Source of the DNA: Candidatus Bathyarchaeota archaeon
Lineage (GTDB): Archaea; Thermoproteota; Bathyarchaeia; Bathyarchaeales; DTEX01
NCBI GenBank assembly: GCA_963714275.1
Contig: CAVQNT010000005.1
Coordinates: 64,001-128,000, forward strand
Length of the DNA: 64,000 nucleotides
Reading direction: 5' to 3'
Position numbers and translations under genes: made by a program
Notes under the pieces: generated by a model
The model's input: the letters and a program-made list of their open reading frames with translations, nothing else
Told to the model about the DNA's origin: nothing
The model's database searches: none
Part shown: positions 1 to 64,000 of the stretch, piece after piece
How the letters are laid out: the number at the start of each line of letters is the position of its first letter
Numbering within the stretch: position 1 is the stretch's first letter

Positions 1-1596
1 TGAACTGGGCGCTTCAGAACGATGTTGGATTCACGAGCTTCATTAGCTTGGGAAACGAGGCTGACTTGAACGCTGCAGACTTCCTCGAAGCCTTGGCTGA
101 CGACGAACAGACAAGAGTGGTGGGACTATATGTTGAAGGCGTCAAGAACGGATGCCGCTTCATCGAAGAAGCCAAAAAAGTTTCCGAAAGGAAGCCTGTT
201 ATTGCGTTGAAGGCGGGGACAACCGATATGGGCGTGAGAGCCGTTTCTTCTCACACCGGTTCGCTTGCTGGTTCAGACACAGCTTTCTCAGCTGCTTTCA
301 GGAAGGCTGGCGTACTCAGAGTCAACACGTTGCGGGAACTTTTTGAGCTCGTTCTAGCTTTCGAGGACCAGCCGTTGCCCAAAGACAGAAACATACTGAT
401 AATAACTAATGGCGGCGGTCCCGGAATCTTGACTGCTGACGCCTGTGAAAAAGTGGGTTTAGGGCTGCCGTTGCTCGAGTTTGAAATTATAGAGGAACTA
501 CGAAGTTCCCTTCCGCCTCACGCGAGCCTAAACAATCCCTTGGACGTTTTGGGGGACTCGGATGAAAGCCGATACGAATTAGCCTTGAAGGCTGGGCTTA
601 AAAGCCAGAACATAAACGGAGTCATAGTCATTTTGACTCCTCAAGCCATGACGCCTTCAGACAAGGTTGCCGAGGTTATCGCTAAGGTCAGGGGATCATC
701 GGATAAACCAATTATTACTTCATTTATGGGGCTCGACGACGATTCTGTTGCTGTAAAAACGTTGTTGAAAAACAATATTCCTAACTATCCTTTCCCTGAG
801 TCAGCCGCGTTTGCCCTTAAGATGATGTATGAATATGGTTCGATCCTTAAGAAACCAAGCGAAGGGCCATCATTCTCTACGCAGATTGACGTTGAGGCTA
901 TTAGGCAAATTCTTTCTGAAATACGCGCTGATGACAGGTTAGTTCCCACGATAGATGAATCTTTCAGGATTGCACAACAATGCGGGATTTCGGTGCCTAA
1001 AGCAACGATCGCTAAGTCTTCAGATGAAGCAGGACAAATAGCAGATTCAATCGGTTACCCCGTCGCATTGAAAGCTTGTTTCTCCCGAAATTCTACACAA
1101 AACAGATTTGGGAGGAGTCATGCTCAATATTACCTCATGTGCCGAAGTAGAGCGGAATTATGACATTATTCTAGGCAAGATACATGGTTTGATGCCTCAA
1201 GCCAGAATATTTGGGATCCTCGTTCAGAAGATGGTTCTTAAGGGAAAAGAGGTGATTGTGGGCGCTGTTAGGGACGCCCAATTCGGTCCCCTTATGATGT
1301 TCGGTTTGGGAGGAATTTACGTCAACTTTCTGCGAGACGTTTCGTACCGTTTATGCCCTCTCACAAAATCGGAAGCAAACGAGATGATTGAAGAAACAAA
1401 AGCATACACCCTTCTTAGAGGCGTAAGGGGAGAATCGCCGTCTGACGTCGATTCGGTGGTTAACGTAATCCTAAAGGTTTCGCAGATCATGAGCCAGTTT
1501 GAAGAAATCGTTGAGATGGAAATTAATCCGTTGTTCGTTTACGAAGAGAAAAAGGGATGTGTTGCAGTAGACATAAAAATGGTAATAACTAAGTGA
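1..1596 (+). CDS. ADP-forming acetate/acyl-CoA ligase, alpha-beta fusion (5' truncated by window, one frameshift near 1072)
   Basis: SHTGSLAG phospho-His motif, TNGGGPG, NNPLD; ATP-grasp part HKTD-GGV, FGPLMMFGLGG, EINP; a single extra base joins the two ORFs. Confidence 0.9.
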
Positions 1597-1618
1597 ATAA
1601 CGTAAGAAGGAGAATGGT

Positions 1619-2686
1619 ATGAACAAAAAAGCAATTTACATAGCCTCAACCAAGGAACTTGCAGGAAAAAGCCTCGTAACCGTAGCATTAGCTTCAATTG
1701 CTAAAGACTTGGGTCAGAACGTGGGCTATTTTAAGCCAGTAGGCGTGGAAAGTGCAACGGACGAGAAAGGAGAGCCACTTGACGAAGACGTTGAAACGAT
1801 GAGAACGATTCTGAACATAAAAGACGAAGTAAATTCCGTGTGTCCTCTTGTAATCCGAAAAGACGCGTTCATCGAGCAGTTCACAGATGTTGAAGCTTCT
1901 GAGGTTGTGAAAAAGCTAGAATTGGCTTATAAAACGGTTTCTCGGGGAAAAGAGTTAATCCTGATCGAAGGTCCTCCCACCTTGTCTGTTGGGGCTTTCC
2001 TCGGTTGCCCAGTGCCTAAGTTGGCTGTTGTTTTCGACTCAAAAATCCTTCTTGTTGAAAAGTTTGAGGACGATCTTATAGTTGATGATGTCCTCCAAGC
2101 TCGAGATTACTGCACGAAATGGAAGGCTGAACTATACGGTGTCATTTTGAACCAGGTTCCTTCAGCCAAGATGCTGAAAGCCAGAAACGTCGTTAAACCC
2201 GCCATTGAAAAGAACGGAATAAAAGTCATAGGCATAATTCCTGAAGACAGAACGATTAATGCCCTCACGATCAACGAAATCTATGCAGCAATCGGAGGAA
2301 AAATCCTAGCAGGCAAAGACGGCATGGAAAAAACAGTTTCAACCGTCCTCATAGGCGCGATGACTCCAGAAAGCGCAGTCAGGTACTTCCGGAAAGCCAA
2401 GAACGAACTAGTCATAACTGGAGGAGACAGAACAGACATTATATTCGCTGCTTTAGAGGCAGGCGTTTCCGCTCTTGTCCTTACAGGAAATCTGTATCCC
2501 AGCGTAAAAATTTTTCCACGAGCCGATGAACTAAAGTTACCGATGATTCTTGTGCCATTCGACACGTATAATACTTTACAGATAATTCAAAAAATCGTCG
2601 GACGAATTAAGCCTACAGATAATGTACGGATAAACCGAGCTAGAAAATTAGTTAAAGAAAACGTAGACTGGAAACAAATCCTCTAG
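1619..2686 (+). CDS. Phosphotransacetylase-family protein (BioD-like N-terminus plus DRTGG domain)
   Basis: AGKS P-loop, GYFKP, ITGGDRTD; this family typically neighbours ACD genes. Confidence 0.85.
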   Translation: MNKKAIYIASTKELAGKSLVTVALASIAKDLGQNVGYFKPVGVESATDEKGEPLDEDVETMRTILNIKDEVNSVCPLVIRKDAFIEQFTDVEASEVVKKLELAYKTVSRGKELILIEGPPTLSVGAFLGCPVPKLAVVFDSKILLVEKFEDDLIVDDVLQARDYCTKWKAELYGVILNQVPSAKMLKARNVVKPAIEKNGIKVIGIIPEDRTINALTINEIYAAIGGKILAGKDGMEKTVSTVLIGAMTPESAVRYFRKAKNELVITGGDRTDIIFAALEAGVSALVLTGNLYPSVKIFPRADELKLPMILVPFDTYNTLQIIQKIVGRIKPTDNVRINRARKLVKENVDWKQIL

Positions 2687-2736
2687 AACGATTAAAGGTC
2701 GAACTAGTCGCATACAACAAAAAGGGAAGAATCTAT

Positions 2737-4516
2737 ATGCCTTTGAGACAGCCGATTGTTTGCGTCCTTGGACATGTGGACACTGGAAAGACACTTCTGC
2801 TTGACCAAATACGCAAAAGCAGCGTACAAGCGAGGGAAGCCGGTGGAATGACGCAACACATCGGTGCCAGCTTCTTCCCGGTTGAAACACTGAAGGAATT
2901 AGCAGGTCCGCTTCTTCAGAAGTTTGGTGGAGACGTAAAGATTCCAGGTCTTCTAGTGATTGATACGCCTGGACATGAGGCGTTCGCGAATTTGAGGCGT
3001 CGTGGAGGTGGAGTAGCAGACATAGCAGTCTTGGTCATTGACCTTCTGAAGGGGTTTGAGGCTCAGACTCTCGAGTCCATTGAAATTCTGAAGTTAAGGC
3101 GGACGCCCTTTTTGGTAGCAGCGAACAAGGTCGACCGAATCGCAGGATGGATTTCTCAACCCAATTCTTCTTTTTCGGAGTCTTTTAAGAAACAGGACAA
3201 ATTTGTTCAGCAATCTGTGGACGAACATTTGTACACCATTATTGGAAAATTTTCCGAAATGGGGTTCAGAACAGACAGGTTCGACAGAATCACGGATTTT
3301 ACGCGTACCATCGCTATTGTGCCAACAAGCGCCAAGACAGGCGAGGGCATTACCGAATTGGTGGCAGTCCTAACAGGGCTTACACAGCAATTCCTCCAAA
3401 GCAGACTGCAGACAACGAAGGGTCCTGCGAAAGGCACAGTCCTGGAAGTCAAGGAAGAGGTTGGACTAGGCGTTACAGTCAACGCGGTTATCTACGATGG
3501 CGTCCTACGGAAGAACGACACAATCATCTTAGGCGGAAAAAGCGGACCGATCGAAACAACGGTCCGTGCCATTTTATTGCCTAAACCTCTTGATGAGATT
3601 AGGGATCCGAGAGACAGGTTCTCGGTAGTGGACGAGGTTTCCGCAGTCTGCTGGCGTAAAAATTGTTGCGCCCAACCTTAATGAGGCTCTAGCTGGCGCT
3701 CCTCTTTACACTGTTCCCTCAAAAAATAAGTTAGCATCGTACTTTAACGAGGTTTCAGACGAAGTACAAAAAATCCGAGTGTCAACCAACGTTGACGGCG
3801 TAGTTCTAAAAACTGACGCTTTAGGTTCATTGGAAGCGATAGCTGAGAGCCTACAGAATGAGGGCATCCCCATTCGGCTGGCAGACGTAGGCGACATTTC
3901 AAAAAGGGACATCACCGAAGCTGCCGCTGTAAAAGAAAGTGAACCCCTTTACGCCGCGGTCTTAGGCTTTAACGTGAAAATTCTTCAGGACGCAGAGGAA
4001 GAAGCTGAAAATCGGAAGGTCCCAATTTTTCGAGAGGTCATAATCTACCATTTAATCGACGAGTACCTGAAATGGATGCGAGTAGAAAAAGAAGCCCGCG
4101 AAAAACACGAGTTTGAAAGGCTTATAGCACCAGCCAAAATCAAGGTCCTGCCAGGCTATGTATTCAGGAAAGCAAAACCAGCCATAGTCGGAGTAGAAAT
4201 TCTTGCCGGAAAAATTAAGCCCAAGGTACGATTGGTCACGGTCGAAGGGAAAGAGGTAGGTGAGATACTTCAAATCCAAGAAAAAGGCGAAGCCATTTCC
4301 TCAGCTGAAGCTGGGAAACAGGTTGCTGTCTCTATCGATAAACCTGTAGTGGGTCGTCAATTTAACGAAGGAGACACGCTTTACGTTGGAGTGCCAGAGG
4401 AACACGCGAGTAGGTTACAGAAGAAATTCCAGGACCGACTGGATCCAGCTGAATTGGAATGCCTTAACGAATTAATCGAAATAATGCGGAAGGCGACGCC
4501 TTTCTGGGGCGCTTAA
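2737..4516 (+). CDS. infB: Translation initiation factor aIF5B/IF-2 (single-base frameshift near 3647)
   Basis: GHVDTGKT, TQHIGA, DTPGHEAF, NKVD; C-terminal half KTDALGSLEA lies in the next frame. Confidence 0.95.
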
Positions 4517-6055
4517 CAATAAACCTTTAGACACTTCGTTTTAACTATTTCCACTTTCCCAGTCTCTATGATTTTCCGAAATATTTCAGTACTCTTTCTC
4601 AGTGTCCTCTTCTTTGTTTTGAGGTCAACAGCGTAAAGGCCAAATTTCATGCTGAATCCTTTTGCCCACTCATAATTGTCGATTAGTGACCAGTAAAAGT
4701 ATCCTCGCAGATCAATTTTTTCTTCGTTTATGGCTTTTTCTAACATTTCTAGGTGATCCACAAGGAACTGTCGTCTAAGCGTGTCTTCAGCGTCAGCTAT
4801 ACCATTTTCAGTTATATACATTGGTTTTCCGTATGCTTTCATCTTAGTCAAGGCTTCCAGTATTCCCTGCGGATAAATTTCAGACCCAAAGTCAGACGTT
4901 GGCAGCCCATCGTGAGACTTGCTTCTTGGTTCACAGGCAAAGCCATACCCTCTCTGCAAATCTGGCAACACTGGCATTCCAGTCGCCAACCTTACAAGAA
5001 GTGATTTTTTGCCCCTGACCACAAGACGTGTATAGTAGTTCACGCCGATCCAGTCCACCTTGTTTCTCATGTATGCCTTTGCTTCCTTCTGCTTTCCTCC
5101 AAAATCAAATTCTAGTACGCCCTTCGTCACAGATTGAACGAAGTAGTTGTTGTGCATGAAATCCATGACCTCGGCTGCTTTGAGGTCGTCTTCCTTGTCA
5201 GTCAGCGGTTTCATGGGAATGACATTTTGTATTAACCCAACATTGGCTGCAACTGAGCTGTCATCGTCAGCTTTGATGGTGTCCACCCTCTTCACCGCAT
5301 CGAACGCACGTGCATGCGCTAACGCCAAATGAACAACAGCCTTCTTGTATGCCCCAAAATTTCTAGTTGCGGGCGGAAAACCTGACTCTTTCATGAGATA
5401 ACAGGCTTCAGGCACAACCGCAGGTTCATTGAATGTTGCCCAGTTGTCCACGACGTCGCCTAGTTTCCAAGCAGCGTAAGCCGCATATTTAGTGAATTCA
5501 ACCACGGAAGTCTCATCTATCCAACCTTTCGGACCTTTTCTAAGATTAATGTCGCGAGCAACTATGGGATCATGAATCCAAAGAGGAAGCGTAAAATGGT
5601 TGAGGCAGACGAAAACCTTGAAACCTTTTTGTCTTAGGTCCCCAATTATGTCTCTATAATGGTCTAATGCCTTATTATCCGCGACCTTTTCGAGCCTTTG
5701 AAGAGTTCCTTCATTTATGTTAATGTCTGCGATGTTGCCATCAGAAGCCCTTTCAACGCCCACTTCAATGCTCGTTGTGCTTTTAGGAAAAATTCGGCTC
5801 CATTCCACTCCTATCCTGAAAGCGTTGAACCCAAGTTCCTTAGCTGATGTCGTGGTCTTGCTTGTACATGTGCCAGTAGTCCACGCCATCCTCGGGAAAG
5901 TCTCCGTTGACTATTCCTTTCTGAATGTTCTGTTTGTCATGCACCCATGCATACCAATCTGTGTTGGGGTCCAGACCGTATTTTGCAGAGTCGCCCATCT
6001 CAAACTGGAACCCGCTTGTTGACGCACCCCACAGAAATTTTTCAGGAAAAACCAT
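4513..6055 (-). CDS. Glycoside hydrolase family 1 beta-glycosidase (frameshift near 5845)
   Basis: [18 protein letters not shown] acid/base, YITENG nucleophile, DNYEW. Confidence 0.93.
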
Positions 6056-6257
6056 TTACACCATCTTCTACAAAAGCATTAAAAAATATTACTAAATATT
6101 TGTGTCAACCTCGTCAATTCATTAACAATAATTCATCTTTTTGGCTTAAATTATTCGCTTAATGGATGTGTCACCGATAGCTGAGCTAGCTAAAATGTTG
6201 AAACCCAGAAAACCTTATGTTAGCGTTAAAACTTAGTAAAAAAAGAAGCCTTTTAGT

Positions 6258-6479
6258 TTATTCTCTTCTTCGCCAGTATATTAGGAATACGACTGCGGAA
6301 GCGGCAGCTCCAGCTGCAGCAACAATGAATAAAAGGTATTGCGTCACGAACATTATTATGATGTTCAGCCACGTGTTGTTCACGATGAACTGTCCAGACG
6401 TACTGGTTGATGGCAGGTAAACGCTATCGCCTGCGAGCCTAGCGCGCGCTAAGACCCTCATGTCTTGTTTCCTGTGCAA
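6258..6479 (-). pseudogene. Fragment ending in a C-terminal transmembrane anchor with basic tail
   Basis: Hydrophobic helix followed by WRRRE; no convincing start or N-terminal part. Confidence 0.35.
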
Positions 6480-6722
6480 GTGCTGTCCATCCGTAAATAA
6501 GTCAAGGACGATGTTGTCTAATTCGAAGACGATTGCTGATGGCTAAAATAGTTATTAACGAACCATCTGAATCAAAAGATAGTCAGAAATCCACATGATA
6601 AAAAATCATTATTACTGAAAAAGATATTAAAATTAAAAAAAATGGATAAAGAATCAGCCAAAGCTGATGACCAAGTCTATCCACCGAAAGCCGTAGTCTA
6701 TTACTGGATTTCTGTATTGTTT

Positions 6723-6990
6723 TTAGCTACTGGCGGACGATCTTTTAGATACCGCTCCAACGCTAAACGTGAAGCCACAGTTGTCACATCCGATTGTGTA
6801 GCGGCCCGCTTGCTTTAGTCTTCTAGAGCGGCACTTCGGACAGCTGAAGCTTAGTTGTTAGCTCTTCGACTGACTCTTCTGTGGCAAAAAACAATGTGGG
6901 AGATTTGAAGGCTTTCATGGCAATATATAGGATTATCACTACAGCAACGGCAGCGAATATTAGTATCGCATAGGTTATAGGGTCGTTGAT
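6723..6990 (-). CDS. Small membrane-anchored Zn-ribbon protein downstream of ftsZ (missing from ORF track, one frameshift, start uncertain)
   Basis: Manual translation INDPITYAILIFAAVAVVIILYIAMKAFKSP...EELTTKL / SCPKCRSRRLKQAGRYTIGCDNCGFTF; AGGAG upstream. Confidence 0.65.
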
Positions 6991-7022
6991 ATTACCTGTC
7001 TCCTAAACGCTTTACCATTCAT

Positions 7023-8105
7023 TTATTCGCTGAAAAGCTTCCCGAAGAATCCTTTCTTAGGTGCCTCTTGCTTGACCACATCGACCTGTTGTCCTACTCC
7101 AGTAGGACCTTCTAACACCCCAAAGGGCGAAAGATTTCCTACGAGGAACGGACTTTCGACTCCTGCCAAGACCACTGTTGCACGCATGCTGCCTTGCCTT
7201 TGGCTGTTAACTCTAGCGCCCCATGACACTTTTGCAGTTGGAGAGATCCTGCTTATGACGATTTCTCCAGCTCTGTTGACGTCTTCTAGGGTCATGTCGT
7301 CGCCGCCTTCAATGTGGATCAGAGCGCCCTCAGATTTCTTGATGTCGCCTATGTCGAGTAATTGTGCGTCTAGTGCTCTTTCAACAGCGTCTTCTACCAT
7401 GGTGTCTCCTTGTCCTTCGCCAACACCCATCGCGCATACTCCGCTTCCCATCATAATCGCTTTCAAGTCAGCGAAGTCGAGGTTCACGAGGCTTGGGGTA
7501 GCTATGGTTTCAGCAGTGTTCTTTATGAAGGTTGCAATCAGTTCGTTGGCAACCGCGAAAGCTTCTGTAAGTGGCAGGTTACCAGCGACTTTTCTGAGTC
7601 TGTTGTTGTCAATCACGATAACTGCGTCGCATACTTCAACTAGCCTTTTTAGACCTTCCTTTGCCTTCAAGAGCCTTGCTCTTTCAACAGCGAAGGGCGT
7701 TGTGATTACTGCTAGTGTCAGAGCACCCATTTCCTTTGCTAGTTTTGCCACTACCGGAGATGCGCCTGTTCCTGTTCCACCGCCGAGACCAGCTGTTATG
7801 AAGACTAGTCCAGCGCCGGACAATAGTTTCTCGATTTCTTCGACGGTTTCTTCAGCAGCCTTTGCACCTTGCTCTGGGAAACCTCCGGCTCCGAGACCAC
7901 CTGTGACTTTGTATCCGAGGAGTATTCTTTGGTCAGCCTTTGTTATGCTTAGGTGTTGTGCGTCGGTGTTCATTCCGTAGATCCTTGCGCCTGAGACTTC
8001 TTTGTTTTTCATCCAAGATACGATGTTGCATCCAGCTCCACCGAGTCCTATTACAGCAATCTGTGGGATAGCTTCTCTGGCTATTTCTTCGATACTTCGT
8101 TCCAT
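7023..8105 (-). CDS. ftsZ: Cell division protein FtsZ
   Basis: GLGGAGCN, NTDAQHL, GGGTGTG tubulin signature, NLDFAD T7 loop. Confidence 0.97.
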   Translation of the reverse strand: MERSIEEIAREAIPQIAVIGLGGAGCNIVSWMKNKEVSGARIYGMNTDAQHLSITKADQRILLGYKVTGGLGAGGFPEQGAKAAEETVEEIEKLLSGAGLVFITAGLGGGTGTGASPVVAKLAKEMGALTLAVITTPFAVERARLLKAKEGLKRLVEVCDAVIVIDNNRLRKVAGNLPLTEAFAVANELIATFIKNTAETIATPSLVNLDFADLKAIMMGSGVCAMGVGEGQGDTMVEDAVERALDAQLLDIGDIKKSEGALIHIEGGDDMTLEDVNRAGEIVISRISPTAKVSWGARVNSQRQGSMRATVVLAGVESPFLVGNLSPFGVLEGPTGVGQQVDVVKQEAPKKGFFGKLFSE

Positions 8106-8374
8106 ATTTTCTGTCTCCTTTTATAAATTTTCTTTTTTCTGAAAGTTCGATTTTTAATTATTCAACCGTGGATATAAAGCTTTCCAAGAGTTAATAAAAT
8201 TTACTGACAGATGAAATAGAATAATAAACTATATTACAACACTAGAGTAATAATAAATATCATTAAAATATAACCTTAGAACTAATCTTAAGGTTACATG
8301 AATATCATTCAAAAGTTAATTTATCAATAACTTTTATATACTAAAAAGGCTAAATCTTCGCTGAGGAATTTGCC

Positions 8375-8566
8375 TTGGCCGAGCAAGGAATAGAAACGAA
8401 AGATTACGATGAGATCGTCGTGAAGCTTGCCGTATCAAAAGACTACCTTAGAAAGCTCGAACTGTTAATAAACGTAAAAAGAATATTCTCAAGTAGGGCT
8501 GAGGCTTTAAGACGGTCATTAGAGCTACTATTTGACAAGTACCAAGACGCTTTGAAAGAAAACTAA
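8375..8566 (+). CDS. Ribbon-helix-helix (CopG/CdrS-like) regulator
   Basis: 63 aa; beta-strand VVKLAV followed by helices with FSSRAEALRRSL; divergent from ftsZ. Confidence 0.7.
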   Translation: MAEQGIETKDYDEIVVKLAVSKDYLRKLELLINVKRIFSSRAEALRRSLELLFDKYQDALKEN

Positions 8567-8734
8567 TAAAGACTTCACTCTACAGCATCACAAAATCTTC
8601 GTTCAATCGCCCAACCATTTTATATTTTCTATTCTGTAGCGATCAGCATTTATCTTAATGATACAACTCGCCCGAAAGAAAAGAAAATAATGGATAAAAT
8701 GTACGCGACGAGAATAATTGTTGCAATTACAATT

Positions 8735-9370
8735 TTAACCCATTCTAATGTTATCAAGTTTAGGTGTTAAGGCATCTGGAAAAGGCAGCATGAACCAAGT
8801 ATTAGATTTATAGTTTAGGTATGCTTCACCAAGTTTTTTTGTTAAGCCTTGTTCTTTAAAGTAAGCCATCAAAACGTAAGCATATGTCATTGTTCCCCAC
8901 GAAATCAATGATATCGGTCTCGCAGTCCTTAACGAAACTCCGAGAATTAATACAATTATGCCAAGATATTGCGGATGCCTAAAGATTCTATATAGTCCTT
9001 TCGTTAACAGAGCGCTACGATCTTCAACCCACAAAGCGAAGCTCCAAGAAAATATGGCTGTGCCAATCAACATTAGAATCACGGAAACTGCGATCCAAAA
9101 CGTGACTAATGGTTGTTTTATGAGGTCAGCATATAGGTATGTGAGGAAGTATAACGAACTCCCTCTACCAAATGGGTCGGATGTGTCCCGTAAAAATGGC
9201 CAAGGCAGTGTCATGACGTAATGTAGGCCTAACGGGAAAAACATAATGTATAATAGCGGATTTACGAGAATCCATATAGAAGGAATGGTTGTGAAGTAAA
9301 AATTTATTAGCATGGACGCTTCACGAATCCGCTTCCTTAGCATGCTCATTCGGTTTCCCGCCTTCATCAC
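8735..9370 (-). CDS. Isoprenylcysteine carboxyl methyltransferase/PEMT-family membrane protein
   Basis: LLTKGLYRIFRHPQYLG motif and several TM helices. Confidence 0.8.
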   Translation of the reverse strand: MMKAGNRMSMLRKRIREASMLINFYFTTIPSIWILVNPLLYIMFFPLGLHYVMTLPWPFLRDTSDPFGRGSSLYFLTYLYADLIKQPLVTFWIAVSVILMLIGTAIFSWSFALWVEDRSALLTKGLYRIFRHPQYLGIIVLILGVSLRTARPISLISWGTMTYAYVLMAYFKEQGLTKKLGEAYLNYKSNTWFMLPFPDALTPKLDNIRMG

Positions 9371-9472
9371 GTAAAATCAATAAATATTCAAAATCATATA
9401 ATGATACATCGAATAAATTATTTAGGATTATTTAACCACATTTACCAAATTGACGAAACATTGTTTAAAACT

Positions 9473-10267
9473 TTACACAAATTTTCTAATATAATTCAAA
9501 GCATATTTCAATGAGCCATCAATGTCCGTTGCAAGTTCAAATTCCATGACCATATATCCATCGTAACCAATTTTTTTTAACGCATCAATAAACTTCTTAA
9601 AGTTTATGATTCCCTTACCTGGAGTTAATCTATCATTGTCTGAAAGATGAACGTAAGCCAACCTTTCACCAGCTATTAAAACGGTTTCTTTGAGAGAGTC
9701 GTTTTCAGCGTGAATATGGAAAATATCAGCCATTACAAGAATGTTGTTTTCACTGACTTCATCGAGCATACGCAACGCATCAGCCATCGTGTTAACTAAC
9801 TGGGCATTCTTTTTACAGGCAAATTCTACAACGAAAACTGTTCCATACTGCCTGCATAGACGACTGATTTGTTTAAGGCTTTTCACAGCTTGGTTCCATG
9901 TGTCATCGTATGGGGCTTCCAGTTTTGAGCCTTGAAAAGCCCATCCCGCTTGAATGATGTTGCAGTTTAGCTCGTTAGCAATGTTCATACACTCAGTCAT
10001 GTAGGCAAATGCCCTTTTTCGGACACCCAAACTAGGAGAAGCAAGGTAAAGACCGTGCGTAACATTCAAATGCCTCGTACCTATCGCAGCCACTTTCACG
10101 CCAGTTTTTTGTAACGAATTTTTTATTAAATCCGTGTTCAATTTAGACGGCCATTCCTTAAAGTTGAGTTCAATGCCCTGATAACCTAGAACCGAGGCTT
10201 TCTCGACAATTCGGTGATACGGTAAACCAGAGTTTTCGTACATGACTGTGCTGAAACCTAACAACAA
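9473..10267 (-). CDS. Sugar phosphate isomerase/epimerase (AP endonuclease 2 TIM barrel)
   Basis: VVE, ADIFH, YVHLSDNDR-PG-G, GY-G-MVME motifs. Confidence 0.88.
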   Translation of the reverse strand: MLLGFSTVMYENSGLPYHRIVEKASVLGYQGIELNFKEWPSKLNTDLIKNSLQKTGVKVAAIGTRHLNVTHGLYLASPSLGVRKRAFAYMTECMNIANELNCNIIQAGWAFQGSKLEAPYDDTWNQAVKSLKQISRLCRQYGTVFVVEFACKKNAQLVNTMADALRMLDEVSENNILVMADIFHIHAENDSLKETVLIAGERLAYVHLSDNDRLTPGKGIINFKKFIDALKKIGYDGYMVMEFELATDIDGSLKYALNYIRKFV

Positions 10268-10407
10268 ACTTGGCGCACCTTTTTTTACGGTCTAACCTAT
10301 TTTTAGTGTCTAAGTAATAAACTTGATTAGAATATGAAAATAAAAAAAGGGGGCTCAAAGTATTTTATACTTTTACGACCCGATTTGAATATTCGCTAGT
10401 TTATTTG

Positions 10408-11800
10408 CTATATCATTTTTTTAAGTTCGTCCAACCATGGGTACAGTTTCTTGAGTCTCTGCATTGCTTCTGCCACTTTTTCTTGAGGATACTCGTAGGG
10501 TTGAAGTTTGCCATTTAGGTAATCATCATACGCTTGCATGTCGAAATACCCGTGTCCACACAGCAAGAACAGAATAGTCTTCTTTTCTCCGGTTTTCTTA
10601 CACCTCAAAGCTTCGTCGATGGCGCCCTTGATAGCGTGAGCAGGTTCAGGAGCCGGAATTATGCCTTCACTTTGTATGAAGATTTTAGCCGCATCGAACA
10701 CTTCAACTTGGTTGTACGCCCGTGACTCCATCTTCTTTTCCGAGACCAGTCGACTTATTGTAGGAGCAATTCCGTGGTAGCGTAAGCCTCCTGCGTGAAT
10801 TGGGGCAGGAATGAAATCGTGGCCGATAGTGTGCATTGGGACCAAAGGCGTCAGTCTCGCAGTGTCTCCGTGGTCAAATGTGTATTCTCCTTTTGTCACT
10901 TTTGGGCAAGCTGTGGCTTCGATGGCTATGAACTTGACGTCTTTCGGCGCTTTTCCAGTAACTTTATCATAGTAGAAGGGCCAGAAGAGTCCTGAGAAAC
11001 TGCTTCCGCCACCTATACAGCCAAATATTGTGTCCGGGTAATCGTCCACGGATTCTAGTTGCTTCTTGGTCTCTAATCCGATTACTGTCTGGTGTATGAG
11101 AACATGGTTGAAAACGCTGCCTATGCCGTACTTGACACCTTCTTTTTTTAGGGCATCCTCGACAACTTCGCTTATGGCGATTCCTAAGCTTCCCGGACTG
11201 TTTGGGTCTTCTTTGAGGATTTTTCTTCCGCTTTCTGTTTTGTCACTTGGGCTCGCGTAGACGTTTGCTCCATAGGATTCCATCATTATTCTTCGGTATG
11301 GCTTTTGGTTGTAGCTCGACTTTGACCATGTAAACTGTGCACTTTATTCCATACATCATACAACCGAAGGCTAAGGCAGAACCCCATTGACCAGCACCAG
11401 TTTCGGTGGACATGCGTTCCGTTCCTTCCTTCATGTTGTAGTAGGCTTGAGGGATAGCAGTGTTAGGTTTGTGGCTTCCCGTGGGACTGACTCCTTCGTA
11501 CTTGTAGTAGATTTTCGCAGGCGTCTTCAAAGCCCTCTCAAGTCCCAAAGCCCTGAAAACAGGCGTGGGTCTCCAAAGATTATAGATGTCTCTCACTTCA
11601 TCGGGAATGTCAATCCACCTGTCCTTACTCATTTCCTGAGCGAGGATGGCCTTCGGGAAAATCAGGGGAATAATTCCCGGTCCAGGCGCCCGTTTGTCTG
11701 GTTCTATGGATGGAGGTAAAGGTTTTGGCAGGTCAGGAAGAATGCTGTACCATTGTTTGGGTAGTTCTTCTTCGTCTAGCAATATTTTTCTTTGTTGCAC
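10408..11800 (-). CDS. trpB2: TrpB2 tryptophan synthase beta-like PLP enzyme (frameshift near 11317)
   Basis: [32 protein letters not shown]. Confidence 0.93.
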
Positions 11801-12183
11801 TTTTGTTCACCATTGTTTTATTCGTTATGAATCTTTTGCACACATTCGTCATATTTAAATCTTACGAGTACACTTCTGTTCATAACAAAAACCATAAAAA
11901 CAGCCATCACAGAAACCTTGAATAAAAGAAATAATCTAAACAAACAAATATTAAGCGCATTTCTATAAAAAAATCTATACACAATAGAAACTAACACAAA
12001 TCAATGAACAAATGGCCTAAAACAACTGAATAAACGTGCCTTAAAATGGTTGTTTTTCACAGTGCTCTGGTATTGTCACACAAACGGAAAACTCGAATGT
12101 TTCACAAAACAGACCAGTCAGAAAGCGTAGTTAAACCATCGCGCCTTATAAAATAAATTCTATATTGATTATAAAAATCATCG

Positions 12184-12277
12184 TGGTGCGGCCGCCGAGA
12201 TTTGAACCCGGGTTGTCGGCTGTCCTCTCTTCAGCAAATGGGAGGCCGGCGTCCTAACCAAACTAGACTACGGCCGC
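12184..12277 (-). tRNA. tRNA-Gly(CCC) with ~17-nt intron at 37/38 (12222-12238) and encoded CCA
   Basis: GCGGCCG acceptor stem, CT-CCC-A|intron|A loop, GGTTCAAATC T-arm, ends ACCA; BHB is relaxed. Confidence 0.88.
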
Positions 12278-12509
12278 TGTCGTTGTTAATTTTGTGGGTT
12301 GATTTAAATCTCTTGTGTGCGTGTAGCATATGAGACACGATTATGTTTATACTTTTTCTTCATATTTTTTCAAACAAGGTTAATGTTTACAGGCACGCAA
12401 TGGATTAATTGTTCATTACACATAAATACACCCGCAATTCAGAGAATAATAAATAGATTCATTGTGGTTCTAATTCAAGTTAAAAGAGAGAAGTGAAAGG
12501 AACTTTTAT

Positions 12510-14334
12510 ATGTGTGGAATATTCGGTTGCGCGTTAAAGAACGGAAAGGCTGCTCCCCTAATTCATGCTGCCCTAAAAAGGCTCGAATACAGAGGATACG
12601 ACTCTGTCGGCGAAGCTACCATTCAAAATGGTGTTCTCTACATAAAGAAAGACCAAGGAAAAATTGACGATGTTCACAAAGCCATTGACTTAGACAACCT
12701 GCCAGGCAACATAGGAATCGGGCATACAAGATGGGCTACGCACGGAGCTCCCTACCAAGTTAATGCACATCCGCACACTGACTGCGAAAACAAGATCGCT
12801 GTTGTTCACAACGGCATAATTGAGAATTTCTCTGCATTAAGAAAGGAACTGGAAGGTTTAGGACACGAATTCAAGTCTAAGACTGACACCGAGGTTATCC
12901 CGCACCTTATTGAAGAAAACATGAAGAAGGGGATGTCACTCGTTGAAGCAGTCCGCGACTCATTGAAAAGGCTTAACGGTTCTTATGCCATTGCAGTCTT
13001 ATCAAACATTGAACCTGATAAGATTGTTGTCGCTAGAAACGAGAGCCCGCTTGTCATTGGCGTCGGTGAAGAAGCAACCTATTGTGCATCAGATATTACA
13101 GCTTTCCTTCCCCTGACAAACAGAACGGTGATACTCGAAAACGGCGAATTAGGCATACTAGAAGCTGACAAGTACGAGATTTGGAATATTGACGACTGGA
13201 AGCCAGTAAAAAGAGAACCGGAACAGGTTACTTGGACCGTGGAAATGGCTCAGAAGCAAGGTTATCCTCACTTTATGATTAAGGAGATTTATGAACAGCC
13301 AAGATGCTTGAGGGACACTCTTAGGCTGCAGGACTTGTACCTCGACCTTATGGCTACGTTTCTGGACCGAGCTGGAGAAGTGTTTCTCGGTAGCTGCAGG
13401 AACCTCTTATCATGCTTGCCTAGCGGCCTCGTACATGTTTTCAGATCTTGCTTTCTTGGCGACTCATCCAGTTATTGCGTCTGAGTTCATTGAACAGGAA
13501 GGGATGGCGATTAACATCAACAGCACAATCCTCGCTGTGAGCCAATCAGGCGAAACTGCTGATACGCTGGCTGCTGTGGATTATGCTCGAAACCGAGCTG
13601 CCACAATATTGGGATTGACGAACGCCGTTGGTTCAACTTTAACCAGAATCTCAAGAGTATACATAGTTCAGCAATCAGGTCCCGAGATCGGCGTCGCAGC
13701 GACAAAGACATTTACGTCTCAGATGTCAGTGCTTGCGCAACTCGCCTTAAGAGTCTCGAAGATTCGGGGCAAAATCGGGCACCGACAGATAGAGGAGCTT
13801 GAAAAAAGCGTCAGCCAGATTCCTGACATAGTTGAGGCAACGATCAAGAAAAACGAACCGAAGGTTCTAGAAGTTGTCAAGAAACTTAAGAAAAAGCCAG
13901 TCTTCTTCTTTCTAGGCAGGGGGATAAGCTCAGCGACAGCGCAAGAAGCCAGACTTAAGATCATGGAGATCGCCTACGTTCCCTCAATAGCCTATCCTGC
14001 GGGAGAAAGCAAGCATGGTCCCATAAGCCTTGTGGAACCTGGGTTTCCCGTGGTGTTCGTGTGTCCTAGGGATGAGACACGCAAGACGATAGTTGGGAAC
14101 ATAATGGAAATGAAGGCGCGGGGAGCCTCAATAATCTCCGTCATCGAAGAAGGAGATGAGGAAATCAAAAGCCTGTCAGACGAGTATTTCGAGATACCCG
14201 GAAGCCTGCCTGAAATACTGACGCCGATTGCCTTCATTGTACCCTTACAGCAGCTTGCCTATTACATGGCTGTGGAAAAAGGGTTAAACCCCGACATGCC
14301 GCGGAACCTCGCAAAATCCGTCACAGTAAAATGA
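12510..14334 (+). CDS. glmS: Glutamine-fructose-6-phosphate transaminase (frameshift near 13389)
   Basis: MCGIFG, RGYDS, GHTRWATHG, SQSGETADT, PRNLAKSVT. Confidence 0.96.
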
Positions 14335-14505
14335 AAGGAAAAACGGTTAACCACCATCATGGGTTCCGTCAAAGAGGATTCTTTCTACCAATTTTTAGTG
14401 AAGGAAACAAAATGCCTAATCTTTCCATATGTGCCAGTGGAAACAATATTTATGCCTTCGTTTCTCATATTGTTTGTAGAAAAAAATGCCATGCAAGGGA
14501 TGTGA

Positions 14506-15213
14506 TTGAACAATCAGTGGGAAAACCTTATACAAGACCTCATAAGAAGTGGCATACTTAAAACTCCACAGGTCATCAAAGCGATGAAGTTGGTGCCAAG
14601 GTGCCTTTTTCTGTCCGAAAACGACAAGGCGTGCGCGGCTATTGATACTCCGCTTCCAATCAGCTCGGGGCAAACGGTTTCTGCGCCACTTGGCTGACCT
14701 TAAAGATCAGCTGGGCGAGACATGGTTTCGATAATGAACGAAGCCTTGGAGCTTGAGACTGGACATACTGTTCTGGAGGTCGGAACAGGTTGTGGATGGC
14801 ACGCTTCAACCGTCGCGGAGATCGTGGCGCCAAGCGACATGCCTAAAGAAAAATGGGGTCACGTTTACACAGTTGAAATTGTTTCAAAACTGGCTGAGTC
14901 CGCAAAAAACAATATTACCAAGACTGGTTACGGCGAACGGGTCACAGTTGTCTGCCAAGACGGTTCTGAAGGTTACCACGATAAGGCTCCGTTCGACAGG
15001 ATTTATGTGACTGCTGCTGCGCCTTATGTTCCTCCTCCGCTCAAGGATCAGCTAAAACAAGACGGCGTCATGGTTATTCCAGTGGGTGCGCCGGGATTCT
15101 TTCAGACTCTTCTTCGACTAAGGAAGGTTGAAGGTCAATTCTCAGAGGAAGATCTTGGAGGTGTAGCGTTTGTTCCCCTGGTTGGAAAGCACGGTCATAA
15201 ACTTTTGTGGTGA
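14506..15213 (+). CDS. pcm: Protein-L-isoaspartate O-methyltransferase interrupted by a 30-nt BHB intron (exons 14506-14689 and 14720-15213, ~225 aa spliced)
   Basis: VPR-LF, GQTVSAP(H)MV, VLEVGTGCGW, APFDRIYVTAA, FVPL; removing 14690-14719 restores the CAC His codon. Confidence 0.93.
14690..14719 (+). other. Archaeal BHB-type mRNA intron in pcm
   Basis: CGCC-AC^T...GGCG-AG^A: 4-bp helix CGCC/GGCG, two 3-nt bulges, intron hairpin TGGCTGA/TCAGCTG, in-frame TGA. Confidence 0.88.
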
Positions 15214-15338
15214 CCAATCCTGTGACATATTGTTTTGTATTATGCGTCTTTCAGTTCCAAAATTTGTTGATGGACAAACTATCGAAAAAAAATATATCTC
15301 TGAAGCGTGTTTAACCATTCTATATCTGAGGGAACCTT

Positions 15339-16116
15339 GTGGGTCCTGATTTACTGGTTTGGCTGATGCTTGCCTTAGGAACGGTCGCTATTGGTCTAGT
15401 TATACTCATAATTATGGAACAGGAAAAGGGAAAAACAATGACCAAAGAGAAGGTAAAGCTACGCAAAATTCAGGCAGTAAGTACGTTACCTCAATCAGTT
15501 AAAAAGACTGTCACAAACGACATTATGAACGAAGCAAAGGACAAGCTTAGGCTACTTGACCTTGATAGAGAAATTCTTAGCTACGCTGTCCGACGGCTTT
15601 ATGAGGCTAGTGCTGAGGGAAAAATTTCCGAAGCCGAGAGAGACCAGTTGGCGCTGAAGTACAAGATGGATCTTGCTAGAATTAATGAAGATATTGAAAG
15701 AGGCGAATCCATAGTAGCCTTAAACGAACTTGAAAAAATGCAGGAAGATCTTGTGAAGCTGTTCTCGGAACGGTTTGACGATATGAATAAGAAAATTGAT
15801 GATCTGAAATTAAGATCTGGCTTAATCACTTCAGCCCCAAAGGAAACCATAATTCTTGAAACCTTGAAGAGACAGCCACAGATAGAACAGCCGCCTGAGA
15901 AAGAGGAACTACAAGAAGAAACCATTTTTGAAGAAAAAGTCGAAGACCTCAAGCAACCAACTGACAAGACGGTTGAACCAAAGACGAAGAAAGCAAGTAA
16001 ACCGAAGCCTCCCACTGAGCCTGAAACAGGCGAAGCTTGAGAAGAAGGTTGAGGAGATCGTGGCTGAGGTTGAGAAGGTTCTGAAAAAGCTTGGGCAAAT
16101 GGAAGTTGAAGAGTAA
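15339..16116 (+). CDS. Hypothetical N-terminally membrane-anchored coiled-coil protein (frameshift near 16035)
   Basis: N-terminal TM helix, long heptad-rich region, P/K/E-rich linker, C-terminal helix in second frame. Confidence 0.7.
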
Positions 16117-16117
16117 A

Positions 16118-16816
16118 ATGGTTTGGAGAGAAGCTGCTAAAAGAAGGGCTGCTGTTGAGGCGGTTAAACTTGTCAAGGACGGTTCTATTTTGGGTCTTGG
16201 CGCAGGCTCAACCATAACTTATGCTGTTAGGGAAATCGGAAGAAGAATAGAAGAAGAACATATCAGGATTTTGGCTGTTCCATCCTCCAATCAAACTCAC
16301 CAATTAGCCACGGAATGCGGCGTCCCATTGACTACTCTTGATGAGCATCCGAACCTTGACTTGGACATTGACGGAGCCGACCAGATTGACGCAGACTTAA
16401 ACTTAATAAAAGGCATGGGTGGCGCCCTGACAAAAGAGAAAATCGTGGCGTCTTCGTCAAAAGCCTTAGTCATAATTGCTGACGAAACGAAGCTTACCGA
16501 CGTTTTGGGAAGAAATCATCCTTTGCCTGTTGAGGTTTTGCCATTCGCTTTGCCGCTTGTTACGTCTAAGATAAAGGTGCTTGGTGGACTGCCGATCCTC
16601 AAAATGAGCAAGGAAGGGTTTGGTCCTTTTGTTACGGATAATGGTAACTTCATTTTGAATGTGGATTTTGGCGTCATTAATAATCTGATTCAGTTGGATC
16701 GACAGTTAAAGTACATTAACGGCGTCATAGAGACAGGATTATTTCTAGGGATGACGGATATAGCGTATGTTGGTACCGAAACCGAAGTCAAAGTGCTCCG
16801 AAAAGGCAGTCGTTGA
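16118..16816 (+). CDS. rpiA: Ribose-5-phosphate isomerase A
   Basis: GLGAGST, DIDGADQ, IKGMGGALTKEK, VTDNGN, GVIETGLF. Confidence 0.95.
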   Translation: MVWREAAKRRAAVEAVKLVKDGSILGLGAGSTITYAVREIGRRIEEEHIRILAVPSSNQTHQLATECGVPLTTLDEHPNLDLDIDGADQIDADLNLIKGMGGALTKEKIVASSSKALVIIADETKLTDVLGRNHPLPVEVLPFALPLVTSKIKVLGGLPILKMSKEGFGPFVTDNGNFILNVDFGVINNLIQLDRQLKYINGVIETGLFLGMTDIAYVGTETEVKVLRKGSR

Positions 16817-16850
16817 TTATCGAGATAAATTATGATAACTATTTATTGGT

Positions 16851-17165
16851 CTAGAGTTCGCTGTTGAGCCATTGAAGGTATTTTTTGCTGCCTGCAATGA
16901 TGGGTATTGAGACAATTTCAGGCGTCTCGTAAGTGTGCATTTGAAGAATCGTCTCCTCGACTTCGCCGTAGAGTTCCCCTTTTGTTTTGATCTGGCACAA
17001 CCATTCTTCGGCTTTCTCTATCTTGCCCTTCCAGCGGTAAATACTTGTTATAGGACCAATTATCTGGACGCATCCTGCCATCCGTTTGTTAACTAAAGTT
17101 TCAGCAATCTTTTCAGCAGTCTCCTTAGTCTCGGTTGTCGTGAGAACTTGGATGTATTCATTCAA
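16851..17165 (-). CDS. cutA: Divalent-cation tolerance protein CutA
   Basis: AGCVQ, SIYRWKG, HTYETPEI, YLQWL. Confidence 0.93.
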   Translation of the reverse strand: MNEYIQVLTTTETKETAEKIAETLVNKRMAGCVQIIGPITSIYRWKGKIEKAEEWLCQIKTKGELYGEVEETILQMHTYETPEIVSIPIIAGSKKYLQWLNSEL

Positions 17166-17320
17166 AGACGCATCGCCTTCTGTTCAGTGAACAAATAAAG
17201 TAATTTACACACATAAATCCACACGTAAGACAATAAATGCTTCGACAAAACCTTCAACGCGACCTGTTAAGAATAGATTTAAATGAAGCTGCATCAAAAA
17301 AGGATAACTGTCAAATTCAA

Positions 17321-17431
17321 GCCGGGGTAGCCTAGCTTGGTTTGGGCGCCAGACTCATAATCTGGAGAACGCTTAGGGTCAGAAACAACCTTTGCGCCCA
17401 GAAGTCGCGGGTTCGAATCCCGCCTCCGGCA
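17321..17431 (+). tRNA. tRNA-Met(CAT), probably elongator, with 36-nt intron in the variable loop (45/46; 17368-17403)
   Basis: CCAGA-CTCATAA-TCTGG anticodon arm; splice motif CTGG-AG^A...CCAG-AA^G; splicing gives variable loop AGGTC and an intact T-arm. Confidence 0.9.
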
Positions 17432-17461
17432 TTTTTGGATACGCCCCAGTAATTTTTCATC

Positions 17462-17650
17462 TTATTTTCTCCTCTTGAAGAGCTTGGCATGGTTGATTTC
17501 GCAGACATATTTGAATACGGTTTCTATGAGGGTTTTAGTTTCGTCAACGGTTTCAACGACTTTGCATATGTATTCTTCGGCTTCGTGTTGAAACAATGCT
17601 TCCTCAAGTTGGATTTAGACTAAGAAGTTTTGATGCTTCTGTGTTCTTGG
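17462..17650 (-). pseudogene. C-terminal remnant of a tyrosine integrase next to tRNA-Met
   Basis: Manual translation IQLEEALFQHEAEEYICKVVETVDETKTLIETVFKYVCEINHAKLFKRRK resembles the C-terminal tail of archaeal tRNA-targeting integrases; stop codons upstream. Confidence 0.65.
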
Positions 17651-18020
17651 AATCTCATGAGTCAGCTTAGCTTACGTTAGTTAAAACTTTACTATTAAGA
17701 GGTACAATTAATGTTCAGTTTAGCGAATGTTCGAAACTCTAATATCTTTTGTTTCTATTCTTCTATGTGGTTTGAGGATTGAAAAAGGCCGAGTTTAGAT
17801 GTCCAGTGTGCGGTTCAATATTACATAGGCAGGGACAGGCAGGTGAGCTAGCTTAACTACACGTAGAAACACGCTATATAGCAAATCTTTTCTACTTGCA
17901 GAAAATTCCAGCAATATAAGGAGATTAATCATTTTTTTGTATAAACTGTTGCTTTTCAGGCTTGCAAGGCATGGTTTTTTCGGGTTTTAGAAGGGCATTT
18001 TTCTACATGTAGAAACGTTT

Positions 18021-18233
18021 CTACGAGGGTTTAGAACTCTTCTTTGGCTTCAAGATAATCATAAATCCTTGATCTGAGGGCAGCAGAACTTGGACAGACA
18101 CCTCAAGATCCCTGTCAAAAAAGGGCTTCACGAGGTCATGAAACTTTCTGGAAACTGGCACAGCGACCTGTTCATACTCGTAAAACCCTTTCCCGTGATA
18201 GTGTTGCTTCAAAACGCGGCGGAGAAGCCTCAA
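18021..18233 (-). CDS. Small basic hypothetical protein
   Basis: 70-aa ORF co-oriented with the wHTH gene in the island. Confidence 0.5.
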   Translation of the reverse strand: MRLLRRVLKQHYHGKGFYEYEQVAVPVSRKFHDLVKPFFDRDLEVSVQVLLPSDQGFMIILKPKKSSKPS

Positions 18234-18274
18234 AACAACCTTCCTCCCTTTTCAGTTCTAACAGGTGGTTGACT

Positions 18275-18559
18275 TCACGATTTGGTGTGTTTTAGTTCCG
18301 AAAACAATTCATATATGTATCTGGCAACTTCATTTTTAGGGTCAACCTGAAAAGTAACCGGAGACGACTCGTGCTTCTTTACCCATCCGAGGTCTATGAG
18401 TCTTTCCAGTTGCTGTGTGACTGCGGGTGTTCTGAGACCTGTTGCCTTAACTAAACCGTACTTTGTGTATGCTTCTTCCGGCTTCAAGACTAAATGCAGC
18501 AACACTCTAAACTGAGGCTCCACATCCCAACCCAACCTCAAGTTCATCCCAGACAACAC
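18275..18559 (-). CDS. Winged-helix DNA-binding protein
   Basis: TKYGLVKATGLRTPAVTQQLERLIDLGWV wHTH pattern. Confidence 0.75.
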   Translation of the reverse strand: MLSGMNLRLGWDVEPQFRVLLHLVLKPEEAYTKYGLVKATGLRTPAVTQQLERLIDLGWVKKHESSPVTFQVDPKNEVARYIYELFSELKHTKS

Positions 18560-18835
18560 TTAGTCGCCTGTTATTGGTAGTTAACATAATGGACTAGAGC
18601 TAACCACCAAACTAATTTAAGCAGTCTGTGAAAAGAGAGGGAGAGGGGTTCTCCATCAAGCTCACTAGTTAAATGACAACTATCCATTTCTGTGGCAATA
18701 ATCTGAGAATGTGATAAGCGGAAGCGCAGCCTACATATTCTGCGTGTTAGCAGCAGAAAAACTCTTGAAAACTAAGTATTTTTTAATATGATCTTTTTCA
18801 ATAATATTTAGAGGTGAAGGGTAACGACGCCTAGA

Positions 18836-19648
18836 ATGAAGGTTTTAGTAAGTGGGGCTAGCGGTAATATCAGTCAAGTTTTCAGAGAGCATTACAGGAA
18901 CTATTACTCTTTGAAATTGATCTACCATCAAGGGGTCATAAAAGCTTCACCAAATGAAAAGGTGGTACAAGCAGACATAACCAACTTCGATTCCGTGTTA
19001 AAAGCAATGGAAGGCACAGAGGCTGTCGTCCATCTGGCTGCTGACGCAAGAGATGACGCACCTTGGGATTCTATTCTAAATCTCAATCTTATAGGTACCT
19101 ATAATGTCTTTGAAGCAGACTCACAGATGTGGCATAAAGAAGATCGTCTATGCCAGCTCGAATCATGCTTGCGGTTTCGCTGTAAAAGAATCTGAGTTGG
19201 TTGGACCAGACGCTCCCATAAGACCCACTAATCTCTACGGTGTCAGCAAGGTTTTCGGAGAGGCGCTTGGACGCTACTATTCTGATAATTTTGGTTTATC
19301 AGTAATCTGCTTAAGGATTGGTGTATTCTTGCCAAAAGATTGGAATCTAAGAGACTTATTCAAGAAGTTCCTTTCAGGTGAGTTGACCGCTGAGTATCCC
19401 CCCAGAAACTTATCGCAATGTGGATTAGTGACTATGATGTGTCGCAGTTGATACATAAAAGCCTTGAAAGTGATGTGAAATTCGGCATCTTTTACGGAAC
19501 CTCCGATAATAGTTCAAGAATATTTGATATAACACCTGCTAAAGAAAAGCTGGATATAAGCCACAAGATAAAGCAGAGAATTATTTATGATAATTCCTTT
19601 AGCAAAGCTAGCTATCTGCCAGTCTGTGTTCTAATGTTACAACTTTAA
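18836..19648 (+). CDS. NAD-dependent epimerase/dehydratase, uronate dehydrogenase-like (frameshifted)
   Basis: VSGASGNI, VVHLAA, YASSNHA, YGVSK, LRIG across three ORFs. Confidence 0.85.
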
Positions 19649-19709
19649 AGTTTGTTTCGATGTTCAGCTGTTCTGAAATGTAGACATATTATGTGTATAG
19701 AATAATTAG

Positions 19710-20785
19710 TTGAGGTGGGAATTAGCCTTGGATAGGGGACAGTTATATCGGAGTCTCTCTTTTGCTTTGCTTTTCGCGTTGTTCTTGCCGTCTATTTCTG
19801 CTGGTCTTGCAGACAGGGGGTTGGTGCATGTGGAGCCCGGTGTCTCGATTTATGAGCCTGGGCAGAAAGCCATCATAGCTTGGAATGGGCAAGAGGAGAT
19901 ACTGATACTTTCCACCGATGTAAGTGCAACGGGCGAGACATTGGTTCTTGAGATTATGCCTCTTCCCTCAAACCCTAAGAAGATAGAAAAGGCTAGCTTT
20001 GAATCCTTTGTCACAATCCAGACCATACTTGACGCACATGCTCGAGTAGTTTTAGGGAGATAACTATGGATCTGAAAGCACAAAGAGTATAGAGGTTACT
20101 TTCCACGAGAAGAATAGGAGCCCACGATGTTACAGTCGTCAAAGCAGGCGACGCCTCAGAGCTTACGTCTTGGGCTGAAGAGTTCCTAGAATCCAACAAT
20201 GTTACTCGGGGGATTTCGCTAAAAAACTTTGAAGCCGTGATCGAAGATTATATGGCTCTGGGTTTCCGGTTCTTTGCCCTCGATATAATCCAGATGTCAG
20301 CTGACCAGAAGAGCGTTGAACCTATTCTGTACCAGTTTGAAACCAACTTCCTCTACTATCCGCTAAGGATTTCGTCCCCAATCTCCGGAGACACCAAGAT
20401 AACTCTCTTCCTGTTGACTAATGGCAAAATTCAAAGTGATTTCCTTTTCTCTCAGTATACGCCGATTGTAAAAGCGTATTTCCGAAGCTCCAGCCTGTGG
20501 GAGCCCATCGACTCAATTTGACAAAAGGTCAGCTGAAGCATCATCGACCTCAGGATAGGTGAATTGTTCCCGAAGGGCGCGTGGTTAACCGTTATGGAGT
20601 ATGAAGGTCCACTGAGTTGGCTAACAAGAGATTTTGTGATTTCGGAAGCTTCAATAATAGCTGAAAAAGAGCCAGAGAACCCTAGCCAAGATGATTCGAT
20701 CAGACTCACAATTAGCCTACTTCCTTCTAGTTGGCATTGCTACGGGCGCAGTACTCACACTAGCCTTCGCAACACTCACATTTGA
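19710..20785 (+). CDS. DUF2330-like secreted/membrane protein (frameshifted)
   Basis: Signal peptide, QKAIIAWNGQEEILIL, MPLPSNP, YYPLRIS. Confidence 0.6.
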
Positions 20786-20946
20786 AGTAATGCGCAAGAA
20801 ACAAAGTACCTAGAATTTTGACGTGTCTCGCAAGAAAGACAGTTAGACGCAAAGGTATATGAGACATGCTGGCTGAGGGAACCTACAAAGCCGCAGTTGA
20901 ACTCCACGGACAATGAAGCTGTGCGGATTGAGCGATATATGTTTTT

Positions 20947-21138
20947 TTATGTCGTCAGTAATTCCGAAAGTGCTTGTTGAAAGAAATAGTCCTCTTTATT
21001 ATAAGTGTTCACGTGCCCTTTTGGGCATTTATGCGTATTATACTTCATGATTTCCTTTTTGAATTTCTCTGTGTCCATGCTCATTTTTGATGAGAACGTT
21101 ACGCCACAGCTCTTGCATTTAAGATAAAGAGAAGGCAT
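20947..21138 (-). CDS. Small Zn-binding protein
   Basis: CKSC...CPKGH. Confidence 0.6.
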   Translation of the reverse strand: MPSLYLKCKSCGVTFSSKMSMDTEKFKKEIMKYNTHKCPKGHVNTYNKEDYFFQQALSELLTT

Positions 21139-21370
21139 TTTTCCCCTTCCTGAGATTACTTCTGTTGTCAACAGTTATATATTTTTTGGCAGTATAAAAC
21201 TTTGGGAGAAAAAAGGAAGGATCAATAGGAGACTCTTAGCTGAGCTATTACGGAAATGTTTTCGATTCTTACTCGAATGAAGGCTTGAATATTTATTTCT
21301 CACGAATTTTTGTGTCGGGTTGAGGTACGCACATTGTCTTTTATTAATTTTCAATATTTGTATCTCATAG

Positions 21371-21640
21371 GTGTTTAAAGTGAGCTCAAAACGTTCCCGG
21401 ATTGAAATTTACCTCGACATCTTACAGACCATAAAGAAAGGCGTCGACAAGCCTACACGAATCATGTATCGGACTAACCTTTCCTGGAAACCTCTTACGC
21501 ATGTTCTCGACACCATGATGGAGCAAAAGCTGATTACTTCTGAAGAGTTGGGATGCCACATAACCTACAAGATCACAGACAAAGGCATAAATGTACTCAA
21601 CTACTTCCACGAAGCCATGCAACTCATCGAAATTAAATAG
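21371..21640 (+). CDS. Winged-helix transcription regulator (HTH_45/ArnR1-like)
   Basis: KRSRIEIYLDIL, PTRIMYRTNLSW, YKITDKG. Confidence 0.88.
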   Translation: MFKVSSKRSRIEIYLDILQTIKKGVDKPTRIMYRTNLSWKPLTHVLDTMMEQKLITSEELGCHITYKITDKGINVLNYFHEAMQLIEIK

Positions 21641-21835
21641 AAGCTGTTAGTCAAAACTAAACGAGATAGCTAATTCTTTTGAAATTATCGCGTTTATTAT
21701 TTAATCAGTGCAAACTATCCTTGTAAAAGACGCAATTTGGCTTAGATTATTTGTGTTGATGATGTAGCTAGCTACATAGCGACTTAGCAGACTTTTTAAG
21801 AGAAATGGGGGAGTGTGTTGTGTTGGTAGGCTTGC

Positions 21836-22081
21836 CTATTTCCTAGTTCTAGGACACGCCACAAAATGTAGCCTAGAATCAAGTATGCCATTCACCGTGT
21901 CAATTTGGTTGAAGTAAATCCTTTCAAGTTCCGGTATACTTTCTGCCTCAATTCTGACGATAGCATCAAAGATGCCAATGACAAGTCGCGCTTCTTTTAC
22001 TCCATCTATGCCTTTAACCTTCTCTATGAAGTTCTTTTTACTTCCAGACTGTAGATGGAAAAGAATATATGCGGTCTCCAT
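21836..22081 (-). CDS. Stand-alone Lrp/AsnC ligand-binding domain protein
   Basis: GVKEARLVIGIFDAIVRIE RAM-domain pattern. Confidence 0.8.
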   Translation of the reverse strand: METAYILFHLQSGSKKNFIEKVKGIDGVKEARLVIGIFDAIVRIEAESIPELERIYFNQIDTVNGILDSRLHFVACPRTRK

Positions 22082-22083
22082 TT

Positions 22084-22380
22084 CTAATCCTCTTCCTCAA
22101 AGACTCTATCATCAACGCAAAGTAACGTAGCAGTTGATTCTATGCCTTCAATCATCGAAAAGTCTTCAATAATTAAGTTTTCGCAATCATGGATTTTCGG
22201 AAGGTTCAGCTTTATGATAGCATCGTAATCCCCAAACAACAGTTGTGCATTTTCTACACCTTCCAAAGAGAGTAACTTGTCCACCACAGAACGATTGTAT
22301 CCTTGCATTTCTGTTTGAGTACGGATCTTTACTAGAACATAGGCTTCCGTTGTTAGCAAGCCTCCTATCAAACTCTTCAC
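22084..22380 (-). CDS. Stand-alone Lrp/AsnC ligand-binding domain protein
   Basis: AYVLVK, GVENAQLLFGDYDAIIKL, IEGIESTATL. Confidence 0.82.
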   Translation of the reverse strand: MKSLIGGLLTTEAYVLVKIRTQTEMQGYNRSVVDKLLSLEGVENAQLLFGDYDAIIKLNLPKIHDCENLIIEDFSMIEGIESTATLLCVDDRVFEEED

Positions 22381-22497
22381 TTTTAGTGTTTATACAGTTT
22401 TTGGTTTTCTACCATAGCGTCTGTTCCGTGTTGCTAGCTAAGCCCATTTATGCACAACTCCACCCCGCGATACGCATCACTTTCACTTGATTTAAAT

Positions 22498-23257
22498 TCA
22501 GCTTAGTATGACATCGACAAGCAGAGCGAATATTATTCCCAGTAAAAGACCGACAGAGACAGTGTGCTTATGCCCGTACTCGTGCGCCACTGGGATCAAT
22601 TCGTCTGCTGTGATGTAGGTCATTACTCCTGCTGCGAAGGCGAGTGAAGAGCCTATTACGCTCTTTGTTCCAACAAGAGATAAAGCGACAGCCCCAATTA
22701 AGGCGCCCACCGGTTCAGCTAGCCCCGATAGAAATGTAATAACTGCGATCTTCAATGGCTTCATTTCTGTTGATGTAAAGGGAATAGCGGTGGCAATGCC
22801 CTCAGGTATATTGTGCAACATTATGGCTATGGCGATTATTATCCCAAGTCGAGGCATGTACATGTAACCCGCAGCAACAACTAATCCTTCAGGAAGGTTA
22901 TGAAGTGTTATTCCAATAGCGATGAGCACTCCTGTTCTGTACATTCTTGAGTTATTGCCCTTTTCCCTTTTCTCCCCCCTCGTCAGTTCAATGTGAGGGA
23001 GGGTTAGGTCGAGAGCCATTATGACGAGAGCGCCCAATGAGAATATTATGATCAACTCTAGGTGAGTAAGCAATCCTTCGGCCTCTAGAAAAAGGGTCAT
23101 TGAATGAAACCAGAAGCATCACGCCCGAGGCAAACCCCATAGAGAAGCCTACAAACCTGTCGCTAACCTTTTTTAGTAGAATGACAATTATCCCGCCAAT
23201 TCCCGTTGCCATTCCTGCGATAAAGCTTAGGAGAAATGATTCTAGAACCATATCCAT
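22498..23257 (-). CDS. ZIP-family (ZupT/GufA) metal transporter (frameshift near 23095)
   Basis: LHNLPEG, LHNIPEG, GLAEPVGA, ELIP. Confidence 0.92.
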
Positions 23258-23950
23258 ATCGTGATGCTTTTCCTAGTTCTGTAAAATCCAGTTATACCTG
23301 ACCTTTTAAAGAAGCCAATCTCTGCTATCCTTTGGCATAGATATCTACTTAGATAGCTACTTTTAATCCCAAACCCGAACGGTGACGAAATCAGAGAAAC
23401 TGCCTATCTTTTCAAACGTTTTTTATGTGTTATTGTTGTGTCTTCGAAGGTTTCTCTTTACGCTTTTTTCTTTTTTCTTTCCTTTCCTTCTTAGTCATTG
23501 GTTTTTTCTTAGTACCACTCATACCCAATTCAATCGCCACATACAATTAGCCGGCATAGATAATAAATGAATCTATCATCTCCATGGTTGTGTCACAAAA
23601 ATTCCAGATTTTACTGTTAAAGAACATCATATGTAAATGTATTCGCTTTTGGCTAGGTCTCTGTTCCGCTCTTCTATATGTAAGGCTAGAATTTTGGATA
23701 TCCCCACATACTAAATCATGCTTTGTATGCGCGTGCTAAGATGGAACTAAATGGAAGGGATTCTTGGAATCCACGTTTCACGTTCACCTCTAAGAAACTT
23801 TACGAATAAGAGAGCTTCTTCGTTAATCAAGGTCTCAATAGTCTGTTTGTTTCCTACTCTTATTCATGGAATTTCAACAATAGCCATCTCTAGAAAAAAA
23901 GTATCATCTAACTCTACTGTTCCTAAAATTTCTTAACAACACAAACTTAT

Positions 23951-24481
23951 CTAACTAATTTTCTGTAAAGCAATTTGTTGCCAAAACTCTAGAGAGTGTT
24001 CTATATTAAGAAATTCCACTCCTTTGCCATCTACATTAACATTTACAAGTTTTGCCCATTTCAGTCCTCCAAATCCATAAAAGAAGTGCCATTTGGCAGC
24101 ACATTTTGAACAAATAATGTAATCTTTTCCACCAAAAGAAAACTTTGGTGTTAATGATCCTTTAGCATAACATAGAGGGCAATATTGAAAGTATAAACTA
24201 ATTTCGCGTTGAGCATTATGTAATATATGTTCAGTCAAATATTCTTCTTTTTTTGCCACCGTTCCGTACATAGTCAAACCCAAGCCTAATACTGCTAAGA
24301 TGATTCCAAAGAAGGCCATTAAGATGTCGAACATATACTCCTTTTGTGTAGATGCAGAGAAAAATCTCGCAAGTTGCCAAGTAAATGTCTGGTAGTCACC
24401 CATAACAGTATATCCGTATAAAATCATGAATCCCCCAATCATCAAAACAGCAATGCCCAAAATGAGATAATTCTCTTTCAT
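23951..24481 (-). CDS. Hypothetical membrane protein with C-terminal Zn ribbon
   Basis: Two TM helices then CPLC...CSKC; AT-rich. Confidence 0.65.
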   Translation of the reverse strand: MKENYLILGIAVLMIGGFMILYGYTVMGDYQTFTWQLARFFSASTQKEYMFDILMAFFGIILAVLGLGLTMYGTVAKKEEYLTEHILHNAQREISLYFQYCPLCYAKGSLTPKFSFGGKDYIICSKCAAKWHFFYGFGGLKWAKLVNVNVDGKGVEFLNIEHSLEFWQQIALQKIS

Positions 24482-24934
24482 TTTTCATCCTCCGCACACA
24501 GCCTAAGAAATAAAGTGTGCTTCTCTCCAACATCTCATATTATATTTTGTTCACATAATTGATTTTTGGAACTTCTTATAAACTAAATTAAGTCAAATTA
24601 AATAGATTATTAATTAACTATTGAACTCTGTTCGTGGTACTTACTACTAAGTAATCCATTTCAATGAGAACTAAATGGTTGATTTGATGGAAATTGCGAT
24701 TTCGATAATGGCTAAATCTCTCTGTTAAGGGTCAACAGAAATGTAATTTCCGTTCTGAAGTACACATTCGCCTATTTCTTTTTGAAAATGTTGATAATGT
24801 TTAACATTCCCTAGTCACTAAATAATTTTTGCTTTGTAGATTCATTAAAATTTTTCTGTATTTCTTTGTATTCTAGGCGTGGTGTTGGCTTATGGATTGG
24901 GATTCGGAGATCAAAAAATCATTTCATTTAGCTT

Positions 24935-25124
24935 AGAAATTCTATAACTGAAAGCAGACTTTTTTCAAGACTGCTTTTTTCATTATCCTTCTCTATCTCT
25001 GTTCTGGATGTCTGCCGTAGAGGATTATATTCACCAATGAACTCAGGCTTGTTAATCCATTCTGCAAAAAGAGAAAGTCCTCCTTCTCCATAACCCTCAG
25101 GTTCACATTTTTACCTTCAAGCAA
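24935..25124 (-). pseudogene. Truncated RimL-type GNAT acetyltransferase, paralogue of 54974-55492
   Basis: Manual translation MLEGKNVNLRVMEKED../FAEWINKPEFIGEYNPLRQTS matches MLEGKNVRLRILEKEDLPLFAEWNNDPRFSGEFEP. Confidence 0.7.
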
Positions 25125-25283
25125 TTATACCACCATACGTTCTTCTATCAGTTTCAGTTCTTATGATTTTTGCGCCTTGTTTTATGTGCTTGTATATGAT
25201 TTTTGACAGCCATATCTATGTAAGTGACGAGGAATAGCCATACAAAATAGCTTGCTAGTGATATTTTACGGTTGTAGGCTGGC

Positions 25284-25673
25284 TTATTTTCTTTCAATCA
25301 ATTCGATGAGTGTTCCATCTGGATCCTCGACAAAGGCTATCAATGAACCATGCGGACTAAGCCTGAAAGGTTCATCCGTGATCGTGACTCCTTCTTTCCG
25401 CATCACCGAGATAGTCTTTTCCATCTCTTTAACTTCGAAGGCGAGATGATCAAAAACCCTGTCCTCGTATTCCGCTTGAATAAACTTCTTCTGGTCTCTG
25501 TAGAGGGTTAACTCCAACTTTGCTCCTTTCCCTTCGGGATCTTGAAGAAATGCGATTTCAGCGTTATTCTTGGCAATCTCGTGCCGGTTCAGAAGTTTTA
25601 GTCCTAGTAATCTCGTATAGAAATCAATCGACTTTTCCATGTTGCTTGTCCGAATACTGGCATGAGTAAACAT
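25284..25673 (-). CDS. VOC/glyoxalase family protein (lactoylglutathione lyase-like)
   Basis: HASIR, SIDFY, LEL, DHLAF, FVEDPDGTLIELIE. Confidence 0.9.
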   Translation of the reverse strand: MFTHASIRTSNMEKSIDFYTRLLGLKLLNRHEIAKNNAEIAFLQDPEGKGAKLELTLYRDQKKFIQAEYEDRVFDHLAFEVKEMEKTISVMRKEGVTITDEPFRLSPHGSLIAFVEDPDGTLIELIERK

Positions 25674-25973
25674 ATTTTCACCTAATTCTTTATCACTTTC
25701 ATCACATATAGGGATTAGGTAGAATATTAATATCGATTATCATGATTATTTTTAAATTTAATATTTGAAGAGACTTTAGTTGATTATTGATTCTCATGTC
25801 GGTCCGAGCTCCTCTAAAGCCTTTAGGAAATATGTCGAGATTATGGACACATTTGGTGGGATTTGATTTTAATTTTTTGGGTTTGGTTTAGGGGTTAAAA
25901 TTTAACACTTTTTCACTTCCATATTGGAAATTATATCCCCCAAATAAATGATATCGCATAATAACAATTATTA

Positions 25974-26594
25974 TTGCCTTCTAAAGCACTATTATATAAT
26001 ATGAACAATAACGAATTACCCCCTGGACAACACAAAATCAACGCCCTTCTAAGATGGAACATAGACCATCCTGGAATCGTGTACCAAAACCCTAAGTTTG
26101 ACCCGAAAACATGGATCCTAACAATTAATGGAGAAGTAGAGAATCCAGTAGAACTAAGCTGGCTTGAATTTCAAAAGCTTCCAGCAATCGAGTCCATGAG
26201 CGATTTCCATTGCGTAGAAGGATGGAGCATCAAAAACTTAACGTGGTATGGCGTCCTATTTAAAACATTAATCGCGATCGTGAAACCTACTATGGATGGA
26301 AAATTTGTCATCTTTCAATGTTCAGATGGGTACACAACATCTCTCAACCGCGAAGACCTTTTCAAAAACAATGTTCTGTTGGCTTACAAACTCAACGGAC
26401 AATTTTTAGAAATCCCAATTGGCGGTCCTTTAAGACTGATCGTGCCAGACAAATATGCTTACAAAAGTGCTATGTGGGTTGAGAAGATAACCTTCGCTAA
26501 GAAAAAAGAGCTCGGATTCTGGGAAAAAAAAGGATACAGCGACACCGCGGAAGTCTGGAAAAATGACCGGTTTGCTGAAAGGAAGGTTCTTTAG
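25974..26594 (+). CDS. Sulfite oxidase-like molybdopterin-binding oxidoreductase
   Basis: DFHCVEGWS, GGPLRLIVP, YKSAMWV, GFWE-GY. Confidence 0.9.
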   Translation: MPSKALLYNMNNNELPPGQHKINALLRWNIDHPGIVYQNPKFDPKTWILTINGEVENPVELSWLEFQKLPAIESMSDFHCVEGWSIKNLTWYGVLFKTLIAIVKPTMDGKFVIFQCSDGYTTSLNREDLFKNNVLLAYKLNGQFLEIPIGGPLRLIVPDKYAYKSAMWVEKITFAKKKELGFWEKKGYSDTAEVWKNDRFAERKVL

Positions 26595-26918
26595 GACAAT
26601 GACCTTCCTTTATAGATAGGAGGCGTAAACACTAAAAAATCGCAGATAAGACATATTCTACAGAAGATAAGGCTAAAAAAAAATTTAACGCCAGTAGTGT
26701 GTAGAATACTTTTCCTTTGTCATTTAGGTCTTCTTTTTTTCAGTTATGAAACCTTCCATAATACTTCCATAACAGAAAAAGCGTTGCAACTACGAAAGCT
26801 ATCTCACTATACTTGAATATCCTTACGATAAAATATCACTTTTTCAAAATTTTGTTGCTTGCTGAGACCTTTTTTATATCGCAACATTTTTAGCATTGTT
26901 AAATGTCAAAACATCTAC

Positions 26919-29468
26919 ATGGCTTACTGGGCGAAGACATCTGAGGAGACGATTAAAGAGTTCTCTTCATCCGAGAACGGCCTTGACGAGAAGGAAGCCG
27001 GCGAAAGGCTGAAGAAATACGGCCTTAACGATATTCCTATTAGGAAAAAGAAGTCCGCTCTTAGCTTACTCTTCTCACAAATCAAGGACCTGTTAATCAT
27101 CACGCTGATAATCGCGTCACTTATTTCTCTTTTTACTGGGGGAACAAACGAGGCAGCAGCAATTCTCGCCATAGTTATCATAAACATCTCAGTAGGATTC
27201 ATCCAAGAGTATAAATCGGAAAAATCTCTGCAAAAGCTGATCAAATACATAAAGTACGAGGCGAAGGTTCTAAGAAACGGTGAAGTCACCGAAATTGAAA
27301 CAAGGTACATCGTGCCTGGCGACATAGTTCTTCTAGAGACCGGAGATAGGGTTCCTGCTGACCTTCGCCTTATAGAAGCGGATGAGCTCAGACATCGATC
27401 AATCCATAGTCACAGGAGAATCGTATCCCGCGCATAAGAGTTCGTCCCCCCTCAAAACTGAAGCTTCAGCGCCTCAGAATATGGAGAACATGGCTTTCAT
27501 GGGAACCCTAGCCGTAAACGGCAAGGGAAGGGGAGTCGTAGTGGCCACTGCGATGAAAAGCACCTTTGGGAAGGTAGTAGGTCTTCTGAAAACAGAGGAA
27601 CCAGAGACAAACTACCAGAGGAACATAAGGAAATTTGGAAGCCTTCTGATAAAAGGAATAACTATTGGAATAGTATTCATATTCATAGTGAATGCGATAA
27701 CAGGATTTCTGTCGAATTCTTTAACAGCAGAGAGAATCCTTGACTCGGCTCTCTTCTCTTTGGCTCTAGCTGTCGGCATAATACCGGAATCGTTGCCCAT
27801 AATCATCACAATTGGGCTTTCTAGAGGAGCCACACTGATGGGCAAAAAGGGGGTTATTGTCAAGAAGTTGAGCACCATAGAAGACTTAGGGAATATGGAT
27901 ATTTTCTGTTCAGACAAAACAGGGACTCTAACTGAGAACACGATTTCTTTAATCGATTACGTTAATCTGAACGGTGATAAAGATGATGAAATGCTACAGC
28001 TCGCGTCCTACTGTACATCAGTTGTACAAACAACGAAAACGATGACTGGCAATCCGTTGGACGTTGCCTTAATGCAATATATCAAAGGAAAAGGCATTCA
28101 GAACCAGTTCGATGAGCGTGTTGAACTTATCCCATTTAATTATTCCAGAAGAAGGATGAGTGCAGTTGTCAAGAGAAACGGCAAGCCGTTGCTTGTCTGC
28201 AAAGGGGCTCCGGAAAGCGTAATCAAAGCATCAACAAAGATGAAAATGAAAGGAAGAATCGTCAAAATTGATCAGGCTAAGGTTCAAGAAGCCTCTGAAA
28301 CACTGTTCAGAAAAGGCATTCGAGTTATCGGTGTCGCAGTAAAGGATGTTGCAGAGAAGCTAGACTACAATGAAGACGAAGAGAACAACATGACCTTTCT
28401 TGGATTTCTATGCTTCAAGGATCCCTTGAAAGCGACAGCCAAAGAATCCATAAACCAGTTCCGTGAGCTTGGTGTACAGGTCAAAATTCTAACCGGAGAC
28501 AACCCAATCGTCACAAAAACCATCGTTGAAGAAGTAGGCATCGACGCAGAAGAAATATTGTTAGGAGAAGACGTTGATGCAATGGACGATGTACAGCTTG
28601 AAGAGAGCTGCGGAGAATACAAACGTTTTTGCAAGATTGACCCCTGAACACAAGGCAAGGATCGTGTCTCTTCTCAGCAAGCATGGGCATGTGACAGGCT
28701 TCCTGGGAGACGGCGTTAATGATGCTCCAGCATTAAGATATGCTGACGTAGGGATTTCTGTTGATGGTGGTGTAGATATTGCTAAAGAAGCAGCTGACAT
28801 AATATTGACCCAACCAAGTTTAGACATTATTTCTGGAGGAATTATTGAGGGCAGAATCACCTTCAGTAATACGACGAAGTACATTCTGAATACGATATCT
28901 GCCAACGTGGGAAACATGGCAACGCTTGCAATAATTTCGGTCATACTGGACTTCCTGCCTATGCTCCCCATTCAGGTGCTTCTAACGAACTTGATCAGCG
29001 ACGGACCTTTACTTTCAATCTCAACGGATAAGGTCGATGAAGAAGAGCTGAATCAAACCTAGAAACTGGAATATTAATCTGATAAGTAGTTTCGCCAAGT
29101 TCTTTGGTGGAATAAGTTCTGTCTTTGATTTCATAACTATAATCCTAACATTATTTCTAGTCGGGTCCAACATTGCCTTGTTTAGGACTTGCTGGTTTAT
29201 CGAGTCGACATTATCAGAGATCATAGTCACTTTCGCAATAAGAACAAAAATGAGATTTTACAGGAGTAGACCAAGCAAAATTCTCATTTTATCATCAGTG
29301 GTATTCGGTCTTCTGACAGTCCTATTACCATACTCACAGTTCAATACCGTCTTTGAATTCTTTCCACCGACTCCATTTCTCCTATCAATTATCTTTAGTA
29401 TATTACTGCTTTACTTTGTAGTGGTTGAATTGGTGAAGCACTTCTTCCACAAGAAGATTCATTTATGA
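26919..29468 (+). CDS. mgtA: P-type ATPase, Mg2+-transporting MgtA-like (several frameshifts)
   Basis: TGES, PESLP, CSDKTGTLT, KGAPE, TGDN, GDGVNDAP, FRTCWFIES, RT...RSRPS. Confidence 0.85.
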
Positions 29469-29609
29469 AGTTAGCTAGTTCGAAACATAATTCTTGAAAA
29501 ACACCTCATTCAGCACCACGTATCTAAACCGAGAGAGGAAGAGATTTCCTTCAAAAGTTAGCTATAGCTAGCTAAAAAAAGGGGGATTTTCGGGAGATAT
29601 CACCAAAGA

Positions 29610-29639
29610 CCAGAAGGTTCGAATCCCACCCCCGGTATT
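29610..29639 (+). repeat. Diverged copy of the tRNA-Met 3' end (attR-like)
   Basis: CCAGAAG-GTTCGAATCCCACCCCCGGTATT versus CCAGAAGtcgcggGTTCGAATCCCGCCTCCGGCATT at 17398-17433. Confidence 0.6.
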
Positions 29640-29770
29640 ATGATAGTATTTTTTAAAGTAAATTCAATGTATTGCTTAGGATAGAAGAAGTGAAGGACTC
29701 TGAATGGTTTATATGACATTAAATTTTCGATGTTAAGTTTTCGATGTTGAGTGGTTAGCTGACTTAGATG

Positions 29771-31255
29771 CTATTTTTTACCTCGACCTCTCATGAAAAT
29801 AAAAGCCACGATTACGCCTATTCCAGCAGCTGCAGCTCCTATGACAACGTACATTATTGGGAATCCTTCTCCAAGAGGAGTCAACGTCACGTCAACAACC
29901 ATATCCACTGTTTGAACGCTGGGTATCTGGACTCCGTTATACACGAGTCCTTGATAAGGCGGTGTGCCTGGCCAATTCAGTGTCTCAACGACCACGTTCT
30001 TGTTTGCCCTTATAATGTGTGTTCCAGGTGAAGACAGCGAATAGTAGGTGTCAGCTTGGATGGTCCAGTTTAACGTCCAGTCTAACGTGATATCCGTGTC
30101 CTCGGACGCGAAAATGTAGGCTTCAACAGATGAATCGGCGGGAAGATAGAATGGAGTGTCTTCATTAGGCTTAACACCTAAGTATGCAACACCTGACCCG
30201 TAAGCATCAAAAGTTCCATTGTGCCCCTGTGAATTAGCAATTGAGCCGTTATGGAGATATTCAAGTGTGACTGGCTTGTCGCTTTGTACGACGATTGCGT
30301 TTGCTGAAGGCTTAAAGCTGACCCCACTGCCTGCTTGTATGTTTGTTGTCAGTATTTGTTGTTTGGTTTCAATATTCAAAACCGTGATCTTCGCGTCCTG
30401 GGCAGCTGACGCTCTAAACCCGTAGTGTTCAATAGGGTCCCAGCTAGGTTGAGACCACGAATAGAAAGTATTGCCTACAAACCCTCCTTCAGCAGAAGGC
30501 AAAAAGAACGAACGAGCATCTCCCCAAATATCCACAGGTCTTCCTGACTGGATCATAATGTAACCCGTGGAAACAATCTTGTATGTAAAGAAAGGTTGCC
30601 ACAACATCTCTTTCCACGTGTTCACTGGAATCTTGTATTGTTGTTGTATACTGTCATTTCTTGTCTCAGTAACCTCAGCATTCTCCAAAGCAAAGATTGC
30701 GTATCCTACGGTGTAACCGTTTCCAGATCCTAACAAGATAAACTCTTTCCCAACGTAAGTTCCGCTAGTGGACTGATAAAACGAATCGGGTAAAGGTCCA
30801 GAAGTTGCGTTGCCAGCGGGAACTGACTCATAATTAAGGAGATAAACGCTTGCTAACTTGTCTGTTTCAACTCTAAAAAAGGTTCCATTCTTGAAGACAG
30901 CGTAATATTTCTGCATGCTGTTTATTGTGGCTGTAACCAGTGAGCCATTATCCATACTGTAGACTTTTACGTGAGTGCCATCTACTATACCCACAACTGC
31001 CACCAACCCAGCTTTCACTATATTCGCTGTCCCCGTCGAATTTGTGTCTAACCTCCAGTCTGAATTAACATTACTTCCGTCAGTCAAATTGTACTGATAC
31101 ATTTTTGCTGGAACATAACCGAAATAATCGTATTTTTCCTGCGCATACACCTCATGGACATTTGTGAGGAAGAAAAAAAGAGAAAAATTACATACCAAGA
31201 GGATTATGATTGCTGTCGTGGAAAATTCCTTCATGATATTAGTTTTTACTTTCAT
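29771..31255 (-). CDS. Cell-surface protein paralogue 1 (IgGFc-binding-like beta domain, C-terminal TM anchor)
   Basis: Signal peptide, many N-x-S/T sequons, SDKPV motif, C-terminal TM followed by RGRGKK. Confidence 0.75.
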   Translation of the reverse strand: MKVKTNIMKEFSTTAIIILLVCNFSLFFFLTNVHEVYAQEKYDYFGYVPAKMYQYNLTDGSNVNSDWRLDTNSTGTANIVKAGLVAVVGIVDGTHVKVYSMDNGSLVTATINSMQKYYAVFKNGTFFRVETDKLASVYLLNYESVPAGNATSGPLPDSFYQSTSGTYVGKEFILLGSGNGYTVGYAIFALENAEVTETRNDSIQQQYKIPVNTWKEMLWQPFFTYKIVSTGYIMIQSGRPVDIWGDARSFFLPSAEGGFVGNTFYSWSQPSWDPIEHYGFRASAAQDAKITVLNIETKQQILTTNIQAGSGVSFKPSANAIVVQSDKPVTLEYLHNGSIANSQGHNGTFDAYGSGVAYLGVKPNEDTPFYLPADSSVEAYIFASEDTDITLDWTLNWTIQADTYYSLSSPGTHIIRANKNVVVETLNWPGTPPYQGLVYNGVQIPSVQTVDMVVDVTLTPLGEGFPIMYVVIGAAAAGIGVIVAFIFMRGRGKK

Positions 31256-31554
31256 CTCTGATTCCTTCTTATTGGATAAGTCTAAGATAATTGTTAGCCA
31301 TTATGTCTATAAAAAATTTTTGTAAACAACGCTGTTTTTTAATATATCTATTAACAATTTATGAATGGGCAAAAAAGGGTAATAACCGTTCAACAAGATG
31401 AATTCCAAAAAGCGTTACAAAAGATTCGGCTTCAAAATGTTTCCTCGTATGAACCTTCCATAAAAAATAGGAGGTCAAACGTGCACAAATCCTTCTTGCC
31501 AATAATAAATATTATATTCTTAGAAAAAAGCCCTTTATTTTTTGTGAATCTACG

Positions 31555-33023
31555 TTATTTTTTGCCTCGGTTTCTTAAGAATAGCAACGCTGCGATTCCG
31601 CTAATAGCGGTGGCTGCAACCCCTATAACCACGTACGTAATTGGGAAGCTTTCTCCCAACGGAGTCAAAATTACATCTGGAACTACGTCAACTGCCTGAA
31701 TGCTGGGAATTTGGACTCCCTCATATTGTAATCCTTGATACTCCGGTTCGAAGGGCCAGTTCAAAATTTCGATAACCAGTTTCCTGTTTGCTTGTATTAT
31801 ATGTGTTCCTGGCTGAGTTATCAAATAGTAAGAGTTTGCTTTTATAGTCCAAGGTTTGTCATCCAAAGTGACTTCTGTCTCTTCGGATGCGAAAATGTAG
31901 GCTTCCACATACGAATTGACGGGAAGATAGAATGGAGTATCCTCGCCAGGTTTTACGCCGATGTATGCCACACCAGACCCATATGCACTGTACATTCCGG
32001 TTCCATCTCTGTTTTCAAGTGAGCCATTATGAACATATTCAAGTGTGACTGGCTTGTCGCTTTTTACAACAATCGCGGGAGCCTGAGGTTTGAAGCCGAA
32101 TCCGCTTCCTGCCTGAACATCGGCTGTTAGTATTTGTTGTTTGGTTTCAAGATTCCACACCGTGATCTTCGCGTCCTGGGAAGATGACACTCTGAATCCG
32201 TAGCTTTCTGTTGGGTCCCAGCTTGTTTGAGACCACGAATAGAAGGTATTGCCTACAAACCCTCCTTCAACCGAAGGCACACACAATGTTCGAGGTTCTC
32301 CCCACGCATTTGGAAGTCTGCCTGACTGAATCATGATATTACCTGTAGAGACAACTTTGTATGTTCTAAAAGGTTGCCAAATTGGCTCTTCCCAAGTATT
32401 GGCGTCAATCGAAAATTGCTGTATATCTCCGTCATCCCTTGTCACTGTGACCTCAGCATTCTCCAAAGCCAGAATCAAATAATCCAGGTTGTAACCTAAC
32501 CCAGATCCCATAAAGACGAATTCTTTACCCACGTAAGCTCCATCAGTAGACTGGTAAAATGTTACAGGCACAGGTCCAGAAGTTGCGTTGCTGGAAGGAA
32601 CCGACCCATAATTAAGGAGCAGGACATTGGTTAACTCGCTTGTTTCAACCCTAAAGGCTGTTCCATTCTGGAAAACAGCGTAATGTCTCTGTGTGCTGTT
32701 TATGGTGGCTTCAGAGACTAGGGAATCATTGTCTAGATTGTAGACTTTTACGTGAGTGTTGTTTTTGATAGACTATAATCACGATTAAGGCAGCACTTGC
32801 CACCGTACTCGTTTGAAGCTTCCAACCCGAATTGATGTTATTCGCATCAGTCAAATTGTATTGCCAAATTTTTGCAGGAACATAACCGAAATACTCGTAT
32901 TCCGTGTTCTGCGCGTGAACTTCATAAACTTCAGTTGGAAAGAAGGCAAGTATGAAGCTTACAGAACAGTATGGTAAATATTGCCTTAACCGGTCCTACT
33001 TTGGTGTGAGTTCTTGATGACAT
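31555..33023 (-). CDS. Cell-surface protein paralogue 2 (5' part frameshifted)
   Basis: Colinear with paralogue 1: YFGYVPAK, EGGFVGNTFYSWS, SDKPVTLE, TM followed by RNRGKK. Confidence 0.75.
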
Positions 33024-33251
33024 TTTTAATCCTTACATTAGATAAAACTTAGATAACTTTGGATTATTAAGTCTATTAAAATTTTCGTAACAAAATTTTT
33101 TTGAAAGATTCTTCAATAGGGTTTGCCCTGAGAAATATTTCAAAAAATCAAGTCTTTGATAATTACATTTCATAGACTGACATAATTATAGTGTTCTAAA
33201 CGGAATCATTAGACTGAACTTATTGCGAAGTTTAATCAGTTATGAGTAATT

Positions 33252-34735
33252 TTATTTTTTGCCATGGCTTTTCATTAATAGCAACGCTACGATTACGCCT
33301 ATTGCGGCAACTGCAGCTCCTATGATTATGTACGTTATTGGGAGACCTTCTCCTCCAAAGGGAGTTAACGTTACATCTGTAATTATGTCTACAGTTTGAA
33401 TACAGGGCACTTGGACTCCGCTGTATTGAAGTCCTTGGTATTCTGGTATGGAAGGCCAATTTAATGTTTCGACGACCACGTTATTGTTTGCCCTTATTAT
33501 GTGTGTTCCTGGCTGAGACAAAGTGTAGTAAGTATTGGCTATAATCGTCCACGGATTTCCGTCCACTGTTATGTCTGTGTCTTCGGACGCGAAAATGTAG
33601 GCTTCCACATACGAATCGACAGGAAGATAGAACGGAGTATCCTCGTCAGGCTTGACTCCAAAATATGCAACACCTGACCCGTAAGCACCATAAATTCCGC
33701 TACTTGCCGCCCTCGAAATTGAGCCATTATGAATCAAGAAAAGCGTGACTGGCTGGTCACTCTCGACAAAAACAGCTGGCGCTGTAGGTTTAAAACCATA
33801 TCCACTTCCTCCAGCAACATCGGCTGTTAGTATTTGTTGTTTGGTTTCGAGGTTCCAAACCGTGATTTTCGTGTCTTGGGCAGCTGACACTCTGTATCCG
33901 TCACTCTCATCTACATCCCAGTCGTTTCGTGACAACGTGAAAAAGGTTTTCCCGACGAATCCTCCTTCAGTACATGGGACAAAGAATGTTGTGGTATCTA
34001 TGTTTCCTGCATGAATCATGATGTTGCCTGTAGACTCGATTTTGTACGTTCTGAAGGGTTCCCAAATTAGTCTTCTCCATGCGTTTGCTTCAATCGAGTA
34101 TGTTTGTATGATTCCATCTTCCCTTGTCACAGTAACTTCAGTTTCTCTAATGCAAAGATCGTGTATTGGAGATAAATATCGTACTGAACCGCCATCAGAA
34201 TGAACTCTTTGCCAACATAGGCTCCGTTAACGTCATAGTAAAACGTGAAAGGCAAGGGATACGACGTTAGACTTCCGTAATCGATAGGTATTGACTCATA
34301 CTTTTCTGAATCTGCTAAAATAATATTCAGAAGCAATAAGCTGGCAAGTTTGTTTGTTACCACCTTAAAAAAAGTTCCGTTTTTGAAAAAGACGTAATAT
34401 TTCTCCATGCTGTCTATTGTGGCTTCGGAAACCAGTGAGCCGTTGTCTAAGCTGTAGACTTCCACGTGGGTGTCGTTCTCTATGCCCGTAATTGCTACTA
34501 AGCCAGCTTTTGCTATTGAGCCCGTGTCTAATCTCCAGCCTGAAGTAACATTATTTGCATCAGTCAAATTGTAATCATAAATCTTGGCTGGAACATAACC
34601 ATAATACTCGTATTCTGTATCCTGCGCACATACTTTTGAAACAGAGACTGAAGAGAAAGCGAGAAAAGAGCTTGATAACAGAATTATGAATATTGCCACA
34701 GATGATCCCAGTTTAACGGAATTTTTTAATATCAT
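33252..34735 (-). CDS. Cell-surface protein paralogue 3 (frameshift near 34140)
   Basis: YYGYVPAK, EGGFVG, YGSGVAY, TM followed by KSHGKK. Confidence 0.75.
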
Positions 34736-34965
34736 ACCTATCCACTTCTATTGAATAAACCTTAGATAATTTTCAATGTAAATGTTATTAAAATTTTCGT
34801 AATAAATCTATATAATTAAAAATTGGTTTTTAATGCATCTCTTTCATTCACAATTAAATCAATGTAACCAAAAAAAATTCTTCCTCAGGAGTACATTCTA
34901 TGGCGCAAAACAGACAAGTCGAACCAAACGAAATTAATAATAATAAACATTCAATACTTGAGAGG

Positions 34966-35088
34966 TAGCGGGGGGTCGAATTTCAAGAACCCAGTTTCAG
35001 GGTTTCTTTTTGAACGACCGATTTCTGGGTCACTCAGACTTGAAGTCTTATGAGCCCAGCGGGTTAAACCTGGCTACCCCACCCCGCT
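34966..35088 (-). tRNA. Initiator tRNA-Met(CAT) with two introns: 18 nt at 37/38 (35031-35048) and 29 nt at 59/60 (34980-35008)
   Basis: A1-U72 pair, GGG/CCC anticodon stem; BHBs CTCA-TA^A/TGAG-TG^A and TTCA-AA^A/TGAA-AT^T. Confidence 0.93.
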
Positions 35089-35255
35089 ACGTAGTTCTTC
35101 AATTGTGTTACGCGAGATTTCAGCCAGATTCATGTGAATAAAGAATCACTTGAATAAAAGAGTTGCGACCACATCACAGCAAGCTCTTAATTACAGAAAC
35201 AGTAACTTTCGTGTTCCAGTTATGCTTATTATTGCCAATCCATATAGAAATTGTT

Positions 35256-35723
35256 ATGGTGAGTTCGAAAATAGTTGTTCTGATGGGTTCAAAAAGCGAC
35301 GTTTCATTCGCCCAAAGAGTCGAAGAGTTTTTGAAACAAGAGAACATGAATGTTGACTGCGAGTTTGTGGTGTCGTCAGCCCACAGAACCCCAGATATGC
35401 TGCTTCAAAAACTAAAGGAATATGAGAAATCCAGCGACAACATCGTCTTCATAACCATCGCAGGCTTATCAGACGCCCTATCAGGAGTCGTTGCAGGCTT
35501 TACAGCTCGACCCGTCATAGCGTGCCCGCCAGACATCGAAAAATATGGTCCTCTGAAAGCTTTTTCGTCTGTCATGATGCCCACTGGAGTTCCAGTTATG
35601 CTTGTTTCGAAACCTGAAAATGCTGCCTTGGCTGCTGCGAAGATTTTGGCAATCGGAAATCCATCTCTCAATCACGAAATTGTTAAGTATATCCAGAAAA
35701 AGAGAAGCGAGGTCGCAACATGA
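35256..35723 (+). CDS. purE: AIR carboxylase/N5-CAIR mutase PurE
   Basis: MGSKSD, SAHRTP, AGLSDALSG, PVIACP, PENAA. Confidence 0.92.
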   Translation: MVSSKIVVLMGSKSDVSFAQRVEEFLKQENMNVDCEFVVSSAHRTPDMLLQKLKEYEKSSDNIVFITIAGLSDALSGVVAGFTARPVIACPPDIEKYGPLKAFSSVMMPTGVPVMLVSKPENAALAAAKILAIGNPSLNHEIVKYIQKKRSEVAT

Positions 35724-35755
35724 GCAAAAAAAGGAAGGAAAGCTGAGACTTAACA

Positions 35756-36622
35756 ATGAACACGAGAAATATCGTTTTAGAGTCCAATCTTGCTTATCCC
35801 TTGCTTAAAAGAGGTAAGGTACGAGACCTATATGACTTAGGCGACAAACTTCTAATTGTTTCCACGGACAGACTCTCAGCGTTCGACGTTGTTTTGCCTG
35901 ACGGAATACCGCACAAGGGCGAAGCATTGAACCTTCTCTCTGCATTCTGGTTCAAAAAAACCGAACGAATAGTGCCTAACCACCTTCTTGAGGTTGTCGA
36001 CTCGAGAACAGTTCTCGTAAAAAAGACTGAACCAGTGAAGGTTGAGTTTGTTGTCAGAGGTTACCTTTACGGCTCAGCGTGGGAAAAACACCGAAACGGA
36101 GAAGCCGTCTGCGGAGTCAAGCTTCCATCTGGCATGAAAAAAGCTCGAAAAGTTCCTGAACCAATTTTGACACCCACCACGAAGGCTGATGTTGGGCACG
36201 ACATCGAATTAACCCGAGAACAAGTTGACAAGTTTATTGGCAGAAAACTCGCTACCGAAATAGAGGAGTGCAGCCTAAACATTTACGAAGCTGCATCGAA
36301 GAAGGCTGAAGAAAAAGGCATAATCATTGCGGACACAAAATTCGAGTTCGGAGTGCTTAATGGCAGCCTTATTTTGATTGACGAGATTTTGACTCCTGAC
36401 TCATCACGTTTCTGGCCAAAAGACCAATATAAGATTGGTGTAGACCAGCCAAGCTTTGACAAACAAAACGTCAGAGACTACCTCACGTCAACAGGCTGGA
36501 ACAAGCAGCCACCTGCCCCGTACCTTCCAGAATCTGTCATCGCCGAAACGTCGCGTAGGTACATTGAAGCCTACGAAAAACTAACGGGACAAAAATTTAT
36601 CAATAAAATAAGAAAGAAATGA
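35756..36622 (+). CDS. purC: SAICAR synthetase
   Basis: GKVRDLY, DRLSAFD, ADTKFEFG, DEILTPDSSRFW. Confidence 0.96.
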   Translation: MNTRNIVLESNLAYPLLKRGKVRDLYDLGDKLLIVSTDRLSAFDVVLPDGIPHKGEALNLLSAFWFKKTERIVPNHLLEVVDSRTVLVKKTEPVKVEFVVRGYLYGSAWEKHRNGEAVCGVKLPSGMKKARKVPEPILTPTTKADVGHDIELTREQVDKFIGRKLATEIEECSLNIYEAASKKAEEKGIIIADTKFEFGVLNGSLILIDEILTPDSSRFWPKDQYKIGVDQPSFDKQNVRDYLTSTGWNKQPPAPYLPESVIAETSRRYIEAYEKLTGQKFINKIRKK

Positions 36623-36628
36623 TGTGGA

Positions 36629-37787
36629 ATGTCTTCAAAATATGCTGAAGCAGGAGTAGACGTCAAGAAAAAAGGAATCGAAATCTTCAAGGAAACCGTC
36701 AACAACCTTTTTCCTAATGCTTTCTGCGTCGTAACAGGAGACCCAAACTTGCCCGGACAAGGACTCGTCACGCATGCTGACAGCGCAGGCAGCAAACCAG
36801 TCCAAGCATACCTCAACTGGAAAGAAACTGGCGACCTAGGATGGTTCAAGGGACTCGCCCAAGACATCTTAGCGATGAACCTCAACGACATCTCATGCGT
36901 AGGAGCACAGCCAATAAATTTCATCGATTACATTGCACTTAATCCGCTGAAGGTCCCAAAGGTAAACCTACTAAGAATCTTAAATGACGGATTCAAAGAA
37001 AGCTTTAAAACTTTAGAGAATCTTGGAACCAAGGTATTTTTTTCTGGAGGCGAGACCGCTGACCTTCCAGACCAGATTAGAACCTTCGACATTTCAGGCG
37101 TAGTTAATGGGCGTGTCGAACTGTCCAAAGTCATAACGGGAACAGAAATTAAGTCAGGCAACGTTATTATTGGTTTGAGAAGTGGCGGAAAAACAAGTTA
37201 CGAAAACCGAGAGAACAGCGGAATTATGTGTAACGGACTCACTTTGGCAAGGCTTTGTCTTCTAAGCAAGGATTACCAGCAGAAATATCCTGAGATTGCT
37301 GATCCAGAAGGCAGAGGATACTACGGACGGTTCAAGATTGACACATATTTGCATGAAATAGGCATGACTGTTGGAGAGGCTTTAGTTTCGCAGATGAGGT
37401 TTTATGCACCCGTCATCCTGAAGATACTGAAAAAGCATGGAGAAGACTTAACTGGCTTGGTTCACAACATGGGCGGTGGACAAACCAAATGCCTACGAAT
37501 TGGCAGAAACATCAATTTCGTTAAAGACAGCATCATCGAGCCAGATCCCATATTCAACCTCATCCAAAAAGAGTCCAACGAAAGTCTGGAAGTCGATGTT
37601 TGAGATTTTTAACATGGGAACAGGCTTCGAGATAATCGCGAAACCGCACATCCAAAACGAATTACTAGACATTTCAGAAAAATTCGGGCTTGAGGCTAAG
37701 GTTATTGGAAGATGTGAAAAAAGCAGCCGTCAGAATATGGTTACAATAGTTTGTCCTTGGGGAAAGTTCAAGTATCAACGCGAATAG
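36629..37787 (+). CDS. purM: AIR synthetase (frameshift near 37580)
   Basis: YAEAGVD, AMNLND, GGETADLPD, HNMGGG, FNMGTG. Confidence 0.9.
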
Positions 37788-37800
37788 AATGGCCAGAATA

Positions 37801-38974
37801 TTACGTGACTATTCTGTCGAGAACCTTTTTTTCCGCAGCATATTTTATCTCAAGTAAAGGTAAATCCATAGGAGCTGCGATTCTTTCCAGTCCATGCTGC
37901 TTCATTAGCCACTGGTATTTTAACGACAGCCGTCTCATCTCAGGAGAGGTCGGACCCACGCATGGGCAGCCTGGAATTCTGGGACTGACATCAAAAACGT
38001 AAAAAGACAGCTTCCTCTGCTCGGGATCGTCGGCATCGTAAGCTATGGCTCCCTGTAAGGCAAAAAGCCCTATTATTCCAGGCTGGAACTCTTTTTTGCA
38101 GATTCTCCTAAATTTTTCCGCTGCGTCGTATACAAGTGGCTTCTGGGACTCCCTCATTGTCAAACCGTAATGACCGATTTCCTCGTTCTTTATGGTCACG
38201 TTTATTCCAAGCTGGTCTCTGGCTGGCAAACCGAGGACACCGTGGAGGTTGGTCTGTTTTCTGTCGTCGAAGCCTAAAAGGTCGAAGTCGCTGAAAACGT
38301 CGGGCAACGCCCACCCCTGAAAATTGGCGTTGAACTTTTGTCCCAAAACGTATTCTTCTATTCTGGCTTTCTTTAAGGCGTCTCCATCGATTACTTCGTC
38401 TTTTATGAGGCTGTTAGCCTTTTCATAATAATCCTTCGAATTGGAAGCATAAAAGAACGCTCTCTCCATAGGCTTCTTTTTCTGCTGCACTTTAACTATC
38501 GCGAGCCTGTCAATGTCTTCGGGCTTGTCAAATTTTTTGGGCGTCTTGATTCCCGCCTGCTCTAGCAACCAATACTGGTTGCGTTCCTCGTTTCTTTCTT
38601 CAGCTCTGAGAATCATCCTGTTTCCGTACAAGGGAACCTTAAATCGGCTTTCGATATTCTCGTAACCCACATACACAGAAAACGATCTGTTCGGGATGAA
38701 AATCGTGTTGTAATCCCTTAGCTTGGTTTGGACTTCAGAGTTAACTATGTCCGTGAACCGATCCAGAAGAATCACGTGGTCAAACAGGTGCTTATTGTAT
38801 TTGGCATATAGTTCCTCTCTGCCCTTCTGGCAAACAACAACAGTCGACAAACCGATGGACTTAGACTGAAACACCGACCTCCTCCGCCGAGTGTGACCCT
38901 AAAACTCCTACGGTAATTGTTTTGTTGTTGTATGATGATGTTAGTTCTTGCATTTCCTCTCTTTTTATAACCAT
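37801..38974 (-). CDS. PurP-like ATP-grasp protein (DUF1246/DUF1297; frameshift near 38865)
   Basis: GSHSA, PNRSF, GLFALQ, FDVSPRIPG. Confidence 0.88.
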
Positions 38975-39024
38975 ATTTTATACCTTCAAAACGTGTTTAG
39001 ATACTGTTATGACAGGAAACAACG

Positions 39025-40110
39025 TCAATAAACCACCTTCTCCAACTGGTTCATCTCAGCTGCTTTCCTAATTTCCGCCGCTATTCTTCTTCCCATGTAC
39101 ATTCCTTCGCCATATTTCAGGTATGCGTAGGGGGAGGTACCGATGCCGACGTTGCTGCCTGCGACAATCCGAGCTGAAATCTCGAAAGTGTAAATTTTCA
39201 TCGTGTCCGTGATGATTGTTTCGAGACAGAACGGACCAATTACGCCTGGAGGCGCGATCTCCTTTGCCACTTTTGCAACATTGTCTCCCATTGTCAAAAC
39301 TTCAGGCAGCAGCGACTCTCTTAGTGTTAAGGGAATGTTGCCGACAATCGTGTAGGTTGGATTTATTTCGAGCTGGAGCTGCTCGTTTGCAGGTATTCTG
39401 CCTATTGTATCAACCGTGGACTCGTAACGTTTGTCCATTCCAAGAAGCTCAATATCGTCCTCAAGCGCTGAACCAAAGTACTGAAAATACACGTTTACGC
39501 CAAGCACGTACTGTTGAAGATGCATGTCCTTAAGGTCTTCTCTGTTCAAATGTCCCTTTTTTATCATTTCCTCAGACTTTCTTCTAAACGATTCTGGAGA
39601 ATCAGCTAAGAAATAGCCCCTTCCTCCTCTTGCGCCTGGAAACTTGGCAATCACTAACCGATCTATCTCGTCTGGATTGCTGTAAATTTTAGGTAAGGTT
39701 AAACCTGCCTTTTGAAGCCAGCTTCTCTGCATGTCGCGGTCGATTTCCCAGCGTAGAAGCCTTCTATTGCCCAACATTGGTACGTATAAATTGTTCAGAA
39801 GCGCCTCCATACTCACGTACGCATTGAAAGAGCCGTGTGGAATCAGAATCGTATTAAGCCTTCTCAGCTTTTCCTGAACTTTGTCATCAAGGAGTTCGCT
39901 GAAATTATCAACGTAAACCATCTCATCCACTAATGGAAATTTCCTGTAGACAATCTCACGGTCTTTAGTAAGAATGCAGACTGTCCTGAAGCCTTCTTCT
40001 TTGGCGCCTTTAAAAATGTTAAGAGCTGAATGTGAACCAAGTGTTCCTATTGATAATTTGTGTTTGTCGTATTTTTTTACGATGGCGTTCATGTCTTCCT
40101 TTTCTATCAT
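39025..40110 (-). CDS. purP: Formate-dependent FAICAR synthetase PurP
   Basis: GSHSALNI, PHGSF, RESLL, GPFCLE, FEISARIVAGSN. Confidence 0.92.
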   Translation of the reverse strand: MIEKEDMNAIVKKYDKHKLSIGTLGSHSALNIFKGAKEEGFRTVCILTKDREIVYRKFPLVDEMVYVDNFSELLDDKVQEKLRRLNTILIPHGSFNAYVSMEALLNNLYVPMLGNRRLLRWEIDRDMQRSWLQKAGLTLPKIYSNPDEIDRLVIAKFPGARGGRGYFLADSPESFRRKSEEMIKKGHLNREDLKDMHLQQYVLGVNVYFQYFGSALEDDIELLGMDKRYESTVDTIGRIPANEQLQLEINPTYTIVGNIPLTLRESLLPEVLTMGDNVAKVAKEIAPPGVIGPFCLETIITDTMKIYTFEISARIVAGSNVGIGTSPYAYLKYGEGMYMGRRIAAEIRKAAEMNQLEKVVY

Positions 40111-40243
40111 CGATTTTCCCCAATGAAACTTGGCATTCTACATTAGAATAAACTATTCGTGAAGGTCTCTTTAATACTTCCGTTATTTCCTAATACTTGG
40201 AATTTAGCCCTAACTTTTTGAAATATTATAGAAAGTATTGACA

Positions 40244-40783
40244 TTATTCGCCTTCGAACTCGACAAGATGGAAAACATCGTAACCTTCGAGTTTTTTTCG
40301 ACCATGCAACTCAGGGAGGTCAACCACGAAGGCACAGCCAACCACTTTTCCGCCACATTTTTCAATCAGCTGGCACGCAGCCTTCATTGTACCGCCTGTA
40401 GCAAGCAAGTCGTCTACTAGAAGCACTCTGTCGCCTTTCTTGATTGCATCTTTATGAATCTCTATTCGGTCTATGTCATATTCTAGTTCATATTCTTGGC
40501 TTACAGTTTCAGCGGGTAATTTCCCCTTTTTCCTTATGGGTATAAATCCTTTCTTTAAGAGTATGGCTAACGCTGTGCCAAAGATTAGGCCACGTGACTC
40601 GATTCCAGCAACTATGTCAATCTTTTCGTTTTTGTAGTGTTCATAAAGCCTTTGACAAGTTTCGCGGAAGCCCTTCTCGTCCTTCAGTAAAGTCGTGATG
40701 TCCCTGAACATTACTCCTTTTTTGGGCCAGTTTGGAATCGTCCTAATCTTGGATTTTATGTCTTCGTTCATCTTCTTAACCAC
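40244..40783 (-). CDS. apt: Adenine phosphoribosyltransferase
   Basis: FRDITTLL, GIESRG, RKKGKLP, VDDLLATGGT. Confidence 0.95.
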   Translation of the reverse strand: MVKKMNEDIKSKIRTIPNWPKKGVMFRDITTLLKDEKGFRETCQRLYEHYKNEKIDIVAGIESRGLIFGTALAILLKKGFIPIRKKGKLPAETVSQEYELEYDIDRIEIHKDAIKKGDRVLLVDDLLATGGTMKAACQLIEKCGGKVVGCAFVVDLPELHGRKKLEGYDVFHLVEFEGE

Positions 40784-40789
40784 CTAGCT

Positions 40790-41587
40790 TCACATTACAG
40801 CTGTCTTGATGTCTTTTGTGCATGGACAGTCATCATAATCTTTAATTTTTGGGATTGTTTCCAGAATCAATCTCTGAACTTTGTCCACGTTCTCTTTAAA
40901 CGTCTTCATGACCATGACTGCGTCAACTGGCTTTTCACCAGTCTTCCAACAGTCATAATCAGTCGGCATCGCGATAGCAGCGTAATGCAGCCCAGCTTCC
41001 CTTGCCAACACAGCCTCTGGTACCGTACTCATGTTAATGACATCTCCGCCCCATTGCCTGAACGTGAAGCTTTCAGCTCTAGAGGAAAACCGCGGACCCT
41101 CAATGGTGACAACAGTTCCCTTTTCGTGGCACGGTAAACTGAGACTTTTAGCCTGCTCATAAAGAAGCTTCCTCATGTTAAAACAGAAGGGTTCAGCCAT
41201 CGGAATGTGGCAGACAGCATCCTTCTCGTAGAATGTTGACCGCCTTTTCGTCGTCCGATCAATGAATTGGTCTATAAAAACAAAGTCGCCAGGTTTTATC
41301 TTTTCACGCAACGAACCGCAAGCCGTTGTTACCAGAATGTGGGTGCAGCCTGCGTCCTTCAAGGCTTGTATGTTGGCTTGAAAAGGAACATTCGAAGGCA
41401 TCAAGGTGTGTCTTTTGCCGTGTCTCGAAAGTATTACGACCTCAGTTCCCTTAATCTTTCCAAGCATAAGCACAGATGATGGCTTACCAAAAACGGTTTC
41501 GCGCTCAACCTCTTTTTGTTCTTTAAGAATTTTTGGATCCTCAAGTCCTGATCCGCCGATTATTCCAATCTTGACCAAACCATTCAC
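40790..41587 (-). CDS. mtnP: S-methyl-5'-thioadenosine phosphorylase
   Basis: [35 protein letters not shown]. Confidence 0.93.
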
Positions 41588-41764
41588 CTTTACATTCAGA
41601 TATTATGCAACACCTAATTTTAAATTTACATATAATAGTTTATAGAATTTTATGACCGTTAACTGCACATTAATAGCTTATTTGAAACAGCAATATTATT
41701 TTTATGTTGTGATTTTACAGGTTTTTCGTTTGACAAAATATGAAAAAATTTTTTTATGCTATTT

Positions 41765-42926
41765 TCATATTTCATGGCTACCATATTGCGAGGATGCAAA
41801 TCTTCTAAGCCTTTGCAACGACGTCATTCTTTCCTTGTCTCCCAGCCTTGCATTCTCGACGGCTTCTCTAAGAAACTGGATTGAGTTGTCCATGGCTTTC
41901 CTGTCAACTGGGAAGGGCACACCGTCTTTTCCGCCATAAGCAAAGGAATATTTTACGGGGTCTTTCCAGCTCGGTTTCTCGCCATAGACAAGTTCAGAAA
42001 TCAAGGATAATCCGCGAATTGTTGAGGGTCCTAAGCCTTTTACGCTTAAAAGTTCCTCATAATTCGTTGGCTTAAACTCGTATGCTCTTTGCATGGCTTT
42101 CCAATTGATCGTTGCTGGCATAGTCAAGTAGTCAGCGATGAGAGCTTTGACTTTATTTTGATCCAAAGGCATCCATTCCTGAAGTGTTCGCTGATAAGCT
42201 GGATGAACCGACTGAAGTAGCCTCGCGATTGCTTTAGGACTTTCTTTTACCAAATCTACCGAGACCTTTCGGCATCCTTCGCTCTCTTTAGTCTGTCATG
42301 TCTAAGGCTGCTGCTCGCTTTACGTCCCCAACGATCGCTGCGTGAGGTTTTTCGACAAAGTTATCGTATTCTCCGAGAGCCAATGATACCTGCGAGCAGT
42401 CCTATCGGCAACGCTCATTCCTTGCTGAACCACAGCCCATTTCCCGTCTTGCGAAAAAAGAAAGGCATGGTGATAAAGTGGATACCCCGCTTGAATCGCA
42501 ACATTATCCACCTTCGCGCTTATTCGGCTTGCATACTTCAACCGATCCGTATCTTCAGTTGATAATCCTGAATTCGGTGCCAGCTGAACCTATCTCGAAC
42601 TGGGCTTTGTTTGAAGCTTTACCTTTTCCTCCGCAAACTGCCAAGCCAAATTCTCTTGGAGTTATTGCTGATTTGAGAACGCCAGTCAGAACCGTTGTTA
42701 CGCCTGAGGAGTGCCAGTCATAGCCTAAGACGCAGCCTAAGGCTTGAAACCAGTTTGGATCAGAGATTCTGCGTAAAAAAACCTCGTTACCATACTCGTC
42801 AAGAATGATTGCCACAATCTGCCTTGCCAGACGGATCATTCTACCGACTAACCATTGAGGCGCCTTGCCTCCATGAAGGGGAAGCTCCGCATATCCCGTT
42901 CTTTTTACCAATTTTACTACAGTCAT
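41765..42926 (-). CDS. DUF763 family protein (frameshifted)
   Basis: LPLHGGKAP, DWHSSGVTT, AKVDN, AYGGKDGVPFPV. Confidence 0.88.
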
Positions 42927-42999
42927 CTCTAATTGATTCAAAATGACATATTGTTGTGAGAATCCTTTAAACCTAATTGCCAAGAAAAAAGGGAAAAAT

Positions 43000-43482
43000 T
43001 TACTTTTTTTCTATTAATTGTCCTTCCCTGTTAATCTCCCCATACCTAATACGGGTTGTTGAGATAGAAACGTGGTTTTCTGCGGGAACCATGTCTATCA
43101 CGATAATTTTTAGTGCCTGCAACCCATTTTCTTTCCTTTTCACGTTTATTGCTTGGGCAGCTGGTTCAGTTTCCCGGCTGACGACAATAGCTTCGATACT
43201 ATTGTCCGTAGCAGCTGACCCATAAAAATCAGCAATGGGAATAATTTCAGCTCTGCCAAGAACTTTGGTTTCTTTGAGAAAGTCTTCTAATTCCTTCCTT
43301 CTTTCCTTGTAAGGTGCGATTTCGTGGTTCTTCCTGAGCTTCCTCGCGAACTCGTCCGTGCAAAGCCCTATCTGGACATGTACGCCTATGACGAAGGCTT
43401 TTTTGAGTAAGACTCGGTGACCTTTGTGCAGTTCGTCGAAGGTTCCACCGAGTCCTACGATTTTGAATTTTGTGTTCAACAA
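43000..43482 (-). CDS. coaD: Archaeal phosphopantetheine adenylyltransferase
   Basis: GGTFDELHKGH, VVSRET, ISTTRIR. Confidence 0.9.
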   Translation of the reverse strand: MLNTKFKIVGLGGTFDELHKGHRVLLKKAFVIGVHVQIGLCTDEFARKLRKNHEIAPYKERRKELEDFLKETKVLGRAEIIPIADFYGSAATDNSIEAIVVSRETEPAAQAINVKRKENGLQALKIIVIDMVPAENHVSISTTRIRYGEINREGQLIEKK

Positions 43483-43649
43483 TTGTTCGCCTAGACCACT
43501 TGTCCGCGCATTTTCGGTGTTTGCCTATCGTTTCGAGGCTTTCTTATTTATTGTTTTCTTTGAAACAGTATAGATTCGTATAAACATTTCATAGGAAATT
43601 CTTATATGCTTACATTTATTATGGCGCTTGACACATTGCGGTAATCTCT

Positions 43650-44540
43650 ATGACTGTATCCACAAAAAAGCCAGAAGATGTATCAGGAAGCGATGCATCA
43701 GAGAATAACACTGATCAACAGATACCAAAGGCGCTATCACTTGCCTTGATCTCGATTAATGCTGCACTTTACGCCATAGCCATAGCAGCGACTTCTCCTA
43801 TTCCGACGCCTTGGGGAATCGGGAACTTCAGACCTGGCGTCGTAATTCCCGCCTTCTTTTCCGTTGTTTTCGGACCGTTTGTTGGAGGAATCGGGGCGGC
43901 CATCGGATGCTTCTTGGGGGATTTTGCTTTGTCCCTTTTTGGGTTGACGACACCACTATTGAGTCTTGTGGCGGGTGTTCCTGGCAATTTTGTAGGCTTC
44001 TACGTCTTGGGTTGGCTTTATACCAAAAGACGTTCACTCTCATCTTTCATATTAAGTAACTTTGTTGCGTTATTTGCTGGTAATCTGGTTGCGGCTCTTG
44101 GTGTTCTGGCATACTTTTTGTACATTGTTCCCACATGGGTTTCGTGGCCGATTAACCTACAGGTCGCTGTGGTGATAGGATTAACTCTGTTCTGGGTGAC
44201 AACGATGGTGGTCTTTGTGACTCCCCTTGTTCCCGTGTTGGTTATTTACATAGAACCCACGTTATCGAAGATCGGGGTGAAAGGCGTCTCAAACTTGAAA
44301 CTAAGCAGCAAAGCGGATATTTTTAAATCAACGGGCTTAGTAACCCTCATTCTCGTTGCAGTATATGTTCTTGTTATGTTCATGCCTGATGGAAGCCAGC
44401 TTTTTGCTGGAACCGTTCCGCCCGAATTTCTCCTTTTGTCTGCGGGAGTGATTTTCGTTACTGGACTATTCTTCGCATTCTTGTCAGAGATTAATCTGAT
44501 GAAAAATAAATTACAGAAAACCCAGAAAGGACAGCATTGA
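43650..44540 (+). CDS. ECF transporter S-component-like membrane protein
   Basis: AALYA, FRPGVVIP, FGPFVGGIGAAIG, multiple TM helices. Confidence 0.75.
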   Translation: MTVSTKKPEDVSGSDASENNTDQQIPKALSLALISINAALYAIAIAATSPIPTPWGIGNFRPGVVIPAFFSVVFGPFVGGIGAAIGCFLGDFALSLFGLTTPLLSLVAGVPGNFVGFYVLGWLYTKRRSLSSFILSNFVALFAGNLVAALGVLAYFLYIVPTWVSWPINLQVAVVIGLTLFWVTTMVVFVTPLVPVLVIYIEPTLSKIGVKGVSNLKLSSKADIFKSTGLVTLILVAVYVLVMFMPDGSQLFAGTVPPEFLLLSAGVIFVTGLFFAFLSEINLMKNKLQKTQKGQH

Positions 44541-44543
44541 GCC

Positions 44544-45394
44544 ATGTCTCGTGAAGACCGTGTTCAATTAGTCGCAGGCATCGATGTTGGAGCAAGCACC
44601 ACTAAGGGCGTCATACTGGGAAAATCGGGAATAATACATCAATGTTTCATTGAAACCTTGAATGACAAGTCTTCAACTTTGCGAATTTTAAAAAAACTTC
44701 TTTCGAGGGTCGATGATGTTTCTTCAATAAAAAAAGTTGCTGTCTCAGGTGGCGATTCGCGGATAATTGTAAAAGAGTTCTTTGGGATACCAGTCCAGAA
44801 GGTAGATGAGATAGCAGCAACTGGCATAGGAGGTCTTTTCCTGTCAGGTAAGAATCAAGCATTAATCGTCAGCGTGGGAACTGGAACAGGTGATAATCAG
44901 CTGCCCGTAACAGTGGAAAAAGGATTAACCATGTTGGCGGCACAGGCGTTGGTGGAGGAACGGTTATGGGGTTGGCGAGAAGAATACTCGGTGTCAACGA
45001 CTTTCAGGATTTAGAAACTTTGGCATTAAAAGGCAACCTAAACCATGTTGATCTGACTGTGGGAGACATTGTGGGGGGACCTGTTGGGATTGTACCTGCT
45101 GAAGCGACCGCGTCAAACCTCGCTAGACTTGACGACGAAACTTTTCCGGAGGATGTGGCTGCTGGTATCTTTAACTTGGTTTCTCAGGTTGTGGGCGTTG
45201 TCTCAGTTATGGCTGCAAAATCCTGTAACCTCGAAGAAGACGTGGTTTTTGTGGGGAGATTAGTAAAAAGCCCATTAGTGTCAAACATCATCCATGAAAC
45301 TGTCAGAGTCTTCGGCGTGAAAGCCTTTGTGCCAGAAAATGGTGAGTATTGCATGGCTGTGGGGGCTGCATCGTACATTCTCAGGAATTATTGA
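44544..45394 (+). CDS. Type II pantothenate kinase-like ASKHA protein (frameshift near 44890)
   Basis: GIDVGASTTK, VSVGTGT, GGTGVGGGTVMGL, VDLTVGDI, TASN. Confidence 0.78.
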
Positions 45395-45498
45395 TATCAA
45401 AATAGAATTATGGCACAAAAACTATATTTTCCAGCGTAAAGTTTAAAGGTTAATATTGTGAATTTGCATACCGCGTTTAAGACAAAGGAGATTACAAG

Positions 45499-46044
45499 TT
45501 GATTTCTGATTCGATTCTTGATAAGAAGGTTCAGATTCTCCTTAAACTTAGAGGTTACAAGCTTCTCGGCGAAGAAGAAGTGAAAGAAGGCAAAGTTTTC
45601 ACGGTTGAAGGTCGTAAAAAGAAAAAACTAATCGTGTGGGCGATAACCAACGTTGAAACCATAGGCATCCGCTACATAACCCAACTGTCGAAACGGATTG
45701 AAACCCAAAGCCTCGATGGCGGAGTAATAATCTCTAACGGTAGGTTTACATACTCAGCCAAGGCGAACTCGAGAAAGAAAAGAGTCGAGCTTATCCCGCC
45801 CAACTTTCCTTCATTCAACATATTTGACCACTATCTTGTGCCAACACACGAGATACTTACTTTAGAGGAAAAAGAGGCGGTTCTTAAAAAATACCGGGTG
45901 CATCCTTACCAGCTTCCTCTGCTGAGAACTTCAGACCCAATTTCCAAGGTTATTGGCGCCAGACCAGGAGACTTAGTTAAGATAACTAGGGAAAGTCAAA
46001 CAGCCGGTGAACATGTCTCGTACCGATACGTCGTTGAAGGCTGA
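45499..46044 (+). CDS. rpoH: RNA polymerase subunit Rpo5 with ~100-aa N-terminal extension
   Basis: C-terminal HYLVPTHEIL, QLP, SDP, GDLVKITRESQTAG, YRYV. Confidence 0.9.
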   Translation: MISDSILDKKVQILLKLRGYKLLGEEEVKEGKVFTVEGRKKKKLIVWAITNVETIGIRYITQLSKRIETQSLDGGVIISNGRFTYSAKANSRKKRVELIPPNFPSFNIFDHYLVPTHEILTLEEKEAVLKKYRVHPYQLPLLRTSDPISKVIGARPGDLVKITRESQTAGEHVSYRYVVEG

Positions 46045-46108
46045 TTCGTCCTCCTATATTTTGAGTAAAAAGGTTTGACCTTGCTTTCAGCGTTGCGTCA
46101 CCCCAAAA

Positions 46109-47293
46109 GTGGTTCATGTGAATAAGAACGTTAAGGTCATCTTTGTCTCAGGTCTCCTTTCTGCTTTTATTATTGGAATTTTTGAGCTTCTTTTTCCGTT
46201 CTACCTTGAATACAGGGGTATTTCACTTGTTGACATGGGTTTGATCTTCAGTGTTTCAATGCTTGTCATATCTTTTCTCCGCATCCTTCTGGGAGAGTAT
46301 GCTGACGTTTATGGCAAAAAGAAGGTCTATTTGGCTTCGTGCACTATGGGGATTGCGTCAAAGGCAGTCTTCCCTTTTTCATTTAACGAATTACAGATTC
46401 TGGGCACAAAGTTCCTGAATGATTTGCAGGACAACCTTCGATTAACGGTTCATAACATTATGCTTTACGAAAATGTGAGGAACTCTTATGCTAAACTTCT
46501 GTCATGGTTCACGACAATTGAATTCGTTCTTCAGGCTTCGGGTACCATTTTCTTTGCTTTATTCTTGTCTTACCTGAATTTTTCGGGGCTTTTTCTTATT
46601 CTTGCATCAGTGGAAGCTGCTAAATTCCTCATATTGCTATTGTACCGAGAGGACAACAGGAAAGAAGGCAAAAAATTGTCTCTTAGAGAGGCTTATAGCT
46701 TCAAGATTGAAAGGAACCTTCTTATTTTGTCTTTGACATCGGCTGTTGCGTCGCTCGGGTTCGGAATTGCCCACGGTTTCCTTTTGCCATTGTATTTTAT
46801 GGGTAAATACAACCTTGATGTTGCACAAATATCCATCATTACGGTGCTGCATAGGCTGTCTTTCATGACTACGCCTTTAGCCGATAGGTTCATAAGAAAG
46901 TTGGGACTGCGGTCAACATACATCTTTTCAACCTCAGCGTATGCTCTTTCTTTTTTGGTAATAGGTTTTTGGACTTTTCCGATTCCAGTGTTTGTGGCTT
47001 TGTTCCTCGTCCACGACCTTTTGGGAGGAGGAATCGGGATGACAGCGATGAGCGTAATTACGCAGAATCTTACCGACGATGAAACGCGTGCAAGGCAAAT
47101 TAACACTTTTAATGCAATCCAAACTCCTATGACGATTTTGGCTCCAAGCATATCAGGAATGTTGGCAGCAATGAGCTGGGACTACACCTTCATTGCTGGA
47201 GGATTTTTTTATTGCATCTCATTAGCCATTTTCTCCGTTCTCTTGAAAAGTGAATCTCTCATCCCAAAATCTACCATCAAACAAGAAGTTTAA
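46109..47293 (+). CDS. MFS transporter
   Basis: GEYADVYGKK and LADRF motifs, about 12 TM helices. Confidence 0.88.
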   Translation: MVHVNKNVKVIFVSGLLSAFIIGIFELLFPFYLEYRGISLVDMGLIFSVSMLVISFLRILLGEYADVYGKKKVYLASCTMGIASKAVFPFSFNELQILGTKFLNDLQDNLRLTVHNIMLYENVRNSYAKLLSWFTTIEFVLQASGTIFFALFLSYLNFSGLFLILASVEAAKFLILLLYREDNRKEGKKLSLREAYSFKIERNLLILSLTSAVASLGFGIAHGFLLPLYFMGKYNLDVAQISIITVLHRLSFMTTPLADRFIRKLGLRSTYIFSTSAYALSFLVIGFWTFPIPVFVALFLVHDLLGGGIGMTAMSVITQNLTDDETRARQINTFNAIQTPMTILAPSISGMLAAMSWDYTFIAGGFFYCISLAIFSVLLKSESLIPKSTIKQEV

Positions 47294-47430
47294 TTATTGC
47301 TGAAGACCATTAATCTCGAATCTTCAATAATTCAGAATACTGCTCTTAGGTTCCACTAAAAGTTAATTTTTCTGTCAGTATCTTGGATGTTTAAATACAG
47401 GCATGATATATAGAGAAATTAAAGTTTGAA

Positions 47431-47914
47431 CTAGTTTTTCAAGTATGTTCGGTAGTTCACGAGTTTTATGCTTTTTCGCGTAACTATTTCTTTAGTTTTT
47501 GGACTTAACAAACATTTTAATTCTGCTAGTCTATGATTTCCTACTCCTTCAGGCATCACGTGAGACGGTTCCGTATGCATAAGAGCTTGAGATTCAAGTG
47601 AGTCTACCAAGAGATGGTTAACTAACAACCAAAGTCCCGGAGTTAATTCATCAAGTTGCTTAGTGAGATTTGATTCCTTTTCTGAAGGATGAATAGTATA
47701 TACACCCGCAACAATCTTCTAGTCTGAATGACCTGAAATTGGCAGCTTATATTCCGCTGAAAGTTCCTTCACTACCTTAAGGAATTCTTTCTCTCTGCCA
47801 GATTCTTCGCTATCGCCTATGTAGTGTGTGTCAAGATAACATGGATTTACGCCCCATTTCATTAGAAGCTCAATTTGGGCTTTAATCTCATTTTTCACTT
47901 CAATGTAGTCAGGA
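47431..47914 (-). pseudogene. ChbG/YdjC-family deacetylase, 3' half (disrupted by insertion; in-frame TAG near 47720)
   Basis: PDYIEVKNEIKAQIE...YLDTHY...LTPGLWLLVNH...RLAELKCL continues the frame of 52586-52915. Confidence 0.85.
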
Positions 47915-47932
47915 CAACAGAATAGTTAACTT
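47908..47932. repeat. attL: core GTCAGGA plus arm CAACAGAATAGTTAACTT
   Basis: Arm is an imperfect inverted copy (14/18) of the right arm. Confidence 0.8.
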
Positions 47933-47961
47933 TATATATTAATCAGTAGTATTCTTTCAGT

Positions 47962-49162
47962 ATGGCAAAATTAGAGTATCTTAAACAATATGGCAGCGTC
48001 CAAACCGTTAATGCATACAAAAGCGGTTTGAAAGATTTTTTCCAAGCAATCTATAACGAACGAAACGGGCTTGAAGGATTAGCTGAAAGATACCTTAATG
48101 ACAAGCGGAATTATGAAGAAGACATTCAGACCTTTTTAATAGCGATCAAGGACTACGCACCTAAAACCGTAAAACTTAGACTTACTGCAGTTCGTATGTT
48201 TCTTTTAGAGAATGGAATAGAGATGTCTCAACAGTTCTGGAGAAGGATAAGAGGAAGAGTAAGAGGAACGAGAGGCTCTAACGCTTGACAAGGTCCCGAG
48301 CAATGAAGAATTAAGGAAAATCATGACACACTTACCAGTTCAAGGAAAGGCTCTGTTTCTGACAATGTGCAGTTCAGGAATGAGGATCGGTGAAGCTCTT
48401 AGTCTTGTGCCTGAAAACATAGAGTTCGGAGATCCTACACGTATTAACATTCAAGCGTCGTTTACGAAGACCAAAAACTCGAGGATAGCGTTTATTTCAA
48501 AAGAAGCCAGCGAAGCCGTCGAGGAATGGCTCAAGGTCAGAAAAGACTATTTGGGTTCAGCCGTCGCAAGAAGCCGATTTGGAAAGTCTATTGATGATCC
48601 TAGGATTTTTCCATTCACAAGTTTTAATGCAAGGTATATTTGGAATATTGCCTTAAAGAAGACTGGAAACGGGAAAAAGGACACTCAGACAAACTATCAT
48701 CTTGTGCATCCTCACGTATTGCGAAAGTTCTTTCGGACTCGGATGGCTACAATTATTCCCGTCGACGTAACCGAAGCTTTGATGGGTCATGAAGGTTATT
48801 TGACTGAGGTTTACCGTAGATACACGCCTGAGGACTTAGCCAAGTTCTACAAGCAAGGAGAACTATCTATTTCAATATTCGGCGGCGTAGTGGATCTACA
48901 ACAGATTCAAAAACAAGTTGATGAAAAAGTAGATGATAAAATAGGAGCTTTGCAGAAAGTCATAGACCGTTATGCTACTGAAAATTTGGAGTCTAAAAGC
49001 CGTCTCTCTAGTATAGAGCTTGAAATCACACAATTATCAGAGATTTTCAAAGAATTTAAGAAGAAAGCTCTAAAAATTTTTCAACTGTCATATTTTCCTG
49101 TTTCAAAATTAAGACTTTCCGACCCAAAAAGACCATTGTTTTATCTTATCGCATTAAGATAA
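47962..49162 (+). CDS. Tyrosine integrase with core-binding domain and C-terminal coiled coil (frameshift near 48270)
   Basis: SGMRIGE, TKTK, HPHVLRKFF, LMGH, YLTEVY. Confidence 0.92.
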
Positions 49163-49530
49163 ACTCAGGGGTCCGACCAAAAAACACCATATTTAATGTT
49201 ATATATGATAATATTAAATGGCTCATTGTTTTATCCTTCGCAATAAATCAGTTATAATTATCTAAACTAAGGATAAAGGCTGAAACAGCTATAATTCACT
49301 CAACTAAGAATATAATAAAAGTCATCATGAAGAATATAATTAAACAGCTATACTTTTGAGGCGAAAAGGCTAGGGTAAACACCTCAGATATGCCACTACA
49401 ATTTTTTAAACTGTTTCCATAAACTTATATACATCGTTAAGTTAGATCAGGGCATTGGTCATTAGGTTGTGCGTTTATGGTATGACGATAAAATCGCAAG
49501 ATAAACGTCATTCAAACCATAGGACAACAC

Positions 49531-49752
49531 TTGAAAAATTCTGAAAAAACGACTGAATCAGTAAAGATTCTCGACCACGATTTTGAATTTCCGTCTTGTA
49601 TTGGCAGAAAGACCGCTGAACCGCTGAGTACATGCAAAGGCTGCGAGGTTGCAAGCCTTTGTGAATGGCTGAAAATCAAGTTTGTTTCCCGAGAACCTGT
49701 AATCCAGTTCACGGAAAAATTTGAAAAAATTTTAGGAGCAATAAAAATTTGA
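49531..49752 (+). CDS. Small Cys-rich element protein
   Basis: C-x11-CKGC-x5-C. Confidence 0.55.
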   Translation: MKNSEKTTESVKILDHDFEFPSCIGRKTAEPLSTCKGCEVASLCEWLKIKFVSREPVIQFTEKFEKILGAIKI

Positions 49753-49813
49753 CGAAGGTTTCAAGGCAACGACTGAAACGGAAAACACCAAGCACTGATA
49801 GAAGGAAAAGGTA

Positions 49814-49987
49814 ATGACTTTCAAGTTTTTCTTTTATGCTCCGTCAAGTAGAATCTTGTTCAAAATTTGCGACGTATGTAAAAAACCATTCGTAAATGGT
49901 GATTTATGCGTTTCAAGGCTTGGCGGATCTTCAATTCATGTTATCGGTCATTACTGTCAAGGTTGCTATGAAAAATTGTTCAGGTGA
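49814..49987 (+). CDS. Small Zn-finger protein (57 aa, missing from ORF track)
   Basis: MTFKFFFY...CDVCKKPFVNGD...HYCQGCYEKLFR; paralogue of the next gene. Confidence 0.7.
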   Translation: MTFKFFFYAPSSRILFKICDVCKKPFVNGDLCVSRLGGSSIHVIGHYCQGCYEKLFR

Positions 49988-49991
49988 CTGA

Positions 49992-50204
49992 ATGGTTTTT
50001 AGAACGTATGTTTTTCAGTCTTGGGCTCGGTTTTCAGGCTTGAGATGTGACGTTTGCGGTCACCGATTTGTAGAAAATGACATCGTAGTTACTAAGACTC
50101 AAGGTGCAAAAGAAAGGAAAAAATGGGAAAGAAAAAACGTCTTAACCCATTATTGTGGCAAATGTTATAATAATTTGTATTTTCAAGGGGAGGTGATTGA
50201 ATGA
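49992..50204 (+). CDS. Small Zn-finger protein
   Basis: CDVCGHRFVEND...HYCGKCYNNLY. Confidence 0.7.
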   Translation: MVFRTYVFQSWARFSGLRCDVCGHRFVENDIVVTKTQGAKERKKWERKNVLTHYCGKCYNNLYFQGEVIE

Positions 50205-50419
50205 AAAGAAGAACACCAATAAGACATCATGTTTCAAGCCATGTTCGGGATGGACATCATATCCACGATTATATGAGAGGTCGAGGGAACCGAGGAAATT
50301 CGTATGTTCGAAGGACTAGGATCCAAGAAGGGATTTACTGCAAAACTGATAAGTCTATAAAAACGAAACATTGCGGGAAATGCAGCGATAAGCTGAGAGG
50401 ATTATTCAACATCTCATGA
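50201..50419 (+). CDS. Small His/Arg-rich basic protein
   Basis: MKRRTPIRHHVSSHVRDGHHIHDYMRGRG...HCGKC; GGAGGTGA RBS; ATGA overlap with previous gene. Confidence 0.65.
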   Translation: MKRRTPIRHHVSSHVRDGHHIHDYMRGRGNRGNSYVRRTRIQEGIYCKTDKSIKTKHCGKCSDKLRGLFNIS

Positions 50420-50885
50420 GCCAAGAGCTTACCACGTGACCTTTGGATACTTAGACGGTTCTAATGAAGTCGTCGAAATAATTGCAAGGTCGCCAAAGGA
50501 GGCTTTACACGGTGCTGATAATAAGAGAAAACGAAAGGATCAGAGAGCTGTCTCAGTGGTCGTAACGAATTCTATCGGTGAAATCGTCGGAAAACTGGCT
50601 CGAGGAATCGGTTCAGGCGTCAAAAAGGTTGCTAAGGGAGCTATGATTTTAGGAAAACAAGCCTATTGGAAAGGTAAAGAGTTTGCTTATGAACATGAGC
50701 TCGGTGAAAAATTAAAGAATGTCGGTCGTTCTGCTGCTGTTGCACTAGCAAAACACCAAAAAAACGTTAAGGCTGAACAGCTCATAAGAAAAGCGTTCAG
50801 TTCTGACCGTGTCGAATCAGTTAAAGCAAGAGTCGAACTTAAACAAAAATATCCAGAAATCTACTTGGCGGCTCGTTTCAGGTGA
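50416..50885 (+). CDS. Basic hypothetical element protein
   Basis: 149-aa K/R-rich ORF with amphipathic GKLARGIGSGVKKVAKG segment; true start probably at the ATGA overlap at 50416. Confidence 0.6.
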
Positions 50886-50933
50886 TAATATTGACTAAAA
50901 AGACCGATTTCAAGGGTTATAGAAGGTGACTTA

Positions 50934-51083
50934 ATGGACGTTTTAAATAACCTTGTTCAGTATCTCATGATTCACCCTTGGCATTGTGTTTTAGCTGTTG
51001 CGATTGCTGGCTCTGTAATTTTGTATTTTTTGTATGACTGGCTCGGAAATCAGTCCTCGAGACCTCGGAAAAGTGGATGGTGA
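50934..51083 (+). CDS. Small single-TM protein (49 aa, missing from ORF track)
   Basis: MDVLNNLVQYLMIHPWHCVLAVAIAGSVILYFLYDWLGNQSSRPRKSGW; AGGTGA RBS. Confidence 0.6.
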   Translation: MDVLNNLVQYLMIHPWHCVLAVAIAGSVILYFLYDWLGNQSSRPRKSGW

Positions 51084-51562
51084 AGACTTAGGCATTTGTA
51101 GAGGAAAAGCTCGACCTTTCAATGTAAAAGATGCCCATTGTATGAGCTAACTGTCTATTTAATAAAAAATTAGTAAAAATCGGCGATGGTGACGCTGACG
51201 CTGCGTTACGATATCAACGATGGACCCCTTAGAACCTTGTTTTAGTAAACCATTTAATAAACTGAAAGCCATGATTCAATATAATTAGTAATCTTAAGTC
51301 TAAGATATCGAATTCGAAGACCTCTTCGATGCAGTAATGCCCATTCCCTAGGGGAAAATAATTCTTTTTTAAGGTTCTTTTAATGGTCTCATACAAAATT
51401 ATATATATCACACTAAATAGTCATTTAGTGTGAAACGTTTGGTTTTCAGCGGAAATTACTAAAAAGTCTGTTTTCCGTTTAGAGGAAGAAGACATAAACC
51501 GAAAAAAAAATAAATGTGTGTGCTAAAACCCGACTTTAAAAATTTGGAAGTGTCGAAACAAT

Positions 51563-51802
51563 TTGAAGACTATAGCCCAAATAGTTAGTGAGAGTGGACA
51601 CAGTTACTATTTGGTTTTGAACGAAGTGTTAAGGCATAATGAAGAAGTTAAGAGCCTTGGTTACTGTTCACGCTGTAGAAAGGCGAAGAGTGAGGCTGAG
51701 ACGGTATTAATTCCGACTGGTTCACGCAGAGATTTGGAACACGCTGCAATGATGGAATATGCAATGGCTCAAGCCAAGGCTCAAGGTAAAAAAGAGGTCT
51801 AA
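51563..51802 (+). CDS. Small protein with HTH-like start and CxxC
   Basis: KTIAQIVSESGHSYYLVLNEVLRH...YCSRCRK. Confidence 0.55.
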   Translation: MKTIAQIVSESGHSYYLVLNEVLRHNEEVKSLGYCSRCRKAKSEAETVLIPTGSRRDLEHAAMMEYAMAQAKAQGKKEV

Positions 51803-51807
51803 AAACA

Positions 51808-52522
51808 ATGTTAAAGAAATCTAGATATCGAAATAAGAGAGAAGAAACTCTTTCAGCGGTTGAATTTGAAGGATTTTATGAGAATGCCAAGAAGCTTGAA
51901 GAACTTAGAGAAATTAATAGAAAAACGGCTGCAGGTCCAGCCGCATTGAGAATTAAACCAATTTCTGTTTGTGGTCTTCTCAGCATTCTTTTCTATACTG
52001 GATTAAGGATAACTGAGATTTGTGGTGATCCCATTCACATTTACAAAGTTAAAGTATGGGATAATACCACAAGTCCAAAAACTTGGACTGGTGAATATGA
52101 AGAAAAGAAGTCTGAAGAGATCCACGGCATACTTAAAAAGAATGTTGAAATTGTAGGAGATAAGTGAAGAATTACCGCAAGAGAGGTTCGAAAACGTGGC
52201 AAAAGACTTTCACCTCTTTTTATTCCGATTGACCGTTTAGGTGTTCAAAGTATAATTGAAGCTTGGAAGCTGGCAAAGGGTCCAGAAGATAGAATTTTTC
52301 CAATATGCCGCTGGACTGGCTGGTTTTTAATCTCAAATGTTACGAACGGGCGATTATATCCTCATTATTTTCGCCTCAATAGAGACTTCAAAATTCGCAG
52401 AAAATAAGAAGACTACATTAATAGAATTATTAGCTTGGTTCGGCTGGAAACAACCTGAAACCGCAAGTCACTATTTAATTGCTGCGGGACGAACGACCGA
52501 AAATATGGCTGACCGATTATAA
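51808..52522 (+). CDS. Second tyrosine recombinase, catalytic domain only (two frameshifts)
   Basis: YTGLRITE, bridging frame RITAREVRKRGKR...RLYPHYFRLNR, WFGWK, ASHY. Confidence 0.8.
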
Positions 52523-52568
52523 TTATGACAGTGGAATGATAGCTGGCTACGGCTGAGAGATTATAAAT

Positions 52569-52592
52569 AAGTTGACTAATTAGTTGTCAGGA
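52569..52592. repeat. attR: arm AAGTTGACTAATTAGTTG plus core TCAGGA
   Basis: Inverted relative to the left arm; core duplicated. Confidence 0.8.
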
Positions 52593-52915
52593 TTACTGTC
52601 AAAGAATTCCCGTGGAGACCTATGAAAAAAGCCATCATCATCCGTGATGCTTGATAAGTGGTCATATGGAAGCACTGGCCTCCATGGGTATCCTCTCCAT
52701 TCTCCAATGACTGCCAGATGGACGCCTAAGCACCAAGATGGATTAACCTTCGCCATTTCAGCTGCTTCACGAGCCCAAGGAGTAGGTGCCAATATGGCAG
52801 CGCAGGTTAGAATACCTTCTTTAAAGGCTTTGGACACAGCCAAGTTGCATGAATGCAGACTGCCCATGCCGTCGCCACGGACAATAAGCTTAATGCCTTT
52901 ATCTGAGGATCGCAT
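52586..52915 (-). pseudogene. ChbG/YdjC-family deacetylase, 5' half
   Basis: LIVRGDGMG (family consensus xDDxG), LGVHL, GEW; breaks at NPD exactly at the att core. Confidence 0.85.
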
Positions 52916-52994
52916 AGTATCGCCTGCTGTGAATATTATTGACTATGTTTTTTCAAAATTTTTTGTTAGTTGTTAGTAACCCATCGTAAAATGA

Positions 52995-53409
52995 TTATGG
53001 GAGTCTAAAGTAGTATCTTGGCCATTGAGGCCATGTTGAAGAGGACTCGGTGTCGAAGTCTACTTCCAGCTCGATTCCAACCTTTAACTTTTCGTGTTCA
53101 ACGTTTCTTATCATTCCAGGCAGCCTAAGCCCATTTTCCAACTCTACGATGCCGTATGCGTAGGGAGCCATGTTCTGAAACAGTTCAGGAGCAATGTGGA
53201 TAACGGTGTATGTCGCCAGTTTCCCTCTCGGCTTAAGCTGGGTCCATGCAAGCTCTTTTGAATAGCAGTTTGAACACACGGGTCTCGGGGGCAAATACAA
53301 GGTTCCGCATCGAGCGCATTTAGCTGCCATCAGCTTTCTCTTTCAAGGACTTGAAGAACTGCTCAATAGTGAACGGAGGCACATTAACCTGCTGACCTGT
53401 TCCTTCCAT
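52995..53409 (-). CDS. DUF35 Zn-ribbon/OB-fold thiolase partner (frameshift near 53340)
   Basis: CARC..PPRPVCSNC, TYTVIH, PYAYGIVEL. Confidence 0.9.
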
Positions 53410-54590
53410 CATTTACTCCTCCTGAAAACGTGGACCAGACACGAAGCTCCACTTCCGCCAAGATTTTGCGTCAAACCAACACTGCAACCTTCGACCTGCC
53501 GTTTTTCAGCTTGCCCCGTTAACTGAAGGAAAATTTCGTACACCTGAGCTATGCCTGTTGCACCAACCGGATGCCCTTTAGATTTTAAGCCGCCACTAGT
53601 ATTGACTGGAAGGTCTCCATCCAAAGTTGGCACGCCCTTTTCGATGAATTTTCCTCCTTCTCCAGGCTTACAGAATCCCAAGTCTTCGTAGGCGATTAAT
53701 TCAGCTATCGTGAAACAATCGTGCACCTCAGCTATATCTACGTCGGCAGGTTTTATACAAGCCATATTGTAGGCTTCTTTCGCTGCGTTTATGGTAGCTT
53801 TTATTGAGGTGAAGCTTTCCCTTTGGAAAAGTCCAAGGGTGTCGCTTGCGTGACCTGAACCTGTTATGTAAACCGGGTTATCTGCGTATTTCTTGGCAAT
53901 CTCCGGTTTCGTTAGAACAACGCAGCTGGCTCCATCCGAAATTAGGGAGCAGTCATAAAGCTTAAGGGGGGTCGCAATCATCCTCGAAGCCATCACTGTT
54001 TTAAGCGAAACCTCTTTTTGGATGTGGGCCTTCGGATTTAAGGAACCGTTATGGTGATTTTTCACCGCAATGAGACCCATCTGCTGCTCAGTTGTGCCAT
54101 ATTCATGCATGTGAGCCGTAGCCATCAACGCGAAGAGTCCCGGAAACGTGATGCCGTTCCACTGTTCAAAAGGATAGTCTGCTGCCATTCCCAGAAACTC
54201 GGTGGTTTCTAAAGTGGTTTTCTTCGTCATCTTCTCGAACCCGCCCACCAGAACAACATCATAGAAGCCGGATAGTATGCTGAAAATCCCAGTCCTCAAC
54301 GCAGCGGCAGACGAAGCGCACGCAATCTCAGTTCGGATTGCTGGAACAGGCAGAAGCCCTGCCCAGTCTGAAAGCATAGGCGCCGAGTGACCCTGGTGTT
54401 CGAAGCTTTCGCTCATCATGCCGATGAAGAGACCTTTAACGTCTTTTTTCGGGTTCAAGTTTGGGCATCTTTCAAAAGTTTCTAATGCTGCTTGGGCGAA
54501 CAGTTCTCTTCCTGAAAAGTCTTCCATCTTGCCGAACTTGGACAACCCCGCTGACACGATGGCGACAAGCGGCTTTCCTTTCAACGCCAA
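53409..54590 (-). CDS. Archaeal acetyl-CoA acetyltransferase (SCP2-type thiolase)
   Basis: EIACASS, SDGA, EVHDCF, SGGLKSKGHPVGATG. Confidence 0.93.
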   Translation of the reverse strand: MALKGKPLVAIVSAGLSKFGKMEDFSGRELFAQAALETFERCPNLNPKKDVKGLFIGMMSESFEHQGHSAPMLSDWAGLLPVPAIRTEIACASSAAALRTGIFSILSGFYDVVLVGGFEKMTKKTTLETTEFLGMAADYPFEQWNGITFPGLFALMATAHMHEYGTTEQQMGLIAVKNHHNGSLNPKAHIQKEVSLKTVMASRMIATPLKLYDCSLISDGASCVVLTKPEIAKKYADNPVYITGSGHASDTLGLFQRESFTSIKATINAAKEAYNMACIKPADVDIAEVHDCFTIAELIAYEDLGFCKPGEGGKFIEKGVPTLDGDLPVNTSGGLKSKGHPVGATGIAQVYEIFLQLTGQAEKRQVEGCSVGLTQNLGGSGASCLVHVFRRSK

Positions 54591-54779
54591 CTTCTCCTCA
54601 AGACCAGACGCATAATTCAGTGTATGCCTTTTAGTTCAGTTCGTTGTATTTATTTTTACTGCGATTCGGAGAAAAACTAAGTGCTAAACGAGGGAAAACC
54701 CTAAAGTTACTTAATTCAATTGCGCAGTACCAGTAACGCTATTATATTTGTTGTTGCCGTGTAAATAGTGCATGTTCAA

Positions 54780-54870
54780 GCCTCGGTGGCTTAGCGGTTA
54801 GAGCAACAGCCTTGTATCCTCAAAAAAGAAAGAAAGTTGTGGATCGCGGGTTCAAATCCCGCCCGGGGCT
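54780..54870 (+). tRNA. tRNA-Thr(TGT) with 18-nt intron at 37/38 (54817-54834)
   Basis: GCCTCGG/CCGGGGC acceptor stem, U73, ACAGC-CT-TGT-A|A-GTTGT, GGTTCAAATCCC. Confidence 0.9.
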
Positions 54871-54973
54871 TTAAACGAATTCGTTTAAAAATATGTTTCT
54901 AGAATATCTTAAAACGTGGGAAATGGCTCCTTACACTTGGTGCAGATGTTCTTATTACTTTTTTGAATGAAGA

Positions 54974-55492
54974 TCATTTGAAGATTTTTGGCTTTCTCCA
55001 TTCGTCCCTGAGAATACTGTATAGGGCTCCGTCTTTCCATTCTCTCCTGATAAAAACCGATTTACGTATCAGTCCTTCCCTACTGAATCCTGCCTTTTCT
55101 AAAACTCTAATTGAAGCAATGTTTTTCGGGTTTGCCTCAGCCTCAATACGGACTATGCCAGTCGAGAGGAAGAGGTAGTCCACAACGATTTTAATAGCCT
55201 TAGTCCCAAATCCCTTGTTTCTTTCGTTAGGCATAACTCTGAAGCCTACAGAATAATGAGGACCTCTCGGACAACAGATTATTTGACCAATTTTGGTTCC
55301 ATCCTTCTTCTCGATAATAAACCACTTCTCCTCAGGACGGAGACCATCAAACCACTTCTCAAACTCAGCAAAAGAACTTTGTATGAAAGGTTCAAACTCG
55401 CCTGAGAACCTTGGGTCATTATTCCATTCAGCGAAAAGAGGCAGATCTTCTTTTTCCAAAATTCTCAAACGGACATTTTTTCCTTCAAGCAA
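54974..55492 (-). CDS. RimL-type GNAT N-acetyltransferase
   Basis: RNKGFGT, NIASIRVLEKAGFSREG. Confidence 0.9.
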   Translation of the reverse strand: MLEGKNVRLRILEKEDLPLFAEWNNDPRFSGEFEPFIQSSFAEFEKWFDGLRPEEKWFIIEKKDGTKIGQIICCPRGPHYSVGFRVMPNERNKGFGTKAIKIVVDYLFLSTGIVRIEAEANPKNIASIRVLEKAGFSREGLIRKSVFIRREWKDGALYSILRDEWRKPKIFK

Positions 55493-55556
55493 TTCTCGTC
55501 ACGGTTGATTGGTTTTTCTTTTCGGAACCAATAAGGATTATTCAAATAAGTTGAGT

Positions 55557-56526
55557 CTAATCACCTTTAGGTTTGAAGTACGGTATCACCTTTTCGGCGT
55601 AAAGTCGAAGGGTTTCATGGTTCGTCGGAACAATTTTTACAATAATATGTTCAGCTCCTGCCTTCACGTATTCCTCAATTCTGCTTATCCATTCATCGGG
55701 GTCTCCGACTAAACAGATTTCCTCAATGTCTTTAAGGGTTAAGTTAGGTCTCACTGCACGTCTTCTTTCTGGCAGGATTTGTTCTTCAGCTGTTTTCCGC
55801 GCCTTTTCAGAGTCTGAAGATATGCTGGCATAGGCGTAGTATCCTGCTTCGATCTGTTCGCTTTTTTTGCCAATTTTTCTTGCATGCTTCCGTATAATGC
55901 TTAGCTTTTGACGGTATTCTTCCACGGTTGGGTTAGGTATGACCCAGCCGTCTCCCAGTTCAGCTGTTAACTTCAGCATGCGTGGACCTGAGCTTCCGAT
56001 CCAAATGGGCGGATGAGGTTTCTGAAGGGGTTTAGGTAAACAGGTGCCGTCTTTGATCTTGTAGAATTTTCCATCGTAATTGACTGAGGGCTTCTCCCAC
56101 AGCATCCTAACTATCTCTACAGCCTCGTGCATCACGCTTGTTTTTCTTTCGAAGGGGAACCCGAAGGCTTCGAATTCTTTTTTGTACCATCCAGCTCCCG
56201 ACTCCCAGGATGAAGCGACCGCCCGATATTATGTCCAATGTGGCTCCTGCTTTGGCGATAAGCGCGGGGTGACGGAATGGAGCGCAGACAACCTTTGTTC
56301 CAATCGTCAATTTTTTGGTTCTCGCAGCTACAGCGGATAATGAGGCAAACACTTCCAGCGAACCTTTGTTCGGAACGGTGTACATGAGGTGGTCTGACAT
56401 CCAAACGGAGTCGAGGCCAAGTTTTTCTGCGAGTTGAGCTGTCTCAACAATCTCGTTAAACGTACTGTATTCCCAAGGCCAAATCGTCAAATCCAACCCG
56501 AACTTTACCATACGTTGTTTCACCAA
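55557..56526 (-). CDS. LLM-class F420-dependent oxidoreductase (frameshift near 56200)
   Basis: VWMSDH, RHPALIAK, SGGRFILG, PKPLQKPHPPIWIG. Confidence 0.9.
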
Positions 56527-56995
56527 GTCTCAACATAGGAGATGTCTGAAGACTTAATGTATCTCTAAAAATGTTTATTTATTTTTGTATTTTTTATGTT
56601 TACGCTTTATTTTCTATTATTTAGTTGATTAATGTTATTCACTTTAGAATTATGTGTTTCAGCATCTCTGGCAGGTCTGATTTGTTCATCATCCGAGTTT
56701 CAATTTTATGTAACATATCGCAACCTAAAAAGACCTGTCTGTTTTGCAGCGCACCTGTTCTGTTGTTTTTGGGCGCAAACATAGACACGTGTTTGTTTCG
56801 TTAGTCGTGATGGTTTTTTAATTATACAAAATGTTTGTCATGCAAACGGAAAACTTGTTTTTCACACAAAACAGACCAGATGGGAACGCTTGAGCCTGCT
56901 GTTCTACGAAGTTTCCGTGGATTCCGTTTGTGAATGTCTTAAATAGAATAGAAGCAAATATTATTTCCAAACGCATACATTGTTAGTGCAAAAAA

Positions 56996-57427
56996 TTGAG
57001 CGAACAAGGAGTCTCCGACCGTCTCGAAGAGGTCAGCAAGAAACTGGATACCATAATGCGGAGACTCGATGTTCTGGAAACGATGGTTCTCGAAAAACCT
57101 GAGTACGCTGAAGTTGCCTCCTCACTTAGGCTTGTTAGGCTCGGGGTAAGATTGTACGACGAGCCGATCAAGGTTTTGTCGCGCCTGAAATTGGCTGAAC
57201 GGTACATCAAGGAAACACGGATTTCGAAAGACGAGATTTCCCGCTGCATCGTTCAAGCCTTAGCCCTGAAAGGTCCGCTGAACACGTCCGCAATCACCCG
57301 CGAAGTCGAGACGATGAGGGGCAAAGCGTCAAGAAGAATCGTCAGAGCCAGACTCAAAAACCTCGAAAAAATGTATGTCGTCCGCCAAGTGGAAGGGTTC
57401 GGAACAAAATACGAACTCATCGAGTAA
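56996..57427 (+). CDS. Coiled-coil plus winged-helix protein
   Basis: N-terminal heptads; GPLNTSAITRE...ASRRIVRARLKNLE. Confidence 0.65.
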   Translation: MSEQGVSDRLEEVSKKLDTIMRRLDVLETMVLEKPEYAEVASSLRLVRLGVRLYDEPIKVLSRLKLAERYIKETRISKDEISRCIVQALALKGPLNTSAITREVETMRGKASRRIVRARLKNLEKMYVVRQVEGFGTKYELIE

Positions 57428-57548
57428 ACATAAATGATAAATTCTGAGGATGCTAGGAACATTATAATAGTTTTCAGTAGGCTTGGCGATAACATCAGTT
57501 ACACCGAAATTATTGGGAAATATATACTTACACGGAAATTTTATTAAT

Positions 57549-58544
57549 ATGATTAAATTCGGGTATCGCGCTGTTGAGGAGAAATATCAGCCCAGCCAAT
57601 TGTTAACCTATGCTGCATTAGCTGAAAAACAGGGCTTCGAATTCGTTTGCATAAGCGACCATTTCTTACCTTGGTTCCATAAGGATGGACATTCGGGGCA
57701 CGCTTGGATATGGATAGCTGCTGCTGGGGCAAAAACAAAAAAGGTTCGTCTGGGCACTGGCGTCACGACCTGCATCTACAGGTATCACCCCGCAATCGTC
57801 GCCCAAGCCTTCGCATCACTGGATGAACTGTATCCGGGTAGAATTTTTCTCGGCATGGGAACAGGAGAGGCAATGAACGAGGAACCAATAGGTCTCAATT
57901 GGCCTTCTTTTGATGAAAGGCTCGAGAGAACGGTGGAGGCGGTAAAGATCATAAAGTCTCTTTGGGAGAAAGACTTCGTGGATTTTAAAGGAAAGTATTA
58001 CAATTTAAGAAAGACAAACCTATATACTAAGCCGATGAAGAAAATCCCTATCTACTTTGCCGCTTCTGGAACCAGAGCGTCCAGAGCTTCTGGCAGACTT
58101 GGGGATGCCCTTATGACAACTGATTTTGACCGCGAACGCGTTCTTCGGATTTTTGCTTCTTTCGAGGAAGGCGTGAAGGAGAGCGGAAGAAGGATCGAAG
58201 ACATGCCCAAAATGGTAGAGATGAAAGTATCCTACGACGAAGACTACGATAGGGCACTGGACTCGCTTTCAGTCTGGAAGGCAACAACCATTCCAGGCAT
58301 CTTCAGCAGACCCATCAGTGACCCGAGAGAACTTGACAAAATGGGAGAGACAGTTGACCCTGCGCAACTGGCAGGAAAAGTCTACACCAACATGGAACAT
58401 CTCATACGGAAAATCGAGGAATACGTCGAAATCGGCTTCAACGAAATACAGGTCGGCAGCTCCAGCCCAGACGAACAAAAGTTCATACGAGAATTTGGCA
58501 AAAAAGCTCTACCGTATCTTCAAGAAAAATATTCCTCAGTTTAA
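57549..58544 (+). CDS. F420-dependent LLM oxidoreductase (FGD/Adf-like)
   Basis: ISDHFLPW, GTGVT, RYHPAIVAQAFA, GMGTGEAMNE. Confidence 0.9.
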   Translation: MIKFGYRAVEEKYQPSQLLTYAALAEKQGFEFVCISDHFLPWFHKDGHSGHAWIWIAAAGAKTKKVRLGTGVTTCIYRYHPAIVAQAFASLDELYPGRIFLGMGTGEAMNEEPIGLNWPSFDERLERTVEAVKIIKSLWEKDFVDFKGKYYNLRKTNLYTKPMKKIPIYFAASGTRASRASGRLGDALMTTDFDRERVLRIFASFEEGVKESGRRIEDMPKMVEMKVSYDEDYDRALDSLSVWKATTIPGIFSRPISDPRELDKMGETVDPAQLAGKVYTNMEHLIRKIEEYVEIGFNEIQVGSSSPDEQKFIREFGKKALPYLQEKYSSV

Positions 58545-58647
58545 ATTCCCTATAATTCCATGTTTATTAATAATACATCCATCAATGAAGAATAACATAA
58601 AAAAAATAGTCTAATCTGGTCACTTTTGCCCATAATGGTTAACATGG

Positions 58648-59058
58648 GTGACCACACTAAGTATTGTTCAGCAAACAATGGAGGTGTTAAAAGAAATGCC
58701 AGAAGACCCAGAAGAAGTTGAAAAGATTCTAAAGACAGTCTCCGACATGGTTCCGACACTAGTAAAAGGCGTGTTAGGAGCAATCTTCTCGCCTGAAGCT
58801 GGAAAAAACATGGGCGCCGCAGCAGCAAACTTCTATAAGGAAGTGAAAGCTGGTGGACTACCGGAAGACGTCGCTGTTAAAATGACTCAAGACTACATGA
58901 AGACCTTCACAGACATCGGAAGCCTAATCAAAGATCTTTCCAGTCAAAAAGGAGGCATACATATCGGGGATGGATCAAGCAAAGACGAAGTATCAAAAAT
59001 AGTCGATGAAGAAATCCGCAAGAAGGTAGCGGAAAAACAAGAGCAAAAAACCGTTTAA
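58648..59058 (+). CDS. Conserved hypothetical protein
   Basis: FYKEVKAGGLPEDVAVKMTQDY helical hairpin; T-rich tract after the stop. Confidence 0.65.
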   Translation: MTTLSIVQQTMEVLKEMPEDPEEVEKILKTVSDMVPTLVKGVLGAIFSPEAGKNMGAAAANFYKEVKAGGLPEDVAVKMTQDYMKTFTDIGSLIKDLSSQKGGIHIGDGSSKDEVSKIVDEEIRKKVAEKQEQKTV

Positions 59059-59083
59059 ATCCCCTTTTTTTGAGGGAAACAAG

Positions 59084-59345
59084 TTGGAGATAAAGACAAT
59101 CGTGACCGTCATCAAAGGCAGCTACTACATCCTGAAGATGGCTGGAAGCCTATTGACCGCATGGCTGACTTTAGGCTGGCGCGTTAGAAGAGCACGGAAA
59201 TCCTTCGAAAAACAACTAATCAAAGGCGGAATGGCAAGAGAAGACGCTGAACAGATAAGCGAAGTCTACTCAGACTTTAAGGACCAAATGATGGGAGCTG
59301 TAAAGGGCGCTTTTTCGAAAGTCAGAAATCCCCTAACAAAAACAG
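59084..59345 (+). CDS. Hypothetical protein, paralogue-like of the upstream gene (true end uncertain)
   Basis: FEKQLIKGGMAREDAEQISEVY echoes the upstream motif; ORF read-through into lipS1 is probably an indel. Confidence 0.55.
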
Positions 59346-60347
59346 TCACTCGCCATCAACCAACACAACATCCGAATAAACCAATGAACAACATAAGTCT
59401 AGAAAACTTTACATTGAGCCCCAGATTCTCCGCAGCCTTCACAGCTTCAACTGTTGGAAAAGCTATAGCGTTGACTCCAGCTTCAATAGCCAAAACATCG
59501 ATATCCGACCTAAGTTTCCCTTTTGGTCTAGCACACCCTAAGGCAATCGGAACCTTAGGCATAATGGACCTTGCTTTAACCAGCACGTCGGCAACAATTT
59601 CTAGAGAGGGTGGCTTAACATTCTCCATTCTTGTTCCCCGAATCGGGAAAAACACAATCAGTATCAAAGCTGAAGGCTGGAATTCAGTCTATCATCTCTA
59701 AAGCGTTCAGTTCACCTTTTAATTCGCCATAGTGCAATCCGACTAGAACGTGCGGAGTGAAGGGTATCCCAGAGAATTTTAAGGCAAGCAAGCTTTGGTG
59801 GTAATCCTTGGTTGTCGCATCAACGTGGTAAACTTCCTTCGCCGTCTCTTCGGAGCCTAAGATGTCGATTGAAACCGCGTCAACTCCAGACTTTTTTTAG
59901 CCTATTCGCTGTATAAATATCTATAAGACCCGAATGAACCACAATAGTCAGCCCAAACTTTTTGGCTTCAGTAATCGCATCAACAAATCCGCTTATTGGC
60001 ACCGACCCGTCTGGAAGACACCCACCGCTTATTAGGCAGCCAACAGCTCCCTTTGCCTTAATCTTCTTGCACGTTTCAACCAAAGTCTGGGGCGATGTGG
60101 CTGGAATCATTGTCTCTAAAAGTTTTCCTCCACAATGGCTGCAGTTCAACGAACAGGAGCTTCCAGTAATCGAAATCGAAGGAAAAGCATTCCGCGAAGA
60201 CCGAAAATATTTGTTTTCGTAGTGAACGAATCCTGGCGCATAAAAACAGATTCTTTTCCCAAAATACTTCCAACTAAGAAGCCGTGCCTGTTTAACTCGT
60301 TCTTTAAAATCACTGGGCATCTGCGAATAATCAATCATAACATGCAT
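59346..60347 (-). CDS. lipS1: Archaeal lipoyl synthase subunit LipS1-like radical SAM (three frameshifts)
   Basis: SITGSSCSLNCSHC, LISGG, ALGCARP, terminal CC after frame correction. Confidence 0.8.
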
Positions 60348-60454
60348 CTGTTCTTTAATTCAGATTAAAAGATTTTGTCAATTATGGAATAATTTCAAAC
60401 ACTAAAAAAGAGTAAAGCCATGACAAATCCTAGACAGTGAAAAGAGGGTCTATT

Positions 60455-61415
60455 TTACTCGTTTTTTGTTCTACCAATCAGGGAAGCAATCATTAAAGGC
60501 AAAAGAACCGTGGCGTCTCCCTCGATAGTCACCTGCTTTGCGGCTTCCTTCACTTTCCCCCAAGAAATAGCCTCTCTGACTTGAGCCCCGGAAAGGCTGC
60601 CGTCCCACTCAACAGCGGTCGTAACGTAAACGGCGTAGTCGAGCCCTCCTTTGAACTGGTTCCACCAAATAACGTGGTGCTTCGAAATTCCGCCCCCAAT
60701 AACAAAAGCCCCCGTCTTCTTGGAATCAAAAATCAGGTCGTTGAGTTCCTGCTCGTCCTTCAGAACGTCGATTTTCAGTTTATGGTCCTGACTGAAAAGC
60801 CAAATCTGGTAACCCACAGCTCCATCTGTCAACCCCGGAATGTAGACTGGAACCCTATTTTTTGCTGCCCAATAAAGAATCGACTCTTCGTTGCACAGTC
60901 TTTCCCCAATTTTCCAGCAGAGCTCACGGCTCGATATTTCGCGGATGCCTTCGTCCCAAAGAGTTGAAAGGAGCTCCTGCATCTTTTTTTCGATGATTAT
61001 TCCGTAGCTGTCGTTTGGCACCAGAATGTTTCCGAGTCGGTTCACGTTTTTTCTGTGAAGCTCGCCTATCATCCAAGTTAAAGGAGCCTCGGTAATAGTC
61101 CTTCCAGCACCGCGCCAAGTCATGGTCAAGGGTTCCACAAGTGGTCACAACAACATCGGCGAAGCGGCGTTTCACCATTTCCCTGATGACGCCTCTCGTC
61201 CCAGTTGCTACGATGCAGGCGGGGAAAGAAAAGAATTTGGTGCACTTTTTGTCGGCAACCATGTTTTCCAGAACATCGATTCCTGTCACAACCTTTTCTG
61301 CTGAGAATCCCCACGAACCCCGCATCTGGTCAACAAGTTCCTCAACGGACATGCCTCGACTAAGGCGAAAGTCCTTAACAGCGTCGTAATCAACAGTCAA
61401 CTTTACAGTCTCCAC
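60455..61415 (-). CDS. dys: Deoxyhypusine synthase (frameshift near 61068)
   Basis: TTCGTLDHD, NRLGN, GGGISKH, DGSLSGA, EAISWGK. Confidence 0.94.
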
Positions 61416-61602
61416 GTTTTGATTCGACCGAAAAGTAGGCTCAAGACTCCTATAATCGTTACGGAAACCTAATTAGACAGCAAACAACTCTGGAATCTTG
61501 ATCGTTCATGAACAACCCAAAATAGTATAGTTGCGTATTTTTTAGGTAGTATAAGGTTCTTATAATGACCGTTACGTTCACGCGACAATGAGGTTTAACT
61601 GA

Positions 61603-62601
61603 ATGACTGTGGAAGAAATCCCTAGAAAAATCAGGATATCAGTCGGTTCAGCCATAATCTTAGGTTTGACCGAAGGCTGGTTGAATACCTTACTAACCAC
61701 AATATACATATTGACCTATAAACGCGGCAAATGTTCCGCCAGCTGCACCTTCTGTCCACAGTCAAAAACAAGCAGCGGAAGGGCAGACATGCTTTCAAGA
61801 GTCATCTGGCCAGAGTTCCCCACCGAGAAAGTTGTTGCACGCATCGCAGAAGCCCACAAAAAAGGCAACGTTCAAAGAGTGTGCATTCAAGCCCTAAACT
61901 ACCCGAACGTCCAGAGAGACTTGATAAACATAGCCAGATCAATACGTGGCACATGCGGAATACCGATATCGGTTTCCTGTCAACCCCTATCTCAAAAAAA
62001 GATACAAGCATTAGCTGAAGCTGGCGTCAACCGCATAAGCGTTGCCTTGGACGCTACGACAGAGAAACTGTTCGATGAAGTGAAGGGTGCTTCAGCTGGA
62101 GGACCATACAGATGGAGGAATCACCTGAAGTCCTTGGAAGAGACTGTTCAGATTTTTGGGAGAAACAACGTTTCTACGCACTTGATTGCTGGACTAGGAG
62201 AGCAAGAAGAAGATTTCATCAAGTTAATCCAGAAATGCGTCGACATGGGCGTCTATCCCGCTATTTTCGCTTTCACACCTGTTCCTGGCACAATCATGGA
62301 GCACAATCCGCCACCACCGATTGAAATTTACCGTAGAATGCAGCTTGCACAATACTTGATTACTCATGGTTTGTCTCGTTACGAGGAGATGAGGTTTGAG
62401 AAGAGGTGTCTAGTGGACTTCGGGCTTCAAAAAACCAATTTGTTAGAAATCGTAAAAACTGGTGAGCCGTTTCGAACTTCGGGTTGTCCAGGATGTAACA
62501 GACCGTATTATAATGAACGTCCAGGAGGCACCATCTACAATTACCCCAAAAAACCTACAAAAAACGGAATAGCGGAGATTGAAAAAGTTTTATGTTTGTA
62601 A
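61603..62601 (+). CDS. lipS2: Archaeal lipoyl synthase subunit LipS2-like radical SAM
   Basis: CSASCTFC, LSRVIWP, C-terminal TSGCPGCNRP. Confidence 0.82.
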   Translation: MTVEEIPRKIRISVGSAIILGLTEGWLNTLLTTIYILTYKRGKCSASCTFCPQSKTSSGRADMLSRVIWPEFPTEKVVARIAEAHKKGNVQRVCIQALNYPNVQRDLINIARSIRGTCGIPISVSCQPLSQKKIQALAEAGVNRISVALDATTEKLFDEVKGASAGGPYRWRNHLKSLEETVQIFGRNNVSTHLIAGLGEQEEDFIKLIQKCVDMGVYPAIFAFTPVPGTIMEHNPPPPIEIYRRMQLAQYLITHGLSRYEEMRFEKRCLVDFGLQKTNLLEIVKTGEPFRTSGCPGCNRPYYNERPGGTIYNYPKKPTKNGIAEIEKVLCL

Positions 62602-62638
62602 CCACATAAAGGGATTGAGTCACAATGGAGGATCGAAG

Positions 62639-63478
62639 ATGAAAATTTTCGTTGACACCGCGGAAATCGAGGAGATAAAGACTGCCATTTCTTGGGGGAT
62701 AGTGAACGGCGTAACGACTAATCCTTCGCTGATCAAAAAAGCCGTGGATAAAAGGCAAGGTAAAGTCACAATGGCGGAATACATCGAAGAAATCGTAAAA
62801 ATCACCCCCGGACCAGTCAGCCTTGAAGTTCTCGGGGGAACAGCTAACGAAATGATCACGCAGGGAAGGCTGCTTTACAAAAAGTTCAGCCCTTACGGAA
62901 ATGTTGCGATAAAAATACCCGTGAATCCGAGCTTACAAGAAAACGATGGTCTTGAATTCGACGGGTTGAGGGCAATAAAGCATCTCAGCAACGAAGACAT
63001 ACCGGTCAATGTGACTTTGATCATGACTCCTGAACAGGCATTGCTTGCAGCCAAAGCTGGAGCAGCTTATGCAAGTCCCTTCGCAGGCAGAATAGACGAT
63101 TACATACGGATAAAAATGGGGCTGAAGCTAGGAACGGATTTCCAGAAAGACTCTTACTTTGACTCGAATCTCGCGAGAAAGGCTTGTGAAAAGAAAACTG
63201 TGGAGATGGGGCAAGACAACGGAGTCTGGAGTGGAGTAGACCTTGTGGCCAGAATCCTGAGAATCTATCAAAACTATGGGTTCAAAACAGAGGTCATCGC
63301 TGCCAGCATCAGAAATCCCCGTCAAGCAAGGGAAGTTGCGGAGTTAGGAGTTCACATAGCAACCCTACCGTTTGAGGTTATTCAAGGAATTGTTACGCAT
63401 GTCAAAACAATTGAGGGAATACGGAGTTTCACAGCTGACATCGTTCCTCCTTACCGAGACCTGTTTGGTCGTGAATAA
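62639..63478 (+). CDS. tal: Transaldolase/FSA family protein with internal insertion
   Basis: FVDTA, GVTTNPSL, IKIP, VNVTL, SPFAGR, AASIR. Confidence 0.88.
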   Translation: MKIFVDTAEIEEIKTAISWGIVNGVTTNPSLIKKAVDKRQGKVTMAEYIEEIVKITPGPVSLEVLGGTANEMITQGRLLYKKFSPYGNVAIKIPVNPSLQENDGLEFDGLRAIKHLSNEDIPVNVTLIMTPEQALLAAKAGAAYASPFAGRIDDYIRIKMGLKLGTDFQKDSYFDSNLARKACEKKTVEMGQDNGVWSGVDLVARILRIYQNYGFKTEVIAASIRNPRQAREVAELGVHIATLPFEVIQGIVTHVKTIEGIRSFTADIVPPYRDLFGRE

Positions 63479-63536
63479 AAGTGATTAGCTGCAAAAAGTG
63501 CTGTTGCTTATCCAATGATTTTGAAGGATGAAACAT

Positions 63537-64000
63537 TTGGCTCGCACAATCGAAGTTAGCAATGGCTGTAAAGTTATCTTTGACGATTTCCGAAATGTCA
63601 AGCTCGATGAGTACGCTGACTTAATTTTCGCGGACCCCCCGTTCGGCATCGATTTTCGAGGTAACCTGCAGACTTACCACAGGACGCCTGACGCATTATC
63701 CTATAAAGAGGTGTCTTTGGATGAGTATCCCAAATTCATGAAAAGCTTGTTGAACTGGTCGTATGCGACGTTAAAACCTTCTGGAAGCATGTGGCTGCTT
63801 TCAGGCTGGAACAACCTCGGCATTGTACATCAAGCCATTGAGGAAGTAGGATTCTACATTTTAAACCACTGCATCTGGAGGTACCAGTTCGGCGTCTTCA
63901 CGAAAAAAAGGTTCACAACGTCCCATTACCACCTTTTACTTTTAGTCAAGGACATGAAAGATTACGTGTTCAATAAGCCTCAACACTATGCAGAGGACGT
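63537..64000 (+). CDS. N4/N6 DNA methyltransferase, beta class (3' truncated by window)
   Basis: LIFADPPFG, LKPSGSMW, IWRY. Confidence 0.85.
   Translation, partial: MARTIEVSNGCKVIFDDFRNVKLDEYADLIFADPPFGIDFRGNLQTYHRTPDALSYKEVSLDEYPKFMKSLLNWSYATLKPSGSMWLLSGWNNLGIVHQAIEEVGFYILNHCIWRYQFGVFTKKRFTTSHYHLLLLVKDMKDYVFNKPQHYAED

What the first reader, a model, noticed from the sequence alone, without database searches (positions are those of the whole stretch)
14690..14719. tRNA-type BHB intron in a protein-coding gene (pcm), inside the conserved SAPHM motif
Seen: pcm is not split by a 1-nt indel like other broken genes here. It has a clean 30-nt in-frame insert, TTGGCTGACCTTAAAGATCAGCTGGGCGAG, containing a TGA stop. 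The junctions fold as a bulge-helix-bulge: helix CGCC/GGCG, 3-nt bulges ACT and AGA, intron hairpin TGGCTGA/TCAGCTG; the exon-side stem is short. Cutting after the second base of each bulge (the splicing-endonuclease rule) gives GCG CCA CAC ATG GTT = A-P-H-M-V, the conserved PIMT motif. Established: EndA-spliced archaeal mRNA introns are known mainly from cbf5. Inference: protein-repair enzyme expression here depends on tRNA splicing machinery, possibly as a regulatory switch, and this lineage may have more such introns that annotation reads as pseudogenes.
Basis: partly seen in the sequence, partly recalled or inferred. Interest (0 to 1): 0.93.

Follow-up and report, generated by a model that had tools for sequence, protein, structure and literature searches.

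The report
tRNA-type intron inside archaeal pcm gene
The only protein-repair methyltransferase gene (pcm) of this Bathyarchaeia archaeon is interrupted, inside a catalytic-motif codon, by a 30-base intron shaped like a tRNA intron, and the same intron is kept in over a hundred related genomes, so it is very probably cut out of the mRNA by the tRNA-splicing enzymes.

Summary
Window 14690..14719 is a 30-nt insert with in-frame TGA and TAA. It splits the genome's only pcm gene (PF01135) inside the His codon of SAPHM.

One sequence alone is weak evidence (fold z -2.09). The comparison with relatives is decisive:
- The same site is interrupted in 52 of 55 pcm-bearing genomes of the same Bathyarchaeia order, and in 14 genomes of four families from other classes of the phylum.
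- The 111 distinct junctions are 23-46 nt long, and 78 are not multiples of 3.
- All 111 keep a 4-bp central helix, two 3-nt bulges and a covarying intron hairpin.
- Cutting after the second bulge base always restores CAC or CAT (His).

The genome encodes a catalytic and a non-catalytic EndA paralog and RtcB. It also carries a 28-nt intron of the same geometry in cbf5, the classic archaeal mRNA-intron host.

Intron-less pcm genes sit nested among intron-bearing ones, which indicates precise losses. No RNA data were available, so splicing itself is inferred.

There is no evidence for a regulatory switch, and no genome-wide excess of further such introns. I found no publication of a pcm intron. 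I file it as a new member of a known kind. Public gene calls keep only exon 2.

The parts
14506..14689 (+). pcm exon 1 (about 61 codons plus the first base, C, of the His codon). The start codon TTG 14506 is provisional.
   Evidence: ORF 14506..14697. (PF01135 profile 3-59, E 6.4e-10). (tblastn with an intact relative aligns from residue 8).
14690..14719 (+). 30-nt bulge-helix-bulge intron with in-frame TGA 14695-97 and TAA 14701-03
   Evidence: Homologous introns of 23-46 nt in 111 distinct junctions. Present as DNA in an independent metagenome contig with 0 differences (X2 record 9).
14720..15213 (+). pcm exon 2 (AC of the His codon, then Met ... stop at 15211-15213)
   Evidence: PF01135 profile 61-209, E 2.1e-38.
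14684..14687 (+). central helix H, 5' strand (CGCC, from the Ala-Pro codons of exon 1)
   Evidence: Pairs with 14714-14717. 98-100% paired in 111 junctions, with G-C to A-U compensation in 13 and G.U in 4. Predicted de novo by RNAalifold.
14688..14690 (+). 3-nt bulge 1 (A C | T). 5' splice site between 14689 and 14690.
   Evidence: Bulge is [A/T]C|N in 111 of 111 junctions. Cut rule from PMC4090602 section 4.
14691..14697 (+). intron helix h', 5' strand (TGGCTGA)
   Evidence: First six pairs 93-99% paired with up to 6-7 pair types per position.
14698..14706 (+). intron loop (variable in length and sequence among relatives)
   Evidence: Alignment A1.
14707..14713 (+). intron helix h', 3' strand (TCAGCTG)
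14714..14717 (+). central helix H, 3' strand (GGCG, in the intron)
14718..14720 (+). 3-nt bulge 2 (A G | A). 3' splice site between 14719 and 14720.
   Evidence: Bulge is AN|A in 111 of 111 junctions.
14682..14683 (+). outer (exon-exon) helix h, 5' strand (TG), pairing with C14721-A14722. Two pairs here, only one in most relatives.
   Evidence: h1 G-C in 110 of 111 junctions. h2 U-A in only 42%. Not predicted by RNAalifold.
14721..14722 (+). outer helix h, 3' strand (CA)

Best explanation
Window 14690..14719 is a genuine archaeal bulge-helix-bulge (BHB) intron inside the coding sequence of pcm (protein-L-isoaspartate O-methyltransferase). In the pre-mRNA, four exon bases (CGCC, from the Ala-Pro codons) pair with GGCG near the 3' end of the intron. 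This 4-bp helix is flanked by two 3-nt bulges on opposite strands, by a 7-bp intron hairpin, and by a very short exon-exon helix. The tRNA-splicing endonuclease, here a heterotetramer-type enzyme with one catalytic and one structural paralog, cuts after the second base of each bulge. RtcB joins the exons, and C + AC make the His codon of the SAPHM motif. The result is a normal PIMT of about 225 residues. Without splicing, only a truncated N-terminal peptide of about 63 residues, and perhaps an N-terminally truncated C-terminal piece, could be made. Shown: the sequence anatomy, its conservation and covariation, codon restoration, and the presence of the enzymes. Inferred: cleavage, ligation and the mature protein. 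The intron is old, being shared by a whole Bathyarchaeia order and four families of other classes, and it has been lost precisely several times. It is therefore more likely a tolerated passenger than a regulator. It probably persists because an invariant catalytic-motif codon block freezes the exon half of the BHB.
For: (1) Anatomy. The two Pfam PCMT pieces abut at profile positions 59 and 61.

(2) This is the only true pcm in the 2.64-Mb genome (one match at 4.3e-50; the next six are weak partial hits no better than 6e-10).

(3) Conservation: in the order-level sample, 55 of 61 genomes have pcm. By sequence inspection 52 carry the insert at this codon and 3 (family f6) do not. In the phylum sample, 118 of 161 genomes have pcm. 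14 genomes of families f20, f22, f33 and f37 from other classes also carry the insert.

(4) 111 valid distinct junctions. Lengths are 23-46 nt, and 78 of 111 are not multiples of 3. All 33 that are multiples of 3 contain in-frame stops, so the frame is broken in all of them.

(5) Structure:
- Central helix 98-100% paired, with 13 A-U compensations matched by GCA-CCA/GGTG.
- First six hairpin pairs 93-99% paired, with many pair types.
- Bulges are [A/T]C|N and AN|A in all 111.
- The count of structure pairs (85 sequences): 88.6% of cells paired against 22-42% when slid; covariation score 0.45 against at most 0.18; 0 of 500 shuffles reach it.
- RNAalifold predicts the same H + 3-nt bulge + h' de novo.

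(6) The junction codon after the canonical cuts is CAC in 110 and CAT in 1 of 111.

(7) The exon half of the helix is frozen. Intron-bearing genes use only GCG CCA (89), GCA CCA (13) or GCG CCT (9). 21 intron-less genes use 11 different codon pairs.

(8) The exon-1 frame is open for at least 61 codons upstream in all 139 loci not cut by a locus end.

(9) Machinery:
- Two EndA paralogs. One is closest to heterotetramer catalytic chains 3p1z_B, 3ajv_B and 2cv8_A (E 1e-40 to 1e-42) and has Tyr/His/Lys.
- The other lacks the Tyr and His in the alignment to 1a79_A.
- RtcB matches at E 4.9e-178.

(10) Internal positive control: cbf5 of the same genome has a 28-nt insert of identical geometry that restores G|AT (Asp of GGTLDPK). 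It is conserved in 29 of 31 order loci examined.

(11) Not an assembly artefact: an independent metagenome contig spans the intron with 0 differences, and no DNA joint skips it.
Against: There is no direct RNA evidence. No RNA run holds the locus. In the protein search, every hit listed at 75% identity or more to this gene is an exon-2-only call of 158-172 aa. The full-length forms found are at most 62% identical to the query, and at most 87.7% identical to exon 2 of any intron-bearing locus.

The exon-side helix h is weak: one fixed G-C pair, and a second pair in only 42% of junctions. RNAalifold does not predict it. The 3' splice site therefore sits in a relaxed (HBh'-like) context that needs a broad-specificity endonuclease. 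That specificity is assumed from subunit type, not tested.

For the single window sequence, the minimum-free-energy fold pairs the 3' bulge (AGA) with UCU instead of leaving it free.

An ATG follows the intron directly, preceded by GGCGA/GGTGA, so some internal initiation cannot be excluded.
Confidence: 0.9

Rival explanations
1. Split gene. The two pieces are translated separately: a peptide of about 63 aa ending shortly after SAP, and a 163-aa protein starting at the Met of SAPHM. They assemble into a two-chain PIMT, and the hairpin and GGCGA/GGTGA serve translation re-initiation.
For: An ATG (the conserved Met) follows the insert in all junctions. GGCG/GGTG plus A lies 3 nt upstream and resembles a Shine-Dalgarno core (sequences; the resemblance is recalled knowledge). 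Public gene callers call the 163-aa piece as a gene.
Against: It does not explain several features found in all 111 junctions: a helix of exactly 4 bp, two bulges of exactly 3 nt, the frozen Ala-Pro codons that covary with the intron, and the invariant C before and AC/AT after the insert, which together always spell His. The His would be lost from both chains. The 3-nt spacing to the ATG is short for a ribosome-binding site (knowledge). The same geometry in cbf5 of this genome restores the Asp codon of GGTLDP.
Confidence: 0.04
2. The BHB is cut by EndA but the exons are mostly not rejoined. The element is then an mRNA-decay or down-regulation site, as described for yeast TSEN on some mRNAs, and pcm is largely silenced.
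For: EndA-type cleavage without ligation is known in yeast (PMC10485636, passages read). There is no RNA evidence here either way.
Against: Both exons stay open and conserved across over 100 lineages, and the junction codon is always His. That only matters if the exons are joined. RtcB is present.
Confidence: 0.03
3. Translational recoding. The ribosome bypasses the 30 nt (as in phage T4 gene 60) or reads through the stops.
For: The insert is short, in frame in this window, and contains a stable hairpin.
Against: 78 of 111 homologous inserts are not multiples of 3. No matching take-off and landing codons flank the insert: CCA C.. on one side..AC ATG on the other. Read-through would add 10 unrelated residues in the active-site motif. 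Two different stops (TGA, TAA) would need recoding.
Confidence: 0.01
4. Pseudogene or assembly artefact: a decaying pcm with a random 30-bp insertion.
Against: The same site is interrupted in 52 of 55 order genomes and in 14 genomes of other classes, with covariation. An independent metagenome contig is identical over the insert. Both exons are intact and conserved.
Confidence: 0.01

Closest known systems
cbf5 pre-mRNA intron of Crenarchaeota (Watanabe et al. 2002; Yokobori et al. 2009, PMC2738675)
   Same: A short BHB-type intron inside a protein-coding sequence, cut by the tRNA-splicing endonuclease. It is found in lineages with (alpha-beta)2 EndA, has a relaxed motif, is mis-annotated as two ORFs or ignored, and has lineage-specific losses. 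The same genome here carries a cbf5 intron of the same geometry.
   Different: A different host gene (pcm, a protein-repair methyltransferase rather than an RNA pseudouridine synthase). A different distribution: one Bathyarchaeia order plus four families of other classes, against Desulfurococcales and Sulfolobales in the 2009 paper. Splicing has been shown experimentally for cbf5 but not for pcm.
HVO_1309 5'-UTR BHB intron of Haloferax volcanii (Schwarz et al. 2020, PMC7714728)
   Same: An EndA substrate in an mRNA, outside tRNA and rRNA.
   Different: It lies in the 5' UTR, not in the coding sequence. It is in a euryarchaeon with an alpha2-type enzyme. It does not restore a codon.
Non-canonical tRNA introns with HBh' motifs (Marck and Grosjean 2003, as cited in PMC4090602)
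   Same: A central 4-bp helix, 3-nt bulges, cuts after the second bulge base, a weak or missing exon-side helix, and dependence on broad-specificity (alpha-beta)2 or epsilon2 endonucleases (abstract of PMC5829648 seen in the listing).
   Different: The host is an mRNA. The exon half of the motif is provided by codons, not by a tRNA stem.
IRE1-dependent unconventional splicing of HAC1/XBP1 mRNA in eukaryotes (recalled knowledge)
   Same: Non-spliceosomal, protein-enzyme splicing of a short intron from an mRNA, followed by tRNA-ligase/RtcB joining. It changes the reading frame or product.
   Different: A different endonuclease and recognition structure, with stress regulation demonstrated. No regulation is shown here.

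Membership tests
Archaeal BHB (EndA-dependent) intron | Central helix of exactly 4 base pairs | tested here: met
   CGCC 14684-87 pairs with GGCG 14714-17. 98-100% paired in 111 junctions, with compensatory changes. RNAalifold predicts it.
Archaeal BHB (EndA-dependent) intron | Two 3-nt bulges on opposite strands, each 3' of its strand of the central helix | tested here: met
   ACT 14688-90 and AGA 14718-20. The geometry is kept in 111 of 111 junctions. The arrangement agrees with PMC4090602 section 4.
Archaeal BHB (EndA-dependent) intron | Intron-side helix h' of at least 2 Watson-Crick pairs | tested here: met
   7 pairs here. The first six pairs are 93-99% kept, with covariation.
Archaeal BHB (EndA-dependent) intron | Exon-side helix h of at least 2 Watson-Crick pairs (strict hBHBh', footnote of PMC7714728 seen) | tested here: inconclusive
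   The window has G-C plus U-A (2 pairs). Only the G-C is fixed (110 of 111), and the second pair is present in 42%. Most relatives therefore have the relaxed HBh'-type 3' site.
Archaeal BHB (EndA-dependent) intron | Cuts after the second base of each bulge give a functional product | tested here: met
   C + AC/AT gives His in 111 of 111 junctions. The Pfam pieces abut at profile positions 59 and 61.
Archaeal BHB (EndA-dependent) intron | Host encodes a splicing endonuclease able to cut relaxed motifs, and an RNA ligase | tested here: met
   Two EndA paralogs, one with and one without the catalytic Tyr/His. RtcB present. Specificity is inferred from subunit type only.
Archaeal BHB (EndA-dependent) intron | Excision and exon ligation observed in RNA | not testable with these tools
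   No RNA run holds the locus. No spliced-form protein was found in the databases.
PIMT / PCMT (PF01135) | Full-length match to the family profile, including the SAPHM pre-motif | tested here: met
   Whole-gene match at 4.3e-50 over profile 3-209 with 2 stops inside. The two pieces score 39.6 and 132.7 bits against a cut-off of 20.3. The motif is complete only after removal of the 30 nt.

The most novel reading that the evidence does not exclude
pcm and cbf5 may be the two survivors of an old population of endonuclease-spliced introns in protein-coding genes of the TACK/Thermoproteota ancestor. On this reading they are retained only where an invariant catalytic-motif codon block (SAP|HM, GTL|DP) freezes the exon half of the BHB. 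The pcm intron would also be functional: it would make synthesis of the protein-repair enzyme depend on EndA/RtcB activity, acting as a checkpoint or switch that links protein repair to the RNA-splicing/repair system.
Probability: 0.12. Interest if true: 0.88.

Novelty: new member of a known kind. Interest (0 to 1): 0.75.

Why it matters
Reviews read here name only two archaeal mRNAs spliced by the tRNA endonuclease: cbf5 and the 5' UTR of HVO_1309. One of them says more are likely to exist (PMC10485636). On the present evidence pcm would be only the second coding-sequence host.

It comes with an unusually rich comparative record: over 100 distinct versions, covariation, length variation, and several precise losses. 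This gives a natural data set for studying how such introns are gained, kept and lost in prokaryotic protein genes.

It also has a practical consequence. In the protein search, every hit listed at 75% identity or more to this gene is the 158-172-aa exon-2 fragment. PIMT is therefore systematically mis-annotated in Bathyarchaeia and some other Thermoproteota. Pseudogene and completeness statistics for these MAGs are slightly wrong as a result.

The cbf5 result suggests that the known cbf5 intron is much more widespread in the phylum than the 2009 survey of cultured species showed.

Tried and rejected
RNA evidence: the look-up of sequencing runs listed no RNA holder. The two RNA runs offered held next to none of the words. 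I laid four DNA runs instead. This says nothing on expression.

Spliced-form proteins: a search with the read-through translation (X at the two stops) and a comparison of the 200+ aa hits with exon 2 of all loci found no full-length protein more than 87.7% identical to an intron-bearing gene. No assembled spliced transcript was seen. The full-length hits match intron-less lineages.

Genome-wide search for more mRNA introns:
- A BHB plus ORF-merging scan gave 934 candidates, which is too noisy.
- A stricter scan with six wrong-geometry controls gave 168 canonical against 192-211 control hits, so there is no excess.
- A codon-usage filter wrongly removed the true pcm intron and was abandoned.
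- The scan required an intron helix of at least 6 bp, so it would miss cbf5-like cases (4 bp).

Other steps that led nowhere:
- A hand check of the BHB in a window tRNA was ambiguous (A-rich) and was dropped.
- ARAGORN intron calls (12 of 39 tRNAs) are used only as a rough indication.
- The second, divergent pcm paralog of G128 (L130) is interrupted elsewhere by a 66-nt partial duplication without a convincing BHB. It is not the same thing.
- I could not see the supplementary files of PMC2738675 or PMC7714728, which may list further predicted BHB sites.
- Literature searches that found no pcm intron. The library holds open-access papers and bioRxiv only.

Full report
WHAT IS THERE. The window is G000:C5:64001-128000 of a 2.64-Mb, 10-contig genome. 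Titles of 80 related public contigs name the lineage as Bathyarchaeia / Candidatus Bathyarchaeota.

At 14506..15213 (+) lies a gene of the PCMT family. The N piece matches Pfam PF01135 profile positions 3-59 and the C piece positions 61-209. Both pieces are in the same frame. They are separated by the 30 nt at 14690..14719, which contain in-frame TGA and TAA. This is the only true pcm in the genome: the next best PF01135 hits are weak partial matches of other methyltransferases.

IS IT MORE THAN CHANCE? Not on this sequence alone.
- The fold has z = -2.09, and 5 of 200 shuffles fold as well.
- The minimum-energy structure pairs the 3' bulge (AGA) with UCU rather than leaving it free.
- In my genome-wide scan, sites with BHB geometry that would merge two open frames were no more frequent (168) than sites with six deliberately wrong bulge geometries (192-211).
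So such a configuration can arise by chance somewhere in a genome.

THE COMPARATIVE EVIDENCE IS DECISIVE. In a sample of 61 genomes of the same order, 55 have pcm. I inspected all 55 junctions. 52 carry an insert in exactly this codon, and 3 (family f6) have the uninterrupted SAPHM.

In a phylum-wide sample, 118 of 161 genomes have pcm:
- The insert is present in the 13 genomes of the window's order that I checked.
- It is absent from 2 further genomes of the order (G041, G204).
- It is absent from all 5 genomes of two other families of the class.
- It is present in 14 genomes of four families of other classes: f20, f22 (8 of 8), f33 and f37.
- One match at a contig edge (G065) could not be judged.
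- The remaining 83 show full-length uninterrupted matches in the table. I checked 7 of them by sequence.

Of the 80 named Bathyarchaeia loci, 74 have the insert and 6 do not. These overlap the handle genomes to an unknown extent.

Pooling everything gave 112 distinct junction rows. One (L030) was mis-parsed by a relaxed pattern and is set aside; its true junction, a 32-nt insert, is. The other 111 have inserts of 23-46 nt, and 78 of them are not multiples of 3. The 33 that are multiples of 3 all contain in-frame stops. The frame is therefore broken in every case, and the insert cannot be a translated insertion.

STRUCTURE. I anchored the analysis on the two ends, so that loop-length variation cannot misalign anything.
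- The four central pairs are 98-100% paired. G-C changes to A-U on both sides in 13 junctions (GCA CCA with GGTG) and to G.U in 4.
- The first six pairs of the intron hairpin are 93-99% paired, with up to six or seven pair types per position.
- The bulges are [A/T]C|N and AN|A in all 111 junctions.

On the 85-sequence MAFFT alignment A1, the count of structure pairs gave the following:
- 88.6% of cells paired, against 22-42% with the 3' partners slid by 1-3 columns.
- Covariation score 0.45, against at most 0.18 when slid.
- 0 of 500 shuffles reached the observed values for cells paired, cells with a change on both sides, or the covariation score.
- The two measures that count pairs and pair types were reached by 31 and 59 of 500 shuffles.

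RNAalifold, without any guidance, predicted the same 4-bp helix, the 3-nt bulge and the hairpin. It did not predict the exon-side helix.

The exon-side helix has only one fixed pair (G of GCG with C of CAC, 110 of 111 junctions). A second pair (U-A) is present in 42%, including this window. The 5' splice site is therefore in a textbook context, and the 3' site in a relaxed, HBh'-like one.

CODING LOGIC. The cut rule follows from the description that the first two anticodon bases belong to the central helix (PMC4090602 section 4): cuts fall after the second base of each bulge.
- With these cuts the junction codon is CAC in 110 and CAT in 1 of 111 junctions. It is always His, as in 20 of 22 intron-less genes (2 have Ser).
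- Intron-bearing genes use only GCG CCA, GCA CCA or GCG CCT for Ala-Pro. 21 intron-less genes use 11 different codon pairs. The exon half of the helix is under RNA-level constraint.
- The exon-1 frame is open for at least 61 codons in all 139 loci not cut by a locus end.
- Both exons align to intact PIMTs.

MACHINERY AND AN INTERNAL CONTROL. The genome has two EndA paralogs at separate loci.
- One (185 aa) is closest to chains 3p1z_B, 3ajv_B and 2cv8_A (E 1e-40 to 1e-42). I recall these as catalytic subunits of crenarchaeal heterotetramers. It keeps Tyr, His and Lys in the expected motifs.
- The other (189 aa) aligns to 1a79_A but has Leu and Ile/Ala where that enzyme has the Tyr and His. I recall those residues as catalytic. 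It also weakly matches NCBIfam beta-subunit models.
This is the (alpha-beta)2 arrangement. According to the abstract of PMC5829648 (listing), this type and epsilon2 are the only ones that cut non-canonical introns.

RtcB is present. ARAGORN finds introns in 12 of 39 tRNAs, and Rfam finds three long tRNAs in the window.

Most tellingly, cbf5, the classic archaeal mRNA-intron host, is split in this same genome at TIGR00425 profile position 70 by 28 nt. The geometry is the same: helix CCTT/AAGG, bulges AGA and ATA, a 4-bp hairpin. Removing it restores G|AT, the Asp of GGTLDPK. 29 of the 31 order loci examined have it, at 18-40 nt with covariation. A split at the same profile position appears in many families across the phylum. 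The own-genome cbf5 also has a separate 1-nt frameshift near profile position 170, which looks like an assembly or sequencing indel.

NOT AN ARTEFACT. A 652-nt contig from an independent metagenome run (X2) covers 14450-14778 with no differences. A divergent strain (in X1 and X2) carries the insert with changes in the loop and a G.U to A-U improvement at 14692. No DNA record skips 14690-14719.

HISTORY. A tree was built from 132 distinct exon-2 proteins. It excluded L029 and L030 for length, identical duplicates, and the L130 paralog. On this tree the presence of the intron needs at least 7 changes, of which strongly supported branches force 2. Intron-less genes are nested inside intron-bearing clades: f6, L109, L077, L092+L101 and L073+L088. 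The simplest reading is one old gain and several precise losses, as proposed for cbf5 (abstract of PMC2738675). The root and the direction of change are not established. Repeated loss argues against an indispensable regulatory role.

WHAT IS NOT SHOWN. Splicing itself is not shown. No RNA run holds the locus, and no spliced-form protein close to an intron-bearing gene exists in the protein collection. The specificity of the endonuclease for the relaxed 3' site is inferred from subunit type.

RIVALS. I considered four rivals: a two-chain split protein, cleavage without ligation, ribosomal bypass or read-through, and a pseudogene or artefact. Each fails to explain the exact BHB geometry, the covariation with the Ala-Pro codons, and the invariant His codon across the junction. 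The last two are also contradicted by the length distribution and the conservation.

KNOWN OR NEW. Passages read in PMC7714728 (2020) say that cbf5 is the only additional BHB intron reported before that paper's own 5'-UTR case. [quoted passage not shown] Six full-text searches found nothing on a pcm intron or on mRNA introns in Bathyarchaeia. The library holds open-access papers only, and supplements were closed. I therefore file this as a new member (a new host gene) of a known kind.

PRACTICAL CONSEQUENCE. In the protein search, every hit listed at 75% identity or more to this gene is the 158-172-aa exon-2 fragment, named PIMT or 'partial'.

SCORES. Interest 0.75. Confidence 0.9 that this is an endonuclease-spliced intron.

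Noticed in passing
outside the window: G000:C2:623452-624435 (-), locus L172 about 2249-2276: cbf5 of the same genome carries a 28-nt BHB intron in the Asp codon of GGTLDPK (profile position 70). 29 of the 31 order loci examined have it (18-40 nt). A split at the same profile position is seen in many families across the phylum, far beyond the Desulfurococcales and Sulfolobales surveyed in 2009.
   Followed up: partly
outside the window: L172 about 1953-1965 (G000:C2 near 623904-623916): The own-genome cbf5 also has a 1-nt frameshift near profile position 170 (GTYIRS / LCHDVG). It is probably an assembly or sequencing indel.
   Followed up: no
G044:C66:1639-4203 and G045:C11:292017-294374 (relatives): cbf5 of two relatives has an insertion of about 1.5 kb at profile position about 170, within one long open frame (873 and 797 aa). 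It looks like an intein or a similar in-frame element.
   Followed up: no
window 12187-12277 (-), 17321-17431 (+), 54780-54870 (+): Three tRNA genes of 91-111 nt, so all intron-containing. ARAGORN reports introns in 12 of 39 tRNAs genome-wide.
   Followed up: partly
L130 = G128:C9:19200-20100: A second, divergent pcm paralog (ISCPHSY instead of SAPHM) in one genome of family f33 is interrupted elsewhere by a 66-nt stretch with two stops. The stretch is flanked by a duplicated YRDIVMVLG coding segment. No convincing BHB was found.
   Followed up: partly
window 13435-14334 (+): The ORF upstream of pcm has two SIS domains (a GlmS-like C-terminal half) but no glutaminase domain in the same ORF.
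   Followed up: no
pcm introns of family f1 relatives (alignment A1, columns 14-21): In the introns whose length is a multiple of 3, the 5' strand of the hairpin (..GCTGA, ..GCTAA, ..GTTGA, ..CTAG) supplies an in-frame stop within the first three codons. All 33 such introns contain an in-frame stop. Whether this is selected, to end translation of unspliced mRNA quickly, or is only inherited, is open.
   Followed up: no

Follow-up and report, generated by a model that had tools for sequence, protein, structure and literature searches.

A 4.68-kb cryptic integrated element with two tyrosine recombinase genes in the ydjC gene of a Bathyarchaeia archaeon

The interrupted ydjC gene and its empty site

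The occurrence of one sugar-deacetylase gene in two separate pieces raises the question of what came between them and how it arrived there. In the window, the whole 64-kb stretch of DNA analysed from a sediment archaeon of the Bathyarchaeia (genome G000), a ydjC/chbG gene is split at 47914/52586 by 4,671 bp, with a 7-bp GTCAGGA on each side. The N-terminal half (52586-52915, minus strand) comprises 110 codons ending in ...DSNPD, matches Pfam YdjC with 72.2 bits over profile positions 1-89 and is 72% identical to the orthologue in genome G009. The C-terminal half (47431-47914, minus strand) starts with PDYIEVKNE... and, from 47913, matches profile positions 97-146. The two profile stretches are contiguous, and the rejoined protein of 269 aa, obtained computationally, aligns with the G009 orthologue over its full length and without a gap at the junction (...FFDSNPD/YIEVKNE...). 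The halves thus belong to one YdjC/ChbG gene rather than to different ones, and the in-frame rejoining on excision that the first-pass annotation had predicted is borne out.

The left and right copies of GTCAGGA, designated attL core (47908-47914) and attR core (52586-52592), were identified by repeat analysis, and their identity extends no further in either direction. Additionally, public metagenomes were searched for the uninterrupted site. Eleven runs were screened, each containing under half of the stretch's sampled words, and in three of the four runs compared (X1, X3 and X4, from three studies) contigs join 47907 to 52586 exactly. These contigs skip 4678 bp in one step, with the 7 letters common to both sides and zero extra letters. 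Their flanks are ~99% identical to the window (in the X1 contig, 4/508 and 3/415 differences plus one gap), and the element itself is hardly represented in the four runs. Boundary repeats and an empty site in relatives, the two hallmarks of an att-flanked integrated element, are therefore both present, and the insertion, its exact boundaries and its empty site are established. Since strains with ~99% identical flanks precisely lack the element, the insertion is recent and polymorphic among strains. The coordinates and sequences of the split gene and its GTCAGGA bounds, as first annotated, were reproduced by recomputation and by these contigs.

The sole tRNA gene in the window (12184-12277) lies away from the insertion. 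A tRNA-targeting archaeal integrative element with long att sites was therefore rejected, the target being ydjC and the repeat 7 bp, and the earlier description as a small integrative element with a non-tRNA target and a readable att site holds. A Pfam scan agrees with that description in finding no recognisable Rep, capsid or transposase, while nothing points to the proposed status as a satellite of a larger element. The locus is thus a genuine but fairly ordinary 4.68-kb cryptic integrated element, archaeal cryptic integrated elements being a kind already known.

The target gene carries a second interruption, an in-frame TAG at 47719-47721, which is aligned to a Glu of the orthologue. The corresponding position is a Glu codon in contigs from X2, X3 and part of X4, and TAG is retained in the X1 contig. 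This stop, overlooked by the earlier reader, is genuine, and since it is common to one empty-site allele, ydjC was probably already dead before the insertion.

The left-end integrase and the attachment-site architecture

The gene nearest the left boundary (47962-49162, plus strand) encodes a full-size tyrosine integrase with a SAM-like N domain, a catalytic domain and a coiled-coil tail. It matches Pfam Phage_integrase with 53.5 bits (cut-off 27.1) over profile positions 7-166 of 172, and Phage_int_SAM_1 with 18.2 bits, under the cut-off. Its homologues (n=748) are mostly single proteins of 360-390 aa, and the motifs GMRIGEA, HPHVLRKFFR and MGHEGYLTEVYRRY, which we take to be the catalytic Arg box, HxxR, His/Trp and Tyr, are kept across five of them. 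For the homologue P0012, the closest solved structure by sequence is XerA of P. abyssi (4a8e, E 6.8e-7). As assembled, the gene occupies two frames (47962-48288 and 48263-49162), and alignment of the five homologues places the shift at ...RGxRALTLD..., ~48270-48278. An SSV-type (type I) integrase with attP within the gene was rejected, as the element contains the whole gene, with 48 bp between gene and repeat.

Inside the repeats, each end carries an arm with a conserved hexamer. A hexamer search located the integrase-proximal arm, CAACAGAATA-GTTAAC (47915-47930, hexamer 47925-47930), and, together with junction analysis, the distal arm, GTTGAC-TAATTAGTT (52571-52585, hexamer 52571-52576); GTTGAC and GTTAAC lie 9 and 10 nt from the repeat. 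Between 47000 and 53500, GTTRAC/GTYAAC occurs just at 47617, which is outside the element, and at 47925 and 52571, against a genome density of ~1 per kb. In the predicted junction the arms match at 12/16 positions around an 8-bp spacer, a score equalled in 0.42% of 5000 random 67-mers from the window; the inverted arms first described as 14/18 around a 6-bp spacer are equivalent to this recomputed arrangement.

The check proposed earlier, a search for the same termini at other loci with different central sequences, was successful within the same genome, where two further elements with paralogous integrases occupy non-tRNA sites. The first (C6) spans 9.5 kb between 8-bp repeats, ATATTTAT, with empty sites in genomes G001, G004 and G005; on either side, 9 nt separate GTTAAC from the repeat, so that the hexamer spacing is 26 nt, as in the ydjC element, and the layout of the proximal arm is likewise the same. 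The second (C5b) spans 17 kb between 8-bp repeats, AATAATAA, with an empty site in G002; on the integrase side, 8 nt separate GTCAAC from the repeat, and the distal arm has GCCAGC in place of the hexamer. In all three delimited elements, the distance between the integrase gene and a boundary is 50-115 bp, as it also is at the left boundary of C2. Moreover, six of the seven integrase genes of the family have a hexamer within 120 bp upstream, where chance would give ~11%; the gene without one is on G010:C11. An arm architecture common to these paralogous elements is thereby established. A search of 401 Bathyarchaeia genomes found the non-integrase part of the ydjC element in one, G000 itself, so that a second copy for comparison of termini is absent.

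Since the C6 and C5b elements combine paralogous integrases and the same arm layout with 8-bp repeats at non-tRNA sites, integration of the ydjC element is likely the work of the left-end integrase, through site-specific recombination across an overlap of 7-8 bp. The overall explanation that we regard as probable is that a cryptic element was recently integrated by this enzyme via its inverted arms, with a second recombinase, encoded at the right end and here called rec2, as an accessory. The circular form would most likely carry the attP core GTTGAC-N9-GTCAGGA-N10-GTTAAC. The integrase, with its gene ~50 bp in from the left end, would bind both inverted arms and exchange strands across the 7-bp overlap with the identical 7-mer in ydjC, and this exchange would split the gene and leave the 7-mer at each end. 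The predicted circle-junction 19-mer had 0 matches in viral_contigs.

The same ends could be read as those of a cut-and-paste transposon: the imperfect inverted repeats would be its termini, the 7-bp repeat would be a target-site duplication, and the enzyme moving it would act in trans. Staggered-cut transposition likewise leaves identical 7-8 bp repeats, the inverted repeats here (12/16) lie beside an exact 7-bp repeat, and the related elements occupy differing target sites. However, elements of the same arm architecture have repeats of unequal length (7, 8 and 8 bp), and the hexamers are set in from the ends by 8-10 nt, like core-type recombinase binding sites, rather than placed at the tips. 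In addition, a Pfam scan found no transposase family in the ORFs covered, and two tyrosine recombinases are encoded. A transposon that encodes its own DDE or other transposase was therefore rejected, and mobilisation in trans is the least probable of the explanations weighed here.

The second recombinase and the interrupted reading frames

The right end of the element carries rec2 (51808-52522, plus strand), a short divergent tyrosine recombinase delimited by alignment to intact homologues of 212 to 289 aa (41-51% identity) and ending 64 bp from the right boundary. As assembled, it contains a TGA at 52165-52167, aligned to a conserved Leu/Ile, and a frameshift at ~52388-52395, directly after RLNR. 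The fragments in the window have no Pfam match; the homologue P0128 matches Phage_integrase with 36 bits (cut-off 27.1). A model of the homologue P0127 (pLDDT 68) superimposes on the Cre/Tre catalytic domain (Z 9.3, rmsd 3.1, 123 residues), with Z 7.7-9.3 across the catalytic domains of Cre/Tre, XerH and XerA and weak fold matches to Tn1549 integrase structures; a Foldseek search by itself found nothing at E<=0.001. R118, H224, R227, W248, W251 and Y260 are invariant in seven homologues, and the window copy retains GLRITEI, HYFRLNR, WFGW and SHY. A SAM-like N domain is not recognisable. The identification of both terminal genes as tyrosine recombinases in the first-pass annotation is thus established, although the interruption of both in the assembly was missed.

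Relatives of rec2 were found alongside the left-integrase family (L024, G010:C14) and also within elements that have another full-size integrase (L042, L044, L046), and searches of the C6 and C5b elements found none. By these sequence comparisons, rec2 belongs to a small, very divergent, Bathyarchaeia-specific family of short tyrosine recombinases that recurs in elements with a full-size integrase. This family is distinct, also accompanies unrelated integrases and is no general component of left-integrase elements. Most likely, rec2 is an accessory enzyme rather than the integrase, serving for example in multimer resolution of the circular form or in helping excision. A bolder and rather doubtful proposal is that it represents a new accessory recombinase class, without an N-terminal DNA-binding domain and scarcely visible to standard profiles, that partners the full-size integrases for excision direction or multimer resolution of tiny circular replicons; if true, no integrative element with two recombinases would have been described in archaea before the rec2 elements.

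Two ORFs in different frames, of 72 and 149 aa (50201-50885, plus strand), have no Pfam family and no Atlas match. They jointly match one 189-aa protein encoded at 1925-2494 of L015, adjoining the closest rec2 homologue, and their split may be a further frameshift. The stretch 50201-52522 therefore contains rec2 and the 189-aa protein as in L015 and L039, where the left-integrase family was not seen. Together with the position of rec2 close to the right boundary, this could indicate two fused or tandem elements, one carrying the integrase and the other rec2, each moved by its own recombinase. Such a composite is very unlikely: there is neither a third GTCAGGA nor an internal hexamer-arm site, both ends carry arms of the integrase-linked type, the empty-site contigs drop all 4678 bp at once, and rec2 occurs within elements that have another integrase, as described above. 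A single element with rec2 as passenger remains the preferred reading.

The breaks in the recombinase genes could also mean that an element of the same origin is now an immobilised fossil, inactivated by genuine mutations, namely a frameshift in the integrase and a stop and a frameshift in rec2. The assembly has these three lesions, the ORF pair 50201/50436 is a single protein elsewhere, and the rec2 TGA could be a true nonsense change from a Leu codon, as TTA to TGA takes one substitution. However, housekeeping genes in the window are also frameshifted (GlmS, a P-type ATPase, ADP-forming acetyl-CoA synthetase and a pantothenate-kinase-like gene). A comparison over 31.5 kb found eight sites at which an ORF is broken in G000 and continuous in G002 (~1 per 4 kb), from which ~1.2 chance breaks are expected in 4.7 kb. 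Among 15 isolated indels with a length not divisible by three, 8 have an AGCT no more than 10 nt away, against a background of 7.8%, and all three recombinase lesions are at would-be AGCT sites. In the flanks, AGCT was miscalled at two documented positions, at which all covering contigs have AGCT and the window reads AGTG (47664-5) or AGT (after 52976); the AGCT-to-AGTG miscall occurs at 0 of 164 AGCT sites in the G002 comparison. Given this rate of housekeeping breaks and their enrichment near AGCT, the breaks in both recombinase genes may be assembly artefacts. The insertion is also young, being polymorphic among strains with ~99% identical flanks, and a fossil is accordingly considered unlikely. 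For the G000 genome as a whole, apparent pseudogenes near AGCT may be assembly errors and call for caution.

Known systems and remaining cargo

Bathyarchaeia are among the most abundant archaeal groups in sediments, and to our knowledge their mobile elements are almost uncharacterised apart from viruses. A literature search found no description of the left-integrase family or of its att architecture. The ydjC locus is an example in which the element is fully delimited and both alleles, filled and empty, occur naturally, and the rec2 family is a recurrent passenger of Bathyarchaeia mobile elements. As one att layout occurs in three elements of one genome, with a GTTRAC pair 26 nt apart in two of them and a 7-8-bp overlap, a directly testable recombination substrate is available.

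Among bacterial elements, Tn554 and Tn916/Tn1549 also use tyrosine recombinases to move into sites other than tRNA genes, with a central region of 6-7 bp, and Tn554 of Staphylococcus encodes two of these enzymes, TnpA and TnpB. The sequence relation of the ydjC element to these transposons is at superfamily level only. Tn916-type coupling sequences need not be identical and may differ, whereas the flanking 7-mers are identical here, and the paralogous elements C6 and C5b lack rec2. The core layout, two inverted arms around a 6-8-bp overlap, is that of XerA and Cre, but the recombinases here are encoded by a mobile element and do not serve chromosome dimer resolution.

Closer parallels are found among archaea. 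The cryptic integrated elements of Thaumarchaeota, in the parts of the survey drawn on here, are likewise small, with a tyrosine integrase, very short att sites and boundaries verified by empty sites (Krupovic et al. 2019, PMC6563490). Their att repeats go down to 8 bp (median 17 bp), and their targets are tRNA genes, intergenic regions and protein-coding genes, with 14 of 68 in genes (PMC6563490). The ydjC element differs in its 7-bp repeat, its host class and integrase family and its second short recombinase; it also lies mid-gene (codon 110 of ~269) and destroys the gene, whereas the elements described in those parts lie 3'-distally and preserve the ORF (PMC6563490). Yucahu-i of Atabeyarchaeia, in the passages drawn on here, is similarly of kilobase scale; its first gene encodes a tyrosine integrase, and its attachment motif is short, at 11 bp (Valentin-Alvarado et al. 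2024, PMC11529989). According to these passages, Atabeyarchaeia elements are seen both circular and integrated and carry SF3 helicases or resolvases (PMC11529989), whereas for the ydjC element neither a circular form nor a replication gene was found.

The remaining cargo consists of small ORFs and non-coding features. Three ORFs of 73, 57 and 70 aa (49531-50204, plus strand) end with two paralogous CxxC...CxxC zinc-ribbon-like proteins, which match each other by tblastn (30% identity) and have Pfam zinc-finger matches that are all sub-threshold. From the ORF list, a 49-aa ORF with a single hydrophobic segment (50934-51083, plus strand) and a 79-aa ORF immediately upstream of rec2 (51563-51802, plus strand) were without family in the Pfam scan. 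Sequence inspection revealed a perfect palindrome at 51408-51433 with 11-bp arms (TCACACTAAAT and ATTTAGTGTGA) and a 4-bp spacer, a conserved counterpart of which is absent from 12 other rec2 loci. Finally, an AT-rich intergenic stretch (49237-49319) is 83% identical to positions 103047-103128 of contig C7 of the same genome.

A polymorphic insertion within a ydjC gene

The ~4.7-kb insert at 47908-52592 is a real, well-delimited integrative element of the studied Bathyarchaeia genome (2.64 Mb in 10 contigs), and its empty site is present in public sequence data. The four best of 11 listed public metagenome runs (X1 to X4), each of the 11 having less than half of the sampled words, were compared with the window. 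In contigs of three of the four (X1, X3 and X4, from three studies), position 47907 is joined straight to 52586, skipping 4678 nucleotides, with seven letters that fit both sides and none in between. Measured against the window, the X1 contig (1455 bp, depth 22) has 4 differences over 508 left-flank positions and, over 415 on the right, 3 differences plus one gap. Since the empty-site contigs differ so little in their flanks, the element is a recent, polymorphic insertion, and it has probably been active recently. The element interior is nearly uncovered in the four runs, apart from short stretches of conserved integrase sequence and one X4 contig of 151 bp (49819-49969) with 3 differences. 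The first-pass annotation had described a small integrative element at a non-tRNA site and had proposed looking for the empty allele in read data; its boundaries coincide exactly with those of the empty-site contigs.

The target is a gene for a YdjC/ChbG-like protein. Its N-terminal part (52915-52586, minus strand) encodes the first 110 residues and matches positions 1-89 of the Pfam YdjC profile with 72 bits, while the C-terminal part (47913-47722, minus strand) covers profile positions 97-146. The direct repeat GTCAGGA lies at 47908-47914 and 52586-52592, and the two copies share nothing beyond these 7 bp on either side. Computational rejoining gives a 269-residue protein whose full-length alignment with the orthologue from comparison genome G009 is gapless at the junction (...FFDSNPD|YIEVKNE...). 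Together with the contiguous profile positions, this bears out the earlier proposal that the two halves are one gene. The G+C content of the insert (~0.31-0.43) is below that of the flanks (0.43-0.49 on the right side).

The C-terminal half also contains an in-frame TAG (47719-47721), opposite a Glu in the orthologue. At this position, the X2 and X3 contigs have a Glu codon, as do part of those from X4; the X1 contig has the empty site yet retains the TAG, and because of this the nonsense codon is real. Either it is older than the insertion, or X1 represents a descendant of a precise excision. An intact ydjC paralogue, 46% identical, is located on contig C1. In G009, the ydjC orthologue (on C4; ~1670-1880 of locus L002, minus strand) has an in-frame TGA near codon 47, and decay of this ydjC lineage may extend beyond a single genome.

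The integrase family and its attachment sites

The left-end integrase (47962-49162, plus strand) contains a Phage_integrase catalytic domain (53.5 bits) and a SAM-like N-terminal domain (18 bits, under the Pfam cut-off). Of 1703 candidates in a database search, 748 were homologues at E<=0.001, and those among the matches listed are mostly single proteins of 360-390 aa. Among solved structures, XerA is the closest in sequence (4a8e, E 6.8e-7). Records of relatives of the integrase, as of rec2, the short recombinase at the right end, are assigned to Bathyarchaeia or Bathyarchaeota; within the host's family, 2 of 47 genomes encode an integrase of this family.

Four integrase paralogues, including that of the window, are encoded in the studied genome, and two of the corresponding elements could be delimited by empty sites in same-genus genomes. 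The C6 element (C6:189310-198840; 3310-12842 of locus L137) spans 9.5 kb between copies of the 8-bp repeat ATATTTAT, with empty sites in G001, G004 and G005. The C5b element (C5:370-17433) spans 17 kb between copies of the 8-bp repeat AATAATAA, with an empty site in G002. For the C2 copy, only the left boundary could be set, ~93 bp upstream of the integrase gene. All four integrase genes lie 50-115 bp from a boundary and read inward.

A usual tyrosine recombinase core consists of two inverted binding arms around a 6-8-bp overlap. To judge from the sequence, the layout of the element is of this kind, with a hexamer, GTTRAC/GTYAAC, as the arm motif. Each side of the C6 element carries GTTAAC at a distance of 9 nt from the repeat. 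In the window element, GTTGAC stands 9 nt away from the repeat at one end and GTTAAC 10 nt away at the other. The hexamer spacing is 26 nt in the reconstituted attP sites of both elements. In C5b, the integrase-side arm is GTCAAC, 8 nt from the repeat, and the distal arm is degenerate. No further hexamer occurs inside the window element, the genome density being ~1 per kb, and exactly one is found within 120 bp upstream of 6 of the 7 integrase genes of this family examined. Since the hexamer arms are shared and rec2 was not found in the C6 or C5b elements, the termini match the integrase family rather than rec2. Members of the family insert at various non-tRNA sites, which have no more than the overlap in common with the element. 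Searches for direct repeats of at least 12 bp near the four integrase genes returned only chance-level 12-14-mers, and the hexamer-plus-repeat rule gave no distal end within 17 kb for the G010:C14 element. The attP 19-mer had no match in viral_contigs.

Several features of the paralogue elements were also recorded. The C6 integrase is frameshifted as assembled, and the 218-aa ORF right after it (L137 4536-5192) has a weak Phage_integrase match (E 4.6e-4); as a candidate rec2 relative this ORF was rejected (hhalign probability 0.7%). Four other C6 ORFs scanned are ORFans. The C5b integrase, at the right end of its element, is an apparently intact paralogue, and six large C5b ORFs scanned have no Pfam family.

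The closest described elements are the short-att integrated elements of Thaumarchaeota, whose att sites can be as short as 8 bp; 14 of 68 lie within protein-coding genes and occupy the 3'-distal part without exception (PMC6563490). Small Atabeyarchaeia elements that have the integrase as first gene and an 11-bp attachment motif come close as well (PMC11529989). The window element differs in its mid-gene position, its 7-bp core, an integrase clade with hexamer-arm architecture and the extra short recombinase. Literature searches found no description of this integrase family or of archaeal elements with two recombinases.

A short second recombinase

The right-end gene, rec2 (51808-52522, plus strand), is present as fragments without a Pfam match. 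Its full sequence, with the stop written as X, brings up 10 homologues (29-51% identical) in addition to its own fragment, and intact close homologues measure 212 to 289 aa. The motifs GLRITEI, HxFRLNR and WF(A/G)W and a C-terminal Tyr are conserved in the family. The homologue P0128 scores 36 bits with Phage_integrase, above the Pfam cut-off of 27.1. A structural model of another homologue, P0127 (pLDDT 68), had no Foldseek match at E<=0.001; aligned with VIA-align, its residues 59-222 fit the Cre/Tre catalytic domain (Z 9.3, rmsd 3.1, 123 residues), with about equal scores for XerH (8.3), XerA (7.7) and poxvirus topoisomerase IB (7.9). Thus, rec2 is a very divergent, short tyrosine recombinase, in agreement with the original reading of a recombinase at this end.

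Relatives of rec2 were found at 24 genome loci, all in Bathyarchaeia, and at 80 metagenome loci kept of 106; a rec2 profile scan of viral_contigs found none. Three of the four close relatives on loci of at least 10 kb (L015, L042, L044 and L046) are accompanied by a full-size integrase of another family, and at locus L024 an integrase of the window's family lies 8.3 kb from a rec2 relative. hhalign relates a 139-aa ORF on G010:C14, ~2 kb from a window-family integrase, to rec2 with a probability of 96.7%. Second integrases were detected near rec2 in at least 4 of 39 loci of at least 8 kb, a lower bound from an insensitive jackhmmer search that left the rec2 ORFs themselves unrecovered. Given these neighbours across loci, rec2 recurs as the second recombinase in elements with their own integrase, where it would play an accessory role, e.g. 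in multimer resolution or excision control. A tRNA scan of 9 rec2 loci detected tRNAs in L046 only, adjoining that locus's own integrase. Nothing downstream of rec2 is conserved across 13 loci, and the palindrome at 51408-51433 has no counterpart near rec2 in 12 other loci.

The nearest relative (L015/L039) is accompanied by a 189-aa protein, the counterpart of the window ORF pair 50201/50436; the ESM Atlas returned nothing for this 189-aa protein. Comparison of L015 with 25 relatives of its genome gave no match left of position 4317 and no empty site. A 64-bp stretch just downstream of its rec2 homologue and upstream of a TBP gene (4388-4451) is 94% identical to G076:C1:147464-147527 and is not a tRNA according to ARAGORN. 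TBP genes appear to be multi-copy in this lineage.

Reading frames interrupted in the assembly, and accompanying genes

Both recombinase genes are interrupted as assembled. The integrase is in two frames, the shift being placed at ...RGxR|ALTLD... by alignment with five homologues. In rec2, a TGA (52165-52167) stands opposite a conserved Leu/Ile and the frame switches directly after RLNR. Such breaks extend to housekeeping genes of the window, with GlmS (12510-14334), a P-type ATPase (26859-29062, three pieces), an ADP-forming acetyl-CoA synthetase (48-1596) and a Fumble-type kinase (44544-45394) split into overlapping ORFs across which Pfam profile positions are contiguous; the observation also takes in C2:529000-556000. 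G002, a genome of the same genus, is 85-91% identical over the 31.5 kb compared, and the comparison revealed 15 isolated indels, of lengths not a multiple of three, at long G002 ORFs. At 8 of these sites the ORF is broken while that of G002 is continuous on both sides, or about one break per 4 kb, so that about one would be expected by chance in 4.7 kb.

Eight of the 15 indels lie within 10 nt of AGCT, against a background of 7.8% per 21-mer (conservative binomial p ~8e-4). At two sites in the element's flanks, AGCT stands in every covering public-run contig, against AGTG (47664-5) and AGT (the contigs having an extra C after 52976) in the window. All three recombinase lesions fall at sequences one step from AGCT, namely AGAGGCT (integrase shift), AGAGACT (rec2 shift) and AAGTGAA (rec2 stop), where AGCTA would restore the conserved Leu. 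Against such miscalls as a genome-wide signature, AGCT-to-AGTG was seen at 0 of 164 AGCT sites compared with G002. The clustering of indels near AGCT suggests systematic assembly errors, perhaps originating at a methylated AGCT motif, and apparent pseudogenes in this genome call for caution. The two recombinase frameshifts are probably artefacts; for the rec2 TGA, which counts against a miscall in that a single change from TTA also produces it, the chances of an artefact are about even.

The remaining ORFs of the element match no Pfam family and comprise two paralogous zinc-ribbon-like proteins, a pair of 72 and 149 aa, a 49-aa hydrophobic peptide and a 79-aa protein upstream of rec2. None of them is recognisable as a gene for replication, a capsid or a transposase, as first noted. 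The suggestion of a satellite found no support, as nothing points to a helper element. Among 401 Bathyarchaeia genomes, the non-integrase DNA was found in its own genome only. An AT-rich intergenic stretch of ~90 bp (49237-49319) recurs at C7:103047-103128 with 83% identity.

On G010:C14, an island (9130-17010 of locus L133) adjoins a 59%-identical integrase and includes a truncated rec2 relative. By eye, it carries a 678-aa ORF for a probable ATPase, a probable endonuclease III-like gene and a C5 cytosine methyltransferase-like gene, and looks like a defence or modification island. Outside the element, the window gene at 45499-46044 (plus strand) encodes a fusion protein in which a restriction-endonuclease-like (Mrr_cat) domain at the N terminus precedes the C-terminal domain of RNA polymerase subunit H/Rpb5 (102 bits), a long, Rpb5-like form of the archaeal subunit.
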